Part shown: positions 1-64,000 of the stretch, piece by piece | How the letters are laid out: every line of letters begins with the position of its first letter | Numbering within the stretch: the stretch's first letter is position 1 | From: an uncultured Bacteroidales bacterium | GTDB taxonomy: Bacteria > Bacteroidota > Bacteroidia > Bacteroidales > WCHB1-69 | NCBI GenBank assembly: GCA_947167635.1 | Contig: CAMVIT010000006.1 | Coordinates: 4,172-68,171 of the forward strand | Reading direction: 5' to 3' | DNA: 64,000 nucleotides | Translations under genes and position numbers: made by a program | The notes under the pieces: model-generated | The model's database searches: none | What the model was told of the DNA's origin: nothing | The model's input: the letters and a program-made list of their open reading frames with translations, nothing else

Positions 1-90
1 AATGAAAAATATGAGAAAAACACCAGGACCAATGCCAAAGGCGACCGCGTTGGACCTAAATGGATAAGAGAAATACCTGATTATGACTAA
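1..90 (+). CDS. 3' end of an upstream gene (partial, product unknown)
   Basis: Frame 1 is open from the window edge to TAA at 88-90 and overlaps the next ATG (ATGACTAA). A competing short frame ends at 65-67, so the frame choice is uncertain. Confidence 0.3.
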   Translation, partial: NEKYEKNTRTNAKGDRVGPKWIREIPDYD

Positions 91-1195
91 AATATCTATA
101 ACGCGCAGGCTGATCCTGCTGCTGCTTCCTGTTGCAATCTTGTTTTCGAGCTGTAAAGACCAACTTGATTTGACCGCTGACTACAAGGATATCACCATCT
201 CATACGGCATCATCAATGTGCAGGATCCCGTACATTATTTCAAAATATACAAAGGCTATCTTACAGATGAAAACGCCCTCGTGCAGGCTTCCGACTGGAA
301 CAGCATCTACTATCCCGTGGATTCTATTGAAGTGCGGTTGGAAGAGTACAGCGGCAACGGCGCGTTGACTTTTTCAGACATTCTGGACACGACGACCGTC
401 ATTCCTAAAGATGAAGGGTATTTTGCGAATCCCGGGCAACTGCTCTACTATTCCGCTCGTCAACTCGACCCTGAAAAAAAATATCGTCTGGTTATCAAAC
501 GTCTGAGTACGGGCAAAGAGATCTATGCGGAGACCCTCTTGGTCGGAACGTGCAAGATGACACGCCCCATTGATCAAAACCCCTTCAATTCAAAGGACAA
601 CAACGGCCCGAAATTCTTGGTTACGGGGGAGGGCAGTGCTTCGGCCAAAGACATGCATGCCGCCATCTGCGACTTCTACCTGACTTTCCACTACCTCGAA
701 ATCGACAAAACAACGGGCGAACGCTCCCACAAGACCCTTTCCCGCAAGATGAACTCTTCTTACAGGACCCCGAAATCGGACGGTGACATCGACTTTGACG
801 GTTTCAAGCCCACAACTCTCTTGCATTTTTTGGCAGAACATATTCAGGAAAACGCCAATGTCACCCGGTATATCGACTCTGTAGATGGATTACCCTATTT
901 CTGTTTGGAGATCGAGGCGTGGTTGGCCAATGACCATTTCCAGATCTATCAGCAAGTGGCCAATCCCAACACCAGTATTGTCCAAAATCGTTTGGAATAC
1001 ACCAATTTTGTTTCCGATGACAGCGATGCATACGGTCTTTTGGCATCCAGAAGCAGTGTCAGAAGACTATTCAAGTTTGACAACACAAACGGCAAGTACA
1101 ACGAAGACTCGCTGGTGTGGGGCAGCATAACGGGAAAGCTGAATTTCGACTATTACCGAAACTCTCCCGAGTTCGTTGATTTGTCGCATGAATAG
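83..1195 (+). CDS. hypothetical lipoprotein
   Basis: Complete 370-aa ORF. N-terminal signal peptide ends in the lipobox-like LFSSC. No catalytic motif recognised. Confidence 0.7.
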   Translation: MTKISITRRLILLLLPVAILFSSCKDQLDLTADYKDITISYGIINVQDPVHYFKIYKGYLTDENALVQASDWNSIYYPVDSIEVRLEEYSGNGALTFSDILDTTTVIPKDEGYFANPGQLLYYSARQLDPEKKYRLVIKRLSTGKEIYAETLLVGTCKMTRPIDQNPFNSKDNNGPKFLVTGEGSASAKDMHAAICDFYLTFHYLEIDKTTGERSHKTLSRKMNSSYRTPKSDGDIDFDGFKPTTLLHFLAEHIQENANVTRYIDSVDGLPYFCLEIEAWLANDHFQIYQQVANPNTSIVQNRLEYTNFVSDDSDAYGLLASRSSVRRLFKFDNTNGKYNEDSLVWGSITGKLNFDYYRNSPEFVDLSHE

Positions 1196-1221
1196 CCTCG
1201 CCGGCAATCGATGGGTACTGC

Positions 1222-2817
1222 CTATTTCTTGCGGAAGGCGGTATGCATTTCCACCTTGTTCTGAAATTTCTTCCAGTCTTTATGTGACGGATCAGTCCAA
1301 ACACACTCTGCAAGCGCGCAAATGCGCGGGTAGATCATGTAGTTGGCCTGTTTCGGCGTGTTGATGAACTCGGTCCACAGATTGCATTGCCCGCCCAGGA
1401 TGTGTTTTTGGGCTGTGGCGTCCAGCCCTTCCGGCATGGGGTCGAAAGAGTAGGCTGTCTCCAAGGTGATGAGGCCTTCCATGGCGAGCGGTTCGCTCTT
1501 GGGATCGTTTTGGTAGAAGTTGAAGTAGCAGTGCGAAGTGGGGCACCGGATGATGTCATTGCCGTGTTTGGCCGCGATGACAGCCGTTTTCGGGTCTTGC
1601 CAGCTCATGATGGTGGACTTGTTGACCATGTCTTCGGAAACGATGTCGTCCCACACGATGGCTTTTTTGTCAAGTGTTTTCATGTACTCCTCGATTTCAT
1701 TCATGAGCCACTGCTGCAAGGCCATCTCGTCTTTGAGTTTCAGGTCTGCGATGCGTTGTTGGCATTTGGGGCAGACTTGCCAGTTGTCGTTGAAAGCCTC
1801 GTCGCCGCCGATGTGGATATAGGGGTAGGGGAAGAGCTCTGCGACCTCTTTGAGCACGTCTTTGTAGAATTCAAGCACACCGTCGTTGCCGGCGCACATG
1901 ATGGCCTTGGGCGGCCAGTAGGGGCCCACGGCCACAGTGTAGGGATAGTCGTCACAGGCATATTGCGGATAGGCGGCGAGGATGGCGCTGCAGTGCCCGG
2001 GGATTTCGATCTCGGGAATGATGTCAATGTGTCGTGCGGCGGCGTACTCCACAATCTCGCACACTTGATCCTTGGTGTAAAAGCCGCCGTAGGTCATCGG
2101 CTCGTCGGGCAGCACAGGGTGCAGCGTGTCCCATTTCGAACGCTCGGGACGCCAGGCACCCTTTGTGGTCAAAGCGGGGTATTTGTCGATCTGGATGCGC
2201 CAACCGTGGTCGTCGGTCAAGTGCCAGTGGAACTTGTTGAGCTTGTAGGTGGCCATCATGTCCAAGTACTTCTTGACATAATTCACATCGAAAAAGTGAC
2301 GCGACACATCGAGATGAGCCCCGCGGTAGGCAAATCGCGGATGGTCGGTAATCTTGGCGCAGGGAATGGTGGGCTTCCCGCCTTCGGTCAGCTGTGAGGG
2401 ATAACTCATCTGTTTCAGCGTCTGGAAGGCGTAAAAAAGACCGGCCGTGGTGTTCGCCTTGGCGACGACACGACGTCCCGTGACGGTGAGTTCGTAGCCC
2501 TCGTCACCCAATGCCTCGTTCCTTTTTTTGTTGACCTCGAAGAGCATGCTGTTCTTGCCGGCACTCTCCTCGTCCCCCAAGTTGGGCTTGAACTTGAAGA
2601 AATCCGAATATTGCTCCCGTATGGTGTTCGTTATGGCACGTTCGTTCTCGGGGATGTTGCTGAAACAGAGAAATGTTCCCTCGTCTGGGGTGAAATGCCC
2701 CTTCTTGGGTGTGCATTCCTGAGGTTCGGGAATGATGGCAATGGGCTCCACTTTCTGACAACTGTCCGTTAAAAGAATGCTTAATAACAAGATAATGAGT
2801 AAGTTAATACGTTTCAT
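1222..2817 (-). CDS. beta-N-acetylhexosaminidase (GH20)
   Basis: 531-aa ORF with a lipoprotein-type signal (LLTDSC). GH20 signatures KFHWHLTDDHGWR and YIHIGGDE are present. Confidence 0.9.
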   Translation of the reverse strand: MKRINLLIILLLSILLTDSCQKVEPIAIIPEPQECTPKKGHFTPDEGTFLCFSNIPENERAITNTIREQYSDFFKFKPNLGDEESAGKNSMLFEVNKKRNEALGDEGYELTVTGRRVVAKANTTAGLFYAFQTLKQMSYPSQLTEGGKPTIPCAKITDHPRFAYRGAHLDVSRHFFDVNYVKKYLDMMATYKLNKFHWHLTDDHGWRIQIDKYPALTTKGAWRPERSKWDTLHPVLPDEPMTYGGFYTKDQVCEIVEYAAARHIDIIPEIEIPGHCSAILAAYPQYACDDYPYTVAVGPYWPPKAIMCAGNDGVLEFYKDVLKEVAELFPYPYIHIGGDEAFNDNWQVCPKCQQRIADLKLKDEMALQQWLMNEIEEYMKTLDKKAIVWDDIVSEDMVNKSTIMSWQDPKTAVIAAKHGNDIIRCPTSHCYFNFYQNDPKSEPLAMEGLITLETAYSFDPMPEGLDATAQKHILGGQCNLWTEFINTPKQANYMIYPRICALAECVWTDPSHKDWKKFQNKVEMHTAFRKK

Positions 2818-2989
2818 AAAAGGTGTGTTTTAAAGTGCGAAAATACGAAAAGATATTCAAATGCAACGGTTAGCAATTTTTTTTTGACGATGCAAATTAT
2901 GCATGCTTATTGAATATCTTTGCTACGCTTTTTTGGTGTATTATGCAATAAAAGCAAGATATTGGAGTTTTGAAATAAATTTTTTGATT

Positions 2990-4768
2990 ATGAAAAGAAT
3001 ATTGTTTTTGTTGACAAGTGTCTTGTGTGTCATCGCCTCGTTAGCCCAGGCTGACAAAGCCAAATATTATATCGAAGGCGATTATTCCATCAGTCGTGCT
3101 GCGAACGGACAATTTGTCTATAACCTGACCGACATCTCCTCCAAAGGTATCTTCTTCTCCGTGCCCGACACGTTGCGCGGTGTGGTGGAAGAGGACGAGT
3201 CCATCTCTTTCACCTTCGAGAAGGCCACCACAGACTGCCCCGATGGCTTTAAGGATGGGCTCAAGTTCTGGAAATGGCAGAACAATGGCAAGAATTACAG
3301 CTGGCAACGCGACAGCGAGGTGAAGGATGCCCAACAGAACTTCGAAACCGACAAGATTATGGTGGCGATGTTGATTCTTGACTGCAGCAACTCCCTGGGC
3401 GACGCCAACTTTGCAAAGTTGCAAAGCAGTGCCATCAAGTTCCTGGACATCCTCTACAACGCTTCTCCGGACGGCAGTGTCCGTATTGGCATTGTAGGCT
3501 TCAACACCATGAGCAATACCGATGAGATGGTGCGCGACATCGAGCCCTTGACCGCCAGCTCAAAGGACCGCATGGTTCAGTTTATCCACGGCTTGACGTT
3601 GTACAACAACACTTCCCTTTATTACGCCATGCGCAAGGGTTCCGACATGATCGCCGATTATGTGGCCTCGCTTCCGGATTCCGAGCGCGACAAGTTTGAC
3701 CATGCCTGCATGGTATCCTTCACCGATGGCTATGACAACCACTCCAAGGACGAACGCCTCGGCGTGCCTCAAAGAGGCCTTGACAACCCCTATTTCCAAT
3801 ATATCCGCGACAACGTGGTGAACCGCTCCGTGGGCGGCAAGTCCCTCAAGAGCCATGTCATCGCTGTCAAGGGCAACGATGTCTCCGAGGACAACAAACT
3901 CTACAAGGAGGTTTTCCAAGGCATCTCTTCCGAAGACCCTGTCTTGTTGGATGACTTCTCCCAGGTGGAGGCCCAGTTCGAGAAAATGGCCAACGACCTC
4001 ATCAAGCGGTGGCAGAACCTGACCTGCTATGTGCCCAGCGCCCACCAAGGCCGCGTGCGCTGGACTATCGGCGACTATACCGACAACAATGTCATTGTTC
4101 CCAAAGTGCAGGAAAAAACTCCGGCTGTCACCTATAGCAAAAGACCCTTCCTTGGTGTGAATGCCGGCCTTGACTTCGAGATTGCCTCCCAAACAAAAAC
4201 CCTGACCTATGGCGGTCTGTGTGCCGGTTTCGATTTCGCCTTCCCCACGAAGAAAAAAGATAACATGGCCGTAGGCGGCATGCTTTCCCTCAAGTGGCCC
4301 TTCTTCGTGCACGGTCCGTTCCATATCGGCCTTGGACCGCTGATGTTGGTGGGCGATTATGAGAACAAAGTCGCCTTCATGCTGGGCGGTGCGGTGGATC
4401 TTAGGTTCCACAATACGGTGGAGCGTCCCAAGAAGTTCACGTGGACGGCTGACAACAAGATGGGTGCCGGCGGCACACTGCGACTCGGTCTCACCACCAT
4501 CAAACATAAACTTTACTTTTTCACCGACTTGACGCTCGGTGGATTCCACGCCTATTACAAAGATCCGCTTGCGGCTCCTGCAGGTGTTTATGATGTGAAT
4601 GATAATTATGTGCAAGGCCAGGAGTTGCAAAATCGCTGGGGACACGACGAGACTTTCTATACGGGTCCCAGTACGGATGAAAACAGAGCTGTGATCGAAC
4701 AGTTCTACAGATACGACACGCATCCGCTCTATTTCAACTTCTCCTTCAACGTAGGCTATCGTTTCTAA
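2990..4768 (+). CDS. secreted vWA-domain protein with probable C-terminal beta-barrel
   Basis: Internal ATG at 2990 gives the signal peptide MKRILFLLTSVLCVIASLAQA. MIDAS-like DxSxS motif (ILDCSNSLG). The Gly/aromatic-rich C-terminal third ends in ...GYRF, an OMP-like terminal Phe. Confidence 0.75.
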   Translation: MKRILFLLTSVLCVIASLAQADKAKYYIEGDYSISRAANGQFVYNLTDISSKGIFFSVPDTLRGVVEEDESISFTFEKATTDCPDGFKDGLKFWKWQNNGKNYSWQRDSEVKDAQQNFETDKIMVAMLILDCSNSLGDANFAKLQSSAIKFLDILYNASPDGSVRIGIVGFNTMSNTDEMVRDIEPLTASSKDRMVQFIHGLTLYNNTSLYYAMRKGSDMIADYVASLPDSERDKFDHACMVSFTDGYDNHSKDERLGVPQRGLDNPYFQYIRDNVVNRSVGGKSLKSHVIAVKGNDVSEDNKLYKEVFQGISSEDPVLLDDFSQVEAQFEKMANDLIKRWQNLTCYVPSAHQGRVRWTIGDYTDNNVIVPKVQEKTPAVTYSKRPFLGVNAGLDFEIASQTKTLTYGGLCAGFDFAFPTKKKDNMAVGGMLSLKWPFFVHGPFHIGLGPLMLVGDYENKVAFMLGGAVDLRFHNTVERPKKFTWTADNKMGAGGTLRLGLTTIKHKLYFFTDLTLGGFHAYYKDPLAAPAGVYDVNDNYVQGQELQNRWGHDETFYTGPSTDENRAVIEQFYRYDTHPLYFNFSFNVGYRF

Positions 4769-5895
4769 TCCACGATAAAGAGATTTTCGGCAATGCCGTC
4801 GGCAAACCAGAGCCCCTCCGCGGTGAGTCTCAGTTTGCCGGCGGCGTTTTCGTATTGGCTGGCGGGCACATGCTCCTGGAAGTGGTTCAAGATTCCCTGC
4901 GCCCTTTCGTTGCCGTATTGGGCACGCAATGCCTCCAGATCGAGGCCCTTGCGGGTGCGCAAAGCGAGCAACACTGTCTCGTTGTAGAGGTCGGCGGAGG
5001 AGAGTTCCTCCCGCTCCTCGCAGGTGATGCCGTGGGCCACGTTCTCCCCGTATCGCTTCAGGTTGGCCGGATTCCATTGCCGTGAGCGTCCGTCGAAGGA
5101 GTGTGCGGCGGGCCCCAATCCCAAATATGGAGTATGGTCCCAATAAGCCGAGTTGTGCCGGGACTCGAAACCCGGGAGGCAGTAGTTGGAGACCTCATAC
5201 TGCCGGAAGTCCGTGTGGACAAGGTGCTCGTGCAGAAGTTTGTATTGCCGCTCCGCCTGCTCGTCGTCCACGGGTGCGTGTTTCCCACCTTGGATTTGCT
5301 TGTGGAGCCTGCTGTTCTCCTCTTCCGTGAGGGCGTAGCAGGAGAGATGCTGTATGGGCATTCGGAAGGCCATGTCAAGGTCTTGGCCCCATTGCTCGTC
5401 GGTGCGTTCCGACACACCGTAGATGAGGTCGATGGAGATGTTGTTGAAGCCCGCGGCATAGGCGTTTTCCACCGCATGAATGGCCTGTTGCGCAGTGTGG
5501 CGGCGGCCCATGAATCGGAGCACATGTTCTTGGAACGACTGCACCCCGATGCTCAGGCGGTTGAAGCCCAGCGCTCGCAGCGCTTTGCAGTACTCCGGGG
5601 TGAGCTGCTCGGGATTGGCCTCCAGCGTTATTTCCTTGAGGCCGCCACAGTCGTGGTGTTGCTTCAGCTGTTGTAAAATTTGCAACAGCTCGTCGGCGGA
5701 GAGCAGGCTCGGGGTGCCGCCTCCGAAATAGAGGGTATGGATGGGACTGTGGGAAAGATAGTCGCGGCGAAGTTTGATTTCTTCCAACAATATGTTGACA
5801 TACAGTTCTTTGTTGCGAGTGTTTGCCACGGAGTAAAAGCCGCAGTAGAGGCACTTGCTCAGACAAAAGGGGACATGTATGTAGATGCCGGACAT
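4765..5895 (-). CDS. hemW: radical SAM HemN-family protein (HemW-like heme chaperone / coproporphyrinogen III oxidase-like)
   Basis: N-terminal CxxxCxxC radical-SAM cluster motif (PFCLSKCLYCGF), GGGTPS motif, 376 aa. Confidence 0.85.
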   Translation of the reverse strand: MSGIYIHVPFCLSKCLYCGFYSVANTRNKELYVNILLEEIKLRRDYLSHSPIHTLYFGGGTPSLLSADELLQILQQLKQHHDCGGLKEITLEANPEQLTPEYCKALRALGFNRLSIGVQSFQEHVLRFMGRRHTAQQAIHAVENAYAAGFNNISIDLIYGVSERTDEQWGQDLDMAFRMPIQHLSCYALTEEENSRLHKQIQGGKHAPVDDEQAERQYKLLHEHLVHTDFRQYEVSNYCLPGFESRHNSAYWDHTPYLGLGPAAHSFDGRSRQWNPANLKRYGENVAHGITCEEREELSSADLYNETVLLALRTRKGLDLEALRAQYGNERAQGILNHFQEHVPASQYENAAGKLRLTAEGLWFADGIAENLFIVD

Positions 5896-5912
5896 GTTTT
5901 GGGACTAAAGCG

Positions 5913-5942
5913 AAAAAAAGCACCTGTTAGGTGACAGGTGCT
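5913..5942 (-). terminator. rho-independent terminator downstream of the alpha-oxoamine synthase gene
   Basis: Perfect 9-bp stem (agcacctgt / acaggtgct) with a 6-nt loop, followed on the minus strand by a T7 run. Confidence 0.7.
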
Positions 5943-5961
5943 TGACTATCTAAGGTGTTGT

Positions 5962-7230
5962 TTATTTCTTGAAGAGGTTCATGTCGGGAATGGGCTTGTC
6001 ATAGACGCCTTGTGCCAATCGTTCCTTGATGTCGCGGAAGGCATCGAGGGTGCGGTTGACATCCTCCATGCTGTGTGCGGCGGTGGGGATGATGCGGAAG
6101 ATGAGCATTCCGGCGGGGATGACAGGGTAAGTGACAATGGAGCAGAAGATGTTGTAGTTTTCGCGCAGGTCAACGGCGATGTTGGCGGCTTGGTTGACGC
6201 CGCATTCCAGATGAACCGGGGTGACGCATGCCTCGGCGGGTCCGATTTCATAGCCTAACTCACGGAAGCCTTTTTGCAGGCTGCGGGTGATTTTCCAGAG
6301 TTGTTCCCGGAGTTTGTCGCCCTCTTCGCTGCGAATGATTTCGAGACGTTTCAGACAGCCTTCCACGATGGGCATGGGCAGTGATTTGGCGTACATCTGG
6401 GAACGCATGTTGTAGCGCAGGTAGTTGATGATTTGTTTTTCGGAAGCGACAAAGCCGCCGATGGTGGCCATGGATTTGGCGTAGGCGCCGATGTAGATGT
6501 CAATGTCGTCCATCACGCCAAAGTGCTCGGAGGTGCCTCTGCCGTGGGGCCCCATGCAGCCGAAGCCGTGGGCGTCGTCGATGAGGATGCGGAACGGGTA
6601 TTTCTTCTTGAGGGCTGCAATTTGGTCGAGGATGCCGAGGGCGCCGGTCATGCCGAACACGCCTTCGGTGATGAGCAGCACGCCGCCGCCTTGCTCGTCG
6701 GCGATCTTGCAGGCGTTGGCCATCACCCTCTCGCAGTCTTGGATGTTGTTGTGACGGAATTTGAACTTCTTGCCGATATGGAGACGGATGCCGTCCAAAA
6801 GGCAGGCGTGGGCCTCCGCATCATACACGATGACATCGTGACGGCAGACCAGGGAGTCGATGGTGGACAGGATCCCTTGGTAGCCGAAATTGAACTCAAA
6901 GGCGGCCTCCTTATGCTCGAAATCGGCCAGTTCTCTCTCCAGTTGCTCGTGCAGTGCGGTCTGCCCGGTCATCATGCGGCTTCCCATCGGATAGGCCATG
7001 CCCCAACGGGCCGCGCCTTCCGCATCGGCCTTGCGCACTTCGGGATGGTTCGCCAGGCCGAGATAGTTGTTGAGGCTCCAACAGAGTACATTCTTCCCGT
7101 TGAAACGCATGTGCGGACCAAGTTCGCCTTCCAGTTTCGGGAATGCGAAATAACCGTCGATTTTTTCACGATATTGTCCTATCGGACCACCAGAAGACTC
7201 TTTGAGTCTGTCAAAAATGTCATTTATCAT
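5962..7230 (-). CDS. alpha-oxoamine synthase family PLP enzyme (BioF/Kbl/serine palmitoyltransferase/cysteate acyltransferase-like; substrate not assignable)
   Basis: 422-aa ORF with the class II aminotransferase layout: NNYLGLANHPEV, DDAHGFG, and PLP-lysine context AYAKSMATIGGF. Confidence 0.85.
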   Translation of the reverse strand: MINDIFDRLKESSGGPIGQYREKIDGYFAFPKLEGELGPHMRFNGKNVLCWSLNNYLGLANHPEVRKADAEGAARWGMAYPMGSRMMTGQTALHEQLERELADFEHKEAAFEFNFGYQGILSTIDSLVCRHDVIVYDAEAHACLLDGIRLHIGKKFKFRHNNIQDCERVMANACKIADEQGGGVLLITEGVFGMTGALGILDQIAALKKKYPFRILIDDAHGFGCMGPHGRGTSEHFGVMDDIDIYIGAYAKSMATIGGFVASEKQIINYLRYNMRSQMYAKSLPMPIVEGCLKRLEIIRSEEGDKLREQLWKITRSLQKGFRELGYEIGPAEACVTPVHLECGVNQAANIAVDLRENYNIFCSIVTYPVIPAGMLIFRIIPTAAHSMEDVNRTLDAFRDIKERLAQGVYDKPIPDMNLFKK

Positions 7231-7269
7231 ATTTTTGAATAATAAAGTTATGGATGATCTTTTGTTGAA

Positions 7270-8781
7270 TTATTCTTGATTCCCTGCGGCTTTGGCGGCC
7301 TCTTCCGCTTTCAGGCGTGTGATTTTCTCATACTCCTCCAGGAATTGCGGCAGATTGTGCATGTCGATGCGCTTGTTGAGGATGATCTCGTGCTTGGAGT
7401 TGAGGATGAACATGGCGGGATTGCCGGTCTCGTAGATGCCGAAATAGTCCAAATAGTCGATGTTGCCCTTGTTGCCGCCCACATTGGTCCAGGGATAGTT
7501 GTTTTCTTTCACATATTTTTTCCACGCTTCGATGGTGTCGTCGTTGCCAATGGCATAGACGTCAAAATTGCGCTTGCCGATGGTCTCTAAGGAGTCATAT
7601 ACCTGACGCAGGGCTTTTGACTCCTTTTTGCAAGTGGGGCAGTTGGGATCGAAAAACCAAAGGATGGTATAGGGCTTGGAGAGACGGTAGGAGGATTTCC
7701 AATACCGCGCGTCTTCGTATAGATTGGTGTCGGGGATGATCAGCTCCGGGGCAATCTTGCCAATCAGAATGGGCTCAAGACGTTTGACACGCTTTTGGTA
7801 TTTTCCGAGGATGTCTTCATCAAGCCAGTAACATTTGCCTGCCAGCTGGTTGGTCTTGGCAATGTGACAGAAAACGGCGTCGTGGCCGATGATCTTGCTG
7901 GTCTCGAACTCGTAAGTGAGCCAACTGACACAATAACGGTACATGAAGGTGTCGGGCTCGGTCTTGGCCAAAAACATGTCGATATATTTGTTGATAGTGT
8001 CCGACTCTTGGTGGTAGAGCAGCTTGGTGAAATAATCCTTCATTTTCGGTTCGAAAGAGGGGATGTAGATGAAACGGCGGTCGGCCAGGTCGAAGTTGTC
8101 CCAGAAGTGCGTGCGGTAATAGATCACTTGCGCCACTTGGTCGGTGGTTCCATCGTCTTTTTTGAATTCGGGCACGTCAATGTCCAAGTAGGATTTTTGC
8201 ATCTTGGAGAACAGGTAGTCAGGATGTGCGGCAATGAGGTCGTCAATGAAGGTACGCATCTCTTCGTTGAGTCCCTTGAGTTTGTCCATATAGAAGTCGG
8301 CACTGTCTTTGATGCCCTTGTCATCGAACTCTTTTTTCTTCTTGGCCCATTCCATGGAGATTTTCTGGGCTTCGGCGGTCTTTTTTTGGAATTTCAACAT
8401 CTCCTCGTTCTCGGGCGAGCGGAGAACGGTGAAGCCGTGTACATCGGAGGTGGTGTCAAGGTTGTAGGTGAAAAATTGGTTGTTGTCGATAATGAAGTTG
8501 AGATAGAGTCTCTTGTCCTGGGAAACCAGGGAGTACAAGCCGTCGTCATACCTGTTGTCGCCTTTGAAGATGAACTTGCCGGGCGAGGTGGGCTTTACGG
8601 AATCCTTGAGAATCAGTTTTTCATTGTAATGGATGACCAAATAGACGAGGTTGTCCTTGGAATCCTTGATGTTGAAAATCAACTCATGTCCTTTTTGAGG
8701 TGCGCTTTTGCCTTTTTGGGCAAACACATTGCCAAAGGTGAAAATGGCCAGGCACAGAAGGAACAGATATTTTTTTTTCAT
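7270..8781 (-). CDS. secreted thioredoxin-fold (TlpA-like) thiol-disulfide oxidoreductase with a long N-terminal extension
   Basis: Signal peptide. C-terminal Trx-like region with the CxxC motif WFFDPNCPTCKKE. Confidence 0.8.
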   Translation of the reverse strand: MKKKYLFLLCLAIFTFGNVFAQKGKSAPQKGHELIFNIKDSKDNLVYLVIHYNEKLILKDSVKPTSPGKFIFKGDNRYDDGLYSLVSQDKRLYLNFIIDNNQFFTYNLDTTSDVHGFTVLRSPENEEMLKFQKKTAEAQKISMEWAKKKKEFDDKGIKDSADFYMDKLKGLNEEMRTFIDDLIAAHPDYLFSKMQKSYLDIDVPEFKKDDGTTDQVAQVIYYRTHFWDNFDLADRRFIYIPSFEPKMKDYFTKLLYHQESDTINKYIDMFLAKTEPDTFMYRYCVSWLTYEFETSKIIGHDAVFCHIAKTNQLAGKCYWLDEDILGKYQKRVKRLEPILIGKIAPELIIPDTNLYEDARYWKSSYRLSKPYTILWFFDPNCPTCKKESKALRQVYDSLETIGKRNFDVYAIGNDDTIEAWKKYVKENNYPWTNVGGNKGNIDYLDYFGIYETGNPAMFILNSKHEIILNKRIDMHNLPQFLEEYEKITRLKAEEAAKAAGNQE

Positions 8782-8796
8782 AATTAAAGGTTGTTT

Positions 8797-10110
8797 TTAT
8801 TTCTTGCTAAAAAATAATCGCAGCTCATCTAACGTGATTTGGCGTTTGATTATTGTGTGGTTTTGTGAATTGTCGATCAAAAGGATCACGGGCGTGGTCA
8901 TGATATCGAAATATTCGATGAAGTCGATGTTTTGATCCCCGCGCGAGGTGCTGAGATTGGTCCAGTCCCATAATTGGTGCTTGTCGGAGAAGGCTTTCCA
9001 ACGGTCGTAGTCGTCGTTGACCTCGATGGCAAAAACTTCGAAATCGTAATCGCGTCCGTGTTCCTGGTAGAACCGGTGCAACGGCGGGGTCATCTCCTGG
9101 CAATGGTCGCAGTCGGGGTCCCAGAACCAAAGCACGGTATAGCGTCTCTGGATATCGTTGGTGGAGTGCGCTTTGCCATGGATGTCGTGGGAGATGAGTT
9201 CCGGGATTTGCGCGCCAGGGATAATCTTGCGCAGGTTGTTGATTTTGCGTTCGATTCGACGTTCGGAACCCTCTTCGACCCAGGTGTGGTCGTAATGGTC
9301 GTAGAGATACACCAACACGGGGTCGTAGTCGGGATTGTGAACATCCAGCAGGGAGAACAACGCACGGATGTAGCAGTTGCGCACGGCGGCGTTGGTACAG
9401 CGCGACAGCAGCGCGTCTGCTTTGGCAATGCAGACGGAAGCCTCCTGGCTCTCGGGCTGCACAATGTAGTTCAGGATGTTTTGTATGTAGGCATTGGGCA
9501 CATGCAAGAGGCGCGTGTCCGAAAAATCGATGGCGTTGAGTTGTTGGCGGAAGGCGGCATCTCCCTTGATGGGAGCTCCGACGGTCTCCGTCGCGCGGAT
9601 GTATTTGCTGACAAAGGAACTGGGTGAGGTGGTGGTGAAGTTGTTGAAGACCGACTGCGCAAGGGCAGGCGTCGTGGCGGCGGCCTTCTGCTCATAATAG
9701 CGGAACAGCTGGTTGTTCTCTTCGCTGTTGGTCGTCAGATGCTCGCCGAGGTTGACGTAGAATTTCGTGGTTTGGTTGAAGACAATGTCCTTCCCTTGCC
9801 GGTTCAGCTCCTCAGATGAACGCACGTCGGGAGTGGAGGAGATGGTGTAGATGCCGCGCGGGATGTTGTTCTTGTTCTTGAATTCGGCCCTCCCCCGGAA
9901 CACAATGGCACTGTCGATGCAGACGACATCGAGGCCGTCATATCCATAAAGATAGATGGGCTTGTTCTCTTGGGCGCGATCGATGTTTGTGAGGACGATG
10001 TCGTACCCCGTCTGTGCGGAGCCAGCCGTGTTTCCGGAAGTCATTTGCTCTGGAATGATGCAGCCCCAGGCGATAACGCAGAGTGCCAGAAGAAGCAGTC
10101 GGATTTTCAT
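8797..10110 (-). CDS. secreted thioredoxin-fold (TlpA-like) protein, paralogue of the upstream gene
   Basis: Signal peptide. CxxC motif WFWDPDCDHCQEM. Same N-extension plus Trx architecture as 7270-8781. Confidence 0.8.
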   Translation of the reverse strand: MKIRLLLLALCVIAWGCIIPEQMTSGNTAGSAQTGYDIVLTNIDRAQENKPIYLYGYDGLDVVCIDSAIVFRGRAEFKNKNNIPRGIYTISSTPDVRSSEELNRQGKDIVFNQTTKFYVNLGEHLTTNSEENNQLFRYYEQKAAATTPALAQSVFNNFTTTSPSSFVSKYIRATETVGAPIKGDAAFRQQLNAIDFSDTRLLHVPNAYIQNILNYIVQPESQEASVCIAKADALLSRCTNAAVRNCYIRALFSLLDVHNPDYDPVLVYLYDHYDHTWVEEGSERRIERKINNLRKIIPGAQIPELISHDIHGKAHSTNDIQRRYTVLWFWDPDCDHCQEMTPPLHRFYQEHGRDYDFEVFAIEVNDDYDRWKAFSDKHQLWDWTNLSTSRGDQNIDFIEYFDIMTTPVILLIDNSQNHTIIKRQITLDELRLFFSKK

Positions 10111-10127
10111 GTCAGGAGGATTGGGGA

Positions 10128-11573
10128 TTAGCGGATGATGTCATGGATGTCTTGGAGCAGCTTGCGGGCGATGTTGTCGGCAGTGGCTTCTGTCAGGGCT
10201 TCGGCATAGATGCGCAGGATGGGCTCTGTGTTGGAGCCGCGGACATGGACCCAGCTCTCCTCGAAGTCGATTCTGACGCCGTCGGTGCGGTCCACCTGGT
10301 GGCTGGCGTACTGCTCGGCGATGCGGTCGAGTATCTTGGCAGTGTCCATCTCGCCACGAAGCTCGATCTTGTTCTTGGAAATCTTGTAGTCCGGGTAAAG
10401 GGAGCGAAGTTGGCTGCATGATTTGCCGGAGGTGGCCATGTAGGAGAGCATGAGGGCTATGCCCACGAGGGCGTCGCGGCCGTAGTGCAGTTCGGGATAA
10501 ATGACTCCGCCGTTGCCCTCGCCGCCGATGACGGCGTGTGTGGCTTTCATCTTCTCCACTACGTTGACCTCTCCCACGGCGGAGGCGTTGTACTCGACAC
10601 CGTATTGACGGCTCAAGTCGCGCAGCGCGCGCGTGGAGGAGAGATTCGAGACCGTGTTGCCCGGCATGTGCTGCAGCACATAGTCGGCCACGGTGACCAG
10701 CGTGTATTCCTCGCCGAACATCTTGCCGTCAGGCTTGATGAAGGCCAGGCGGTCCACATCGGGATCCACCACGAAACCGATGTCGTAATTCTCCTTGCTC
10801 ATGGCTTCGGAGATGCCGTACAAGTTCTCGGGAATAGGCTCCGGATTGTGGGCGAACAGGCCGTTGGGCTCACCGTTGAGCAGCGTGACCCGCTTGACGC
10901 CGAGTTGCTTCAACAACGGCGGAAGGGCGAGTGCCCCCGTGGAGTTGATGGCGTCGATGATGACGGAGAAATCGGCTTTGGCAATGGCGTCGCGGTTCAC
11001 CAACGGCAACCGCAGGATGGCGTCGATATGGTCTTGGATGGAGTTGCCGTAGGGCGTGTAGGTGCCGAGACTGTTGGCAGTGGCGTATTGGAACTGTCTC
11101 TGGGCGGCAATCTCCTGCAACTCGCGGCCGTCCTCGCCCGACAGGAACTCGCCCTTGTTGTTGAGCAGCTTCAGGGCGTTCCATTGGCCTGGGTTGTGGG
11201 AGGCGGTGACGATGACGCCGCCGTCGGCGTGATGGTGCAGTACGGCCATCTCTGTGGTCGGCGTGGTCGAAAGCCCCGTGTCAATCACATCGGCTCCCAT
11301 GCCCTGCAGGGTTCCGCACACTAAGCGGCTGACCATCTCCCCGGAGACACGCGCGTCACGACCTACCACAATGGTGAGCTTCTTGCGGGCTTCCCCTTGG
11401 GGATGTGCCTCGCCACCGGCTTCTTCGGAGTTGGCTGATGCCTGCATGCGATTGCGTTGCAGAAACGACACAAAAGCTGAGGTGAGTTCGATAATGTCAA
11501 TAGGGGTGAGGTTCTCACCGGTGTTCCCGCCGATGGTGCCCCGGATTCCGGAAATGGACTTGATGAGTGTCAT
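10128..11573 (-). CDS. glmM: phosphoglucosamine mutase
   Basis: Starts MTLIKSISGIRG. Phosphoserine loop TASHNPGQWNALK. The start was moved to the internal ATG because the -7 box at 11608-11615 lies inside the longer ORF. Confidence 0.88.
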   Translation of the reverse strand: MTLIKSISGIRGTIGGNTGENLTPIDIIELTSAFVSFLQRNRMQASANSEEAGGEAHPQGEARKKLTIVVGRDARVSGEMVSRLVCGTLQGMGADVIDTGLSTTPTTEMAVLHHHADGGVIVTASHNPGQWNALKLLNNKGEFLSGEDGRELQEIAAQRQFQYATANSLGTYTPYGNSIQDHIDAILRLPLVNRDAIAKADFSVIIDAINSTGALALPPLLKQLGVKRVTLLNGEPNGLFAHNPEPIPENLYGISEAMSKENYDIGFVVDPDVDRLAFIKPDGKMFGEEYTLVTVADYVLQHMPGNTVSNLSSTRALRDLSRQYGVEYNASAVGEVNVVEKMKATHAVIGGEGNGGVIYPELHYGRDALVGIALMLSYMATSGKSCSQLRSLYPDYKISKNKIELRGEMDTAKILDRIAEQYASHQVDRTDGVRIDFEESWVHVRGSNTEPILRIYAEALTEATADNIARKLLQDIHDIIR

Positions 11574-11607
11574 ATAGTGTTGTTCTCCTTCTTTTTTTGA
11601 GCGGCTG

Positions 11608-11615
11608 CAAAAGTA
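11608..11615 (-). promoter_or_regulatory. Bacteroidota-type -7 box (TACTTTTG) for glmM
   Basis: Minus-strand TACTTTTGCAGCC lies 35 nt upstream of the ATG at 11573. Confidence 0.5.
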
Positions 11616-11616
11616 C

Positions 11617-11657
11617 AAAAAAAAGCGGGGAGATAACCTCGCCCCCGCTTTTTTTCC
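11617..11657 (-). terminator. rho-independent terminator after the lipoprotein gene 11674-12576
   Basis: GC stem gcgggg/ccccgc flanked by A8 and T7 runs. On the minus strand the hairpin is followed by T8. Confidence 0.6.
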
Positions 11658-11673
11658 TGATGCGCCAAAAGGA

Positions 11674-12576
11674 CTATTTCGGATCCACTGCCGTGTACTG
11701 TAACTTTTTGTAATTCCACCGGATGGTGTCGTTCACAGCGAAGCTTTGGATGATGGCGATGGGATAGTTCTCGTCATCGTACATGTAGGTGTTGTTATCG
11801 GTGTCGGTGTCCCCATCTGCATAGTAGATCGTGGTGAGCACGTTGTTTGTCGAAAGCTGGTCGGGATAGAGCACCAGCTCCTCATCCAGCATCCAAAGTC
11901 CCTGGAAGGGATTGACGGCATTGTCGTAGGTGTAATGGATAACTTGGCTTTCGCCTTCATAATTCCAAGACTCTGAGACGAGATTGCCACCTTCGTAAAC
12001 ATAATCCACAAGCACGCTGTAGGTCTCCTTGGCATCTTTCTTCATACTCTTCAGCCGTTTGACGATGGCTCTGTGGGCGGTTTGGTGCCAGGGGGCGACA
12101 TAGTGCTGGTGTTTGGCGAAGTCATCGTCGAACAGGTATTCCGCCCTCACAATCTGGTCGTGGTCATCGTAGGTGAACGTGGCTTTGCCGAGAACCCCGT
12201 CGTTGTCGTTGAGGGTTTGGGTGACCACCCGCCCGCTGTTGTCATATCCGAAAACCACCTCGATGGGAGACGAGTAGGTGAGGTCCCTGTGGATGCGGAC
12301 AAGTTGCTGGTTATTGTATTCGTACAGGTCTTTGTTGTAAACAGTTCCGTTCTGCGATTGGGTGACACTGCGCAAAAGAGGCGGCAGACTTTCCTGCTCG
12401 AGCCAGTCCCAGGAAGACCTGGAGTTGTTGTTGTCGTAACACTCGGAAATGACCTTGACAGTGCGGATGATGGGCTTCTTGTGGCATGATGCTGCGCTGA
12501 GCAGCAGGAAACAGAGCACTATGCTCATTGCGACGGAACAATGGAGTGAAGAGGGGGATTGTTTTTTGTTTTTCAT
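11674..12576 (-). CDS. hypothetical lipoprotein
   Basis: 300-aa ORF. Signal peptide with lipobox LSAASC. Its own terminator lies downstream. Confidence 0.7.
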   Translation of the reverse strand: MKNKKQSPSSLHCSVAMSIVLCFLLLSAASCHKKPIIRTVKVISECYDNNNSRSSWDWLEQESLPPLLRSVTQSQNGTVYNKDLYEYNNQQLVRIHRDLTYSSPIEVVFGYDNSGRVVTQTLNDNDGVLGKATFTYDDHDQIVRAEYLFDDDFAKHQHYVAPWHQTAHRAIVKRLKSMKKDAKETYSVLVDYVYEGGNLVSESWNYEGESQVIHYTYDNAVNPFQGLWMLDEELVLYPDQLSTNNVLTTIYYADGDTDTDNNTYMYDDENYPIAIIQSFAVNDTIRWNYKKLQYTAVDPK

Positions 12577-12699
12577 AAAAATTGATATTTAGTTTTTTTG
12601 ATGATTCAGTTTTCATAACGCAAGAAAAAAAAGAATATTGTATTATTATTTTTATTATTTTTGCACTGACCATTTATTAACAACTAAATTCGATTAACT

Positions 12700-13593
12700 A
12701 TGAAAAAGTTTATCTCTTTGTTTTTATGTGTTATCTTGTTGGTCTCCTGCTAAAAGGAAGTTTCTTTTAGGGTGCCAAAGACTGCATTCAGTTCCAATTC
12801 AGTTTTTACCGATATGATTGACCTGTTGATTGAGAATGGGACCTATAAAGGGGATTTCGATATATTGGTCTTTAATGATACGGTCGCTTTTACGAATATG
12901 ACTGCTAGTGAAAATTGTAGCAATATAAGTTTTTTGTGGGACTTTGGAGACGGAACAACATCTATTCTTCCTAACCCGAGCCATAATTATGCGTCAGGTG
13001 GTTCTAAGACGGTGACACTGACTGCGACATCCAATGGCGTTTCAAAAAGTGTTCAAAGGTCGGTTCCTGTGCAAAAAGGGGGCGCTTATGTTGATTTTAC
13101 TTACACACATAATCCTTCAGGTAAGTATTTTTTTACCATTGAAGGGTCGGTGTACCCTGGTGATTATCCATCCTATTATGTAAAAAAAAATTGTTCCGCT
13201 CATACAGGGGGCAACTCAGTGTTTCCACATTATCACTTGTACGGCAACTATTATGTAAAGTCTGCCATTCAGATTATTAACTTTGGAGTTTCTCATTCTG
13301 TCCACTCGAAAACCATCTTTTTGAGAAAAAACAGTAACAAATCTTACACACAAATTAAAGCTGAAAGTCTGACTGCTGGTGCTGGAGGAACAATATATTT
13401 TAATTCTGAAGAAACATCTGACAATTCTTGCGGGGATGAAGCTACGTATAATCTCTGTAATACAAAAATTAATTGCAAAAAAGTGAATTTCCGCGATCCT
13501 CGTTCCACATCATTTAGTGTAGATCACTACTCGTTAAGTTCGTATCTCAAGGTGATATATGATGGATACAATGTTGGTCCGGCGTGCGGTTGA
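12700..13593 (+). pseudogene. PKD-domain lipoprotein gene interrupted by one in-frame TAA directly after the lipobox Cys
   Basis: ATG at 12700 encodes MKKFISLFLCVILLVSC, then TAA at 12751-12753. The same frame continues into the 273-aa ORF carrying a PKD signature (WDFGDGTT...NPSHNY...TVTLTAT). A TATTTTTG box sits upstream at about 12655. Confidence 0.55.
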
Positions 13594-13624
13594 GGTAGGG
13601 AACGGGAGAGATGTCAGTTTTTTT

Positions 13625-13632
13625 TATTTTTG
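13625..13632 (+). promoter_or_regulatory. -7 box (TATTTTTG) upstream of the Card1-like gene
   Basis: TATTTTTGCAGG lies 70 nt upstream of the ATG at 13703. Confidence 0.4.
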
Positions 13633-13702
13633 CAGGCGAAGAATGCACTCCTTCGAAGGGGTGCAAATCCGTTTGTTGTCAATGATATAAAGAAACTGAA
13701 AG

Positions 13703-14875
13703 ATGAATGAATCCCTGACTCCCAAGACAATCGTGAACATCCTTTCGTTGGAAAGCCCCCTGCCGGCGTATCTTTTCATCAAGGAGAAGTATGTGCGGGG
13801 CGACCGCCTCCTTTTCCTCGCGGCCCCGTCCGCCAAGGCCGACCTTGACTTCATGTCCCGCTTCATGGCACTGCCTGTCGAGGTGATGGAGAAGGTGGTG
13901 TTCACCAAGGAGGAGGAATTCTCCTACGAGCGCATCTGCCGCCGGTTGCGTGCGGAACTCAATCCCGAGGAGCACTATTGCGTCAACCTCGCGGGCGGAA
14001 CCCGCTACATGGCCCTCGCCGTGCAAGAGGCTTTCAAGCGCGTGCATGCCGATTTCTATTACGTCAACCTCCGCGACAACACCATTGTGAAAACCATTTA
14101 CGATGACAGCATCGATGATGACGATGATGTGGCTATTCCCATCTGCCACAGGATGCGGATAGGGGAGTACCTTTCGCTGCACCGGATGCAGAACGACGCG
14201 GATGTGCAGTCCGCATACAAGCCTGTGCGCAGCTCGGAGTATGCCCGCACGCTCTTCTCCTTTTTCGCTTCCGGACGCATGGACGGACGCGACTATGACG
14301 CTATGGAGACGCTTCGCCTCCACTATCGCAACCGGAAGTCCGACAGCGAAATGCGCATCACGGATATTGAAAATGGCCGGGTGGGCCGTGAACCCGCCGT
14401 GCCGGGATTGTCACGCCTTCTTCGTTTCATCCATTTTGTGCCCGAGGTGGATGAGCTCCTTTCCAAAGAGGAGATCGGCTACCTCACCGGCGGCTGGTTC
14501 GAGGAGTTCTGCTACTACAAGATCAAGGAACTGGTGCCCGTTGACGAGATTGCCGTGGGCGTGCATGTGACCCGCGGCGACACCACACACGACAACGAGC
14601 TTGACGTGGTCTTCATCCGCGATAACCAGCTGCGCGTCATCGAGTGCAAAAGCGGCATTTCCTCCCAGAAACTCTTCAACGAGATCGTCTATAAGGCCAC
14701 GGCCCTCAAGGATGCCCTGTTAGGCATGATGTGCTTCTCCTTTATTTTTACGCTGAAAAAAGACAACGAAACCGCCGATCTGCGCAAAATCGCTTCCTCC
14801 ATGGGGGTCACCTTCTGCGGCCACGACGTGCTGACCAACGACGAGAAAATACGTCAGAGGTTGGCGAGGAGGTAG
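13703..14875 (+). CDS. Card1/Can2-type CARF plus PD-(D/E)xK nuclease (DUF1887-like)
   Basis: N-terminus IVNILSLESPLPAYLFIKE and NLAGGTRYMALA look like a CARF Rossmann fold. C-terminus GGWFEEF...NELDVVF...VIECKSG gives the D-ExK nuclease triad. Confidence 0.75.
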   Translation: MNESLTPKTIVNILSLESPLPAYLFIKEKYVRGDRLLFLAAPSAKADLDFMSRFMALPVEVMEKVVFTKEEEFSYERICRRLRAELNPEEHYCVNLAGGTRYMALAVQEAFKRVHADFYYVNLRDNTIVKTIYDDSIDDDDDVAIPICHRMRIGEYLSLHRMQNDADVQSAYKPVRSSEYARTLFSFFASGRMDGRDYDAMETLRLHYRNRKSDSEMRITDIENGRVGREPAVPGLSRLLRFIHFVPEVDELLSKEEIGYLTGGWFEEFCYYKIKELVPVDEIAVGVHVTRGDTTHDNELDVVFIRDNQLRVIECKSGISSQKLFNEIVYKATALKDALLGMMCFSFIFTLKKDNETADLRKIASSMGVTFCGHDVLTNDEKIRQRLARR

Positions 14876-14901
14876 CCCGATAATTTTTGTTTTACAAATA
14901 T

Positions 14902-16536
14902 CTACAATTTGTCTATCACCTTGTCTTTCGGATATTTCACGCTGTAGGTGATGGTGAACGTCCGGGTCTCGCCCGCCTGCAACTCCATGTCCCAGGTGAC
15001 AACGCCTATGTCCGCTTTGTCGTAGGTGGCTTTGGGGGTGACGGAGATGTCCTTCACCTCGATGTCCTTATCGTTGGAGATGGGGTATTGGTCTTTCAGC
15101 GTCAGCTTGGCCGTGCGGTTGAGGTTGTTCTTGACGGTGATCTGGAACGACTGCGTGACGGTGGTGGTGTTGCCCACATGCTTGGTCTCGCAGTAGTCGC
15201 GGCGTTTCTCACGCTTCACGGCTATGCGGGGCTCTGTGGTGAGCGTCAGCGAGATGTGCTCGTCGGCCTCGTTGGGGCGGATGAAGCTCTTGCCCACGAA
15301 GGTGTTGTCGAAGGTGACGGTGGCCTCGCCCGGCAGCAGGTTGTATTTCTCGTAGTCGGAAAGGGTGGCGACAAGATAGGTCTCGTCCGACAACTTCGGG
15401 ATGCTGTAATACTTGAAGTCAGCCTTGATGTCGTAATTCTTCAGGTCTATGAGCTGGGGCTTGCCGTTGCCGGGGATGTCGTAGGGCACGGCGATGTTGT
15501 ACGACACTTGGATATCCTGCTCCTCGACCTCCACGAAGTTGTCCATGGAAATCGGGGCGGCATCCTCGACACGGACGCCATCGATGGTGGTCTTGTTGCT
15601 GCCTGCCGCTGATGTGCTGTATTCTATCCTGTTGCTTGTTGAAAAAGTGACTGCTTTCTCCTGTCTATGGTATCTTTGGAAACTAAGGAACCACGGGGTG
15701 AAGACGGGCGCTCGCGAGTAGCGGTTGGGGGTGGCGTTGGACAGGGTGAGCCGGACGTTGTCCCAGTCGAGGCCGGTGACTTGATGGACGCGGGCCTTGG
15801 CCTGCAACTTGATGGGCTTGTCCATGGCGGGGATGTTGAGGTCGTAGCAGGGCACCCATTGCGCCTGGTCCGTGAAATAGGTAATGGTGAACTTCGTGGT
15901 GATGTTTTCCGGCACGCTGATGGAGAGGCGCAGCACGCCCGTGCGCAACTTGTTGTCGGCATCGTCCTGGGCAATCTGTTGGGTCAGCCGGGTGACGCTC
16001 TCCTTCAGCTTGTTCGCCTTCTTGGTGTCCCTGTCGATGCTCTTCTGCAACTCGGCGGCCTTGGCCTGGTACAGCTCCATGTTGGCGTTGATGTCGGCAA
16101 CGGAGATTTGGTGCTCCTTGAGCTGCATGTTGTTATGGGTGCCGTCGGTCACCATCTTCAGCATTTGGGTGTGTATGGTCAGCTCGTTGTTGGCCTCCTG
16201 CAGTTTGTCTTTGTAGAGGTCAAGCGAGTCTTTGAGCTTCTTGATGCGGGCGCTCTCGTCGCGCGGCGTGATAAAGTCGTTGGAGAACTCGGAGGCGGAA
16301 ACGAGCACGCCGTTGGCCGAGACCTTGAGACTGTTGAGTACAATGTCAGGGCTGAGATTGTCGATGACGAGCTCCTGGCTGCCGCTCTTGAGGGTGGCGG
16401 TGGCCGTGTGGGTGAGGGCGGCGCCACGGAGATAAACGGTGGCCTGCTCCAGCTTGGCGGAGATCTGCTTCTGGGCGCGCAAGGGCATCAGGGCGGCGCA
16501 CAGCAATATCAACAGGAAAAGGTTTTTTGGGGACAT
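14902..16536 (-). CDS. DUF4139/MuiA-family secreted protein
   Basis: Signal peptide MSPKNLFLLILLCAALMPLRAQ from the internal ATG. Central coiled coil with DUF4140/4139-like flanks (family call from memory). The -7 box at 16636-16643 excludes the longer ORF start. Confidence 0.7.
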   Translation of the reverse strand: MSPKNLFLLILLCAALMPLRAQKQISAKLEQATVYLRGAALTHTATATLKSGSQELVIDNLSPDIVLNSLKVSANGVLVSASEFSNDFITPRDESARIKKLKDSLDLYKDKLQEANNELTIHTQMLKMVTDGTHNNMQLKEHQISVADINANMELYQAKAAELQKSIDRDTKKANKLKESVTRLTQQIAQDDADNKLRTGVLRLSISVPENITTKFTITYFTDQAQWVPCYDLNIPAMDKPIKLQAKARVHQVTGLDWDNVRLTLSNATPNRYSRAPVFTPWFLSFQRYHRQEKAVTFSTSNRIEYSTSAAGSNKTTIDGVRVEDAAPISMDNFVEVEEQDIQVSYNIAVPYDIPGNGKPQLIDLKNYDIKADFKYYSIPKLSDETYLVATLSDYEKYNLLPGEATVTFDNTFVGKSFIRPNEADEHISLTLTTEPRIAVKREKRRDYCETKHVGNTTTVTQSFQITVKNNLNRTAKLTLKDQYPISNDKDIEVKDISVTPKATYDKADIGVVTWDMELQAGETRTFTITYSVKYPKDKVIDKL

Positions 16537-16635
16537 GGCGGAAAGTTTTAAGGGGACTTCTGTTTTTTTACTTTTCACGCCGCCTCCGTTCATGATGCGA
16601 AGTCCGTTAAACACCATGATAGGAAAACAACGCGG

Positions 16636-16643
16636 CAAAATTA
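16636..16643 (-). promoter_or_regulatory. -7 box (TAATTTTG) for the DUF4139 gene
   Basis: Minus-strand TAATTTTGCCGCG. It overlaps the ORF-track start at 16638, which argues for the 16536 start. Confidence 0.45.
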
Positions 16644-16694
16644 CAACTAATTTTTATATGCAAGATGCAAAACTCACAAAAGGTTGCAGTCTGT

Positions 16695-17110
16695 TGATGG
16701 TTTTTGGGAATTACATACTTGATGGTGCAAATCAAGGCTTTCGCTTCTTTTTTATTTGGGCGTGCCGGCGCGGCGGCGTGGAATCACGTTGCATTCGCAC
16801 ACGCCGTCAAATGCCGCCGCGCCGTCGGGCTTTCCACTGCAATAATTTTGGTTTAAAACCCACCACCATTCCGCGAGACGCGTAGAGTCAAGCGGAACCT
16901 CCGTCTCGCCAGGGAACGCATTCTCACCAAAATTATTTCCGTTGCAATCCCTCACGCATGCTCGTCGAACCATACACCCGTTTCGCGGCGAGCAACCCAC
17001 AACCTCGTCTCCACGTTTTCCCGCGCCGCGATCTTCCCGCGCACCGTCCTACCCAAGGATTACAGCGCCCGTTCCCTGGCTACCGAGCTTTTGTCCCTCC
17101 GGGACATCGT
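16695..17110. repeat. copy A of a GC-rich structured noncoding repeat (second copy at 29463-30258)
   Basis: Long near-identical blocks are shared with 29463-30005, for example gggcgtgccggcgcgg, ggaatcacgttgcattcgca, atgccgccgcgccgtcgggctttccactgcaat and ccgcgagacgcg...agcggaacctccgtctcgccagggaacgcatt. Confidence 0.85.
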
Positions 17111-17167
17111 TTTGTCACGCCCCCGCCAACCTCCAGCGACCAACTGATCACTAATCACTATTTTTCG

Positions 17168-17175
17168 TACTTTTG
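17168..17175 (+). promoter_or_regulatory. -7 box (TACTTTTG) for the aminopeptidase gene
   Basis: TACTTTTGCGGCC lies 23 nt upstream of the ATG at 17198. Confidence 0.5.
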
Positions 17176-17197
17176 CGGCCTGTAAAAATTATCGACT

Positions 17198-18484
17198 ATG
17201 CGTTATCAACCTCTGGATTCCCGTTTCTATACTCGCAACCGCAAGCGTGTGGTGGGCGAGATGGCCCCGAACTCGGTCGCCATATTGGTGTCTCACGACG
17301 AGTACCCCCGTTGCGGTGATACGACACACCCTTTCCGCCAAAACTCCGACCTGCTCTACCTGTGCGGCATCGACCAGGAGGAGACCTTCCTGACCTTGGC
17401 GCCGTGGCATCCCAACCCCGACTATCGGGAGATTCTCTTCATCAAGAACCCTTCGCCCGAGAAGATCGTCTGGTTCGGGCACCGGCTGAGCAAGGAGCAG
17501 GCGAGTGAGCTGTCGGGCGTGCACACGGTGATGTTCACCGACACCTTCGAGAGCGTGCTCAACGACCTGATGATGCATGCGGAGCATGTCTATCTCCACA
17601 TCCCGGAGGACCCGCGCATCAAGCCGACGTTCCCCACCCACGAGGTGCGCTTCGCCACTCAGTTGAAAAAGGACTACCCGTTGCACGACTACCGCCGTCT
17701 GGCCCCGATTCTCTATCCGTTGCGCTCCGTGAAGGCCCCTGAGGAGCTGGCCGTGCTCAAAAAGGCGTGCCAGATCACGCGCCAAGCCTTTGAGCGCGCC
17801 CTGACTGCCATCCGTCCGGGACGCTACGAGTACGAGATCGAGGCCGAGATGACCTACGAGATGATCCGCAATGGCGCCACCACCCACTCCTTCGCGCCCA
17901 TCGTGGCCTCGGGCCCTGATACCTGCATTCTCCATTATATCAAAAACGACAAGCAAATGCAGGACGGCGACCTGCTGCTGTTGGACTTCGGTGCCGAGTA
18001 CGCCAACTATGCCGGCGACTGTTCCCGCACGGTGCCCGTCAACGGCACCTTCACGCCGCGCCAGAGACAGGTCTATGAGGCGGTGCTCTCCATCTTCAAA
18101 GAGACCATTCCCCGCTTTCGTCCGGGCATGACCATCCATAAAATCAATGACTTCGTCTTCAAGCGGATGGATGAGGAACTCATCAAATTAGGCCTTTATA
18201 CACGCGAGGATGTCTTGAACCAGGACCCCGCCGCACCGCTCTTCAAGAAATACTATATGCACAACACCAGCCATTTCATCGGCCTCGATGTTCATGATGT
18301 GGGCCAGCGCGACTGGGTGTTCCAACCCGGCAACGTGCTTAGCTGCGAGCCGGGCATCTATATCGCGGAGGAGGGCATAGGCGTGCGCATTGAAACTGAT
18401 GTCGTCGTCGCGGACACGCCCATCGACCTGCTTGCCGGCACGCCCGTGGAGGTGGAGGAAATTGAATCATTGATGCGTCCGTAG
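17198..18484 (+). CDS. Xaa-Pro aminopeptidase (M24B family)
   Basis: 428-aa ORF. The pita-bread-fold metal ligand context is present (LLLDFGAEYANYAGDCSRT, HFIGLDVHD, EPGIY). Confidence 0.85.
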   Translation: MRYQPLDSRFYTRNRKRVVGEMAPNSVAILVSHDEYPRCGDTTHPFRQNSDLLYLCGIDQEETFLTLAPWHPNPDYREILFIKNPSPEKIVWFGHRLSKEQASELSGVHTVMFTDTFESVLNDLMMHAEHVYLHIPEDPRIKPTFPTHEVRFATQLKKDYPLHDYRRLAPILYPLRSVKAPEELAVLKKACQITRQAFERALTAIRPGRYEYEIEAEMTYEMIRNGATTHSFAPIVASGPDTCILHYIKNDKQMQDGDLLLLDFGAEYANYAGDCSRTVPVNGTFTPRQRQVYEAVLSIFKETIPRFRPGMTIHKINDFVFKRMDEELIKLGLYTREDVLNQDPAAPLFKKYYMHNTSHFIGLDVHDVGQRDWVFQPGNVLSCEPGIYIAEEGIGVRIETDVVVADTPIDLLAGTPVEVEEIESLMRP

Positions 18485-18525
18485 GTTCGGATGCGTGACC
18501 CTGCCACCAGCTATACTTTATTATT

Positions 18526-19545
18526 GTGAAAAACGAATTGATTTCTCGAATTGTGTCATTGCACAGCCTGTCGATTGTCGGTATGGCGAAAAATACCGGC
18601 AAAACGGTCTGTCTGAACTATGTGTTGGAACAACTGCAACATACCGGCAAGGTGGTGGCGGTAACCTCCATCGGTCTGGACGGGGAGAAGACCGACCAGG
18701 TGACGCAGACCGAGAAGCCGGAGATAGAGCTGACGGAGGGGATGTTTTTCGTGACATCGGAGTACCATTACCGTCAGCGGCAGCTCCTGTCGGAGATTTG
18801 CGACGTGTCGGGCGAGATGACCTCCTTGGGCCGTTTGGTCACGGCGCGCGTGCTGCAGCGCGGCAAGGTGATCCTGACAGGTCCGGCCTCCACCGCACGC
18901 GTGAGAGCCCTCATCGGGCAGTTGGCTGCCTTCGGGGTGGACCTGACCATCGTGGACGGCGCCCTCTCGCGTGTGAGTCCCGCCTCACCTGCTGTCACGG
19001 AGGGGCTGATCTTGAGTACGGGGGCCGCCATCGCCCCGGATTTGGCCTCCATCGTCAGCAAGACCAAGTTTGTCTATCAGCTGACACAACTTCCGGAATA
19101 TGCAACAGCTATATCGGAGGAGCTGATGCTTGCCGACCCGGGCATCTGCGCCATCGAGGATGATGTCCTGTTCAGGCTGCCGATTGAGTCGCCGTTGTTG
19201 TTCACGAAGTGCAAGGAGAAGCTCTTCAGCCACGGCACGATGCTCTTTGTCAGCGGCATCGTCACCGACAACATGTTGGAATATTTGCGAGTGCAGCCCA
19301 ATGTGAAGGAGATCTGCCTTGTGGTCAAGGATTTTACCAAGATTTTCGTCTCCCCGATTGTGTTGGGCGGCTTCCTGCGCAAGGGTGGTCGCCTTATGGT
19401 GGTGAAGCGTCCCAACCTGCTGGCCATCAGTATCAACCCAGTGTCGCCATCGGGTTTTGCGGTGGAGTCGGAGCGGCTGCGCGATGCCCTGCGGGAGGTG
19501 GTGGGGGTGCCGGTGTTCGATGTGCTTGCGGAAGTATCATTGTAG
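18526..19545 (+). CDS. hypothetical P-loop protein
   Basis: 339-aa ORF with an N-terminal Walker A-like motif (IVGMAKNTGKT). No further family recognised. Confidence 0.6.
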   Translation: MKNELISRIVSLHSLSIVGMAKNTGKTVCLNYVLEQLQHTGKVVAVTSIGLDGEKTDQVTQTEKPEIELTEGMFFVTSEYHYRQRQLLSEICDVSGEMTSLGRLVTARVLQRGKVILTGPASTARVRALIGQLAAFGVDLTIVDGALSRVSPASPAVTEGLILSTGAAIAPDLASIVSKTKFVYQLTQLPEYATAISEELMLADPGICAIEDDVLFRLPIESPLLFTKCKEKLFSHGTMLFVSGIVTDNMLEYLRVQPNVKEICLVVKDFTKIFVSPIVLGGFLRKGGRLMVVKRPNLLAISINPVSPSGFAVESERLRDALREVVGVPVFDVLAEVSL

Positions 19546-19617
19546 GGTCAGCTCAGGCACGTCGGCTTCGGTGTTGCGGAACAGGGTGTGCGGGATAGCG
19601 GAATGCCTAAAAAAATG

Positions 19618-19625
19618 TATCTTTG
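19618..19625 (+). promoter_or_regulatory. -7 box (TATCTTTG)
   Basis: TATCTTTGCAGG lies 25 nt upstream of the ATG at 19650. Confidence 0.45.
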
Positions 19626-19649
19626 CAGGTTGTTAAAACAAGACGTAAT

Positions 19650-21200
19650 ATGCGAAAAGAATTCAACATAACCGGCAGTTGTAATCCCGAATGGCACTAC
19701 ATGGTGGATTCCGCCAAGCGATTCGAGGCGGTGGAGCGCCTGATCGACACAGGCAAGTACTTCACCATCAACCGGGCGCGGCAGTACGGGAAGACCACCA
19801 CATTGCAAATGATATGGCGCAGGTTGTCGGACCGGTATTTGATTATCGACTGTAGTTTCGAAGGCATTGATGATAACGCTTTCTCCTCACATGCCGCGTT
19901 TGCCAAGATGTTCGCAAGACAAATGGCTAACCGTTTGGAATCGAGACGTATTGAAGAGGGAATGGTAAATATTTGGAAAGATTGTATGGCCAAAGACTTG
20001 GACGAGTTGTCGGAAACGATAACTCGTTTCACCAAGCAATCTCCCAAGCCTGTTGTGCTGACCATTGACGAAGTGGATAAGAGTAGTGACAACCAGCTGT
20101 TCCTCAATTTCTTGGGTATGCTTCGCAACAAGTATCTGCAACGTAGTGTGGAGGGATTGAACTCCACATTCCACAGTGTGATTCTGGCCGGCGTGTATGA
20201 CGTCAAGAACCTTAAGCTGAAGCTCCGTCCCGATGCGGAGAGAAAGTACAACTCCCCGTGGAACATCGCCGCCGATTTCAATGTGGACATGACCTTCCAT
20301 CCCGAGGAGATCGCCCAGATGCTCGGCGATTACGAAAACGACATGCATACGGGCATGGACATCAAGGCGATAGGCGAAGAGATTTACAGATACACGAACG
20401 GGTACCCGTTTTTGGTGAGTTACATTTGCAAACTGATTGACGAACAGTTTTCCAGGCAGTGGGACGCTGATGGCATTCTTCAAGCCGTAAAATACATCGT
20501 GCAGGGAGGCAGTACGTTGATGGACGACCTTTCCAAGAATTTGGAGCATTATCCGGACTTTCGCGAGTTCATGTTCCAAGTGGCTTTCAACAGTGAGGAT
20601 TATGCCTACACGTTGCTGAACCCGATGGTCAACATGGGAAACATGTTCTCATATATCCAAAACAGAAACGGTCGGGTGGCTGTACACAATCTTGTCTTTG
20701 AGGAGGCACTATTCCTTTATTTCACAGTGGATTACAGTATTAAAAATACGGCAAGACTATCACCGTTTATGACCAATTACGTTGTGAATGGGAGGCTGGA
20801 TATGGAACATGTGCTCACCCGTTTCAGAGACCTGCTGCATGAGGAGTACCGCGACAGCACGCAGGCTTTTTTGGAGAAGGAGGGAAGACTTCTTTTCCTG
20901 ACGTTCCTGAAACCCATCGTCAACGGCACGGGATTCTACTATGTGGAGCCGCAGACCCGCGACAACCGCCGCATGGACCTCATCGTGACCTACGGCCGGG
21001 AGGAGTTCGTGGTGGAGCTGAAGATCTGGCGCGGCGACAAATACGAGCAAAAGGGCCGCGACCAGCTGTCGGAGTATCTCGCTACCAAAGGCATGGACGA
21101 AGGCTACCTCATCACTTTCGACTTCTCGAAAAACAGGGAGGATAAGGTGCCGGAGTGGATCGAATGGAACGGGAAACGGATTTTTGAGGCGGTGATATAG
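19650..21200 (+). CDS. predicted AAA-ATPase fused to a PD-(D/E)xK domain (AAA-ATPase_like / PDDEXK_9 architecture)
   Basis: Walker A RARQYGKTTT, Walker B VVLTIDEVD. C-terminal RRMDLIVTY...FVVELKIW gives the D...ExK motif. Start placed at MRKEFNITG. Confidence 0.75.
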   Translation: MRKEFNITGSCNPEWHYMVDSAKRFEAVERLIDTGKYFTINRARQYGKTTTLQMIWRRLSDRYLIIDCSFEGIDDNAFSSHAAFAKMFARQMANRLESRRIEEGMVNIWKDCMAKDLDELSETITRFTKQSPKPVVLTIDEVDKSSDNQLFLNFLGMLRNKYLQRSVEGLNSTFHSVILAGVYDVKNLKLKLRPDAERKYNSPWNIAADFNVDMTFHPEEIAQMLGDYENDMHTGMDIKAIGEEIYRYTNGYPFLVSYICKLIDEQFSRQWDADGILQAVKYIVQGGSTLMDDLSKNLEHYPDFREFMFQVAFNSEDYAYTLLNPMVNMGNMFSYIQNRNGRVAVHNLVFEEALFLYFTVDYSIKNTARLSPFMTNYVVNGRLDMEHVLTRFRDLLHEEYRDSTQAFLEKEGRLLFLTFLKPIVNGTGFYYVEPQTRDNRRMDLIVTYGREEFVVELKIWRGDKYEQKGRDQLSEYLATKGMDEGYLITFDFSKNREDKVPEWIEWNGKRIFEAVI

Positions 21201-21223
21201 TTCGATAAATAACTACTACTGCT

Positions 21224-24200
21224 TTGCAACGCCTTGTCTGCCTGTTTGTCTTGATGCTCGCTTGCTTGCTTTCCATAGCACAGCAGCAGTTTCCCTATAC
21301 GGTCGTCATCGACACCGTGGTGGGCGACTGTTTCAACAACTGCCAGGCCGTTGTCACGTTGCGTAACGCTCAAGGGCATCTTATCCCGATGGACGACTCG
21401 CTACATCATCCGGTCGATTCCGTTGCCTATCCTATCTCCAACGTGCAGTACCATTACAAAAACCAACTCTATAACAGCGTCTTCTACAGCGACAGCCATA
21501 TCCTGACGATGGACGTGGGTACATACGATATCGGTGTTTCCGGCTATGTGACAACGCCGTCGGGGCCGGTTTTGGTGGACACCACGTTATGTGGGATCGC
21601 GCTCACCAGTACCTATAACCCCTTTTCCGCCTCGGTGCTGGCGAACATAGCCGAGGATGACTATATCTATTGGGGAGGAAGGCACGAACGCTGCGGCAAC
21701 CGGCACGCATTGCCCTGCGGTGACCGTGGACGAGTGCAAATGAAACTCACCTCGGGCAAATTTCCCTATACCGTGATTTTTACCAACGCGCAACAGGACA
21801 CCGTCCGCTATAGGGTCTTCAACCAGCCGCAACACAACGGGACGGACTCCACATACGCTGATTACAGATACTACTACACATTCGACAGCTTGCCCGCAGG
21901 CACATACCGCATTGAGGCTTTTGATGCCTGCTCCTATACCTTGGTCTTCAGCCATACGGTGGAACTGAACGATGTGCGTGTGAACTCTCTCCAGTTCAAA
22001 AGAAACCCCAACAATTATGCTGACTCCAACACCGTAAGGTTCAGGGCGTATTTTTACTGCCCGAGGAGTGTCTATAACTATGACTACGACTTTCTCGGGA
22101 CCCTTTTCGAATACCGCTTCATTCACACGAACGGAGTCGGCCTGCCCGACACCTCGTCATGGCGCCCGATTGACGGGGCTTCGGTGTCGAACGCAGGTGT
22201 CGGCATATACTGTGACACGTTGAGCTTCGCCGGTAGGTATTGCGACTTGTACGGACACACCGTCCGTTTCGAGGTCCGCGACTCATGCCGTCAGGAAACC
22301 GCATCAGTGACGATGACATTAACCCCGCCTGACACCACATGTTATGTGACAGAAATGCGGAGCGCCGCGCTCTGTTTCGGACAGGTTGTTCCAGACACTT
22401 GTCATGCAACGTGTGATTCAGCAGTGGATTTTACGGAGTGGTATCGTATCTGGTACAATTGTGGCCACTACAACGGCTATACAAATTACACTGGCTCCAA
22501 TCTTTTCTACTACACCTACCCTTTGCAATGGGTTTACACGGACTCTGCAACGGGACAGGTGATAAAAACGGACCCGGTGAATGAGATTACCGTGCAGTCC
22601 TACTTGACAAATACTGATGTGGAGAGCGTTTACGGCACATACTCCTACCTTCCGCTGCCTGTCGTGCGTTCGCTTGTTGATGCGCACGGCTGTGTGATCA
22701 TGAGCCGTTTCGACACCTTGCTGTTTGTGCGCGACACGACACCTGCCATAGAATTCTATCCATGGAAGATCAATTCCAATTTCAATCGCAATAACTACTC
22801 GTCATGCTTTAACTGGAACCGTACCATCAGCGTGTATGAAGAGGGATCGCCATTCCCTTTGTTCCGGGATTCGACCGTGGTGCGCCTTGTCAAAAGTCCG
22901 CTCTACAATTTGTACAACTTCACCGCCACCTATGCCAATGGCGGATGGACAATCGTGAAAGATGACACGATACACAATGACGCGAATGTCGAGGCAACGG
23001 GCATGAATGTCTCTATCAGTGAAAACCATTTGTCCGGGGGACTCTATATCTTTGTGTGCGAGACCCCCTGCGGCATTGACACGCTGCAGATTGACATTGA
23101 CGGCATCTATTATAACGATTGGGAATGGATTGAGGAGCCTGTTTACGAAACTTGGCAGGAGTGTAATGACTTGCTTGTCAAGCCTGTGGCCGGGAAATAC
23201 AGGTCTTACACTTACCACATCGACTCCCAGGTGAGCAATGACGAGCCCATCGCTTCATATTACGATTATTATCCGGGTATCACCTTGCTTTCAGGAGAAG
23301 TGGGCGGCTACTCTGCCACGTCAACCTCCATGAATGTGCCGTTCCGGTTCACCATTCCCGGAGAGTACGTCATAAGAATGTCTTTCTCGGGATGCTATGA
23401 GATCTATTCCCGCATTGACACCATCCATTTTGTGCGGGTACGGGTGGATTTTGACAAGGCATACGCGGTGGTGTGCGATTCTTCGGCAAATACTGGAACG
23501 GCCATCGCCCGTGCTTTCAATGGATCAAGGCCATACACATACAGGCTTTTCAGTCAGCCTGACATGCACGGCAGCCTGTTGGGAACCAACCAAAGCGGTT
23601 TGTTTTACAATATTCCTATGTCTTTGGGGCAGGAACTGTCCATTCAGGTGACAGATTCCTGTGAAAGCAGCTACTATCTCAACATCGCCGCCATGTCGAT
23701 AGAACAGAGTCAGCTGTTGTGGTTTGAGGGCGGGCCCCCCGACCCCGGAGCATGTGTGGGAGACACTCTCACCTTGGAGGCTTTCCCGATGAATAGCTTC
23801 ATCACCTATTCTTGGCAGGGCCCTATGAATTTCGCCGCAACGGGTGAGCAAATCAGTTACTATGTGACTGATACACTATCGAAAGGGTGGATAGTGGTGG
23901 AACTTTTGAATACGGGTTGCCAGACAACAGTCAAGGACAGCCTTTACCTGAATGTGTTCTCTACTCCGCAAGTGTTCATTAGCGCAGTGAACACGGTCTG
24001 CGCTGGCGATACAGTTGAGGTGCAGCTTACCGCACGGGGGGCTGGCACTGTCAATTTTAATATGGGACACTCATTCGATGGCGCACAGTCATTCCAGTCC
24101 CTGTCCGTGCTGGATCAAGACACACTCTCTCTGCTCTTTCCGATTGAATCGGACAACCTCTTCTGGGTGACTCAGGTTGCCGACCAGTACTGTTCCGGCA

Positions 24201-25702
24201 ATCAGCAAGCCGACACGGTTCAAGTGTCGCTGTACTCTATCACCTCTTCGGCGGACTCCAATCACATCTCCGGCGATGACTTGCTGGTTTGCTATGGCAG
24301 TGATGCCATGCTTTTCGTTACATCAGACTTGAACTCATCCTGCATATTGAGTTGGTACGATAATGATTTGCAAAGTGTTGTGATGCAACAAGACACGCTG
24401 CATTCTGCAGCTGATACTTCCATCTACACGATTCCACAACTTGTGGCGGACACGACTTTGTATGTGGCGGCGTGGTATCAGGACAACTGTCCTGCCCATA
24501 TCGGGAGGGCGGACCTTTGGATGAATATGCAAGACGGAACAACGTTGATTTTGCCCGGTCAGGGTGTGCGGCTATATGATTCAGGTGGAGACGGATCCCC
24601 ATACGCAAACAACGAAGCGCTTACGCATACGTTCCAATCCCCGAACAACAGTCTTTTCCTTGTGCGTTTCAACAGCTTCGGGGTGGCCGCAGGCGACACG
24701 CTGTTTGTGTATTCAAATGGAACTATTGTGGGGACCTATACGGGCACGACGCTGCCCGACGACCTGACGCTGCCGACATCATCCCTGACTTTCCGCTTTG
24801 TTTCGGACCATTTCGTCACCGCTTTAGGATGGAGTATTGACATTCTGACGCCTGCGGCGATGACTGAGGTCAGTGCCAGTGTGATTCATTTCTTTGACAC
24901 ATTGACGACCACTGTCTGTCAAACGGGCGAACCGTTCTCCTATTCCGCATTCACGCAAATAGATATTTCCGATACGGGCATTTTCCAGCTGGATACGACG
25001 TTGTTCTCCGTGATGGGGTGCGACAGCAATATTACGTTGAAGGTTGAGGTACTGCCTGTCAAAAGCAGTTCTTTGGACACGGTTATCTGTGAAGGACGCG
25101 AGATTGTGTTGGGCGACTACCACTATGCGGCGGACGGTGTGTATCAGTGTAATTTCACGGCAGACAATGGTTGCGACAGCGTGGTCACCGTCCTGTTGGA
25201 TGTTATCGAAAGCACTACGCAGATCATCTCCTCGGAGGAGGATTTCTGCGAACAGGTCTTCACAATCTTGTCGTTGCCGGATGTCTGGGAGGATTACCGT
25301 TGGAGCACCGGGGCCACAACACCCGTGTTGGAGGTCGTGGTTCCCGGTACCTACTCGGTGACAACCCATCGACAGGGATGCGAGGTTACGGCCAGTTGTA
25401 CCATCCCGCTCTGTGAATGGGAATTGTACCTCCCGAATGCCATCACGCCAGGCAACTCCGACGGCCTGAACGATTGTTTTTCTCTTTTGGAGGTCCAGAA
25501 GCGCTGGATTGTGGACTTCGAGATATTTGTTTACGACCGGTGGGGTGAGGTGGTTTACTCTTCACGGGATAAGAATTTCAGATGGTACGGATCGGTCAAC
25601 GGTCAGATTTATCCGAATGTTGTATATAACTATATTATCCGCTTGAAGGACATTTATGGAGAGCGGTATCTCCGTAAAGGCATGATTGTGGTGTTAAAGT
25701 AG
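21224..25702 (+). CDS. large secreted protein with a T9SS type B (gliding-motility-associated) C-terminal sorting domain
   Basis: Signal peptide. The C-terminal ~90 aa match the type B CTD pattern (LPNAITPGNSDGLNDCF...FVYDRWGEVVYSS...WYGSVNGQ...VYNYIIRL). A CUB-like segment and two GCDS modules are present. The start is a TTG in the ORF track and is uncertain. Confidence 0.8.
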   Translation: MQRLVCLFVLMLACLLSIAQQQFPYTVVIDTVVGDCFNNCQAVVTLRNAQGHLIPMDDSLHHPVDSVAYPISNVQYHYKNQLYNSVFYSDSHILTMDVGTYDIGVSGYVTTPSGPVLVDTTLCGIALTSTYNPFSASVLANIAEDDYIYWGGRHERCGNRHALPCGDRGRVQMKLTSGKFPYTVIFTNAQQDTVRYRVFNQPQHNGTDSTYADYRYYYTFDSLPAGTYRIEAFDACSYTLVFSHTVELNDVRVNSLQFKRNPNNYADSNTVRFRAYFYCPRSVYNYDYDFLGTLFEYRFIHTNGVGLPDTSSWRPIDGASVSNAGVGIYCDTLSFAGRYCDLYGHTVRFEVRDSCRQETASVTMTLTPPDTTCYVTEMRSAALCFGQVVPDTCHATCDSAVDFTEWYRIWYNCGHYNGYTNYTGSNLFYYTYPLQWVYTDSATGQVIKTDPVNEITVQSYLTNTDVESVYGTYSYLPLPVVRSLVDAHGCVIMSRFDTLLFVRDTTPAIEFYPWKINSNFNRNNYSSCFNWNRTISVYEEGSPFPLFRDSTVVRLVKSPLYNLYNFTATYANGGWTIVKDDTIHNDANVEATGMNVSISENHLSGGLYIFVCETPCGIDTLQIDIDGIYYNDWEWIEEPVYETWQECNDLLVKPVAGKYRSYTYHIDSQVSNDEPIASYYDYYPGITLLSGEVGGYSATSTSMNVPFRFTIPGEYVIRMSFSGCYEIYSRIDTIHFVRVRVDFDKAYAVVCDSSANTGTAIARAFNGSRPYTYRLFSQPDMHGSLLGTNQSGLFYNIPMSLGQELSIQVTDSCESSYYLNIAAMSIEQSQLLWFEGGPPDPGACVGDTLTLEAFPMNSFITYSWQGPMNFAATGEQISYYVTDTLSKGWIVVELLNTGCQTTVKDSLYLNVFSTPQVFISAVNTVCAGDTVEVQLTARGAGTVNFNMGHSFDGAQSFQSLSVLDQDTLSLLFPIESDNLFWVTQVADQYCSGNQQADTVQVSLYSITSSADSNHISGDDLLVCYGSDAMLFVTSDLNSSCILSWYDNDLQSVVMQQDTLHSAADTSIYTIPQLVADTTLYVAAWYQDNCPAHIGRADLWMNMQDGTTLILPGQGVRLYDSGGDGSPYANNEALTHTFQSPNNSLFLVRFNSFGVAAGDTLFVYSNGTIVGTYTGTTLPDDLTLPTSSLTFRFVSDHFVTALGWSIDILTPAAMTEVSASVIHFFDTLTTTVCQTGEPFSYSAFTQIDISDTGIFQLDTTLFSVMGCDSNITLKVEVLPVKSSSLDTVICEGREIVLGDYHYAADGVYQCNFTADNGCDSVVTVLLDVIESTTQIISSEEDFCEQVFTILSLPDVWEDYRWSTGATTPVLEVVVPGTYSVTTHRQGCEVTASCTIPLCEWELYLPNAITPGNSDGLNDCFSLLEVQKRWIVDFEIFVYDRWGEVVYSSRDKNFRWYGSVNGQIYPNVVYNYIIRLKDIYGERYLRKGMIVVLK

Positions 25703-25725
25703 AATCATGCAAAAATGCTCCTCAA

Positions 25726-26322
25726 TTACTCCGCAAACACCGCCGTCTTGCCGCATTGTTTCAGGAATGTCGCGATGGTGGCTTTTGCCTTTTCGTTCGC
25801 TTTCTTGCGGTTCTCGGGCGTGTTGTAGCGACTCTCAATCCGTCGCTCTACACGCTGTATGAGCGGCTTGGCATCGTATTGCACGGCATTCTCCTCGCCT
25901 TCATTGTCCGACTTGAACCACGAGGAGAGCGTGGACTGCGAGAACTCCACGGGAGGCAGGATGACCCTTACGGTGTCGGAGTTTTCCACGGCCTGGTATT
26001 GTACTTTGTCAAGGTCCATGGTGAGGCTCACCTGCTGCTTGAGTATCTGCACGCAGTCGTGCTTGCGCTTGAGGATGCCGTTGTCCTTGCCCAAAATTGA
26101 ACTGCCGAGGCCGCTGCCGTAGAAGCTCTCCTTGGCATAGTCCTCGGTGATGGTCGAGTAAAGGTACAGGATGCCGACGGGGCGGGAGGACTCGATGACG
26201 GTGGGGGTCTCTTTCAAGGTGATGTCGTTGCCGGCCTTGCGAAAGCTGAGGCGACTGAGCAGGCTTGCAATGGCAACCAACAGGATGACGGCGCTGAGGA
26301 TGAGGATATGTTTGGGTTTCAT
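25726..26322 (-). CDS. membrane-anchored hypothetical protein (DUF4230-like)
   Basis: 198 aa with a single N-terminal TM segment. The size and layout match its neighbour. The family call is from memory only. Confidence 0.6.
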   Translation of the reverse strand: MKPKHILILSAVILLVAIASLLSRLSFRKAGNDITLKETPTVIESSRPVGILYLYSTITEDYAKESFYGSGLGSSILGKDNGILKRKHDCVQILKQQVSLTMDLDKVQYQAVENSDTVRVILPPVEFSQSTLSSWFKSDNEGEENAVQYDAKPLIQRVERRIESRYNTPENRKKANEKAKATIATFLKQCGKTAVFAE

Positions 26323-26334
26323 GACAATGCGGCT

Positions 26335-26934
26335 TTAGTGGATGAACACGGGGTGGAGACCGATGGCTGTCAGCATGGAGGTGAACACCAGTTCGGTGTT
26401 GTGGGTCAGCTCGTCGGACAACTGTTGCTGGATGACCTTGTCTTGCTTCAGGACATCTTCAAAAGCCATGGTCTTGATTTGCTGGATGGTGGTCTCGCCC
26501 ACCTTGTCGCGCAAACCGGTCGAGATGGCCACAATCTCATTCTGGTCGGTATAGGGGACGAACGATTTGTCGATGACCTTCGCTTTGGGAAGGCGGATTT
26601 CGATGCTGTCCTCACTAATGAAACGAAGGTCTTTTTCGGTCAGCTCGTCAAGGTCGATACCGTAGCGGATGGTCACATCCACGGGGATGACACACAGTCG
26701 TCTGCCGAGTTTCCATCGGGTGGGGTTGAGGGTGGTCAATTGCGTCTCGGAGTCATAGATGCCCATCTTGCGGATGGTCACCTCCGTGGAGGCCACCTGC
26801 GACTGGGCCTGCAACATCCCGATGATTTCTCCTGTGGAAGGAGTGGGCCGATCCGGTCCCTTGACAGGCCAATATATGGCGAGAAGCAGTGCCAGAATGC
26901 TGATGGCCAATATAATCCAATATTTCCGTTTCAT
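26335..26934 (-). CDS. membrane-anchored hypothetical protein (DUF4230-like), tandem paralogue
   Basis: 199 aa with an N-terminal TM segment, located 13 nt upstream of 25726-26322. Confidence 0.6.
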   Translation of the reverse strand: MKRKYWIILAISILALLLAIYWPVKGPDRPTPSTGEIIGMLQAQSQVASTEVTIRKMGIYDSETQLTTLNPTRWKLGRRLCVIPVDVTIRYGIDLDELTEKDLRFISEDSIEIRLPKAKVIDKSFVPYTDQNEIVAISTGLRDKVGETTIQQIKTMAFEDVLKQDKVIQQQLSDELTHNTELVFTSMLTAIGLHPVFIH

Positions 26935-27054
26935 AATTTGCCGTTTTTTTTAAGAACGCAAATGTACATAAATTATGAATACACCGGATGGGGTGTCGCA
27001 GAGCTGATTCATTAAGGTCCGGCGATAATATGATGGACCGTGGTGTTGTGACAG

Positions 27055-27771
27055 CTACTGAAGCTGCAGCAGGTATTGGCGGATGGTCTCTTGCAGGCCC
27101 AGATAAAGGGCGTCGCAGATCAGGGCATGGCCGATGGAGACCTCCAGCAGGCCGGGGATGTGCTCTTGGAAATACCGCAGATTCACCAGCGAGAGGTCAT
27201 GGCCGGCATTCAATCCGATCTGTTGCCGCTCGGCTTCCTGCGCGGCCAGCACGAAGTCGCGGATGGCGGCCTCGCGGTCCTTCAGGTAGTTGGCGGCATA
27301 CGACTCTGTGTAGAGCTCCACGCGGTCGGTGGCCGTCTCCTTGGCATGCACGATCATCTGCGGGTCGGCGTTGACGAAGATGCTGGTGCGGATGCCCTTG
27401 GCGTGCAGCTGCCCGATGATGTCGGTGAGGAAAGCCTTGTTGCGGAGGGTGTCCCAACCAGCGTTAGAGGTCAGCGCCTCGGGCGGGTCGGGCACCAAGG
27501 TGACTTGCGTGGGCACAATGTCCAGCACCAATTGCATGAACCTGTCGGACGGATAACCCTCGATGTTGAACTCCGTGGTGACGATTTTCTTGAGGTCGTA
27601 CACGTCCTGGTAGCGGATGTGCCGCTCGTCGGGACGCGGATGGACGGTGATGCCCTGAGCGCCGAAACGCTCACAGTCTTTGGCCACTTGGATCAGGTCG
27701 GGCATGTTGCCTCCGCGGGCATTGCGGATGGTCGCGACCTTGTTGATGTTAACGCTAAGTCTGGTGTTCAT
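27055..27771 (-). CDS. pdxJ: pyridoxine 5'-phosphate synthase
   Basis: [18 protein letters not shown]-terminus, HPRPDERH motif, 238 aa. Confidence 0.92.
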
Positions 27772-27801
27772 AGGGGGATGTGTTTCTTGGTTGTTGAATG
27801 G

Positions 27802-29055
27802 TTAAGATGAATGCGAGCTGCTGACGGCCAATTCTTTCGGGAGATATAAATTAGAGTCTCCGTAGCTGAGAAAACGATAGTCGTGGTCAAGGGCGTGACG
27901 GTAGATGGCGTGCCACTCGTTGCCGACAAAGGCGGCGATGAGCAGCAGAAGAGTGCTCTTGGGTTGGTGGAAATTGGTGACAATGCCCTGCACGACGCGA
28001 GGCTTGTAGGTGGGGAGGATGATGAGCCGTGTGGCGGCCTGCAGGAGGTCTGTGCTTTGCCGCTCCAGATGGCCGCGGATGGCGGTGAGAGACTCTTCGA
28101 GGGAGATTTCCCGCAGCGCGGTGTCGTCGTAGATCTCCCATTGTTCCACCAGCAGCGGGTTTGGACGCCCGAGTCGCAGCTTGGCCCCGATGATGAAGAG
28201 CGACTCCAATGTGCGGGCCACGGTGGTGCCCACTGCAATGCGCCGGCGCAGCCGACTGCCCAACAGCAGCTCTATGAGCGCTTCCGTGATGACGATCTTC
28301 TCCTCGTGCATGTAATGCTCCCCGATGGTCTCCGTGGAAACGGGCTTGAAGGTGCCGGCCCCGACATGCAGGGTGATGTACTCCGTGTCGATGCCTTTGG
28401 CGTGCAGAGCGTCGAAGACTTCGGGCGTGAAATGCAGCCCGGCGGTGGGGGCGGCCACGGAGCCGTCGTAGCGTGCATAGACGGTTTGGTAGCGTTGCTC
28501 GTCATCGGCGGTGGCGTCGCGCTTGATGTAGGGTGGGAGCGGAATCTTGCCATAGTGCTCCAGCCATTCGGCGAAAGAGACATCGGCGGCATCCCAGTCG
28601 AAGGTGACCTCGAAGGAGGCCCCCTCCAGATTCTCGCCACGCGTGGCGGTGATGCGGACCATTCGGTCGCCGATGGGCACATCGATATAGAGCGGGTGCT
28701 TCCAACGCTTGGCGTTGCCCACCATGCACTTCCATGTCACTGTGCCGGTCTGGGCGAAAGCTGTCGCGGGGTCGGATGTGGGGGAGAGGGGCTCCAGACA
28801 GAAAATCTCAATGGCCGCGCCCGTGGTGTTGTGGACCAACAGCCGCGCATGGATGACCTTGGAGTCGTTCAGGATAAGCAGGTCGCCGGAGTTGAGCTGG
28901 TCCGCCAGCTGGCAGAAACGGCTGTCCGTGATCTTCCCGTCCTTGTAAACCAACAGCTTCGACTGGTCGCGTTGTGCCACGGGGAAGAAGGCGATGCGGT
29001 CTTCTGGCAGCTCGTAGTCGTAGTCTTCGATGCGTATGTCTCTGTCGTTTGTCAT
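27802..29055 (-). CDS. queA: S-adenosylmethionine:tRNA ribosyltransferase-isomerase
   Basis: IEDYDYELPEDRIAFFP N-terminus, TVARTLES, GDSNLY. Start set at MTNDRD because the -7 box at 29064-29071 lies inside the longer ORF. Confidence 0.9.
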   Translation of the reverse strand: MTNDRDIRIEDYDYELPEDRIAFFPVAQRDQSKLLVYKDGKITDSRFCQLADQLNSGDLLILNDSKVIHARLLVHNTTGAAIEIFCLEPLSPTSDPATAFAQTGTVTWKCMVGNAKRWKHPLYIDVPIGDRMVRITATRGENLEGASFEVTFDWDAADVSFAEWLEHYGKIPLPPYIKRDATADDEQRYQTVYARYDGSVAAPTAGLHFTPEVFDALHAKGIDTEYITLHVGAGTFKPVSTETIGEHYMHEEKIVITEALIELLLGSRLRRRIAVGTTVARTLESLFIIGAKLRLGRPNPLLVEQWEIYDDTALREISLEESLTAIRGHLERQSTDLLQAATRLIILPTYKPRVVQGIVTNFHQPKSTLLLLIAAFVGNEWHAIYRHALDHDYRFLSYGDSNLYLPKELAVSSSHSS

Positions 29056-29063
29056 AGCGGCGG

Positions 29064-29071
29064 CAAAAATA
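29064..29071 (-). promoter_or_regulatory. -7 box (TATTTTTG) for queA, very short leader
   Basis: Minus-strand TATTTTTGCCGCCGCTATGAC. The box ends 8 nt before the ATG. Confidence 0.5.
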
Positions 29072-29179
29072 CGAAATTTAAGGGCTGTAGTGAGAAAAAG
29101 AAGCATGGGGAACGGCCTTTTTTCTCCGGTATGTATGTAATATATTGAATTTTAGCATGATAAAAAAGAAAAGGAAGAA

Positions 29180-29209
29180 TTTGCCAAAATGAAAAAAAGT
29201 GTATTTTTG
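29180..29209 (+). promoter_or_regulatory. promoter of the tRNA-Pro/tRNA-Arg pair (-33 TTTG plus -7 TATTTTTG)
   Basis: TTTG at 29180-29183, an 18-nt spacer, then TATTTTTG at 29202-29209. The tRNA starts 12 nt downstream. Confidence 0.6.
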
Positions 29210-29220
29210 CAGCCTCGAAA

Positions 29221-29295
29221 CGGGATATAGCGTAGTCCGGTTATCGCGCCTGCTTTGGGAGCAGGAGGTCGCCTGTTCGAATCAGGCTATCCCGA
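29221..29295 (+). tRNA. tRNA-Pro (anticodon TGG)
   Basis: Hand-folded cloverleaf. Acceptor cgggata/tatcccg, anticodon stem cctgc/gcagg with loop TTTGGGA, T-loop TTCGAAT. Confidence 0.9.
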
Positions 29296-29302
29296 CGCGG
29301 AT

Positions 29303-29376
29303 GGTTCCGTAGCTCAACTGGATAGAGCAGCTGCCTTCTAAGCAGCAGGTTCTGCGTTCGAGTCGCAGCGGAATCA
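29303..29376 (+). tRNA. tRNA-Arg (anticodon TCT)
   Basis: Acceptor ggttccg/cggaatc (one G-U pair), anticodon stem gctgc/gcagc with loop CTTCTAA, T-arm ctgcg-TTCGAGT-cgcag. Confidence 0.9.
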
Positions 29377-29386
29377 CGAAGGAAAG

Positions 29387-29425
29387 GCAAGCATTTATGG
29401 CAATCGCTGTAAGTGCTTGCTTTTT
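29387..29425 (+). terminator. probable terminator of the tRNA pair
   Basis: Stem gcaagca(t)/(g)tgcttgc with a long loop, followed by TTTTT. Confidence 0.45.
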
Positions 29426-29462
29426 AGGGAATACAAGCTGTGTGGACGTCCCAAAACTCCCC

Positions 29463-30258
29463 TTCTTTTTTATGGAATTATATATTTGATGGCACAAATC
29501 AGGGCGTTTGCATCCTTTTTTTTATTTGGGCGTGCCGGCGCGGTGGCGCGGAATCACGTTGCATTCGCATACACCATAAAATGCCGCCGCGCCGTCGGGC
29601 TTTCCACTGCAATGATTTTGGCTTAAAGCCCACCAGCATTCCGCGAGACGCGAAGCGTCAAGCGGAACCTCCGTCTCGCCAGGGAACGCATTCCCACCAA
29701 AATCATTTTCGTTTCAATCCCTCACGCAGGCTCGTCGAACCCTTCATCCGTTTCGCGGCGAGCAACGCACACCCTCGTCTCAACCTTCTTCCGCGCCGCG
29801 ATTGTCATCATGCGCACGCACCCATACCAGGGGTTGCAGCGCTCGTTCCTCACGCTTTAACCCCTGGCTACCGAGCTCTTGCCCCTAAAGGGGCTGCTCA
29901 ATGAAATACATCAACTATTATTTCTACCGAGCTTTTGCCCCTACCGGGGCCGCTCAAGGAAAACTCTTAATTATAATTATTGCCTCTATTGTCCCGGAGG
30001 GACATCCTCTCAATAACCCCACACAAGCGACGAAGGAGCGCAATGTGGGGATGGATGACGGTACCGACACCCTCTCAATAACCCCACACAAGCGACGAAG
30101 GAGCGCAGTGGGGAGGAACGACGGCACCGACACCCTCTCGCGGCGCAGGAGTCATTGCTTAAGATGCCTGAAACTTGCTCGCCGCGAAAGGGAGGCGTTG
30201 GAAAAAAAGCGTTGCTTGGAAAACTGTTACTATCGGCCTTGTGCCATCATGTATATAA
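29463..30258. repeat. copy B of the GC-rich structured repeat; MITE-like, with 20-bp terminal inverted repeats and internal tandem units
   Basis: The left end ttatatatttgatggcacaa (29478-29497) matches the reverse complement of ttgtgccatcatgtatataa (30239-30258) at 18 of 20 positions. An internal 15-nt inverted repeat pairs tttcgcggcgagcaa (about 29751-29765) with ttgctcgccgcgaaa (about 30175-30189). The left ~540 bp are homologous to 16695-17110. Confidence 0.8.
30001..30140. repeat. 2.2 copies of a 63-65 bp tandem unit inside repeat copy B
   Basis: Units start at 30001, 30066 and 30129: gaca(t/c)cctctcaataaccccacacaagcgacgaaggagcgca... Each full unit carries a ccccaca...tgtgggg hairpin. 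Confidence 0.85.
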
Positions 30259-30377
30259 GTACCCCTTCTGATCAGAAGAGGAGTTTGCGCCTCCCGGCAC
30301 TGCCGTGCCACGGGTAAAAAAACGATGGAGAAAACAAGCTCTTTTGTTTTTTGGGGTCAACTACTATATCATTGCCT

Positions 30378-30516
30378 GAAATATTCTGAAATCTTCCATA
30401 TCAGTTGGATATTTTGTGGTGCAAAATTACGAAAAATTCCAAAATCTCACAAATTTTTACACTGATTTATTCCAAAATCTCATAATTTATTTTCGCGAAA
30501 TATTCCAAATCCTCAT
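30378..30516. repeat. four iteron-like direct repeats, consensus GAAAtATTCCAAAATCTCAy
   Basis: Copies at 30378-30397, 30431-30450, 30464-30483 and 30497-30516. The last three are spaced exactly 33 bp apart, in an AT-rich noncoding stretch. Confidence 0.7.
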
Positions 30517-30526
30517 ATTTACATTA

Positions 30527-30613
30527 TCAGCCTCTTGCCCGTTGAAAAAGTACCGATACCCCCCCCATAGCGGGAAGAGGGAATTTTGGCGGGTATGTGG
30601 GGGATGGAATCAT
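30527..30613 (-). pseudogene. third copy of the Rhs orphan 'handle' (MIPSPTYPPKFPLPAM...), frameshifted and lacking a toxin domain
   Basis: Positions 30522-30630 align with 32405-32512. The G-tract after the second ATG has 8 G instead of 6, which shifts MGGYRYFFNGQEADN out of frame to a TGA at 30527-30529. Confidence 0.7.
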
Positions 30614-30649
30614 GGCGCGAAGATAGGATTTTTTCGGGAATTCAGAAAT

Positions 30650-31135
30650 TTAGTGCGATTTTCCTACAACATAAAAACAATTGAATTTTTTCACTTGATA
30701 TTCTCCTCGGCTTTTCTTCATCTCCAGGACGACAATGCTATGATCGTGTTCAGACCCTTCAGGATTGTTTGAAATCAAACCTTCGATTTCACAGACGAAC
30801 CTGTTATTTTTTTGAGCAAGAGAAATGTTCCAAACTTGCGTGATCTTTTCTTGATCTTGAAGGAATTTCGTGTCTGACAAAACAAAAGTGACTGTCTTGC
30901 CTTGAATAGTATAAGATTTGCACCAAGGCGTATCGCAAAATCCGGCTTGTGAGATGTATATGGAGTCTGTCAACCCATAATACAGATGCTTATAATACAT
31001 TTTGTCAGACAATAACACTTGCAAAACGTCCTCGCAAGAGCAAGACTTGCCCAATTGATTATACGACGATTGACCCTCAGACATTGTGGGCGACAATATG
31101 AGTGCTGTGACAAAAAACATTATCGTTATTCGCAT
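30650..31135 (-). CDS. small secreted protein, candidate (orphan) immunity protein
   Basis: 161 aa with a signal peptide. AT-rich codon usage like the cassette array. Lies directly downstream of the preceding immunity-like gene. Confidence 0.55.
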   Translation of the reverse strand: MRITIMFFVTALILSPTMSEGQSSYNQLGKSCSCEDVLQVLLSDKMYYKHLYYGLTDSIYISQAGFCDTPWCKSYTIQGKTVTFVLSDTKFLQDQEKITQVWNISLAQKNNRFVCEIEGLISNNPEGSEHDHSIVVLEMKKSRGEYQVKKFNCFYVVGKSH

Positions 31136-31146
31136 GATTCATTTTT

Positions 31147-31617
31147 TTACGTTATGCTGCCTCCGCAGACTTGCCAACGCCCGCGCTTTCTGACGGCTCG
31201 AATTGTGGCCTGATTTTCCGTATCTCTTCCGATGCTCAGTCGTACCTTGTTGCGTCCTTCCCAACCGAATCCCAGTATTTCCAATACAAGGTTAAGCTTC
31301 CTGCCTGAGACAAAGGTTGGCGGTGCTATTTCCCTTGATACAAACACAATCGTTTTCTCGTCCTCCCCGTGATGGGTGATGGTTACATTTTCAGTGAAAT
31401 GGTTTGTGATAATGTATATGGTGTCGAATTGTGACAATCGAAAGTACCATTCAACCATTGAATCTGTAAAAAAAGTCATGATTAGGGCGGAATCCACTTC
31501 AGGATGCTCGGCGCATAAGGAGTAGTTCTCTTCAAAGAACGCTTCACACGATGGTAGGGCTTCAGCGGAGAAGATGCTCATTAATGTAACAACAACGATA
31601 CTCAGTAATGTTTTCAT
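31147..31617 (-). CDS. small secreted protein, candidate immunity protein for the HExxH toxin
   Basis: 156 aa with a signal peptide. Its start overlaps the stop of 31614-32495 by 4 nt (ATGA coupling). Confidence 0.6.
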   Translation of the reverse strand: MKTLLSIVVVTLMSIFSAEALPSCEAFFEENYSLCAEHPEVDSALIMTFFTDSMVEWYFRLSQFDTIYIITNHFTENVTITHHGEDEKTIVFVSREIAPPTFVSGRKLNLVLEILGFGWEGRNKVRLSIGRDTENQATIRAVRKRGRWQVCGGSIT

Positions 31618-32495
31618 GGTTTCGGTACGGTGGGAAGATCTTTTCTTCCTTCTTCTGTTTTTGACTTCTCTTTTACAACCTCCATTGCATCCTGCAAATT
31701 ATCAATGGTTCTACTCCAAAATTCCTCCATATTGCTAACTCCTTCATAGAAATAGACATCTGATTCAAAAACCTGCCCCCTATCATCATATAGTGATTTT
31801 AACATAGGATACCCCTCATAATTATAACCATCTTTGAAGTATGCGTCCTGGTTGTCTTCGTCATATCCACCGTGCTTAAAATCACCATAGTGAACTGTTT
31901 CGTGCAACAAAGTACTAATCACATACAAAAGCGCTGCTTGGCGCAAATCTTCATCTACTGTGTTGAGAATATCAATGATTTTCTGATTTATGTAGATAAT
32001 GTTTGGACGTTCTTTAGGGAACACGCCATCAGCATTCTGGATAGCACTACCATCAACTATGTGTATTTCCGGCCCTTTTCCAGGTGTCAGGAGTTCCTCT
32101 ATTTCCGCCACTGTCAATTCTCCATACAATTGTAATCCGCGCATAATGTTTGTACTGTTGAGAACATCTTTTTTTATATACGAATTAAGATATTTCGCAA
32201 ATATAGCCGATTTCCGAGCTTCATTTTCAGGCAACTTGTAGCGACCATACTTGTCCAAATATAATATCGGATTTCCTCCACAAAACAAAAATGGACTTTC
32301 CCCAGGAAACTTTGACACTTCCGGATCCACTCCCCACCACCGACCCAGTCTCGTGTCGTACTGCCGGAATTCGTACCCTGCCAAGACCCCATCCCCAAGC
32401 ACCTCATTGTCAGCCTCCTGCCCGTTGAAGAAGTACCGGTAACCCCCCATAGCGGGAAGAGGGAATTTTGGCGGGTATGTGGTTGAAAAAATCAT
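31614..32495 (-). CDS. orphan Rhs C-terminal cassette: core-end handle plus HExxH metallopeptidase-like toxin domain
   Basis: N-terminus MIFSTTYPPKFPLPAMGGYRYFFNGQEADNEVLG...GRWWGVDP...GGNPILYLDKYG looks like the end of an Rhs core. The unrelated C-terminus carries LLHETVHYGD. Confidence 0.7.
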   Translation of the reverse strand: MIFSTTYPPKFPLPAMGGYRYFFNGQEADNEVLGDGVLAGYEFRQYDTRLGRWWGVDPEVSKFPGESPFLFCGGNPILYLDKYGRYKLPENEARKSAIFAKYLNSYIKKDVLNSTNIMRGLQLYGELTVAEIEELLTPGKGPEIHIVDGSAIQNADGVFPKERPNIIYINQKIIDILNTVDEDLRQAALLYVISTLLHETVHYGDFKHGGYDEDNQDAYFKDGYNYEGYPMLKSLYDDRGQVFESDVYFYEGVSNMEEFWSRTIDNLQDAMEVVKEKSKTEEGRKDLPTVPKP

Positions 32496-32512
32496 GGTGC
32501 GAAGATAGGATT
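32397..32512. repeat. Rhs 'handle' repeat, copy 2
   Basis: About 57 nt are near-identical to 33826-33884 and about 108 nt align to 30522-30630 with a scattering of substitutions. This includes 17 nt upstream of the cassette ATG. Confidence 0.85.
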
Positions 32513-32516
32513 AACA

Positions 32517-32876
32517 TTATTTGACACGAATATATTCCTCGGCTCGTTGTCTTCTATCCAACAAAAGCAAGGAGTCACCCTCCAACACAAATTCTTGAAC
32601 TATTAGGTCTGACCACCATATAAAAAAGGTTTCACCATTGTCATTTTTTATAACGCTAAACAACTCTCCATGCGTGTCTTGCCAAACTTCATGATCTGTT
32701 CCATACAAAAAATACGCATTACTGTCCACTATTGCTAAAGCATTCCCTTCGGTTTGCCTCCACACACCTTGCAAATTCTCATGCAATTCTTCTGTATTGC
32801 AATCTATCCTGATTTGAGCTAAAGAGTCAAATACCAAAATCCATGTCAATATTGATGTAAAGATGTATCTTTTCAT
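32517..32876 (-). CDS. small secreted protein, candidate immunity protein for the GH19-like toxin
   Basis: 119 aa with a signal peptide. 4-nt start/stop overlap with 32873-34561. Confidence 0.6.
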   Translation of the reverse strand: MKRYIFTSILTWILVFDSLAQIRIDCNTEELHENLQGVWRQTEGNALAIVDSNAYFLYGTDHEVWQDTHGELFSVIKNDNGETFFIWWSDLIVQEFVLEGDSLLLLDRRQRAEEYIRVK

Positions 32877-34561
32877 TTTAATATGCTTTTCAGTTGTTCA
32901 TATTTACTTTTACGGTCTTCTAGTCCATTATATCCTCCATTAATGATTTTCGTCACTTCTCTGACACTTGCATTATTAACGTCAATTTTATCAACAACGT
33001 GTTTTTTGAAAAACCACATCGCACTTAGCACCATATATTGGTCTGTTTTAACAAGTTCTGGCGATTTGACAAAATCGTCTGTGTTATTGGTAAAAGTGGA
33101 GTTTATGTATTCTGTAAAGCCACGATATGCAGATTTGCCAGTCAACTGAAGCAATCCTCTACCTCTGTACAAATATCCTTCTTTTGCTCCGTTATCCATT
33201 CGGTTACCATAAACTATATTGGCGATTTCTTCCTCTTTGGCTGATTGGCCTGTTGTTCGGCCATATAAAGCGGCATCTTTTTTGCCTTCAACTGGAGTCC
33301 CCACATAAAAATATTTACTGAATGTTGAGACCAATCCGGCAACACTATAGTTGAAACTTTCTTCCACTTTTGTAAACCCTTGACTTTCATGTCCTACTTG
33401 GGATAAAAAATGACATATACTTTCATATGAATCTAATCCGAATGATGAACCATGTAGATTAATGGCGATTTCCACATTCTTGAGATATCTTGGATTAGCT
33501 CTTGTGAAAATAGACTTCATCGTTTCGTAGACAACGGCTACTTCAGCCTTATTCCATATGCTATTGTTCCATATCCAAGCTTGATTTTCCGTATTAGGGA
33601 GAGGATTATTGTTTTCGTCCAATATAGGAGCATGAGCCCCTTGGCCATTATAACTTCCATTGTAGTTAGGTTCCAATCCCTCCAACTCCCGGTACCATGT
33701 TGGCATAAGCCCTGCGAACTGATAAGTGGACCACCACGGGAACTTCCCTGCCAAGGGGTCCACGCTCCAGAACCGCCCGATGCGGGTGTCGTGCATACGG
33801 TACTCGAAGGCGTGCAGAGCCCCCTCTCCAAGCACCTCATTGTCAGCCTCCTGCCCGTTGAAGAAGTACCGATATCCCCCCATAGTAAAACTTCGGCCCG
33901 GCATAGGGAAGCCGAAGGGGTAGTAATCGGTGTAGGTGACAGCGAATGGGATGAACTGCCACTGACCATAACTGTCTTGCACAAGGTGCTTTCGGTCTTG
34001 TGCTGTGTAGGTCACATTGCCCAAATGATCCGTAAATTCATAAACACGAGCCCCAATCGTGTTGGAATCCTGCAGCCAAGTGCTGTTTGCCGTTATCCAG
34101 ACCTGCTGCTCCAACACACCCAGACGCTTGCTGCCATACAGATACCGCTCTGTGGCTCTCAAGGTGTCTCCATTCTGCCGATAAATGCACATCACATTGC
34201 CTGTGGCATCGTGAATGTAGAAAGTCACTCCCGAGGAATCGGTCTTCACCTGTCGCTGGCCAGTCGGGCTGTAACGGAATGATGACAATGTATTACCATT
34301 CCTGCGAATGGTATCCACTTTGCCAAATGCGTTCCAACTTACCGTCAGATCCTCCGCATTGTCGTGCACTAAGTTACCCAGTGCATCGTACTTGTAGGCA
34401 CTAGATGTAATACCGGTGGAAGATATGCTCCCCAAGCGATTGTTGCCATTCGGGTATGTATATCGGATATTATGCATCTCCTGACCACAATGGTTTTTAC
34501 GCTGCAAAGATAGCAAATTTCCGTTCCAATCATAGATGTACCAGCTCCAAAAAGTGGACAC
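32873..34561 (-). CDS. N-terminally truncated Rhs/YD-repeat core fragment with a GH19 chitinase/lysozyme-like C-terminal toxin domain
   Basis: YD-type repeats (YKYDALGNL, FRYSPTGQR, YLYGSKRLG), core end YPFGFPMPGRSFTMGGYRYFFNGQEADNEVLG...GRFWSVDP, then HFLSQVGHESQGF...YRGRGLLQLTGKSAYRGF. Only 562 aa, so the large N-terminal Rhs shell is missing. Confidence 0.75.
   Translation of the reverse strand: MSTFWSWYIYDWNGNLLSLQRKNHCGQEMHNIRYTYPNGNNRLGSISSTGITSSAYKYDALGNLVHDNAEDLTVSWNAFGKVDTIRRNGNTLSSFRYSPTGQRQVKTDSSGVTFYIHDATGNVMCIYRQNGDTLRATERYLYGSKRLGVLEQQVWITANSTWLQDSNTIGARVYEFTDHLGNVTYTAQDRKHLVQDSYGQWQFIPFAVTYTDYYPFGFPMPGRSFTMGGYRYFFNGQEADNEVLGEGALHAFEYRMHDTRIGRFWSVDPLAGKFPWWSTYQFAGLMPTWYRELEGLEPNYNGSYNGQGAHAPILDENNNPLPNTENQAWIWNNSIWNKAEVAVVYETMKSIFTRANPRYLKNVEIAINLHGSSFGLDSYESICHFLSQVGHESQGFTKVEESFNYSVAGLVSTFSKYFYVGTPVEGKKDAALYGRTTGQSAKEEEIANIVYGNRMDNGAKEGYLYRGRGLLQLTGKSAYRGFTEYINSTFTNNTDDFVKSPELVKTDQYMVLSAMWFFKKHVVDKIDVNNASVREVTKIINGGYNGLEDRKSKYEQLKSILK
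33826..33884. repeat. Rhs 'handle' repeat, copy 1 (inside the core fragment)
   Basis: caagcacctcattgtcagcctcctgcccgttgaagaagtaccg...ccccccatag is shared with 32397-32461. Confidence 0.85.
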
Positions 34562-34653
34562 GAAAAATATTACTTGTGATTAATGATTTTCAAAAGTGGA
34601 CATAGCCGTTTTTTGCATCTCAGGACGTGGTTTGCTACCAATCACTATTTTTT

Positions 34654-34661
34654 GTACTTTT
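34654..34661 (+). promoter_or_regulatory. -7 box (TACTTTTG) for the DUF4301 gene
   Basis: aatcactattttttgTACTTTTGCtgc lies 18 nt upstream of the ATG at 34679. It is nearly the same module as at 17150-17178. Confidence 0.5.
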
Positions 34662-34678
34662 GCTGCTTCAAAAATATC

Positions 34679-36172
34679 ATGGCTATGACAGAATTCACCC
34701 CTCAGGATTTAGATTTCATGCGGCATCGCGGCAGCGACCCCGCCATTGTTGAACATCAACTCGAATGCTTTTGCAAGGGCTTCGACTTTGCCAATCTCGA
34801 CCGCGCCGCAACCCTCGACGACGGCATCCTGCGCCTCGACTCCGATGTCGTGGAAGAGCTCTGCGAGGATTATCCCCATTTGTTGGCGGGCAAGAAGGTC
34901 CTCAAGTTCGTGCCCGCATCCGGCGCCGCTTCCCGCATGTTCAAGGAGCTATTCTCCTATCTGTCCGACGATGCGCCCGCGACACAGCAAAAGGCGCTCG
35001 ACTTCTTGGATAAACTGCCCAAATTCCCCTTCTACGAGGCACTTTCCGATGCACTTGCCAAGGATGGCCACGACATGGCCGCTGAAATCCAGGCTCGCAA
35101 CTACAAGCTCATCATCCGCTATCTGCTTGAGCCGGAAGGCCTCAATTACGGCAACCAGCCCAAGGGACTCCTGCTTTTCCATCGCTATCCCGACAAGATC
35201 CGCACGGCTGTGGAGGAACATCTTGTGGAGGCGGCCCTCTATGCCTGCAATGACGGGGAATGCCATCTGCATTTCACAGTATCACCGCAACATCAGGCAG
35301 GTTTTGAAGCCCTGTTGGCCAAGATGGTCCCCCTCTATGAGCAACAATATGGCGTGAAGTATCATATCGACTTCTCCATCCAAGACCCTGCCACCGACAC
35401 CGTGGCAGCCGAACTCGACAATTCTCCCTTCCGTGATGAGAACGGAAACCTGCTCTTCCGTCCCGCCGGTCACGGCGCGCTCATCCACAACATGGACAAG
35501 CTGGATGCCGACTTGGTTTTTGTCAAGAATATCGACAATGTCATCACCGAGGAGCGCGTGGGACCCACTGTGCGCTACAAGAAAGCCCTCGCCGCGCATC
35601 TGCTCCAGCTGCAGGCCCGCACCTTCCAGTACCTCCGACTCCTTGAGGCTGGAGAGGTGGACGACATGATGCTCTGCGAAATCCTCGACTTCGCTGAAAC
35701 GGATCTGATGATTTCCCTTGGAGAGGATGTGACTCGCGAGATGCTGTACGAGAAGCTCAATCGCCCCATCCGCCTTTGCGGTATGGTCAAAAACGAGGGC
35801 GAACCCGGCGGCGGCCCGTTCTGGGTGACCAACGCCGAGGGCGAAACCTCTCTCCAAATTGTTGAATCCTCCCAGATCGACAAGAAAAACCCGGCACAGA
35901 TGGACATCATGACCCACGCCACCCATTTCAACCCCGTGGATATGGTATGCGGACTCAAGGACTACAATGGCCACCGCTTCGACCTCGCCCGCTATGTGGA
36001 CCCAGACACAGGCTTCATCTCCTCCAAGTCGTATGGCGACCGCACCCTTAAGGCTCTGGAACTTCCCGGACTCTGGAACGGTGCCATGAGCCGCTGGATC
36101 ACCATCTTTGTGGAAGTGCCCATCGAGACCTTTAACCCTGTCAAGACAGTGTTCGATTTGTTGAGAAGATAG
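34679..36172 (+). CDS. DUF4301-family protein (nucleotidyltransferase-like)
   Basis: Starts MAMTEFTPQDLDFMRHRGS. KFVPASGAASRMFK motif. The family call is from memory. Confidence 0.75.
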   Translation: MAMTEFTPQDLDFMRHRGSDPAIVEHQLECFCKGFDFANLDRAATLDDGILRLDSDVVEELCEDYPHLLAGKKVLKFVPASGAASRMFKELFSYLSDDAPATQQKALDFLDKLPKFPFYEALSDALAKDGHDMAAEIQARNYKLIIRYLLEPEGLNYGNQPKGLLLFHRYPDKIRTAVEEHLVEAALYACNDGECHLHFTVSPQHQAGFEALLAKMVPLYEQQYGVKYHIDFSIQDPATDTVAAELDNSPFRDENGNLLFRPAGHGALIHNMDKLDADLVFVKNIDNVITEERVGPTVRYKKALAAHLLQLQARTFQYLRLLEAGEVDDMMLCEILDFAETDLMISLGEDVTREMLYEKLNRPIRLCGMVKNEGEPGGGPFWVTNAEGETSLQIVESSQIDKKNPAQMDIMTHATHFNPVDMVCGLKDYNGHRFDLARYVDPDTGFISSKSYGDRTLKALELPGLWNGAMSRWITIFVEVPIETFNPVKTVFDLLRR

Positions 36173-36266
36173 TTGTCGGTGATTGGCGGTTGGGTTCCTT
36201 CTGTGGTTGCACCAGCCCTTCCGGCACGGACAAATCGACACGCGGACCCTGTCCACGACTCCGCAC

Positions 36267-36971
36267 TCAAATGAACTTTACTACGTCCTTCATCCCTTCC
36301 ATCTCTTCGAAGTTGATGAGGACGTTTTCTTTTAGGAAATCGTTGAAGGGTTTCATGATTTGGAACTTTTCGGCGATTTCTTCAATGGTTGAATTCAGGA
36401 ACTGTTTTGGAGTCAGAGATGTGCTGCAGGTGTAGTCCTTGCAAAGGATGTATTCGGGGTGGGGGAAATCTTTGGGCATGCCGTTGGGAATGCGCTTGAA
36501 GTGATCCAAGCCAATGACGGGGCAGAGGGCTTTGAACTCGGGGTTTTCCACAAGGTTGCCGTAGAGGTCGGCCTGATCGACAATGGCTTGCCGCAGGGCG
36601 CGCATCTCCTTTGCCGGCAGCCACCATACGCCACTGGCCAGCATGACTTGCTGCGGCTCGATTTGTATGTAATAGCCGCCATAGTACGCCTTCTTGCCGT
36701 GCTCATTGATGTAGGCGCCAAAATGACCTTTATAGGGAGTCTTGTCTTGTGTGAAACGCAGGTCTCTGTAGATGCGGTAAGTACAGTCTTTGGGCGTGAG
36801 ATAGGCGATGGCGGGTTCGAACTTGGCCATCTCGGCAATCAGCCGCTCGAGAAAGTCGTTGAACATGGCCCAGGCCTCGTCATAAGCCGATTTGTTGGCT
36901 TTGAACCATTCGCGGTCGTTGTGCGTCACAAGGCCGGTCAAAAAGCTGAATATTTGTGCGGTCTCTCTCAT
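36267..36971 (-). CDS. DUF2461 (TIGR02453) family protein
   Basis: FLTGLVTHNDREWFKANKSAYDE N-terminus, 234 aa. 4-nt overlap with tlyA. Confidence 0.75.
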   Translation of the reverse strand: MRETAQIFSFLTGLVTHNDREWFKANKSAYDEAWAMFNDFLERLIAEMAKFEPAIAYLTPKDCTYRIYRDLRFTQDKTPYKGHFGAYINEHGKKAYYGGYYIQIEPQQVMLASGVWWLPAKEMRALRQAIVDQADLYGNLVENPEFKALCPVIGLDHFKRIPNGMPKDFPHPEYILCKDYTCSTSLTPKQFLNSTIEEIAEKFQIMKPFNDFLKENVLINFEEMEGMKDVVKFI

Positions 36972-37765
36972 TTGATTTGGTTCTTGACCTCTTTGACTTC
37001 GTCGCAGAGTTTGTTCAGGTCGAGGCGGAAGGAGTCGGCTTGCTGGCTGAAAAGGGACAGGAACTCCACGTTCTTATGAATTTCGAAGAGTGTGGAAACG
37101 GCGATGCCGTGCAGGTGGAACCCTTGGTTGAGGGCCTCTTCCACCACCTTGCTGATGGCGACTTTATATCCTTTCTCGTTGTTGACGATGCCGCCGCGAC
37201 TTAAAAAAGAGGGACCAGCCTCGAATTGCGGCTTGATGAGCAGCATCATCAGCCCGTCGGGTTTCAGAAACTGGGCACAATAGGGCAGAATGTAGGTGAG
37301 TGAAATGAAGGAGACATCGGAGACGATGAAGTCAAACTGCCTGCCTTGTATCTCTTCGGACGTGAGGTTGCGGAAGTCCTTGTTTTCCAAGGAGGTGACA
37401 CGATCGTCGTGCCGCAGGCTGTCGGCCAACTGTTGTGTGCCCACATCCACGGCCACGACATGCGCGGCGCCGTGCTGCAAGGCACAGTCGGTGAAGCCCC
37501 CCGTGGAACTCCCGATGTCGAGCACCCATTTGTCGCGGAAATCCAACCCGAAGGTCTGGATGGCCTTTTCCAGCTTCAGCCCTCCCATGCTGACGTATTT
37601 GTTGAAGATGTCGATGACCTCCACATACATGTTGTCGTTAACCTCTTGCGAGGCTTTCGTGGCGATGCGCCCGTCGATCATGACGGTGTTTTGCCGGATG
37701 GCGGTCTGCGCTTTTTCACGGGAGGTGAAGAGCTGTTTTTCCACAAGATATTTGTCAAGGCGCAT
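36968..37765 (-). CDS. tlyA: TlyA-family rRNA 2'-O-methyltransferase
   Basis: S4-like MRLDKYLVEK...IDG, FtsJ-like VLDIGSSTGGFTDC and FIVSDVSFISL. Confidence 0.88.
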   Translation of the reverse strand: MRLDKYLVEKQLFTSREKAQTAIRQNTVMIDGRIATKASQEVNDNMYVEVIDIFNKYVSMGGLKLEKAIQTFGLDFRDKWVLDIGSSTGGFTDCALQHGAAHVVAVDVGTQQLADSLRHDDRVTSLENKDFRNLTSEEIQGRQFDFIVSDVSFISLTYILPYCAQFLKPDGLMMLLIKPQFEAGPSFLSRGGIVNNEKGYKVAISKVVEEALNQGFHLHGIAVSTLFEIHKNVEFLSLFSQQADSFRLDLNKLCDEVKEVKNQIK

Positions 37766-37770
37766 AGTAA

Positions 37771-39225
37771 TCAGGATTTTCGGGTGATGGTCTCACGCAG
37801 GGCGCGGATGTCGATGAGGCGCGTGACAAGGCCGTAGAGCAGAGTCGCGGCTACAAGGAGCACCAAGGTGTATTTGAGCTGCAGGTGCAGGTGTCGGCTG
37901 GTGAGCAGGGTGGTGGGGATCATCAGGGCGGTGAAGAGCAGGCACGGTAGCCACGGCATACTGCGCAAGGGCACGCGCAACTCCTTGATGGCAATGAAAA
38001 ACTGTAGCAGGGAGACTACCGATTGGGTGCAGAGACTGGCCACGGCCGCGCCGCGCGCCTGAAAGCGAGGTATCAGGAAAATGTTGATCAAGATGTTGAC
38101 CACGATGCCCGCCATGGCTGTGATGTTCAGCTTCCTAAGACTGCCGTTGGCGGTCAGCAAAGTGCCGAACACGTATGTGAAGGCGATGGGAATGATGCAC
38201 GGAATCAGGATGGCGAAGACGCTCGCCGAGGCCTCCACGTGGTCGTTGTACAGCCAGGAGAGGATGGGCTCCCGATAGCAGAGCAGCACCACGGTCGCGC
38301 CGATGGCGAAGACATACAGGAACGAGAACGATGTGCGCACGATGGGCTGGACGTTCTCGTTCTCCTTGATCATCTTGGAAAAGAGCGGCAGCAGGATGAC
38401 GGAGAAGAGGTAGGCAATCATCACCAACGCATCCAGCAGACGGAATGCGGAGGCGTAGATGCCTGCCTGCGTGGTGGCGATGTCAACCGGCAGCAGTCGC
38501 TCAATCATCACCGAGTCGATGCGGTTGTAGAAGGACATCAGCAATGCCAGCAAGGCAAAGGGCAGACTTTTCTTCAGAATGAGCAGCGAGAGAGTCTTGT
38601 TCCATGTCAACTTGCGTAACTTCGATTTGTTCAGCACAATGACCAATGCCACTGCAATGGCTAACAGGTAGGCGGCGGTCTGGCAATAGACGAACCACTC
38701 GATTTGGAAGGGCTTGTCGGTGATGTGGCCCCAAAGCAGCAACCCGCAGAAGAGTATGGCTAACAGCCGGTCGAGTACCGAAAGACAGCTGTCGGTCTTG
38801 AACATCAGCAGCGCCGACACGTTGGAACGGAGATAGAGCATCGTGGCATTCAGAAACTGGTTGAAGCCAATCCAGAACAGGAGTTTCAGCTGCATTCCAC
38901 GGTATCCGATAATCAGCGCCACTGTGTAAATCACTGCGAAATAGACTATGCAGAGGATGAATCTCAAGACGATGATGGAGGACAAGTATTTGTCTATTAG
39001 CTTGTTGTTGCGTGCAATCGTGCGATTGTTGAAATTGCAGATGCCCATGTCCAACAGCATATAGAACATGTAGGAGAAATTGAAAATGGCAAAGTAAAAG
39101 CCATATTCAGCCGCTCCCACCTGGTTCTGCACCCCGACTTCCACGCCTAATAGCCAGAAGGGCTTAACTAACAGGTTGAGAAACAGAAGCAGACAGATGT
39201 TGAAGATGAAGTCTTTCTGTTTCAT
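37771..39225 (-). CDS. polysaccharide/oligosaccharide flippase-family membrane protein (Wzx/MOP-like)
   Basis: 484 aa with about 12-14 hydrophobic segments. Confidence 0.7.
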   Translation of the reverse strand: MKQKDFIFNICLLLFLNLLVKPFWLLGVEVGVQNQVGAAEYGFYFAIFNFSYMFYMLLDMGICNFNNRTIARNNKLIDKYLSSIIVLRFILCIVYFAVIYTVALIIGYRGMQLKLLFWIGFNQFLNATMLYLRSNVSALLMFKTDSCLSVLDRLLAILFCGLLLWGHITDKPFQIEWFVYCQTAAYLLAIAVALVIVLNKSKLRKLTWNKTLSLLILKKSLPFALLALLMSFYNRIDSVMIERLLPVDIATTQAGIYASAFRLLDALVMIAYLFSVILLPLFSKMIKENENVQPIVRTSFSFLYVFAIGATVVLLCYREPILSWLYNDHVEASASVFAILIPCIIPIAFTYVFGTLLTANGSLRKLNITAMAGIVVNILINIFLIPRFQARGAAVASLCTQSVVSLLQFFIAIKELRVPLRSMPWLPCLLFTALMIPTTLLTSRHLHLQLKYTLVLLVAATLLYGLVTRLIDIRALRETITRKS

Positions 39226-39249
39226 TCGATGGTGTTGTCCGAATCGGTG

Positions 39250-42087
39250 CTAAAAAACGATGTTGATGATGCGTTTGGGCACCACAATGATTTTCTTGGG
39301 CTGCTTGCCGTCGAGCCATTTCTGGACATCCGTGTTGGCTAACAATATCGGTTCGATCTCCTTTTGAGTATAAGTGACCGGGAATGAGAGTTTGACGCGC
39401 ATTTTTCCGTTGAAGGAGACGGGATAAGTGAAGTCGGTCTCCGTCAGATAGGACTCGTCAAAGGCGGGGTATGCTGCATCCACGATGGAGTCGGCATGGC
39501 CTAACAGCGACCACAGCTCCTCGGTGATGTGCGGTGCGTAGGAGGACAGCAGCACGCAGAGCGGCTCTAAGATCTTGCGCTTGCAGCATTTGGCATCGCC
39601 CAGCTCGTTGGTGCAGATCATAAAGGCACTGACGGCGGTATTGAAGGAGAACTTCTCGTTGTCCTCTTCAATCTTTTTGATGGTCTTGTGCAGAATCTTG
39701 TACTCCTCGCGGGTGGGCTCTTCATCGGAAACGCACCAGTTGAAATCCTTGTCGTGGAACAGGCGCCAGAACTTCTTGATGAAGCGGAACACGCCCTCGA
39801 TGCCGTTGGTGTCCCACGGCTTGGCCATCTCGATGGGGCCGAGGAACATCTCGTACATGCGCAGCGTGTCGGCACCGTATTTCTCTACCAGATCATCGGG
39901 ATTTTGCACATTGTATTTGGATTTGGACATCTTCTCCACCTCCCAGCCGCAGATGTATTGGCCCTCTTCAAGGATGAATTCGGCATCGGCGAAGTCGGGC
40001 ATCCACTTCTTGAAGGCCTCGGTGTCGAGCACGTCGTTTCGCACGATGTTGACATCGACGCGGATGGGCGTGACCTCATAGCCGTCTTTCAGCCCGAAGG
40101 AGACATACTTGTTGGTGCCGACGATGCGATAGACGAAGTTAGTGCGTCCCTGGATCATGCCTTGGTTGATGAGTTTCTTGAAGGGCTCCTCTTCGCAACT
40201 GAGACCGATGTCGTGCAGGAATTTGTTCCAGAAACGGGAATAGATCAGGTGCCCGGTGGCGTGTTCGGCGCCGCCGACGTACAGATCAACGTCCCGCCAA
40301 TACTCGTTGGCCTCCTTGGAAAAATAGCGCTCGTCGTTGTGCGGGTCCATATAGCGGAGATAATATCCGGACGAGCCGGCAAAGCCGGGCATCGTGTTGT
40401 ACTCCATGGGATAACCGTTGTAGGTCCAATTCTTGGCGCGGGCCAAGGGCGGCTCGCCAGTCTCTGTGGGCTTGAACTCGTCAATTTCTGGCAATTTCAC
40501 GGGAAGCTCCTCGATGGGGATGGGATAGGGCATGCCGTCCTTGTAGTAGATGGGGAAGGGTTCGCCCCAGTAACGCTGGCGGCTGAAGATGGCGTCGCGC
40601 AGGCGGTAGTTCACCGTGCCGTAGCCGATGCCCATCGTCTTGATTTTCCCGATCATCGCCTTGCCGCCATCCTTGACGGTCATACCGGAGATGAAGCCGG
40701 AGTTCACGCAATAGCCGTTTTTGCTGTCCATGGACTCCTCCCAGGTGTCGGGGTCGCTCAGATCGTCGGGGAAGGGGGCCACCACCTGACGGATGGGCAG
40801 GTTGAAATGACGGGCGAACGCGAAGTCGCGGCTGTCGTGGGCGGGCACGGCCATGATGGCGCCGGTGCCGTAGTCGGACAATACATAGTCGCTGACCCAA
40901 ATGGGAATGCGTTCTTCCGTGATGGGGTTGATGGCGTAGGCGCCGGTGAAGACGCCGCTCACCTTCTTGACCTCGGCCTGGCGCTCGCGCTCCGAACGGT
41001 TTTTGGCCCAGGTGACGTATGCCTCCACCTCCGCCTTCTGCTCCGGCGTGGTGATGGCGGGAATCATCTCGTGCTCGGGGCACAAGACCATAAAGGTGAC
41101 GCCGAAGATGGTGTCAGCACGGGTGGTGAAGATCTCGAAGGAGAGTTCGTTCTGCACACCGTCAACATTGCCGCCCATATAGAGCTTTTTCCAGTCAAGC
41201 TGGCCTTCCATAGCCAAGGGGAACCATACGGCTGCGCCCTCGCTGCGCCCGATCCAGTTGCGCTGGATGTCTTTCAGCGAGTCGGTCCAGTCCACCTTCT
41301 CCAGCCCGGAGAGCAGACGTTCGGCGTAGGCGGAGACACGCAGGATCCACTGACGCATCAGCTTGCGCTCCACAGGGAAACCGCCGCGCACGGAGAGACC
41401 ATTGACGACCTCGTCGTTGGCCAAAACGGTGCCCAGTCCGGCGCACCAGTTGACCCATGTGTCGGCAAGGTAGGCCAAGCGGTAGTTCATCAGAACTTCC
41501 TGTTGCTCCTTCTCATTCATGGACTTCCACTCTTCGGCAGTGAAAGTCATCGGATTGGTTTGTGCCACATCCAGGCCGTCTGTGCCCGAAGCGTTGAACG
41601 CTGCTACGAGTTCGTCGATGGGACGGGCCTGGTTGGCTTGGTTGCAATAGTAGGAATTGAAGAGCTGGATGAAGGTCCATTGGGTCCATTTGTAGTAGTC
41701 GGGGTCGCAGGTGCGGAACTCGCGGCTCCAATCGTAGCAGAAGCCGAGTTTGTCAAGTTGCTCGCGATAGCGGTTGACATTCTTCTCCGTCGTCACGGCG
41801 GGATGCTGGCCGGTTTGGATGGCGTATTGCTCGGCGGGCAGCCCGAATGCGTCATAGCCCATGGGATGCAGTACATTGAATCCCTTCTGACGTTTATAAC
41901 GGGAGAAGATATCGGAGGCAATGTATCCTAATGGATGTCCTACATGCAATCCGGCACCGGAAGGGTAGGGGAACATGTCCAGGACATAGTATTTGGGCTT
42001 GTTGAGATTGATCTCGGTTTTATAAATCTGTTTTTCTTTCCAGTTCTTCTGCCATTTGGCTTCGATTTCTCTAAAATTGTATTCCAT
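39250..42087 (-). CDS. leuS: leucine--tRNA ligase
   Basis: 945 aa. HIGH-type motif HVGHPLGY and KMSKS motif ([10 protein letters not shown]). Confidence 0.95.
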
Positions 42088-42129
42088 GTATAGTTTGAAG
42101 ATGTATTAATAGTCAAAAATGAGAACGGT

Positions 42130-45100
42130 CTATCGGTTCACTACGACTTTCCGAGTGTCCACGGTCTTGCTGTCTTGGTTCAGGAAACGGACGAAGTATT
42201 GTCCGGCAGCAAGTGTGGAGCAGTCAAGTTGGATATGGCTGTCGGTGACTGTGAGTGTCTGCAACGTGCGGCCAAGGGCGTCCACAAGATGGATTTGCGT
42301 GATGTCAAGAACGGTTTCGCTGAGGTCGATGTTCAGCACGTCATGTGTGGGCACGGGGTAGATCCGGATTTGGGTCTCGTTGGTGTATTCCTCCACGCCG
42401 ACATTGCAGAGAATGGCGAGAGAGCGTTCGGCAGAGCCGCAACTGTTGATGGCTTTGGCTGTCAACAAGCCACTGCCGTTCACATTGACGGTGAGCAGTA
42501 TGCTACTCTGGTCGCCGCCGATGATGGTCCAGTTGGTGTTTGAAACACGCCATTCGTAGTTGGTGGCATAAAGAGTGCTGTCAACGTCATAAATGAAGTT
42601 GCCGTAATTGGTGAGGTGCTCATTGCCGCTGATGGTGGCGGGCAGCACAGGTATCGGATTGACGGTCAGGTTCAAAATGATGGTGCTGTCGCAACCTTGG
42701 TGGCTTTGCAGGTTGTTCGTGAACGTGAATGTTCCGGCCACGGTTTGGGCAGGCAACTGGAAGCCGTGCAGGGAATAGGTGGACCCTTGGCAAATGTTGT
42801 CCGTGAAGGTTTGGGTGAAGGTCGGAAGGACGGTGATACGGATACTGTCGGAGGTGACGCATCCGTTCTCATGCGTGGCCGTCACGATGTATGTGGTGGA
42901 GGCTGTCGGGGTGACCGTGATGTTTTGGGTGGTCTCGCCGGTGTTCCAAAGATAGCTCTGCGCATTGCTGTATGAAAGGATGTTGGAGGAACCTCCTTGA
43001 CAGACTGACGACACGCTGTTCAGGAAAACAAACGGGGCTTCCAAAGAGGTGACCTGCATTGAGGCCGTGGAGATGCACCCGTAGGGGTTGGTGGCGGTGA
43101 CGGTGTAATTGCCGCCCATGGAGATGGTGATGACACTGTCGATGGAACCGTTGCTCCAGAGATAGGATGTGCCTCCGCGTGCCACTAATTGCGTGGTGCT
43201 GTTGTTGCAGAGCGTGTTAGGCCCGGAGATCTGGGCTATGGGGCTGGGATTGATGTGCAGCTCGGCAGAGGTTGCGGCCGTGCAACCGTTGGCAGACATG
43301 GCGGTGACGGTGTAGTTGCCCGATACGGAGACCGTGATGTGGTCGGAGGTGCTTCCGGTGCTCCACAAGTAGTATTGTCCACCCGTGGCCGTGAAGACTA
43401 CAGAGTCACCCATGCAAATCGTGTTGTCGCCACTGATAAGCACGTTGGGTTGAGGCTCCACGTTGACCACCTTGCTCACGGAGGAGACGCAGCCGTTGGC
43501 ATCGGTGCCGGAGACCTCGTATGTGGTGGTGCTGGTGGGCAGAATGGAGATGCTGGGCGTGTTTTCACCGGTGCTCCAAACATAGGATGCAGCTCCCGTG
43601 GCTGTCAGTGTGTGCAGGGTGTTGGCACATACCAGATTGTCGCCATTGATGTAGATGTTCGGACTCTGCGCTTGGGTGATGGTGATACTGTCAGAGCGGC
43701 TGCAACCGAATGCGTTGAGTGCTCTCACGGAGTAGGTTCCGGGCAGGTTGACCGTGATGGTGTTGGTGGTCGCGCCTGTGGACCAGAGGTAGGAGGTGGC
43801 CCCCGATGCGGCGATTGTGGTGCTGGAACCTTCGCAGAAGGTGGTGTTTCCGATGAAGTTGATGGTAGGCAGACTGTTGACGGTGACGTAGGTGCTTGCG
43901 GTGGCGCTGCAGCCGTATTCGTTGGTGGCTGTCACCGTGTAGGTGTTGTTGTTGTTCGGGAACAAAGCCACATCAGCACCGACGGAACCATTGGACCATT
44001 GGTAAACAAGGCCTCCCGTTGCGGTCAGGATGATGCTGCTGCCACGGCACACTGTGGTGTTGCCAACGATGGACGGCGTGGGCAGCGGGCTGACAATAAG
44101 GCTGTCGCGTGCGGTGGTCTGGCAGCCATGGCTGTTGGTGGCTGTCACCGTGTAGATGCCCTGCGCCGACACGGTCAGCTGGTTGCCCGTGGCTCCGGTG
44201 GACCAATGGTAGGTGAGCTCGTTGTTGGGAAGCTGGTAGGTGTAGCTCTGTCCGGCACAGATGGAGTGCTGCATGCCGAAATGCAACACGGGCAGAGGGT
44301 TGACCGTCACCAATACAGAATCCACGGCAGAACATCCCAGCGTGTTGCTGGCCGTCACCTTGTAGATGCCGGGCTGGGTGACGGTGATGGACGGGGTAGT
44401 GGCGTTGTTGGACCACAAGTAGCTGTATCCTGGAGAAGCCGTCAGCTGTGTGGAACCTCCCTGGCAGAAACTGAGTTCGCCGGAAATCGATACGGTAACG
44501 GTGGAACTGATGGAGACCACAGCGGAGGAGAAGTTCTGGCATCCATGTTCGTCCGTCACGGTCACGCTATAAGCTGTGCTGATGGCGGGCGCTACAGTGA
44601 TGGTGTGCGTGGTGTCTCCGGTGGACCAGGCATAGTGGCTGGAATTGTTGACATACAGGGTCGTGGCGGCATTTGCGCAAATGGTGCCCGCACCCAGAAT
44701 GGCGGCATTGGGCAGGGAATACATGGTCACGGTAGTGGAGGCTGTCTGTGTGCAGCCATGGCTGTTGGTTGCAGTGACCGTGTAGGTGCCGGGCGCGGAA
44801 ATCGTCGCCGGCGCATTGGATACGCCGGTGCTCCAGACGTAGTTGCTGCCGGCTTCGTTGTTGGCAGTCAGGATGGTGCTGCCACCATCACAGAAGGCGG
44901 TGCTGCCGGAAATGGAGATTTGTGGTCTGGGATGGACCGTGACGTGTACGGAACGGGTGCTCGTGCAACCGTTGGCATTGGTGGCGCTGACTTGATAGGT
45001 GCCCGTGCTGTTCACAGAAATTTGGTTTTGGGTGCTTCCGGTGGACCAAATGTAGCTGCAGCCGGCCGGGGCAATGGCGGTGAGCAATACGGACTCCCCT

Positions 45101-48100
45101 TGGCAAATGGCCGTGTCGGCCGTCAGGGTGATGCTCGGCAGCGGGTTGACGGCCAAGGAGGTGCTGGTCGATGCGGTACAGCCGTAACTGTTGAAAACCG
45201 TCACCGTGTAGAGACCGCTCTGGCTGACGTTGATGCTGCTGCTGGTGAGACCGTTGCTCCATTGGTAGGAGCTTCCACCCAACGCGGTGAGCACCGCGGT
45301 GCCGCCTTGGCAAATTTCACTCGGCCCGTTCAGATAAGGCGTGGGATTTCCTTGGACGTTAATGGTGGTGCTGGCCGTGTTGGTACATCCGTTCTCGTCA
45401 GTGACCAATACGGTATAAACGCTCGTGTTGGTGGGCGTGACAGTGATAAGCTGCCCCTGTTGTCCCGACATCGGCCAGGTGTATTGTATGCCTGTGGAAG
45501 AAAGAGCGAAAAGGGAGACGCTCTCGCCATTGCAAATGTTGTTGTTGGCATTGATGGTGACCTCCGGCAGCGGATTCACGATGACAGTTTCCGACGTGGT
45601 GGCCGAGCATCCTTGGGCATTGGTGACAGTGACAAAATAGGTGCCCGTCTGGGTGGCGGAGAGGAATGCGTTGGTGGTACCGTCGCTCCAAATATAGCTG
45701 TTGCCACCGTTGGCGCGCAAAATGGCTGTCCTGCCTTGGCATACCGTGGTCGTGCCCGTGATAGAGGGTGTTGGAGAGGGCATCTCGCTCACATTGGCGG
45801 AGATGGCGTTGGTGCAGCCTAAGGAGTTGGTGACACTGACCGAGTAGGTGCCGGGCGTGTAAATGTCCAACGAACTGGCCGTGCTGCCGTCATTCCAATG
45901 ATAAGTGTAAGTCTCGTTGCCAGTGACACTCAGGGTGGTGTGACCGCCTTGGCAGAAGTTACGGGCACCCACGATCTGCGCGCTGACTTGCCAAAGTGTG
46001 ATTTGCTTGCTGGCAGAAGAGATGCAACCGTTGGCATCGGTGCCGGTGACAGAATAGGTGTTGGCGTAGGTCGTGGTAATGGACGGGGTCGTTTCCCCCG
46101 TGCTCCAAGAGTAGTTGACAGCTCCGGAAGCGGTCAGCGTGGTGGACTCGCCCTGACAGAACGGCGTGCGACCGTTGATGGCGACATTGGGCAAGGCGTT
46201 CACGATGAGCGTCTTGGTGGCTGTGTTGCGACAATTGTGGGCATCGGTCACCGTGACAGTGTAGGAGTTCTCCGTGTTGACTGTGATGCGGTCGTTGGTG
46301 GAGTTGGTGGACCATGCATAGCTGGTACCGCCCGTAGCAATCCAAGTGCAGCTGTTGCCTTGGCAAACCGCGTCTGGACCTGTGATGGTGGCAACGGGCA
46401 ACTCATGGACAACAACGGTCACATTGCCCTCGCGCTGACATTCATGGACGGTGTATGCAGTGACATGGTATGTGGTGGTCGCAGTGGGATATACCGTGAT
46501 GGAAGCCTCCGTGCTGGCGTTGTCCCATAGATAATGATCGGCACCGGAAACCGTGATGGTCGCGCTGGCGCCTTTGCAGATGGCCTGCGTGTTAGACAGG
46601 TGCATCGTGGGCAGCGGGGCTGACAAGACGGTAAAGGATGCGGTGCCTCGACAATTGTGCTGGTCGGTGACCGTGACACGGTAGGTGTTGGCCGCATTGA
46701 TGGTGATGACTTGGCTGTTGGCACCGTTGTTCCACGAATAGGCAGCGTATGGGCCGCTTGCTGTCAATTGCGCGCTGCTGCCTACACATAAGTGCTGCGA
46801 ACCCGTGATGGCCGGTATGGGATTGGAATGGACGGTGAGACGGTAGTAAAAAATCGAGTCGCATCCCGTGACACGGGAGGTGGTGGAAAATGAGTACGAG
46901 CCGGCACCATTCACTGTGACGCCAAAAGCAGTGGTGTACGGCAACTGCGAAGCGCAAATCTCCTCCCGAATCGTGTCGGTGTTGTAGATGATGGGCCAGA
47001 TGGTCAGATGGATGGGCACGATGCTGTCGCACCCGTTCACGGTCGTCAGACGAATCTCGTGCGTTCCGGGCGTCGTGAAAGACTGCCCTGCATAATCAAA
47101 CGGCAAGTTGTACTCGCATGTGGTGAAATAGAGTGTGTCGTCTTGGTAAACAGGGTAGTGACGCAGGTTTACGGTAATCAAGCTGTCGCAACCTGCCGTG
47201 CTTTGCAGCAGAATGTCGTAAATGCCGGGCTCTGTGAGGATGGAGTCCCCGACAGCGAAGGTCTCGCTTTCGCAAATGGCAATATCGAGACTGTCATGAT
47301 ACACGGGCAGCGTGGTCACGACGAGGTGACGCAGCGTGTCGCACCCGAAAGTGACGGTGTCCGGCAGCACAAGGTCGTACTCGCCGACCTCTGAAATCAA
47401 GGTGTCTCTGTATTGGAATGGAATCATGTTTTCGCACACGGCCATCGCGATAGTGTCCTGCGGCACGTCGCGTACAATGACATACAATGCGTTGCAGGTA
47501 CTGTCACACCCGAATGTGGTCTGGTGTGGCTCGTAATAGGTCCCGGCATGGTTGATAACGGTGTCCCTGTATGTGTACGGCAAATCGTATTGGCACAAGA
47601 CCAGCGTGTCAACCAGCGTGTCGGTGTATGCCTCCCAAACGTTCAACACGAGGGTGATGTTGCTGTCACAGTGCTGAATGGTCGTTCCGAAGAAGGTGTA
47701 TGTGACTGAGCTGGTGAAAGCTGTGTCGGCAAACACGTATGGCGTATCCGTTGCGCAGATGTCCGCTGTGATGGTGTCGTTGTACGAAGGCGTGGCTTGC
47801 ACAATGAGCATGGCCATGCCTGTGCATGGAATGGAGTCGCCACTCTCCAAATAGTAGATGCCCGGCTCCTCGAAAGTGCGTGCGGAATCAACGGCGATGG
47901 GAAAGTCGTTTTCACAAAAAGTGTAATACGTTGTGTCGTAAGTGGTCGGCAACACAGTGAGCTCCAGATGGATAATGATGCTGTCGCATCCGAATGCGGA
48001 ATTCAGGGCGAAGTCGTAAACGCCCGGTTCGTAGAAACTGCTGTCGCCGACGACATAAGGCAAATAATGTGAGCAGACGGTCTCGATGAGCGTATCAACC

Positions 48101-48678
48101 TCTTCATATTCAGGATAAATATTGAGACTGAGGAAAAAGACGCTGTCGCACCCGTTTTCGGATGAATATGTGTACTCGTACCAACCGGATTCTGTCAGCG
48201 TGTCGCCCTGAAACAGATATGGGGATTCCGAGGCGCATAGAGTGGCAAATGTCGTGTCGAAATAGACCGGTAGCTGTTCAACCACGAAATAGTGGAAAAT
48301 ATCGCACCCGTTCGAGTCTTGGGCAACAGAGATCATTTGGCTTGTCGCCTCCGAAAATGTGAGGTCTTCGTATTCCAATGGAAATTTGTTTGCACAATCC
48401 TTCAGGTTGATTGTGTCAATCTGTGATTGGAAGACGGAAACCCACCGGAAGGAGCTGTCTCGGCCGTCGGTTGTCTGCAAGGTGATGGCGTATTCGCCAG
48501 GAGCCGTGATCTCTTCCCCGAGATACTCCATGGGGAATCCTGTGGCACATACGATCTGGTATGTGGTGTCAACAGTCAGGGAATCTGTGCCAGGTGATGC
48601 TTGCAATGTGTTGTGAAAGAGCAAGTTGAAAATCATTGCGAGAAATGTTGCCGTGGCAATGCGGTAAATGTTTTTCAT
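42130..48678 (-). CDS. giant (2182 aa) cell-surface repeat protein with a T9SS type A C-terminal sorting domain
   Basis: Signal peptide. About 9 N-terminal ~75-aa modules end in GCDS. 19 Ig-like modules are marked by Y-x-W-[SN]-x-G. The C-terminus IRIYPVPTHDVLNIDL...GQYFVRFLN...VVVNR matches a Por secretion tail. Confidence 0.85.
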   Translation of the reverse strand: MKNIYRIATATFLAMIFNLLFHNTLQASPGTDSLTVDTTYQIVCATGFPMEYLGEEITAPGEYAITLQTTDGRDSSFRWVSVFQSQIDTINLKDCANKFPLEYEDLTFSEATSQMISVAQDSNGCDIFHYFVVEQLPVYFDTTFATLCASESPYLFQGDTLTESGWYEYTYSSENGCDSVFFLSLNIYPEYEEVDTLIETVCSHYLPYVVGDSSFYEPGVYDFALNSAFGCDSIIIHLELTVLPTTYDTTYYTFCENDFPIAVDSARTFEEPGIYYLESGDSIPCTGMAMLIVQATPSYNDTITADICATDTPYVFADTAFTSSVTYTFFGTTIQHCDSNITLVLNVWEAYTDTLVDTLVLCQYDLPYTYRDTVINHAGTYYEPHQTTFGCDSTCNALYVIVRDVPQDTIAMAVCENMIPFQYRDTLISEVGEYDLVLPDTVTFGCDTLRHLVVTTLPVYHDSLDIAICESETFAVGDSILTEPGIYDILLQSTAGCDSLITVNLRHYPVYQDDTLYFTTCEYNLPFDYAGQSFTTPGTHEIRLTTVNGCDSIVPIHLTIWPIIYNTDTIREEICASQLPYTTAFGVTVNGAGSYSFSTTSRVTGCDSIFYYRLTVHSNPIPAITGSQHLCVGSSAQLTASGPYAAYSWNNGANSQVITINAANTYRVTVTDQHNCRGTASFTVLSAPLPTMHLSNTQAICKGASATITVSGADHYLWDNASTEASITVYPTATTTYHVTAYTVHECQREGNVTVVVHELPVATITGPDAVCQGNSCTWIATGGTSYAWSTNSTNDRITVNTENSYTVTVTDAHNCRNTATKTLIVNALPNVAINGRTPFCQGESTTLTASGAVNYSWSTGETTPSITTTYANTYSVTGTDANGCISSASKQITLWQVSAQIVGARNFCQGGHTTLSVTGNETYTYHWNDGSTASSLDIYTPGTYSVSVTNSLGCTNAISANVSEMPSPTPSITGTTTVCQGRTAILRANGGNSYIWSDGTTNAFLSATQTGTYFVTVTNAQGCSATTSETVIVNPLPEVTINANNNICNGESVSLFALSSTGIQYTWPMSGQQGQLITVTPTNTSVYTVLVTDENGCTNTASTTINVQGNPTPYLNGPSEICQGGTAVLTALGGSSYQWSNGLTSSSINVSQSGLYTVTVFNSYGCTASTSTSLAVNPLPSITLTADTAICQGESVLLTAIAPAGCSYIWSTGSTQNQISVNSTGTYQVSATNANGCTSTRSVHVTVHPRPQISISGSTAFCDGGSTILTANNEAGSNYVWSTGVSNAPATISAPGTYTVTATNSHGCTQTASTTVTMYSLPNAAILGAGTICANAATTLYVNNSSHYAWSTGDTTHTITVAPAISTAYSVTVTDEHGCQNFSSAVVSISSTVTVSISGELSFCQGGSTQLTASPGYSYLWSNNATTPSITVTQPGIYKVTASNTLGCSAVDSVLVTVNPLPVLHFGMQHSICAGQSYTYQLPNNELTYHWSTGATGNQLTVSAQGIYTVTATNSHGCQTTARDSLIVSPLPTPSIVGNTTVCRGSSIILTATGGLVYQWSNGSVGADVALFPNNNNTYTVTATNEYGCSATASTYVTVNSLPTINFIGNTTFCEGSSTTIAASGATSYLWSTGATTNTITVNLPGTYSVRALNAFGCSRSDSITITQAQSPNIYINGDNLVCANTLHTLTATGAASYVWSTGENTPSISILPTSTTTYEVSGTDANGCVSSVSKVVNVEPQPNVLISGDNTICMGDSVVFTATGGQYYLWSTGSTSDHITVSVSGNYTVTAMSANGCTAATSAELHINPSPIAQISGPNTLCNNSTTQLVARGGTSYLWSNGSIDSVITISMGGNYTVTATNPYGCISTASMQVTSLEAPFVFLNSVSSVCQGGSSNILSYSNAQSYLWNTGETTQNITVTPTASTTYIVTATHENGCVTSDSIRITVLPTFTQTFTDNICQGSTYSLHGFQLPAQTVAGTFTFTNNLQSHQGCDSTIILNLTVNPIPVLPATISGNEHLTNYGNFIYDVDSTLYATNYEWRVSNTNWTIIGGDQSSILLTVNVNGSGLLTAKAINSCGSAERSLAILCNVGVEEYTNETQIRIYPVPTHDVLNIDLSETVLDITQIHLVDALGRTLQTLTVTDSHIQLDCSTLAAGQYFVRFLNQDSKTVDTRKVVVNR
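43040..46840 (-). repeat. 19 tandem coding repeats of about 225 nt (Ig-like modules) inside the giant gene
   Basis: The recurring pattern C.G....L.A.G...Y.WS.G.T...I.V...G.Y.VT.T...GC was counted 19 times in the translation. Confidence 0.8.
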
Positions 48679-48842
48679 GATATGAAATTTGTTTTTATAC
48701 TCAATAATAATTATTATTCTCTATAATGAAAAAAGGGTGCAAATGTACATAAATTACGAATACAAACGGCAAAATGAATTCACAGGAATGTTGCGTGCGA
48801 AGTCTCTGTTTTTTTTGCCGACAAAAGAAGCGATATTTTGTG

Positions 48843-48850
48843 TAATTTTG
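48843..48850 (+). promoter_or_regulatory. -7 box (TAATTTTG)
   Basis: TAATTTTGCGCCC lies 18 nt upstream of the ATG at 48868 and downstream of the ORF-track start at 48838. Confidence 0.45.
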
Positions 48851-48867
48851 CGCCCTCTTTTAGTCCG

Positions 48868-49830
48868 ATGTTATACCTGCTGAATAAAAACACGACCTTG
48901 CAATTGATCATCTCCGCCTTTTTGCTGGCATGGAGCGGTTTCTGCATGTTCACTGGACTTTCTGTCGCGCCTCCTGACGGACATCCCTTGCTGTATGGAG
49001 CTATATATCCGTTTTTGAGCCAGCATCTTGTTTTCAGCAGAGCCCTTGCCATGGCCTTGCTGGTCCTTGAGGCTGTCTTCTTGCAGAGATTTTTTGCCGT
49101 CAACAGATTTTCGGAGAATAAAACGGCAATGTCCATTCTCTTTTTTTGGGGAATGATGATTGTAGGACATCAGCTGACGCTTCTTTCACCCGCCAACTTC
49201 ACGATGTTTGCCTTGACGCTCATCATGTTGATTAATACCAATGTGGTCAATGATTTTCCGCTGAAAAACAGGATTTTTATCTCCGGCATTATCATTGGCG
49301 TCGCTTCTTTGTTGGACATCAATGCGTTATGGATATTGTTGTTCTTGATTTTCGCCATTCTTACCAATAGGTTCTCTCGGATGAAAGATGTGATCATTCT
49401 TCTCTCAGGACTTCTCTTTGTCGCAGTGTATCTGTTCACCTATGGCTATCTGACAGACATGCTGCCGCAGTTGCTGGCCTCTTACAAGAAGGTTGATTTC
49501 TTCGGATTCATCGAACATGCGCGGGAGATGAGGGTGATAGACTGGGTCTCCACCGCTATGTTGTTGGCGACCAGCATTTACATGATTGTGGTCTTGAAAC
49601 TCTATTACGACAACAAGCTGATTGTGCTGCGCAATCGGTTTATGACGACGGTCTTTCTATGGTTGACGATGTTAGTTGCCGGATTCTTCTCCTGCTATGA
49701 CATGCAGGGTGGGCGCGTCTATATCTTTGTGCCGGTGGTGTTGTTATACAGCATGTTGTGTTTGGTCAAGAGTCGGCGGATTTTCCACGATATACTGATT
49801 GTCGCCATGTTTGTGTTGCTATGGTTTTAA
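48868..49830 (+). CDS. multi-pass membrane protein of unknown function
   Basis: About 320 aa with 8 or more hydrophobic segments. Start placed at MLYLLNKN. Confidence 0.65.
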   Translation: MLYLLNKNTTLQLIISAFLLAWSGFCMFTGLSVAPPDGHPLLYGAIYPFLSQHLVFSRALAMALLVLEAVFLQRFFAVNRFSENKTAMSILFFWGMMIVGHQLTLLSPANFTMFALTLIMLINTNVVNDFPLKNRIFISGIIIGVASLLDINALWILLFLIFAILTNRFSRMKDVIILLSGLLFVAVYLFTYGYLTDMLPQLLASYKKVDFFGFIEHAREMRVIDWVSTAMLLATSIYMIVVLKLYYDNKLIVLRNRFMTTVFLWLTMLVAGFFSCYDMQGGRVYIFVPVVLLYSMLCLVKSRRIFHDILIVAMFVLLWF

Positions 49831-50423
49831 AATCCCACTTTTCGGACACGCCTTGCGTCGAGTGCGGGTGCGATGAAGCCGGACGCGGCTGTCTGGCGGG
49901 TCCTGTTTGTGCCGCCGCCGTGATATTTCCATACGATTATGTGAATGATGAAATTAACGATTCCAAGCAACTGACGGCTAATCAGCGTGACAAATTGCGT
50001 GCCATCATCGAACGCGACGCGCTGGCTTACTGCGTGGTCGAGGTGTCAGAAAAGCGTATTGACGAGATCAACATCCTCAACGCCTCCATACAGGGCATGA
50101 ACGATGCGGTGGAGGGACTTTCCCTCCAACCGGAGTTTCTCCTGATTGACGGCAATCGTTTCAAAGACCGCTTGGGTATCCCGTACAAGTGTGTGGTCAA
50201 GGGCGATGCGACATATCTCTCCATCGCGGCGGCCTCTATCTTGGCCAAGACCCACCGCGATGCGCTGATGTCCCGCCTTGATGCCGAGTTCCCCGTGTAT
50301 GGTTGGAAAAAGAACAAAGGCTATCCCACACCCGAGCATGTCGCCGCTGTGATGCAACACGGCCTCACTCCTTACCATCGCCGCAGTTTCCACTTGAAAA
50401 ACCAGCTCAGTTTGGAATTTTGA
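49821..50423 (+). CDS. rnhB: ribonuclease HII
   Basis: CGCDEAGRGCLAGPV and DSKQL motifs. Start set at MVLKSHF, overlapping the upstream gene by 10 nt. Confidence 0.9.
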   Translation: MVLKSHFSDTPCVECGCDEAGRGCLAGPVCAAAVIFPYDYVNDEINDSKQLTANQRDKLRAIIERDALAYCVVEVSEKRIDEINILNASIQGMNDAVEGLSLQPEFLLIDGNRFKDRLGIPYKCVVKGDATYLSIAAASILAKTHRDALMSRLDAEFPVYGWKKNKGYPTPEHVAAVMQHGLTPYHRRSFHLKNQLSLEF

Positions 50424-50524
50424 TACCTGCAGAATGCAATGGTATAAAAGGAAGTTAAGAGCATAAACTGTTGACTGTTAATTCGTTTCAGAACATCCAT
50501 TCCCCAATATTAAACATCCAACAG

Positions 50525-51103
50525 CTATTGGATACCTAAGCTTTCCTCTATCTCCTGTTCGTTTTTTCCGAGCAGTTTGATATATTGTTCCAATTGGGCG
50601 GAGAGAGAGTCGCCGGGATTGCGGTTGATGTAGTCGCGGAATTCGTTTTCAGCGCTGCGCACGTCACCGAGAATATCATCGTAGATGATGCCGCGCTGGT
50701 AGTAGCAGAACTCGGTCTTGTCGCCGTTGGGGTACTGCTCCTGGTATTGGTTGAAGATGGCGATGGCTTGCTTGGCGTATTGGGCGGTATGGCTGCGGTC
50801 GGTGGCCGACTTGGCCAAGATCATGCTGCCCACGCCTGCGCGGTAGAGCATTTCAGGTGAAATCTCGTCCTTGGGATAGGCTGTCGCGAAGTCCACCGCC
50901 TTGCGGATGAAGCGCCCGAAGAGAGCCGTGTCGGTGCGCCCGCCAAAGTGATAGACGGAGTCGGCCATGTTGTAAAGCCCCACCACGTCGCGCTGCTTTT
51001 GGCCAAAGCTTCTCTTCTCGCCCTGTTTGGAAGTGTTGTTGTGGCAGCTTGCACACAGTACAACGGCGGCGATGAACAACAGAAGGTATGATGTGCGTCT
51101 CAT
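50525..51103 (-). CDS. TPR-like lipoprotein
   Basis: Signal peptide with lipobox LCASC. Helical-repeat-like composition. 192 aa. Confidence 0.6.
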   Translation of the reverse strand: MRRTSYLLLFIAAVVLCASCHNNTSKQGEKRSFGQKQRDVVGLYNMADSVYHFGGRTDTALFGRFIRKAVDFATAYPKDEISPEMLYRAGVGSMILAKSATDRSHTAQYAKQAIAIFNQYQEQYPNGDKTEFCYYQRGIIYDDILGDVRSAENEFRDYINRNPGDSLSAQLEQYIKLLGKNEQEIEESLGIQ

Positions 51104-51109
51104 GTCGGT

Positions 51110-51664
51110 CTATTTTCGGTGAATGGTCTTGTAGCTGGCCTTGGTCTTGCCAGCGGCAATGTCGTTGAGCTGGCGTTTCAGCACCATTTTCTTGATGGGG
51201 GAGAGACGGTCCACGAAGACCTTGCCGTCAAGGTGGTCGTACTCGTGTTGGATGACGCGGGCCACGATGCCGCTGATGTCCTCCTCGTGGAATTGGCCGT
51301 TCTCGTCGTAGTACTCGATGTGGATGTTGGACTTCCGGGTGACATCCTCGCTGATCTGGGGCAGGCTCAGGCAGCCCTCGCTGAAGACGAAGTCGTCACC
51401 CCATTCCTCTGTGATGACGGGGTTGATGAAGGCGCCTTTGCGGAGGTTTTCGTTGGGGTATGACTCGCGGAACGGTTCGGCATCGATGACGAAGAGGCGG
51501 ATGGCCTTGCCGATCTGGGGCGCGGCCAATCCCACGCCGTTGGCATGGTACATGGTCTCGAACATGTCGGCAATCAAGGGTTTCCAATCGGTGTTTTCCA
51601 CATCGACCTCTTCGGCCGTTTTTCTCAGTACGGGCTCGCCGTACACATAAATCGGTAGTATCAT
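51110..51664 (-). CDS. def: peptide deformylase
   Basis: GVGLAAPQIG, EGCLS and QHEYDHLDG motifs. Confidence 0.95.
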   Translation of the reverse strand: MILPIYVYGEPVLRKTAEEVDVENTDWKPLIADMFETMYHANGVGLAAPQIGKAIRLFVIDAEPFRESYPNENLRKGAFINPVITEEWGDDFVFSEGCLSLPQISEDVTRKSNIHIEYYDENGQFHEEDISGIVARVIQHEYDHLDGKVFVDRLSPIKKMVLKRQLNDIAAGKTKASYKTIHRK

Positions 51665-52113
51665 AGGTTGTTTTCTCTTTGTTTAATCATGTCTTGTTGC
51701 TCCATGTAGGATTGCAGGATTATGGTTGCGCTCATCTTGTCCACCAAGGCCTTGTTTTGCCGTTCCTTTTTGCTCAAGCCGATGTCGATCATGGTCTGGA
51801 AAGCGATGCGGGAGGTGAAGCGCTCGTCCATGCGGGCAAGGGTGGTGCCGGGCGAGATGTTGGGCAGCTCCTTGCGCAGGCGCTTGACGAAGGGCTCCAC
51901 GAAGCGCGCCGAGTCGGAGGGCGTGTTGTCGAGCTTGCGAGGCTCACCGACTACCACGACGTCAACCTTCTCCTTCTGCAGATAGGCTTTCAGGAAATCG
52001 AAGGCCTGCGCCACAGGAATGGTGTCCAATGCGTTGGCGCAAATCTGCAGCTCGTCGGTGACGGCAAAGCCGACCCTTTTTTGTCCGTAATCTATAGCTA
52101 AAATGCGTCCCAT
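51661..52113 (-). CDS. ruvX: Holliday junction resolvase-like RuvX (YqgF)
   Basis: Starts MGRILAIDYGQKRVGFAV. 4-nt overlap with def. The -7 box at 52126-52133 excludes the longer start. Confidence 0.88.
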   Translation of the reverse strand: MGRILAIDYGQKRVGFAVTDELQICANALDTIPVAQAFDFLKAYLQKEKVDVVVVGEPRKLDNTPSDSARFVEPFVKRLRKELPNISPGTTLARMDERFTSRIAFQTMIDIGLSKKERQNKALVDKMSATIILQSYMEQQDMIKQRENNL

Positions 52114-52125
52114 AATAAGTGGCGG

Positions 52126-52133
52126 CAAAGATA
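52126..52133 (-). promoter_or_regulatory. -7 box (TATCTTTG) for ruvX-def
   Basis: Minus-strand TATCTTTGCCGCC lies 12 nt upstream of the ATG at 52113. Confidence 0.5.
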
Positions 52134-52188
52134 CTAAAAAAGATGAAAAATGCGCCTCTTTCTTGGAGACGCATGTGATCGTAAAGGG

Positions 52189-52263
52189 TGGGAACTACTA
52201 GGTTCGAACTAGTGACCCCCTGCTTGTAAGGCAGGTGCTCTGAACCAACTGAGCTAAGCTCCC
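52189..52263 (-). tRNA. tRNA-Val (anticodon TAC)
   Basis: The reverse complement folds as acceptor gggagct/agttccc, anticodon stem cctgc/gcagg with loop CTTACAA, and T-arm actag-TTCGAAC-ctagt. Confidence 0.9.
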
Positions 52264-52277
52264 GTTTTTCGAGGGTG

Positions 52278-52285
52278 CAAAAATA
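52278..52285 (-). promoter_or_regulatory. -7 box (TATTTTTG) for tRNA-Val
   Basis: Minus-strand TATTTTTGCACCC lies 15 nt upstream of the tRNA 5' end. Confidence 0.5.
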
Positions 52286-52350
52286 TCATTTTTTTTGAAT
52301 CCAGCACCCTGGGATTTGATAAATATGTTTTTGTTCTGATAATAAGATTC

Positions 52351-52926
52351 TTAGAACTGGAAGCCTGCGCAGATGTTGATGAATTGTGGGTGGTCGCCAT
52401 CTTTGTTTTGGAAATATTTCAAAAGACTGTAGCGATAGTTGACACCCAAGACGATGGGGCCGAATTTCATGTCGAAGCCGGTGGTCAGCAGCGCCTGGTT
52501 GGTGTTAAGCGTTTTTTTGTCATATCCGAGCTCGTTTTTCGTGACCTGCAGGACAGGCTGGTAGATGACACCCACAAAGGGCAGGAATGCCGATTTCCGG
52601 CCGAGCTGCACGTTGCCGACGAGTTTGACAGGGACCTGGATGTGGCGGGTCTCCACCTTCTGGTCGGTGAGCCCTAATGTGTTGTTGGTGAAAGTGCCTT
52701 TGTAGAAAGCATATCCGACACCGATTTCTGCATAGACATATTTTCCTGCGCGGAAAAAGAGGCCGAATTCGCCATTGGCAAGGCCTTCAAGCTTGTCTTC
52801 GTATGAATAGTCCTTGTTGATGGAGAAGGTGGTGCCCAATTTAAAACCGAATTGAGTCCATTTCTGGGCGTGGATGCTGGTGCAGCCAAATGTAATCAGC
52901 AAAAGTACAAATACTGCTTTTTTCAT
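52351..52926 (-). CDS. small outer-membrane beta-barrel protein
   Basis: 191 aa with a signal peptide. Alternating beta-strand pattern. C-terminal ...CAGFQF. Confidence 0.7.
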   Translation of the reverse strand: MKKAVFVLLLITFGCTSIHAQKWTQFGFKLGTTFSINKDYSYEDKLEGLANGEFGLFFRAGKYVYAEIGVGYAFYKGTFTNNTLGLTDQKVETRHIQVPVKLVGNVQLGRKSAFLPFVGVIYQPVLQVTKNELGYDKKTLNTNQALLTTGFDMKFGPIVLGVNYRYSLLKYFQNKDGDHPQFINICAGFQF

Positions 52927-53534
52927 GACTGTGGTTCTTTGGTGGTTGTTTCAGATGTCGGATGGGTGTTGTTGAATTGATTCATAGTGTGTTGCAGACC
53001 TGCCGTGGCGAAGGACTTGACGGCCTCCACCGCGCGTTGGATGCAGGGGTCCACAAGTTTGAGTTCCTCGCTGGAGAAACGCCCCAGCACATAGTCGACT
53101 TGGTACCCCATGGCGAAGTCCTTGCCGATGCCGCAGCGCAGCCGCGGGAAGTTGGAGTGGCCCAGTTGCTCGATGATGTTGTTGAGCCCGTTGTGGGAGC
53201 CGCCACCGCCCTTGGGCTTGATTTTGAAGCTGCCGAGGGGGAGGTCGAGGTCGTCGCAGATCACCATGCAGTGGTCGGGTGCGATCTCTTCGGCATTGAG
53301 CCAATATTTGACCGCCTTGCCGCTGAGGTTCATGTAGGTGGTGGGCATCACCAACACGAGTGTGCGCCCTTTGTAGGTGGCACGGGCCACGTAAGCGAGG
53401 CGGTCCACCGAGAAGGTCGCCTTGAGGTTCGCCGCGACGGCATTGACCACTTCGAAGCCGTAGTTGTGCCTCGTGCCGGCATATTGCTGTTCGGCGTTGC
53501 CAAGTCCTACTATAAGGTATTTCTTATCGTTCAT
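52923..53534 (-). CDS. pth: peptidyl-tRNA hydrolase
   Basis: LIVGLGNAEQQYAGTRHNYGF and GGGSHNGL motifs. Confidence 0.93.
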   Translation of the reverse strand: MNDKKYLIVGLGNAEQQYAGTRHNYGFEVVNAVAANLKATFSVDRLAYVARATYKGRTLVLVMPTTYMNLSGKAVKYWLNAEEIAPDHCMVICDDLDLPLGSFKIKPKGGGGSHNGLNNIIEQLGHSNFPRLRCGIGKDFAMGYQVDYVLGRFSSEELKLVDPCIQRAVEAVKSFATAGLQHTMNQFNNTHPTSETTTKEPQS

Positions 53535-54105
53535 CGTCGTCTTTTTCAGTGGATTTTTCCTCCTCTGACGTCATGTTTACAAAGAAGGTGAAATTGAGTT
53601 TGCCGTAAATTCTGTGTTGGTAGAAATTGGGATGGGCGGAAAAGTCGTGTTCCTTGGAGTGCTCCATGACCAGCCAGCCGTCAGGGTTGAGTAAGTCGTT
53701 GGCAAAAACGTTGTCGATGATTTTTCCGATGCCCTCCAATTGGTAGGGAGGGTCGGCGAAGATGATGTCGAATTTCGTTCGGCATTTTTCCGTGTATGCG
53801 AAAGCATCCTGACGAACGACGGCGGCATTGTGGTAGTCTAACTGCTCGAGCGTGCGTTGTATGAAACGGGTGCAGCGTGGGTCAATATCCACGGCTACAA
53901 CAGACTGGGCTCCTCTGGAGGCGAATTCGTAGGTGATGTTGCCGGTGCCGGAAAACAGGTCGAGCACGCGCACACGATCGAAGAAGAAGTAGTTGTTCAG
54001 AATGTTGAACAAGCTCTCCTTGCCAAGATCGGTGGTGGGTCGCACGGGGAGGTTTTCTGGCGCCACGATGTGGCGTCCCCTGTTTTTTCCGCTGATGATT
54101 CTCAT
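53524..54105 (-). CDS. rsmD: 16S rRNA (guanine966-N2)-methyltransferase
   Basis: MRIISGKNRGR...PTTD, DLFSGTG and ADPPY motifs. Confidence 0.9.
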   Translation of the reverse strand: MRIISGKNRGRHIVAPENLPVRPTTDLGKESLFNILNNYFFFDRVRVLDLFSGTGNITYEFASRGAQSVVAVDIDPRCTRFIQRTLEQLDYHNAAVVRQDAFAYTEKCRTKFDIIFADPPYQLEGIGKIIDNVFANDLLNPDGWLVMEHSKEHDFSAHPNFYQHRIYGKLNFTFFVNMTSEEEKSTEKDDDER

Positions 54106-54797
54106 TACAAGATGGTTATGTTGTCAATGTAGTTTGCCAACAGGTCGGTCAGCTTTTTGTTGGTTTTGTCAAAATTCTGGACATACAACATGGGATCGCT
54201 CAATCCGAGTTGCTGGACGCTGTTCAGCGTGTAATACAGCAGGTCCACGTTTTCGATGTGGTGTGTGCGGTTGATGAGCAGAATCTCGCCTTTTTGGACG
54301 GCAAGAATGTCGGCAAAGGATTTGTTGATGGAAAGCAGCACGGAGGAGATGTGCTGCTGGTCTTGCAAGAAACGGTATAGCAGTGTGGCTTCGCTCAGGA
54401 AACGGGGCGTGCACGGCAATCCCGCCAACGTGGAGTATTCGTTCTGGGTGAGGAAATACAGCGACTTGTAGTGCCCCAAGGTGTCGCAAAAGTGCTGGCC
54501 ATACTGGGACAGGTCGAATTGTGTCTCCAGATAGGCGCGTGATTTGCTCTCATCGTATATGACATCAGGCACGAGCAGGGGCATCCTGGTGGCGATGACG
54601 ATGTCGATGGCTTGTCCGGAGTCTTGCTCCATGTTGAAAAAACGGGGCGCTTTGTCGGAGATGAGCGCGTTTTCTGCTGCAGGGTAGAATGCATCTTGGT
54701 ATTTGCCGTCGTCACGGAGGCAATAAAGCGAAAATCCATCCGGAGTGAGTCGGATGGATCTCGTATAACATTGGGTCAATAAAGAGTTCATGGCCAT
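54105..54797 (-). CDS. DUF3822-family protein
   Basis: 230 aa, translationally coupled upstream of rsmD, a conserved Bacteroidota arrangement. The family call is from memory. Confidence 0.6.
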   Translation of the reverse strand: MAMNSLLTQCYTRSIRLTPDGFSLYCLRDDGKYQDAFYPAAENALISDKAPRFFNMEQDSGQAIDIVIATRMPLLVPDVIYDESKSRAYLETQFDLSQYGQHFCDTLGHYKSLYFLTQNEYSTLAGLPCTPRFLSEATLLYRFLQDQQHISSVLLSINKSFADILAVQKGEILLINRTHHIENVDLLYYTLNSVQQLGLSDPMLYVQNFDKTNKKLTDLLANYIDNITIL

Positions 54798-55474
54798 TAT
54801 TCCCAGCTGCCGGTGGTGCTGGCCTCGGTGAGGGAGCCCATGTACATGTCGGCGTATTGGTCTCTGTATTGTTTCTCTTCGGAAAGGTTGTTGTAGAAAA
54901 TCTTGTTCCAGAGCTTGCTCAGAACACCTGAGCTCTCGGGGCTGATGCTGCGCTCCATGTTGACCAGGATGTCATCCAAGGGAACATCGATGCGATAGAC
55001 GGGAATTTCATACGTGCGGGATGCGATGGAGCCCGTCTGGATCTCATATTGCTTCTTGTCGCTGAAGGGGATGTACTGGAAATTCTTGAAGTTCTCGGCC
55101 GTCAACTTGTGGTCAATGTCGAGCATTTTCTCGATGGCGGGCACGTCCACGACCTCTTTGTGGATGAGGCCGAGCTTGAAGGCCTGGGCCTCGCTCATGG
55201 TGTCGGGGAAGTTACCGACGTTTTTCTCAATCTGCACGGTTCCGTTGTTGACAAAATCAACGAGACTGTCCATGGAGGAAGCATATTTTTTGTAAACGGT
55301 CTTGTAAATGGCCTGGGCGCTTCGGATGGTCGTGAGGTTCGTGACGTTGGCAGACTTGCGGAGTTCGTACACTTGTCTGAATTTTTCGGGACGCATGATG
55401 CTTCGAGCAGCGAAAATGGCTAAGACCAAAGCTGCAAGGATCAGGATAACGGTGAAAATCTTTCTAGTTTTCAT
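54797..55474 (-). CDS. membrane-anchored hypothetical protein
   Basis: 225 aa with a single N-terminal TM segment. 1-nt overlap with the downstream gene. Confidence 0.6.
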   Translation of the reverse strand: MKTRKIFTVILILAALVLAIFAARSIMRPEKFRQVYELRKSANVTNLTTIRSAQAIYKTVYKKYASSMDSLVDFVNNGTVQIEKNVGNFPDTMSEAQAFKLGLIHKEVVDVPAIEKMLDIDHKLTAENFKNFQYIPFSDKKQYEIQTGSIASRTYEIPVYRIDVPLDDILVNMERSISPESSGVLSKLWNKIFYNNLSEEKQYRDQYADMYMGSLTEASTTGSWE

Positions 55475-55587
55475 AACTTATTTGGATTATATTTTTTTTC
55501 TTTAAAAATTGCGGGCAAAAGTAGTAAAAAATCCTCTATCTTCATATAATACTTTTAAAAAAAAATCAATGCTTGACTGTCAGCAAA

Positions 55588-56223
55588 TTAGAAGGTGATG
55601 CGGTGGATGCCCGGCGCGTGTTTTTCCTCAATCAGACGGCGCAGGCAGTCGTAGTCCTCTTTCCGCTCGACAAAGTCCAGACGGGCCGTCTCCACTAACA
55701 AAATGGGCAGGGTGGGGTGTTGCTCGAAGTAGGTGATGTAGCTGTTCTGGATGTCCTGTAAGTACTGCGCCGTGATCTCCTGCTCGTATTCCCGGCCTCG
55801 CTTGGCGATGTTCTGCAGCAGATGTTGTGTGTCGTTGTAAAGGTATAAAATGAGGTCCGGTTTGGGAAGGAAGGATGAGATGGTGTCAAAAACGTTCTTG
55901 TAGAGGTTGTATTCGTCTGTCAGCAGATTGTTTTTCGAAAAGATGATGCACTTGTCGATGAAGTAGTCCCCCACGACGGCTTCCGTGAAGAGGTCGCGGG
56001 CGGAAAGCAGTGATTTGAGCTGCTGGTAGCGGTCCATCAGGAAGGTCATCTCCACGGGAAAAGCGTAATGGACGGGGTCTTTGTAGAATTTCGGCAGGAA
56101 AGGGTTGTCCGCGAAGCGCTCCAGGACGAGCTCCGCGTTATAGTCGGCGGCAAACATTTTGGCCAGGGTGGTTTTCCCGGCACCGATGCATCCTTCGACA
56201 ACTATGTAATTGTAGGGTGTCAT
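55588..56223 (-). CDS. deoxynucleoside kinase
   Basis: P-loop VVEGCIGAGKTTLAKMF and the ERF...NPFL layout typical of dNK/dGK. Confidence 0.88.
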   Translation of the reverse strand: MTPYNYIVVEGCIGAGKTTLAKMFAADYNAELVLERFADNPFLPKFYKDPVHYAFPVEMTFLMDRYQQLKSLLSARDLFTEAVVGDYFIDKCIIFSKNNLLTDEYNLYKNVFDTISSFLPKPDLILYLYNDTQHLLQNIAKRGREYEQEITAQYLQDIQNSYITYFEQHPTLPILLVETARLDFVERKEDYDCLRRLIEEKHAPGIHRITF

Positions 56224-56241
56224 ATTGTGATAACGTCAAGG

Positions 56242-56715
56242 TCAAAAACTATCGTGTTCAAGGTGGAACGCTTCGCCCGGCCTGTCTTCCACAATGCGGA
56301 CGCCCAGCTCGGCGAGTTCTGTCCGCACGAAGTCGCGCTCCGGGATATGGGGATGCGGCAGGGTCAACCGTTCGTCATGGTAGCTCATGCCGTCGTAATC
56401 GAGGATGTCCAAGTCGATGGTACGGCTGCTATAGACGGCGGCCCCGTGCTCGATGCGGGTCTTCGTGGTCCGGCCGAGCTCGCGCTCGATGGATTGCAAC
56501 TCGTCTAACAGTTCCAATGGCGTCAGATAGGTGCGAAGCACCAAAGACTGGTTCAGGAACGGGGGTGCGTCGAAGCCCCAGGCGTCCGTTTCCGTGACGC
56601 GGGAGCAGCGCTCAATACTCCCCACACGCTCCGCCATGCGCATGATGGCTCGTGCGAGGTGGCCGGCGCGGTCACCCAGGTTGCTGCCCAAACCGATGAT
56701 TGCCCGTTTTGTCAT
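56242..56715 (-). CDS. folK: 2-amino-4-hydroxy-6-hydroxymethyldihydropteridine diphosphokinase
   Basis: IGLGSNLGDR, IDLDIL and LPHPHIPERDFV motifs. Confidence 0.92.
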   Translation of the reverse strand: MTKRAIIGLGSNLGDRAGHLARAIMRMAERVGSIERCSRVTETDAWGFDAPPFLNQSLVLRTYLTPLELLDELQSIERELGRTTKTRIEHGAAVYSSRTIDLDILDYDGMSYHDERLTLPHPHIPERDFVRTELAELGVRIVEDRPGEAFHLEHDSF

Positions 56716-56723
56716 AGCGGCGG

Positions 56724-56731
56724 CAAAGATA
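56724..56731 (-). promoter_or_regulatory. -7 box (TATCTTTG) for folK, very short leader
   Basis: Minus-strand TATCTTTGCCGCCGCTATGAC. This is the same 19-nt promoter/start module as queA. Confidence 0.5.
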
Positions 56732-56755
56732 AAAAAAATGCCCGCATGCGGGCAT
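56731..56755 (-). terminator. strong orphan hairpin terminator with no annotated gene upstream of it
   Basis: Perfect palindrome atgcccgc-atgc... (7-bp stem, 4-nt loop) followed on the minus strand by T8. Confidence 0.6.
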
Positions 56756-57118
56756 CTCTTTCGTTATTTGTTTTTAATTGTTGATGATCATGACCGTCGG
56801 CCCGCAAGCGGTGGAAAACATTACCAAAGACTGTGAATACATTAAGAGATTGTCGATGATACGGCGGGAAGGTCTCTCTCTCTTGGCGGTCTTTTTCTTT
56901 GAATGGGTAGAGGTTATCTCCATGGGCAATTAATTTGATGAATAAATGCAATGTGGTTGTATAACGGCATATGTTTTGAAATATTATACGTCCTCCATTT
57001 TTTTTGCCGGCGGGGGAACATTGCTTGACGATGTCACAAGGCGTGCCCGCGGCACAGGCTGCTTTCCCGGCACATTGTTTAAGCGAATCTTGGCGCTTGA
57101 CCCTAATCCCTTTTTTTG

Positions 57119-57126
57119 TATTTTTG
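57119..57126 (+). promoter_or_regulatory. -7 box (TATTTTTG)
   Basis: TATTTTTGCAGCC lies 13 nt upstream of the ATG at 57139. Confidence 0.5.
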
Positions 57127-57138
57127 CAGCCTAAATAA

Positions 57139-57708
57139 TTGGCGATGGAAGGATGGACCCTCTTCATGGATCGCGACGGCGTGGTGAATGTGCAGATTGT
57201 GGATGGCTATGTGCTGCGCCCCGAACAATTCACCTATACGCCCCATTTCTTGGAGGCGATGCGACTGGTGCGCCCCCGCTTCCAACACATCATCCTTGTC
57301 ACCAACCAGCAATGCGTGGGCAAGGGTCTCTGCTCCCAGGAAGACATTGATGCGATTCATGGCCGTCTCCAAGGACAGCTTGAGGTGCAGGGAACCCCTT
57401 TCGACCGTGTTTACTGCTGCCCTCATCTGGCAGAGGATTTCTGCACATGCCGAAAACCCAACATCGGTATGTTCCTGCAGGCACTCCATGACTTTCCCGA
57501 CATAGATCCTGCACGGTCATTGATGGTGGGAGACACCCTCTCCGACATGCAGTTCGCGCGCAATGCCGGCATATATGCCATCCATGTGGGTGCTGTCCGC
57601 CATCCTGAGTTCGAGACAGTCATGGACATTGCATCCTCGCATTTCGGCTCCCTGTACGATTTCGCCCTCCATTTGGAAGATATTCTCCCCGTCTTATACA
57701 AATCCTGA
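57139..57708 (+). CDS. gmhB: HAD-IIIA phosphatase, D,D-heptose 1,7-bisphosphate phosphatase-like
   Basis: FMDRDGVVN, LVTNQ and VGDTLSD motifs. The substrate call is inferred from the family only. Confidence 0.7.
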   Translation: MAMEGWTLFMDRDGVVNVQIVDGYVLRPEQFTYTPHFLEAMRLVRPRFQHIILVTNQQCVGKGLCSQEDIDAIHGRLQGQLEVQGTPFDRVYCCPHLAEDFCTCRKPNIGMFLQALHDFPDIDPARSLMVGDTLSDMQFARNAGIYAIHVGAVRHPEFETVMDIASSHFGSLYDFALHLEDILPVLYKS

Positions 57709-58577
57709 TGTTTGTTACATATTTCTTTATATATCTGATCTGTTATCCGCTTTCACTGCTCCCGCTGCCTGTCCTTTACTTGCTTGCCGGGCCTTTATAC
57801 TTGGTGCTCAACTATGTTGTGCGCTATCGGAGGAAAGTGGTGGAGGAGAACCTGAGAAAATCCTTTCCCGAAAAAAATAGCAAGGAATTACGTCGCCTTC
57901 GCAACCGGTATTACTGGCATCTTTCCCAAATTGCGCTGGAGATGGTTAAAATGCTGACCATTTCTCGTAGGAGTCTGCAACGGCGCTATCATTGCGTGAA
58001 TCCGGAAGTGCCCAATGATTTTTTCGGACAGGGCAGAAGTGTCATCCTGATGTCCTCGCATTACAACAACTGGGAGTGGATGATTGTCTCCTTGGAAGAG
58101 ATGTTCCTGCATCACGGAATAGGTGTGGGCAAAGGCAATTCCGACAAGGTGTTTGAAAAGTTGGTGAACCGCGCCCGTACCCGCTGCGGCACACAGGTGG
58201 TTTTCGCGGACACCGTGCGCGAGACGTTCGAGGAGTACGAAACCCAACACCGTCCGGCAGCCTACATGATGCTCAGCGACCAGTCACCCAACAGCAAAAA
58301 GAAGTGCTATGTGACACAATTCCTCAATCAGAAGACAGGGGTTGTCTTCGGTGCCGAGCATTTTGCCCGGAAATATGACATTCCAGTGCTCTACTATGAG
58401 GTGATCAAAGATCGGATGGGCAAGTACCGTGTTGAAGTGCAACTCATCGCCGAACACCCCAACGACCTGCCCGAGTATGCCATCACCCAACGCTATGTGG
58501 AGCTGCTCGAACAGACCATCCGCCGGCAGCCCGCCTTCTGGCTTTGGAGCCACAGACGGTGGAAGTTCCAGTTTTAA
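57708..58577 (+). CDS. lipid A biosynthesis (LpxL/HtrB-like) lysophospholipid acyltransferase
   Basis: N-terminal TM segment. SSHYNNWEW corresponds to the HX4(D/E) acyltransferase motif. 289 aa. Confidence 0.75.
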   Translation: MFVTYFFIYLICYPLSLLPLPVLYLLAGPLYLVLNYVVRYRRKVVEENLRKSFPEKNSKELRRLRNRYYWHLSQIALEMVKMLTISRRSLQRRYHCVNPEVPNDFFGQGRSVILMSSHYNNWEWMIVSLEEMFLHHGIGVGKGNSDKVFEKLVNRARTRCGTQVVFADTVRETFEEYETQHRPAAYMMLSDQSPNSKKKCYVTQFLNQKTGVVFGAEHFARKYDIPVLYYEVIKDRMGKYRVEVQLIAEHPNDLPEYAITQRYVELLEQTIRRQPAFWLWSHRRWKFQF

Positions 58578-58711
58578 AAAGGTATTACGGACGTGTTTTG
58601 CTGTTGCTGGAGACACATGATGGACACGGGAAAATGAATTGAAAATGGCGAGAAATTCGGAATGGATAGGATAAAAATATAAGACTGTGTCAAAAAGAAC
58701 AACATTTTTGC

Positions 58712-58719
58712 TATTTTTG
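58712..58719 (+). promoter_or_regulatory. -7 box (TATTTTTG) upstream of the fusion helicase gene
   Basis: TATTTTTGCC lies 32 nt upstream of the ATG at 58751. Confidence 0.4.
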
Positions 58720-58750
58720 CCAACTGAATTGTCAGTAATAGATAGCTTAT

Positions 58751-61700
58751 ATGCTGGATTCCAAAGATCATTTCCGATTTTTCAAAAAAGGTCTATTTCC
58801 CAACAAAAATGACCTGTCTGGAATTGTTTTCATTGACTTGGAAGTTGGGGCTTCGGATAAAAAAACTCACGATTTTGGAGCATTAAAAGAACCTGATGTT
58901 CCGTTTCATTCTAATTCCAAACAAGATTTTGCAGATTTCATCTCTAAATCTGAATATCTATGCGGACACAATATTATCCATCACGACCTGGCATTTCTTC
59001 ATAGCATACCTTCCATAAAGTTCAAAAAAAATATTGACACGCTCTATCTTTCCCCTCTTCTTTTCCCGCAGAAGCCGTATCATAAATTACTGAAAGATGA
59101 AAAATTACAAGCGGATGAGTTAAACAATCCGTTGAACGATTGTAGAAAAACCAGAGAATTGTTCTATGATGAGGTTGATGCGTTTCAACATTTACCAAAA
59201 GATATTCAAACTATTTACTTTACTCTTTTACGTAATGCAGAAGAGTTTGCTGGATTTTTTGATTATCTGTCATTCAACACTGCTTTTTTCGACATTGAAG
59301 CACGTATTCTCCACTCTTTTGAGAACTTAGTATGTACCCATGCTCCATTGAAAGAACTTGTCAAAAATAATCCTGTAGAATTAGCATACGCTTTAGCTTT
59401 GATCAGAACAGATGACAGGACGTCTATCACTCCTCCTTGGTTGCTTTACAACTATCCTCAAATAGAGAATGTGTTTAAATTGCTTCGTCATACTCCTTGT
59501 CGCGACAATAACTGTTCTTATTGCAAAAGCATTATGAACATTCATCTCAAATTGCAAGAGGTGTTTGAATACAATGAGTTCAGAAAGTTTGGCGGGGAAC
59601 CTATGCAGGAACAAGCAGTTCAAGCTGCTGTTGACGGTGAATCAATATTGACCATTTTCCCAACAGGTGGAGGCAAGTCACTCACATTCCAGCTTCCTGC
59701 CATCATGGCAGGCCAAGCTGTTCATGGGCTTACGGTGATCATCTCACCCTTGCAATCTCTGATGAAAGACCAAGTGGACAATTTGAATGAAAGAGGCATA
59801 CACGAGGCAGTCACCATTAATGGGTTATTGGATCCTATCAGTCGCGCAAACGCCTTTGAGCGGGTTGCTGATGGCAGTGCGGCTCTGCTTTATATATCTC
59901 CAGAAATGCTTCGCTCCCGTACCATTGAAAAATTGTTATTGGCACGCAATGTAGTTCGTTTTGTTGTGGATGAAGCCCACTGTTTTTCTGCTTGGGGTCA
60001 GGACTTCCGCGTGGATTATCTCTATATCGGCAAGTTTATCAAGAATTTGCAAGAGAAAAAGAGACTTTCAACCCCAATTCCAGTTTCCTGCTTTACAGCC
60101 ACTGCAAAGCAAAAAGTCATTTCAGACATTCGCGACTATTTCAAACGAGAAATCGGTGTAGAACTGACATTGTTCGCATCTCCTTCTGCTCGTGAGAATT
60201 TGCATTATTCAGTTATCTATGCTGAAACGGAGGAGGAAAAATACAACACCTTACGTAGCTTAATGCTTGGAAACTCATGCCCGACTATCATCTACGTGTC
60301 TCGCACTAAAAAAACACTGGAGCTGGCGAACAAATTGACCAAAGATGGTCTTCAGGCATTGCCGTTCAACGGGAAAATGGATTCCAATGATAAAATTGCC
60401 AACCAAAATGCTTTCATCGCAAATAAGGCAAGAGCGATGGTGGCCACATCCGCTTTTGGAATGGGTGTTGACAAAAAAGATGTCGGTCTTGTTGTCCATT
60501 ACGATATTTCCGATTCGTTAGAAAATTATATCCAAGAGGCAGGCCGTGCCGGACGTGATCCTAAGACAGATGCAAAGTGCTATGTACTGTATAGTGACCA
60601 CGATTTGGATAAACACTTTCTTCTTCTCAATCAAACAAAGGTGAGTATCAGCGAAATCCAGCAGGTGTGGAAGGCAGTGAAAGATTTTACCAAACAAAGA
60701 AAGTCCGTCTGCTGTTCTGCTTTAGAAATCGCCAGACAGGCTGGTTGGAATGAAGAGAGGGCAGATGTGGAAACCCGTGTCCGAACAGCCATCAATGCTT
60801 TGGAAGATGCGGGCTATGTCAGTCGAGGCAATAATGTCCCTCAAGTTTTTGCCACTGGTATTTTGGTTAGAAACATGGAAGAGGCGCGTCAACGTATTGT
60901 TCATTCCGCTTTTTTTATGAATGACAAAGACAGGGATAATGCAGTGCGAATCATTAAATCTTTGATTTCAAGTAAAAGCAGAGCCACAGCCTTGGATGAT
61001 GAAGCAGAATCTCGTGTGGACTATCTAGCTGACATGCTCGGAATGACTAAAGAATCTGTCATTAATACAGTGAATCTGATGCGTCAAGAGGGTGTCCTCG
61101 CTGACTCTCAAGACATGTCTGCTTACATTGAGCATTCTGAAAACAAGACCAAGCAGATATTGGAAAAATTTTCACGGCTGGAAAGCTTCATCCTTACCAT
61201 GTTTTCTCGCCCAGAGTCCGAATGGTCTTATAAGTCGTTAAATGAAAGAGTATTAGATAAAAATATAACTTCTTCGATCAAGGATATAAGGACCGTTTTA
61301 TATTATTTATCCATTAAATCCTATATCAAGAAAAGTAAAAAAAACTATAATGGCTTGATTTGTGTTGAATTGACCGATGATTATGATCAAATCAAACAAA
61401 AACAAGATTTGAGAAAGGAAATCTGTCGCTTTATCGTCACCTCTTTGTATAAATTGACCTCGCAGCAAGTTAATTCATCGGAGCAATGTGGAAAGATTGT
61501 GCAGTTTTCGGTCAACTCACTTCATATAGAATATTTAAAACAACAAAATCAACAATTGTTCCATCATATTGCAAACTGCCATATCGATGATGTAAAAGAT
61601 GCTTTGCTCTATTTGTCCAAAATCGGAGCCATGAAGTTGGAAGGCGGATTTCTCGTGATTTACAATGCAATGGAAATCAGAAGGCTAAAAGAAATGAAAT

Positions 61701-63622
61701 ACCGATATAAGATAGAAGATTATCGGACATTAGACGAGTTCTACAAACAGAAACGCCAACAGATACATATTGTAGGCGAATATGCCAATATGATGGTCCG
61801 AAATTATCCGGCGGCATTGCAATATGTGCAAGATTATTTCCATATGGACTATAGTCAGTTCATATCCAAATATTTTAAAGGAGATCGGTTAAAGGAGATC
61901 GATCAAAACATAACCCCTGCTAAATTTCGGGATCTTTTTGGGAATCTATCTAAACAACAAAATAGAATTATTTCAGATAAACAATCGAAGTATATTGTGG
62001 TAGCAGCCGGTCCGGGTAGTGGAAAAACGCGTGTGCTTGTTCATAAATTGGCATCTTTACTATTAATGGAGGATGTAAAGCACGATCAACTTTTAATGCT
62101 CACCTTCTCTCGAGCCGCAGCCACAGAATTTAAACAACGATTGATAAACCTTATTGGAAATGCTGCTTATTTCGTTGAAATCAAGACATTTCATGCGTTC
62201 AGTTTCGATTTGTTAGGCATAATCGGATCCTTGGAAGAATCTAAGGATGTGGTGGCACGTGCTGTACAACTCATTGAGAGTGGTGAAGCGGAACAAGGTC
62301 ACATCAACAAGACAGTGTTGGTGATTGACGAGGCTCAGGACATGGATAAGAACGAATATGCCCTTGTGAAAGCATTGATGCGCAACAACGAAGAGATGCG
62401 AGTCATTGCCGTCGGCGATGATGACCAAAACATCTATCAGTTTCGAGGATCAGATAGTCGATTCATGCAATCATTTATTGATGAGATGGGAGCTACTAAA
62501 TATGAGATGACGGAGAATTTCCGTAGTGCTCCAGCCATCGTAACCTTTGCAAATCATTTTTCACAATGGATTTCGAATCGCATGAAGACATCTCCGTGTT
62601 CTTCCATTCAGACAGAGGCTGGAACAGTTCAGATCATTCAACATGAATCAGACAATTTGGAAATCCCGTTAGTGCTCCAACTAAAACACACCTATCATTC
62701 TGAACGTGCCTGTGTTCTGACGAATACCAATGAAGAGGCTGCCCGTATCCTTGGACTTCTGACCAAAGAAGGGATTAATGCAAAGCTTATCCAAACGACA
62801 AACGGATTTCATTTCGGCAACTTGGCGGAAATTCGTTACTTCCGTAAACAAATTAAAAAAGAACGTAATACGCCTGTCATCAGCGAAGACCTTTGGAATC
62901 GTGCTAAAATGAAAACACTGGCTTGCTATGAGGGAAGCACCTGTTTGGACTTTATTCGGGAATTTTTTCGTGTTTTTGAATCAACCAATAATGCTAAATA
63001 TTGGAGTGATTTGAATGATTTTATCGTTGAATCTAATCTGGAAGACTTTTGTGGTGAAGGGAATCAGACAGTCTTTGTTTCCACTATTCACAAAGCCAAA
63101 GGACGTGAATTTGACACTGTTTATATGCTTTTAAACAAAGAAGTCGCGGATACAGACGAGAAACTTCGTAAATTGTATGTTGGCATTACTCGCGCCAAGC
63201 AGTGCCTTTATATCCATTGCAATACCTCAATTTTCAGCAAATTGAAATCGGATAATATAGCATATTTTCACGATTTAACACACTATCCATTGCCACAGGA
63301 AATCACCATGCAATTAACGATGCATGATGTAAATTTGAATTTTTTCAAAGGAAAAAAAGAGAAATTGTTAAAATTAAGGAGTGGAATGCCTCTTATCTTT
63401 GATCAAGGATATCTGTTGTTGCCCTCTGGAGACAGGGTCATTAAGCTTTCTACTGACAAAAAGAAAGAGTTACAATCATGGGTGGAAAAAGGATATTCTG
63501 TACACACTGCCAAAATAAAATACATAATAGCGTGGAAAGGCAAAGATGACCATGAAGAAACAGCCGTTTTGCTTCCTGAAATTGCACTCTGTCAAATGTC
63601 TGGGGGGTGTGCAATCTCTTGA
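58751..63622 (+). CDS. 1623-aa fusion: DnaQ-like exonuclease fold + RecQ-type SF2 helicase + UvrD/PcrA-type SF1 helicase
   Basis: Exonuclease-like region at aa 22-145 (FIDLE, GHNIIHHDLAF, NPLND). RecQ core at aa 270-620 (PTGGGKS, VVDEAHCFSAWGQDFR, TATA, QEAGRAGRD). UvrD core at aa 1065-1490 (AAGPGSGKT, VIDEAQDM, VGDDDQNIYQFRG, NFRS, TIHKAKGREFD, LYVGITRAK). Confidence 0.85.
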   Translation: MLDSKDHFRFFKKGLFPNKNDLSGIVFIDLEVGASDKKTHDFGALKEPDVPFHSNSKQDFADFISKSEYLCGHNIIHHDLAFLHSIPSIKFKKNIDTLYLSPLLFPQKPYHKLLKDEKLQADELNNPLNDCRKTRELFYDEVDAFQHLPKDIQTIYFTLLRNAEEFAGFFDYLSFNTAFFDIEARILHSFENLVCTHAPLKELVKNNPVELAYALALIRTDDRTSITPPWLLYNYPQIENVFKLLRHTPCRDNNCSYCKSIMNIHLKLQEVFEYNEFRKFGGEPMQEQAVQAAVDGESILTIFPTGGGKSLTFQLPAIMAGQAVHGLTVIISPLQSLMKDQVDNLNERGIHEAVTINGLLDPISRANAFERVADGSAALLYISPEMLRSRTIEKLLLARNVVRFVVDEAHCFSAWGQDFRVDYLYIGKFIKNLQEKKRLSTPIPVSCFTATAKQKVISDIRDYFKREIGVELTLFASPSARENLHYSVIYAETEEEKYNTLRSLMLGNSCPTIIYVSRTKKTLELANKLTKDGLQALPFNGKMDSNDKIANQNAFIANKARAMVATSAFGMGVDKKDVGLVVHYDISDSLENYIQEAGRAGRDPKTDAKCYVLYSDHDLDKHFLLLNQTKVSISEIQQVWKAVKDFTKQRKSVCCSALEIARQAGWNEERADVETRVRTAINALEDAGYVSRGNNVPQVFATGILVRNMEEARQRIVHSAFFMNDKDRDNAVRIIKSLISSKSRATALDDEAESRVDYLADMLGMTKESVINTVNLMRQEGVLADSQDMSAYIEHSENKTKQILEKFSRLESFILTMFSRPESEWSYKSLNERVLDKNITSSIKDIRTVLYYLSIKSYIKKSKKNYNGLICVELTDDYDQIKQKQDLRKEICRFIVTSLYKLTSQQVNSSEQCGKIVQFSVNSLHIEYLKQQNQQLFHHIANCHIDDVKDALLYLSKIGAMKLEGGFLVIYNAMEIRRLKEMKYRYKIEDYRTLDEFYKQKRQQIHIVGEYANMMVRNYPAALQYVQDYFHMDYSQFISKYFKGDRLKEIDQNITPAKFRDLFGNLSKQQNRIISDKQSKYIVVAAGPGSGKTRVLVHKLASLLLMEDVKHDQLLMLTFSRAAATEFKQRLINLIGNAAYFVEIKTFHAFSFDLLGIIGSLEESKDVVARAVQLIESGEAEQGHINKTVLVIDEAQDMDKNEYALVKALMRNNEEMRVIAVGDDDQNIYQFRGSDSRFMQSFIDEMGATKYEMTENFRSAPAIVTFANHFSQWISNRMKTSPCSSIQTEAGTVQIIQHESDNLEIPLVLQLKHTYHSERACVLTNTNEEAARILGLLTKEGINAKLIQTTNGFHFGNLAEIRYFRKQIKKERNTPVISEDLWNRAKMKTLACYEGSTCLDFIREFFRVFESTNNAKYWSDLNDFIVESNLEDFCGEGNQTVFVSTIHKAKGREFDTVYMLLNKEVADTDEKLRKLYVGITRAKQCLYIHCNTSIFSKLKSDNIAYFHDLTHYPLPQEITMQLTMHDVNLNFFKGKKEKLLKLRSGMPLIFDQGYLLLPSGDRVIKLSTDKKKELQSWVEKGYSVHTAKIKYIIAWKGKDDHEETAVLLPEIALCQMSGGCAIS

Positions 63623-63720
63623 TGAACAATATTTCGACCTATCCATTCTCTTTTTTTGAATATTAATTTAATATTTAATTTTTATACACAATAATTTTAA
63701 TAACTCTGCGTTTTTGAAAT

Positions 63721-64000
63721 ATGAGTTACACGCAGACATCTTATCATATTATTCTCCGTACACATAACAGTAGTCCTGCCATAACAGTAGAATTTGAGAG
63801 AGAACTGTATGCTTACATATACGGTTTTGTTAAAAATGTCAATGGTCAACTTTATCGTATTGGAGGAATGCCTGACCATCTCCATCTTTTTGTGTCGCTT
63901 CCAGCCACTCTTGCTATGTCCAAATTCGTGCAAGAGCTAAAGGTTTCTACTAGTAAATGGCTGAAAGCAAACCCTCATTTTCCACTTTTTACGGGGTGGT
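63721..64000 (+). CDS. IS200/IS605-type Y1 (HUH) transposase / RAYT-like, 5' part (runs off the window)
   Basis: ATG at 63721. MSYTQTSYHIILRTHNS...GGMPDHLHLFVSL contains the HUH motif (HLH). It is not in the ORF track because no stop is reached. Confidence 0.75.
   Translation, partial: MSYTQTSYHIILRTHNSSPAITVEFERELYAYIYGFVKNVNGQLYRIGGMPDHLHLFVSLPATLAMSKFVQELKVSTSKWLKANPHFPLFTGW

Follow-up and report, generated by a model that had tools for sequence, protein, structure and literature searches.

Introduction

Helicase–nuclease fusions are central to DNA repair (WRN, RecBCD/AddAB and DinG) and to immunity (Gabija, Hachiman and Nhi-type systems). To our knowledge, no enzyme characterised so far has a DEDD-fold domain, an RecQ motor of SF2 and a UvrD motor of SF1A fused in a single polypeptide. 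The gene described here, which lies in a 64,000-nucleotide stretch of DNA from an uncultured Bacteroidales bacterium (hereafter, the window), almost certainly encodes a protein of this kind. A literature search for a characterised member of its family found none, and the original statement that neither a characterised enzyme nor a named defence system could be matched to the protein stood up both to this search and to a search of defence models.

WRN, like the protein under study, has an N-terminal DnaQ/DEDD-fold exonuclease followed by a RecQ-family SF2 motor and winged-helix elements in one chain; the WRN helicase core matches aa 283–639 (E about 1e-35). However, the WRN exonuclease has no detectable sequence similarity to the N-terminal module and is of the DEDDy type, with tyrosine as the general base where the present protein has asparagine. 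WRN lacks a second motor but has the canonical Zn, RQC and HRDC modules, the reverse of what is found here, and it is a vertically inherited nuclear repair protein, whereas the present family is a laterally moving solitary bacterial gene.

In Firmicute DinG (S. aureus, B. subtilis), a 3′–5′ exonuclease fold is likewise fused upstream of an SF2 helicase. The DEDD exonuclease of DinG is experimentally active (PMC12345164, PMC12525004, PMC3270479) and DinG proteins possessing it are implicated in mitigating replication stress (PMC12525004, PMC12345164). The DinG helicase is, however, XPD-like (5′–3′) rather than RecQ-like and is accompanied by neither a UvrD motor nor a winged-helix array; moreover, bacilli and clostridia carry dinG as a conserved gene on the chromosome, unlike this laterally moving family.

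RecBCD and AddAB also combine two helicase motors and a nuclease in one DNA-end-processing machine. RecB and AddA are UvrD-like SF1A motors that match the present protein weakly (E 5e-8 to 7e-9); with the equivalog models for recB and addA, this protein stays far under the cutoffs. These machines are multi-subunit, with motors of opposite polarity (SF1A and SF1B) and PD-(D/E)XK nucleases, whereas the present protein is one chain with SF2 and SF1A motors, both expected to be 3′–5′, and a DEDD-fold domain. Among defence systems, the best PADLOC matches to the motors are DpdF of Dpd (8.9e-91), PsyrT/RqlH (2.7e-78) and GajB of Gabija (1.2e-47); the SF1A core of GajB is compact, as is that of this protein. 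Each match covers one motor only and no defence model covers the whole protein. Dpd, PsyrTA (RqlHI) and Gabija need the dpd cluster (dpdA-K), PsyrA/RqlI and GajA, respectively, as partners; the window contains none of these, and they do not recur in the neighbourhood of homologues.

Gene and domain architecture

The gene is a single ORF with an ATG start and no internal stops, encoding 1623 aa (Table 1). Its full-length homologues are 61–74% identical, and L001, a syntenic contig of 94% identity, carries an orthologue of equal length. At 66 of 80 related loci, one ORF reaches 1400 aa or more and contains both Walker A motifs; because of this and of the same-length L001 orthologue, the single frame is not considered an assembly artefact. 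Family ORFs of at least 1550 aa range from 1577 to 1702 aa. Thus, the uninterrupted frame proposed originally is intact across dozens of genomes, with no stop or frameshift dividing the helicases in them, and the triple fusion in one polypeptide can be regarded as genuine with near certainty. At five of the 80 loci (L008, L017, L026, L042 and L070), the gene is split by a frameshift into two ORFs.

Table 1. Location of the fusion gene, its modules and adjoining features in the window
Feature	Residues	Coordinates	Strand	Evidence
Upstream junction of the acquired AT-rich segment		58578..58750	.	blastn of L001 against L088 and L091, GC profile
Exonuclease-like / RecQ / winged-helix / UvrD fusion gene, complete, stop codon included	1–1623	58751..63622	+	ORF list, homologues 61–74% identical end to end, L001 orthologue
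Divergent DnaQ/DEDD-fold 3′–5′ exonuclease-like domain (predicted)	24–150	58820..59200	+	AF2 model, Foldseek, residue invariance
Helical domain with putative Cys4 metal site	151–262	59201..59536	+	Model secondary structure, residue counts in 64 sequences
RecQ-family SF2 helicase core and helical hairpin	263–650	59537..60700	+	Pfam DEAD and Helicase_C, TIGR00614, motif invariance
Linker with about four winged-helix-like units and helical bundle (predicted)	651–1063	60701..61939	+	AF2 model, Foldseek, weak Pfam match
Compact UvrD/PcrA-type SF1A helicase core	1064–1495	61940..63235	+	Pfam UvrD-helicase, AAA_19, UvrD_C and UvrD_C_2, motif invariance
C-terminal tail, fold not recognised	1496–1623	63236..63619	+	Conservation; Pfam and PDB searches empty
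IS200-like Y1 (HUH) transposase, first 93 codons, cut by the window end		63721..64000	+	Pfam Y1_Tnp, E 7e-17

N-terminal exonuclease-like module and Cys4 domain

According to modelling, the N-terminal module has a divergent DnaQ/DEDD-type fold. The AF2 model, a check that had been suggested earlier, is confident (pLDDT 87.3, pTM 0.84), with the strand order β1-2-3-α-β4-α-β5-α and the predicted elements placed as expected for DEDD enzymes: ExoI on β1, and ExoII and ExoIII on helices. The top Foldseek matches in the PDB are S. aureus DinG (8zef/9ii8), ExoX (4fzx), a TREX1 homologue and the exonuclease domains of polymerase B and phi29 (E 1e-4 to 1e-2), the best being the DinG exonuclease 8zef_A (E 1.2e-4). 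In the viral library, where the top E-values are 2e-5 to 6e-4, eight matches have E ≤ 1e-3, and all named ones are polymerase-exo, RNase H-like or DnaQ-like. The model and these matches agree with a DnaQ-type RNase H-like α/β fold. The Foldseek list also includes the EXO-like domains of Exuperantia (5l80) and Egalitarian (9rw0), which are known to be non-catalytic.

No Pfam family matches the module at E ≤ 10, either in the window sequence or in 19 diverse members, and curated exonuclease profiles (RNase_T, DNA_pol_A_exo1 and others) fail to recognise it. Searches of the PDB with phmmer or a profile gave no matches, and an hhalign comparison with ExoX, for which an approximate query sequence was used, was not significant. 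Since every sequence-level identification failed, the exonuclease assignment is based on fold comparison, and the register of the Exo motifs was assigned by pattern and fold, without a significant sequence alignment.

In this register, the motifs D29/E31, D79 and N125-N-P-L-N-D130 provide the four acidic residues of DEDD enzymes (ExoI DxE, ExoII D and ExoIII D). All four occupy the positions proposed originally; they do not vary among 64 proteins drawn from four phyla and are kept in distant plasmid copies. The earlier suggestion of a divergent nuclease module is likewise borne out: position 125 is asparagine in 64/64 sequences, where DEDD enzymes have histidine or tyrosine four to five residues ahead of the last aspartate, and an N-[ND]-P-x-x-D motif is kept in distant copies of 29–34% identity. 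This fifth catalytic residue, His in DEDDh and Tyr in DEDDy enzymes, is normally the general base, and its absence makes nuclease activity uncertain. Four intact metal-ligand carboxylates are unusual for dead DEDD folds. N126 is also invariant in the 64 proteins, as is the whole loop P109-Y110-H111.

In the helical domain that follows, the original prediction described an H-x2-C-x4-C-x2-C knuckle. H247 is, however, variable (Asn in 31, His in 13, Gly in 10 and Ser in six of the 64 sequences), and the invariant set is C195, C250, C255 and C258. Judging by these residue counts, a Cys4 set to which the distant C195 belongs is a more likely composition of the putative metal site than His-Cys3. The four cysteines are gone in an Aliarcobacter homologue and retained in a Cereibacter homologue.

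Helicase motors, linker and C-terminal tail

The RecQ module comprises motif 0, Walker A (P304..K309-S310), DEAH (407–410) and motif VI, QEAGRAGRD (595–603); GGGKS, DEAH and QExGRAGR are invariant in 64 proteins. The complete SF2 core read earlier from motifs is recognised by Pfam (DEAD, E 1.2e-29; Helicase_C, E 7e-20) and by TIGR00614 (recQ_fam), whose score of 256.6 bits, against a cutoff of 219.8, places the protein in the RecQ family. It does not qualify as a RecQ orthologue: the equivalog model TIGR01389, whose cutoff is 640 bits, gives 298 and matches over model positions 5–382 of 591 only, the sequence downstream of motif VI contains no canonical four-Cys Zn subdomain, and Pfam detects neither RQC nor HRDC in the 1623-aa protein. 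The nearest solved relatives of the module are RECQ5, the E. coli and D. radiodurans RecQ proteins, BLM, RECQ1 and WRN, in the core only; the PDB matches end where the core ends.

The linker between the motors, of about 450 aa in the original prediction and thought there to hold winged-helix domains, does contain winged-helix-like units in the AF2 model (pLDDT 78.7, pTM 0.49). It looks like an array of about four such units, at approximately aa 652–699, 756–793, 823–874 and 915–978, followed by a helical bundle (988–1063). The best Foldseek matches are tandem winged-helix proteins (RPC62, MecI/MarR/PadR and ORC), none of them significant (E ≥ 7e-3), and Pfam gives a weak HTH_Crp_2 match at aa 758–784. 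The linker is found solely within this exonuclease–RecQ–UvrD family.

The UvrD module contains GPGSGKT (1087–1093; motif I lysine K1092), DEAQD, GDDDQ, VGITRAK and motifs IV–VI, the first three being invariant in 64 proteins. Pfam identifies UvrD-helicase (E 3.4e-32) and UvrD_C (E 1.4e-19), so that all four helicase profiles proposed as checks for the two motors are significant. Bit scores of 112.7 for PF00580 (cutoff 23), 71.1 for PF13361 (cutoff 25.6) and 44.5 for PF13538 assign the module to SF1A, while orthology with the known members is not indicated (pcrA 130 against a cutoff of 911, uvrD 116/1144, rep 95/951, helD 51/419 and recB 72/696). PcrA, UvrD, UvrD1, Rep and GajB are the nearest solved relatives. 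As had been expected, the complete core is followed by a small C-terminal region; this tail has no Pfam or PDB matches and is the least conserved module, with a mean pairwise identity of 38%.

Distribution, conservation and transfer

The protein is not the one-off that it first seemed; it belongs to a large family labelled generically in databases as 'RecQ family ATP-dependent DNA helicase'. Hundreds of genomes, representing six or more phyla, carry the architecture of about 1600 aa, with at least 576 confirmed stretches in Bacteroidota, Bacillota, Kiritimatiellae/Opitutales and Spirochaetia. The family gene is also carried by 27 plasmids, including those of Rhizobium, Cereibacter, Nostoc and Aliarcobacter; 13 of them are predicted to be mobilisable or conjugative. 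A search of phages found no copy. The N-terminal module is almost exclusive to proteins of 1566–1745 aa, and shorter entries look like fragments.

Every module is under strong constraint. Mean pairwise identity is 56% in the exonuclease-like module versus 58% in the UvrD motor, with 21% and 18% invariant columns, respectively, and most invariant residues are also kept in proteobacterial and Campylobacterota plasmid copies of 29–34% identity. Whole-gene dN/dS against the L001 orthologue is 0.19. In the exonuclease-like module, this pair differs by two synonymous and seven non-synonymous changes, too few for dN/dS, and family-wide conservation was used instead.

Identity with the window protein is 61% for a Kiritimatiellae copy and 60.5% for an Anaerotruncus copy, versus only 50–57% for Bacteroides and Prevotella copies. 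Such cross-phylum similarity is much too high to reflect vertical descent. The GC content of the family gene is more than 3 points below that of its flanks at 25 of 57 loci and higher at three. The phyletic survey proposed earlier gave a patchy, phylogeny-incongruent distribution without synteny, which rules out a housekeeping syntenic core gene. The gene is very probably accessory and laterally transferred, and its family is a widespread, uncharacterised one of invariably solitary genes, which are passed on by horizontal transfer between bacteria of the gut, the rumen and the environment and are also found on plasmids.

Chromosomal site and gene neighbourhood

The helicase is the cargo of an AT-rich replacement of about 6 kb at a variable chromosomal site. 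In the empty-site comparison (a protein-based search, then blastn of L001 against L088 and L091), homology with gene-less relatives breaks off where the lipid-A acyltransferase gene (57708..58577; Pfam Lip_A_acyltrans) has its stop codon. The closest relatives keep both flanking genes, with different cargo between them and clean junctions, and 0/80 host relatives bearing the same upstream gene have the helicase there. An exact 30-mer search of metagenomes for the empty site gave no matches, and no identical protein is on record for the helicase or its upstream neighbour. Besides the acyltransferase, the neighbours in the window are a HAD phosphatase, HPPK, dNK and the Y1 transposase.

The AT-richer acquired patch noticed originally is evident from composition: the GC content of the gene is 0.396, compared with 0.523 in the remaining window, and lies 12.7 points under that of the flanks. 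The Y1 transposase, of which L001 has a complete 149-aa copy, shares this patch with the helicase. Its association with the gene, also noticed originally, is real here but not family-wide, as Y1_Tnp adjoins the family gene in this lineage only. No terminal repeats, hairpins or boundary repeats bounding the patch were found, and mobilisation of the helicase by the transposase was rejected as a general explanation on both counts.

All-against-all clustering of 406 neighbours yielded no family present at more than 10 loci; the largest is an ABC-F ATPase at variable positions. A Pfam and PADLOC census of ±1 and ±2/3 neighbours at 65 loci likewise revealed no recurrent partner, and a conserved partner gene or operon was rejected. 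Neighbours within ±3 genes are mostly ordinary chromosomal ones (ABC transporters, gyrB, adenylate kinase). The commonest PADLOC family among ±2/3 neighbours is mad3, with eight members; these are probably generic ABC-ATPase matches, because seven proteins of that set match ABC_tran in Pfam. Immediately adjacent genes at some loci encode Fic/SoFic, type I and type IV restriction enzymes, HNH, NERD and AbiEii-like proteins. TA, IS and WYL genes occur near plasmid copies, and IS, TA and group II intron genes near some copies. On plasmid pACIB, the gene lies beside parAB/rep and a T4SS coupling protein gene; in B. finegoldii, an SSB gene and small hypothetical genes are downstream. As to the suggested link with defence islands, patchiness, lateral transfer and a variable-site location are seen, but defence-type neighbours are a minority and the signature is weak, so that any association would be at best modest.

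Proposed function

The best explanation of the protein as a whole, offered tentatively, is a fusion helicase with an accessory genome-conflict role against plasmids and other invading or aberrantly replicating DNA. The chain runs from the DEDD-like domain through the Cys4 helical domain, the RecQ motor, about four winged-helix units and the UvrD motor to a variable tail. The winged-helix array may hold duplex or junction DNA, and both motors would burn ATP and unwind or pump DNA, with 3′→5′ polarity predicted for both from the RecQ and UvrD/PcrA families. The N-terminal domain may bind two metal ions and trim an exposed 3′ end; the net outcome would be unwinding coupled to resection wherever DNA offers accessible 3′ ends, nicks or forks. 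Such an activity might be directed less at housekeeping repair than at restricting, or competing with, plasmids and other DNA that invades or replicates aberrantly.

The chances of helicase-plus-3′-exonuclease biochemistry are about even. A defence-like role is possible, if somewhat doubtful; it is favoured by the best defence models (DpdF/PsyrT and GajB), by some defence-type neighbours and by the TA, IS and WYL genes near plasmid copies. The frameshift-split copies were also counted as a hint of such a role. Against the genome-conflict explanation, immune genes seldom show such conservation as the identity of at least 50% that different phyla share along 1600 aa, although the transfers may simply have been recent, and the lack of a conserved partner, the mostly ordinary neighbours and the modest island association also count against it. 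A self-contained single-protein anti-invader system, with same-polarity SF2 and SF1A motors on opposite strands or arms and a 'DEDD-N' exonuclease destroying 3′ ends, is conceivable but unlikely. If it is real, SF2 and SF1A motors opening or reeling in foreign DNA from one chain would be an arrangement without characterised precedent.

The protein could instead be an accessory enzyme of DNA repair or replication restart, analogous in bacteria to WRN (exonuclease and RecQ) but with a UvrD-type motor built in as an anti-recombinase or for protein stripping, although this is rather unlikely. Its substrates would be stalled or regressed forks, gaps and recombination intermediates of host DNA or of the carrier plasmid. 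The nearest characterised relatives of the modules act in genome maintenance (RecQ/RECQ5/BLM/WRN, PcrA/UvrD/Rep and the DinG exonuclease), and Firmicute DinG with its DEDD exonuclease is implicated in easing replication stress (PMC12525004, PMC12345164); the very strong conservation of all modules, the predominance of housekeeping genes among the neighbours and the position next to parAB and rep on pACIB fit such a role as well. The patchy, phylogeny-incongruent presence or absence at a variable site, low GC and missing synteny, however, are atypical of core repair genes, and equivalog scores far under the cutoffs separate the protein from RecQ and UvrD orthologues. The canonical RecQ Zn/RQC/HRDC modules, which mediate repair-type substrate recognition, were not detected.

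A further alternative, judged improbable, concerns biochemistry and fits either biological role: the DEDD-like fold may be a pseudo-nuclease that binds a 3′ end or nucleotide, or regulates or senses, without cutting. The protein would then be a pure dual helicase/translocase, for example, displacing proteins or remodelling DNA. Asparagine in place of the catalytic His/Tyr in every member looked at, the failure of all exonuclease profiles to recognise the domain and the presence of Exuperantia and Egalitarian in the Foldseek list are consistent with this, but none of the four metal-ligand carboxylates varies between phyla, and they lie on the expected secondary-structure elements of the AF2 model, and the invariant Y110-H111 in a nearby loop could replace the missing general base.

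Less credible is a gene serving mobile elements (plasmid or ICE establishment, replication or anti-defence), with chromosomal copies as remnants of decayed elements. The 27 plasmids with their mobilisable or conjugative members, the pACIB context with parAB/rep and the T4SS coupling protein, the SSB and small hypothetical genes in B. finegoldii and the IS, TA and group II intron genes near some copies would suit it; yet most chromosomal copies are solitary amid ordinary genes, the common families of neighbours do not include integrases, relaxases or conjugation genes, a search for boundary repeats round the island here found none and the sole nearby mobile gene is the small Y1 transposase, unassociated with the family elsewhere. 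Finally, the merging of two or three ordinary genes (exonuclease, recQ and uvrD) by sequencing or assembly error, to which the two-ORF copies might point, is effectively refuted by the unbroken frame of about 1600 aa at 66 of 80 independent loci, in L001 and in finished plasmid records from other phyla, and by the linker and N-terminal module never occurring outside the fusion.

Significance

The family represents a fixed, constrained architecture that has repeatedly moved between phyla dominating gut and rumen communities. The invariant asparagine in place of the catalytic His/Tyr poses a clean enzymological question on DEDD nucleases. If the protein is a repair enzyme, bacteria would have in it a WRN counterpart equipped with a second motor, and it would offer a tractable model of two-helicase cooperation; if the family restricts plasmids or phages, it would constitute a common, unrecognised barrier to gene flow in the microbiome.

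Domain architecture

The gene at 58751..63622 (+) is, as the original prediction held, one uninterrupted frame, a single ORF of 1623 aa with an ATG start and no internal stops. Its motif positions were all correct on re-reading of the protein sequence, and profile searches agreed with the reading of two helicase modules, with Pfam matches to DEAD, Helicase_C, UvrD-helicase and UvrD_C, among others (table). The NCBIfam RecQ-family model TIGR00614 was exceeded (256.6 bits vs a cutoff of 219.8), and the 1623-aa protein scored far under the cutoffs of the orthologue-level NCBIfam models recQ, uvrD, pcrA, rep, helD and recB. At the domain level, these scores place it in the RecQ family and the UvrD-like SF1A family, and not as a RecQ, UvrD, PcrA, Rep or RecB orthologue.

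Coordinates of features of the helicase protein, its gene neighbourhood and related loci
Feature	Sequence	Position	Remarks
DEAD	helicase protein	aa 284-456	Pfam, full-length protein, E 1.2e-29
Helicase_C	helicase protein	aa 496-602	Pfam, full-length protein, E 7e-20
UvrD-helicase	helicase protein	from aa 1067	Pfam, full-length protein, E 3e-32
AAA_19	helicase protein	from aa 1067	Pfam, full-length protein, E 2e-25
UvrD_C	helicase protein	to aa 1490	Pfam, full-length protein, E 1e-19
UvrD_C_2	helicase protein	to aa 1490	Pfam, full-length protein, E 1e-11
Loop P109-Y110-H111-x-L-x-K115-x-x-K118	helicase protein; window	aa 109-118; 59075-59104	invariant; low confidence in model
Linker	helicase protein	aa 651-1063
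Crp-type HTH match (weak)	helicase protein	aa 758-784	within linker
Conserved hypothetical genes	window	54108-54797 (-); 54800-55474 (-)	upstream housekeeping block; one DUF3822, the other without Pfam match
Further AT-rich patches	window	~12000-14000; ~29000-35000; ~48000-50000	GC 0.41-0.47 vs mean about 0.52
Y1 (HUH) transposase	window	63721-64000 (+)	93/149 aa; Pfam Y1_Tnp E 7e-17
Y1 transposase, complete	L001	14972-15421	same AT-rich patch as helicase
GC-rich palindromes	L001	15425-15545	after Y1 stop codon; REP-element-like
Cargo	window and L001		5979 bp; helicase + Y1 transposase
Cargo	L091	8873-10636	1764 bp; solitary NqrA-like gene, 446 aa
Cargo	L088	8873-13073	4201 bp; NqrA-like 446-aa gene + second AT-rich cassette
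223-bp direct repeats	L088	10307-10527; 12749-12971	bound the cassette
Repeat block	L001; L088; L091	18140-18542; 15380-16867; 14213-14530	beyond fucosidase gene
Family gene	pACIB (L082)	11117-15916	Aliarcobacter cibarius plasmid

The RecQ core aligns with RECQ5, bacterial RecQ, BLM, RECQ1 and WRN over the motor domains only; the four-Cys Zn subdomain after motif VI is absent from the protein sequence, and Pfam detected neither RQC nor HRDC. The SF1A core is nearest to PcrA, UvrD, UvrD1, Rep and the compact GajB. The C-terminal tail (last ~130 aa) is the least conserved part of the protein and gave no matches in Pfam or PDB searches. The linker between the motors, suspected earlier of holding winged-helix domains, is found solely within the exonuclease-like/RecQ/UvrD family. 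Its model (pLDDT 78.7, pTM 0.49) comprises about four winged-helix-like units (helix–helix–helix–strand–strand) and a terminal helical bundle, in line with that suspicion; the nearest structures, however, tandem winged-helix proteins (RPC62, MecI/MarR/PadR, ORC), are not significant matches.

An H-x2-C-x4-C-x2-C knuckle had been proposed upstream of the RecQ core. H247 is in fact variable (Asn 31, His 13, Gly 10 and Ser 6 among 64 sequences), and the invariant set consists of four cysteines, C195, C250, C255 and C258 (64/64 sequences), which suggests a putative Cys4 site. The cluster is lost in the Aliarcobacter plasmid copy.

N-terminal exonuclease-like module

No exonuclease profile detects this module: aa 1-265 gave no Pfam matches at E≤10, for the query sequence and 19 diverse members alike, and phmmer and a family profile returned chance matches only against all PDB sequences. 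An AlphaFold model built with 43 aligned homologous N-termini (41-56% identical to the query) is confident (pLDDT 87.3, pTM 0.84), with the order β1-β2-β3-α-β4-α-β5-α followed by a helical domain. The top-ranking Foldseek match in the PDB is the S. aureus DinG exonuclease–helicase fusion (8zef_A, E 1.2e-4); other leading matches are Exonuclease X (4fzx), a TREX1 homologue and the exo domains of family-B, phi29 and apicoplast polymerases. Among predicted viral structures, eight matched at E≤1e-3, the named ones all being polymerase-exo, RNase H-like or DnaQ-like.

The predicted DEDD carboxylates are placed in the model as expected for ExoI-III, D29/E31 on β1 and D79 and D130 on helices. None of the four varies across 64 full-length proteins spanning four phyla, and plasmid copies of only 29-34% identity retain them. 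The position usually held by His/Tyr is Asn (N125, motif N-[ND]-P-x-x-D) in all sequences examined, as had been noticed, so the module has the fold and carboxylates of a DEDD domain and lacks its His/Tyr. Its conservation is close to that of the UvrD motor (mean pairwise identity 56% vs 58%; invariant columns 21% vs 18%), and by this comparison the two are equally constrained. Based on the fold matches, carboxylate invariance and this constraint, the module is probably, but not certainly, a catalytic, divergent DEDD-fold domain. The loop starting P109-Y110-H111 could be the source of the absent general base; alternatively, it could contact DNA or another domain.

Family distribution and lateral transfer

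At least 120 full-length relatives, each of about 1600 aa, share 61-74% identity; those that carry a name are all called ‘RecQ family ATP-dependent DNA helicase’. The N-terminal module alone retrieved 1154 clusters (50% identity level, E≤1e-3), and all complete proteins among the best 150 of these are 1566-1745 aa long. A scan of species-representative genomes gave at least 576 confirmed stretches. Carriers among the matches listed include Bacteroidota (Bacteroidales, Flavobacteriales, Cytophagales), Bacillota (Clostridia, Oscillospiraceae, Ruminococcus, Christensenellaceae, Erysipelotrichaceae, Desulfosporosinus), Kiritimatiellae, Opitutales and Spirochaetia. With its scatter over several phyla and 27 plasmids, the family shows the phyletic patchiness for which a survey had been proposed. 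Distant copies retain the complete architecture, which is firmly established as real, unusual and widespread, with generic annotation only.

Of 80 related loci, 66 encode both Walker A motifs in a single ORF of 1400 aa or longer. In five (L008, L017, L026, L042 and L070) a frameshift or stop breaks the gene into two ORFs; either pseudogenisation or an assembly error in the MAG could be the cause.

Among the hosts of the plasmids are Bacteroides, Phocaeicola, Aliarcobacter, Thiothrix, Sulfitobacter, Cereibacter, Croceicoccus, Rhizobium, Paracoccus, Microvirga and Nostoc. The two ‘plasmid’ records from Bacteroidales seem, however, to be parts of chromosomes, and a Sulfurospirillum plasmid match covers 71% of the probe only and lacks a RecQ-family helicase annotation. 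The phage records searched contained no carriers. On pACIB the family gene is divergent from adjoining parA-parB and replication initiator/DnaB-like genes, and a T4SS coupling protein is encoded downstream.

Over its full length the protein shares 61% and 60.5% identity with one copy each from Kiritimatiellae and Anaerotruncus, respectively, but only 50-57% with those from Bacteroides, Phocaeicola and Prevotella; these cross-phylum identities are incompatible with vertical descent. In 25 of 57 loci the GC content of the gene is lower than that of the flanking DNA by more than 3 points; it is higher in only three. Neither synteny nor a recurrent neighbour was found across the loci compared, which, together with the cross-phylum identities, rules out a housekeeping syntenic core gene; the gene is firmly accessory and acquired.

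The commonest families among 119 immediate neighbours are Fic/SoFic (4) and ResIII/DEAD helicases (4), followed by type I restriction enzymes, type IV restriction enzymes, HNH and NERD (twice each); adenylate kinase, NUDIX and radical-SAM proteins also occur. ABC transporters are commonest among 140 neighbours at ±2/3. The top PADLOC family there, mad3 (8 members), probably reflects generic ABC-ATPase matches, as these 140 neighbours include 7 ABC_tran members by Pfam. The neighbourhood has some defence and mobile-element flavour without a quantifiable defence-island signature; defence-type genes are a minority of the neighbours, and any enrichment in defence islands, as had been suggested, would be modest at most.

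Insertion site

The acquired, AT-richer patch of the original prediction is well supported: the gene has a GC content of 0.396 vs 0.523 for the remaining window, and the closest relatives carry other cargo there. L001, a contig of a Bacteroidales MAG from yak omasum, has the same arrangement at 94% DNA identity, its AT-rich patch stopping just past the 149-aa IS200-like Y1 transposase. The empty-site test covered 80 metagenome loci encoding relatives (55-89% identity) of the upstream lipid-A acyltransferase, none with the helicase beside it. The closest of these loci (L088, L089 and L091) keep HAD-phosphatase and acyltransferase genes on one flank and an alpha-L-fucosidase gene, at 78-91% identity, on the other. 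The acyltransferase stop codon is the exact point at which homology to L001 breaks off, and 35 nt ahead of the fucosidase start it is restored; the L088/L091 interval corresponds to window 58578 onward. As three different cargoes lie between the same flanks, the helicase is an alternative cargo at a variable hotspot between the acyltransferase and fucosidase genes. No boundary repeats were found around the helicase patch.

The L088 cassette (2.2 kb, GC 0.30-0.39) has four small ORFs of unknown function. The repeat block consists of units of ~80-340 nt, 75-95% mutually identical, and is common to related contigs. The three further AT-rich patches in the window may be additional acquired segments.

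The Y1 transposase, correctly recognised next to the helicase gene, accompanies the family gene in the window/L001 lineage only. The REP-like palindromes 3′ of its stop codon raise the possibility of a RAYT-type domesticated transposase.

Possible mechanism and role

Motif invariance and an overall dN/dS of 0.19 vs the L001 orthologue show that strong purifying selection acts on the three enzyme-type modules and the winged-helix array, all of them intact. Movement along DNA is 3′→5′ in RecQ and in UvrD/PcrA/Rep helicases, and DEDD domains remove 3′-end nucleotides using two metal ions. We infer a coupled activity in which DNA, as a duplex or a junction, would be anchored by the winged-helix array and unwound or pumped by both motors, and the N-terminal domain would trim the 3′ end so released. 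If both motors share one polarity, as their families predict, on antiparallel strands they would diverge, speculatively enlarging a bubble or acting on two fork or junction arms.

The most similar proteins in working include WRN and firmicute DinG, in which an SF2 helicase is likewise fused with a DEDD exonuclease; RecBCD and AddAB resemble it as two-motor nuclease machines. The DinG exonuclease has proved active in experiments (PMC12345164, PMC12525004, PMC3270479). The limited literature covered yielded no characterised family member, and the protein still matches no characterised enzyme or named defence system; Gabija, Dpd and PsyrTA are ruled out by the absence of their obligatory partner genes.

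The fit of spread, lateral transfer, hotspot location and plasmid carriage to a conflict-type function is modest. Accessory repair or fork processing is a live rival, as is a role serving the carrying element; the same four traits argue against housekeeping repair. The architecture represents a known kind of enzyme, the helicase–nuclease fusion, in an unstudied and generically annotated family.
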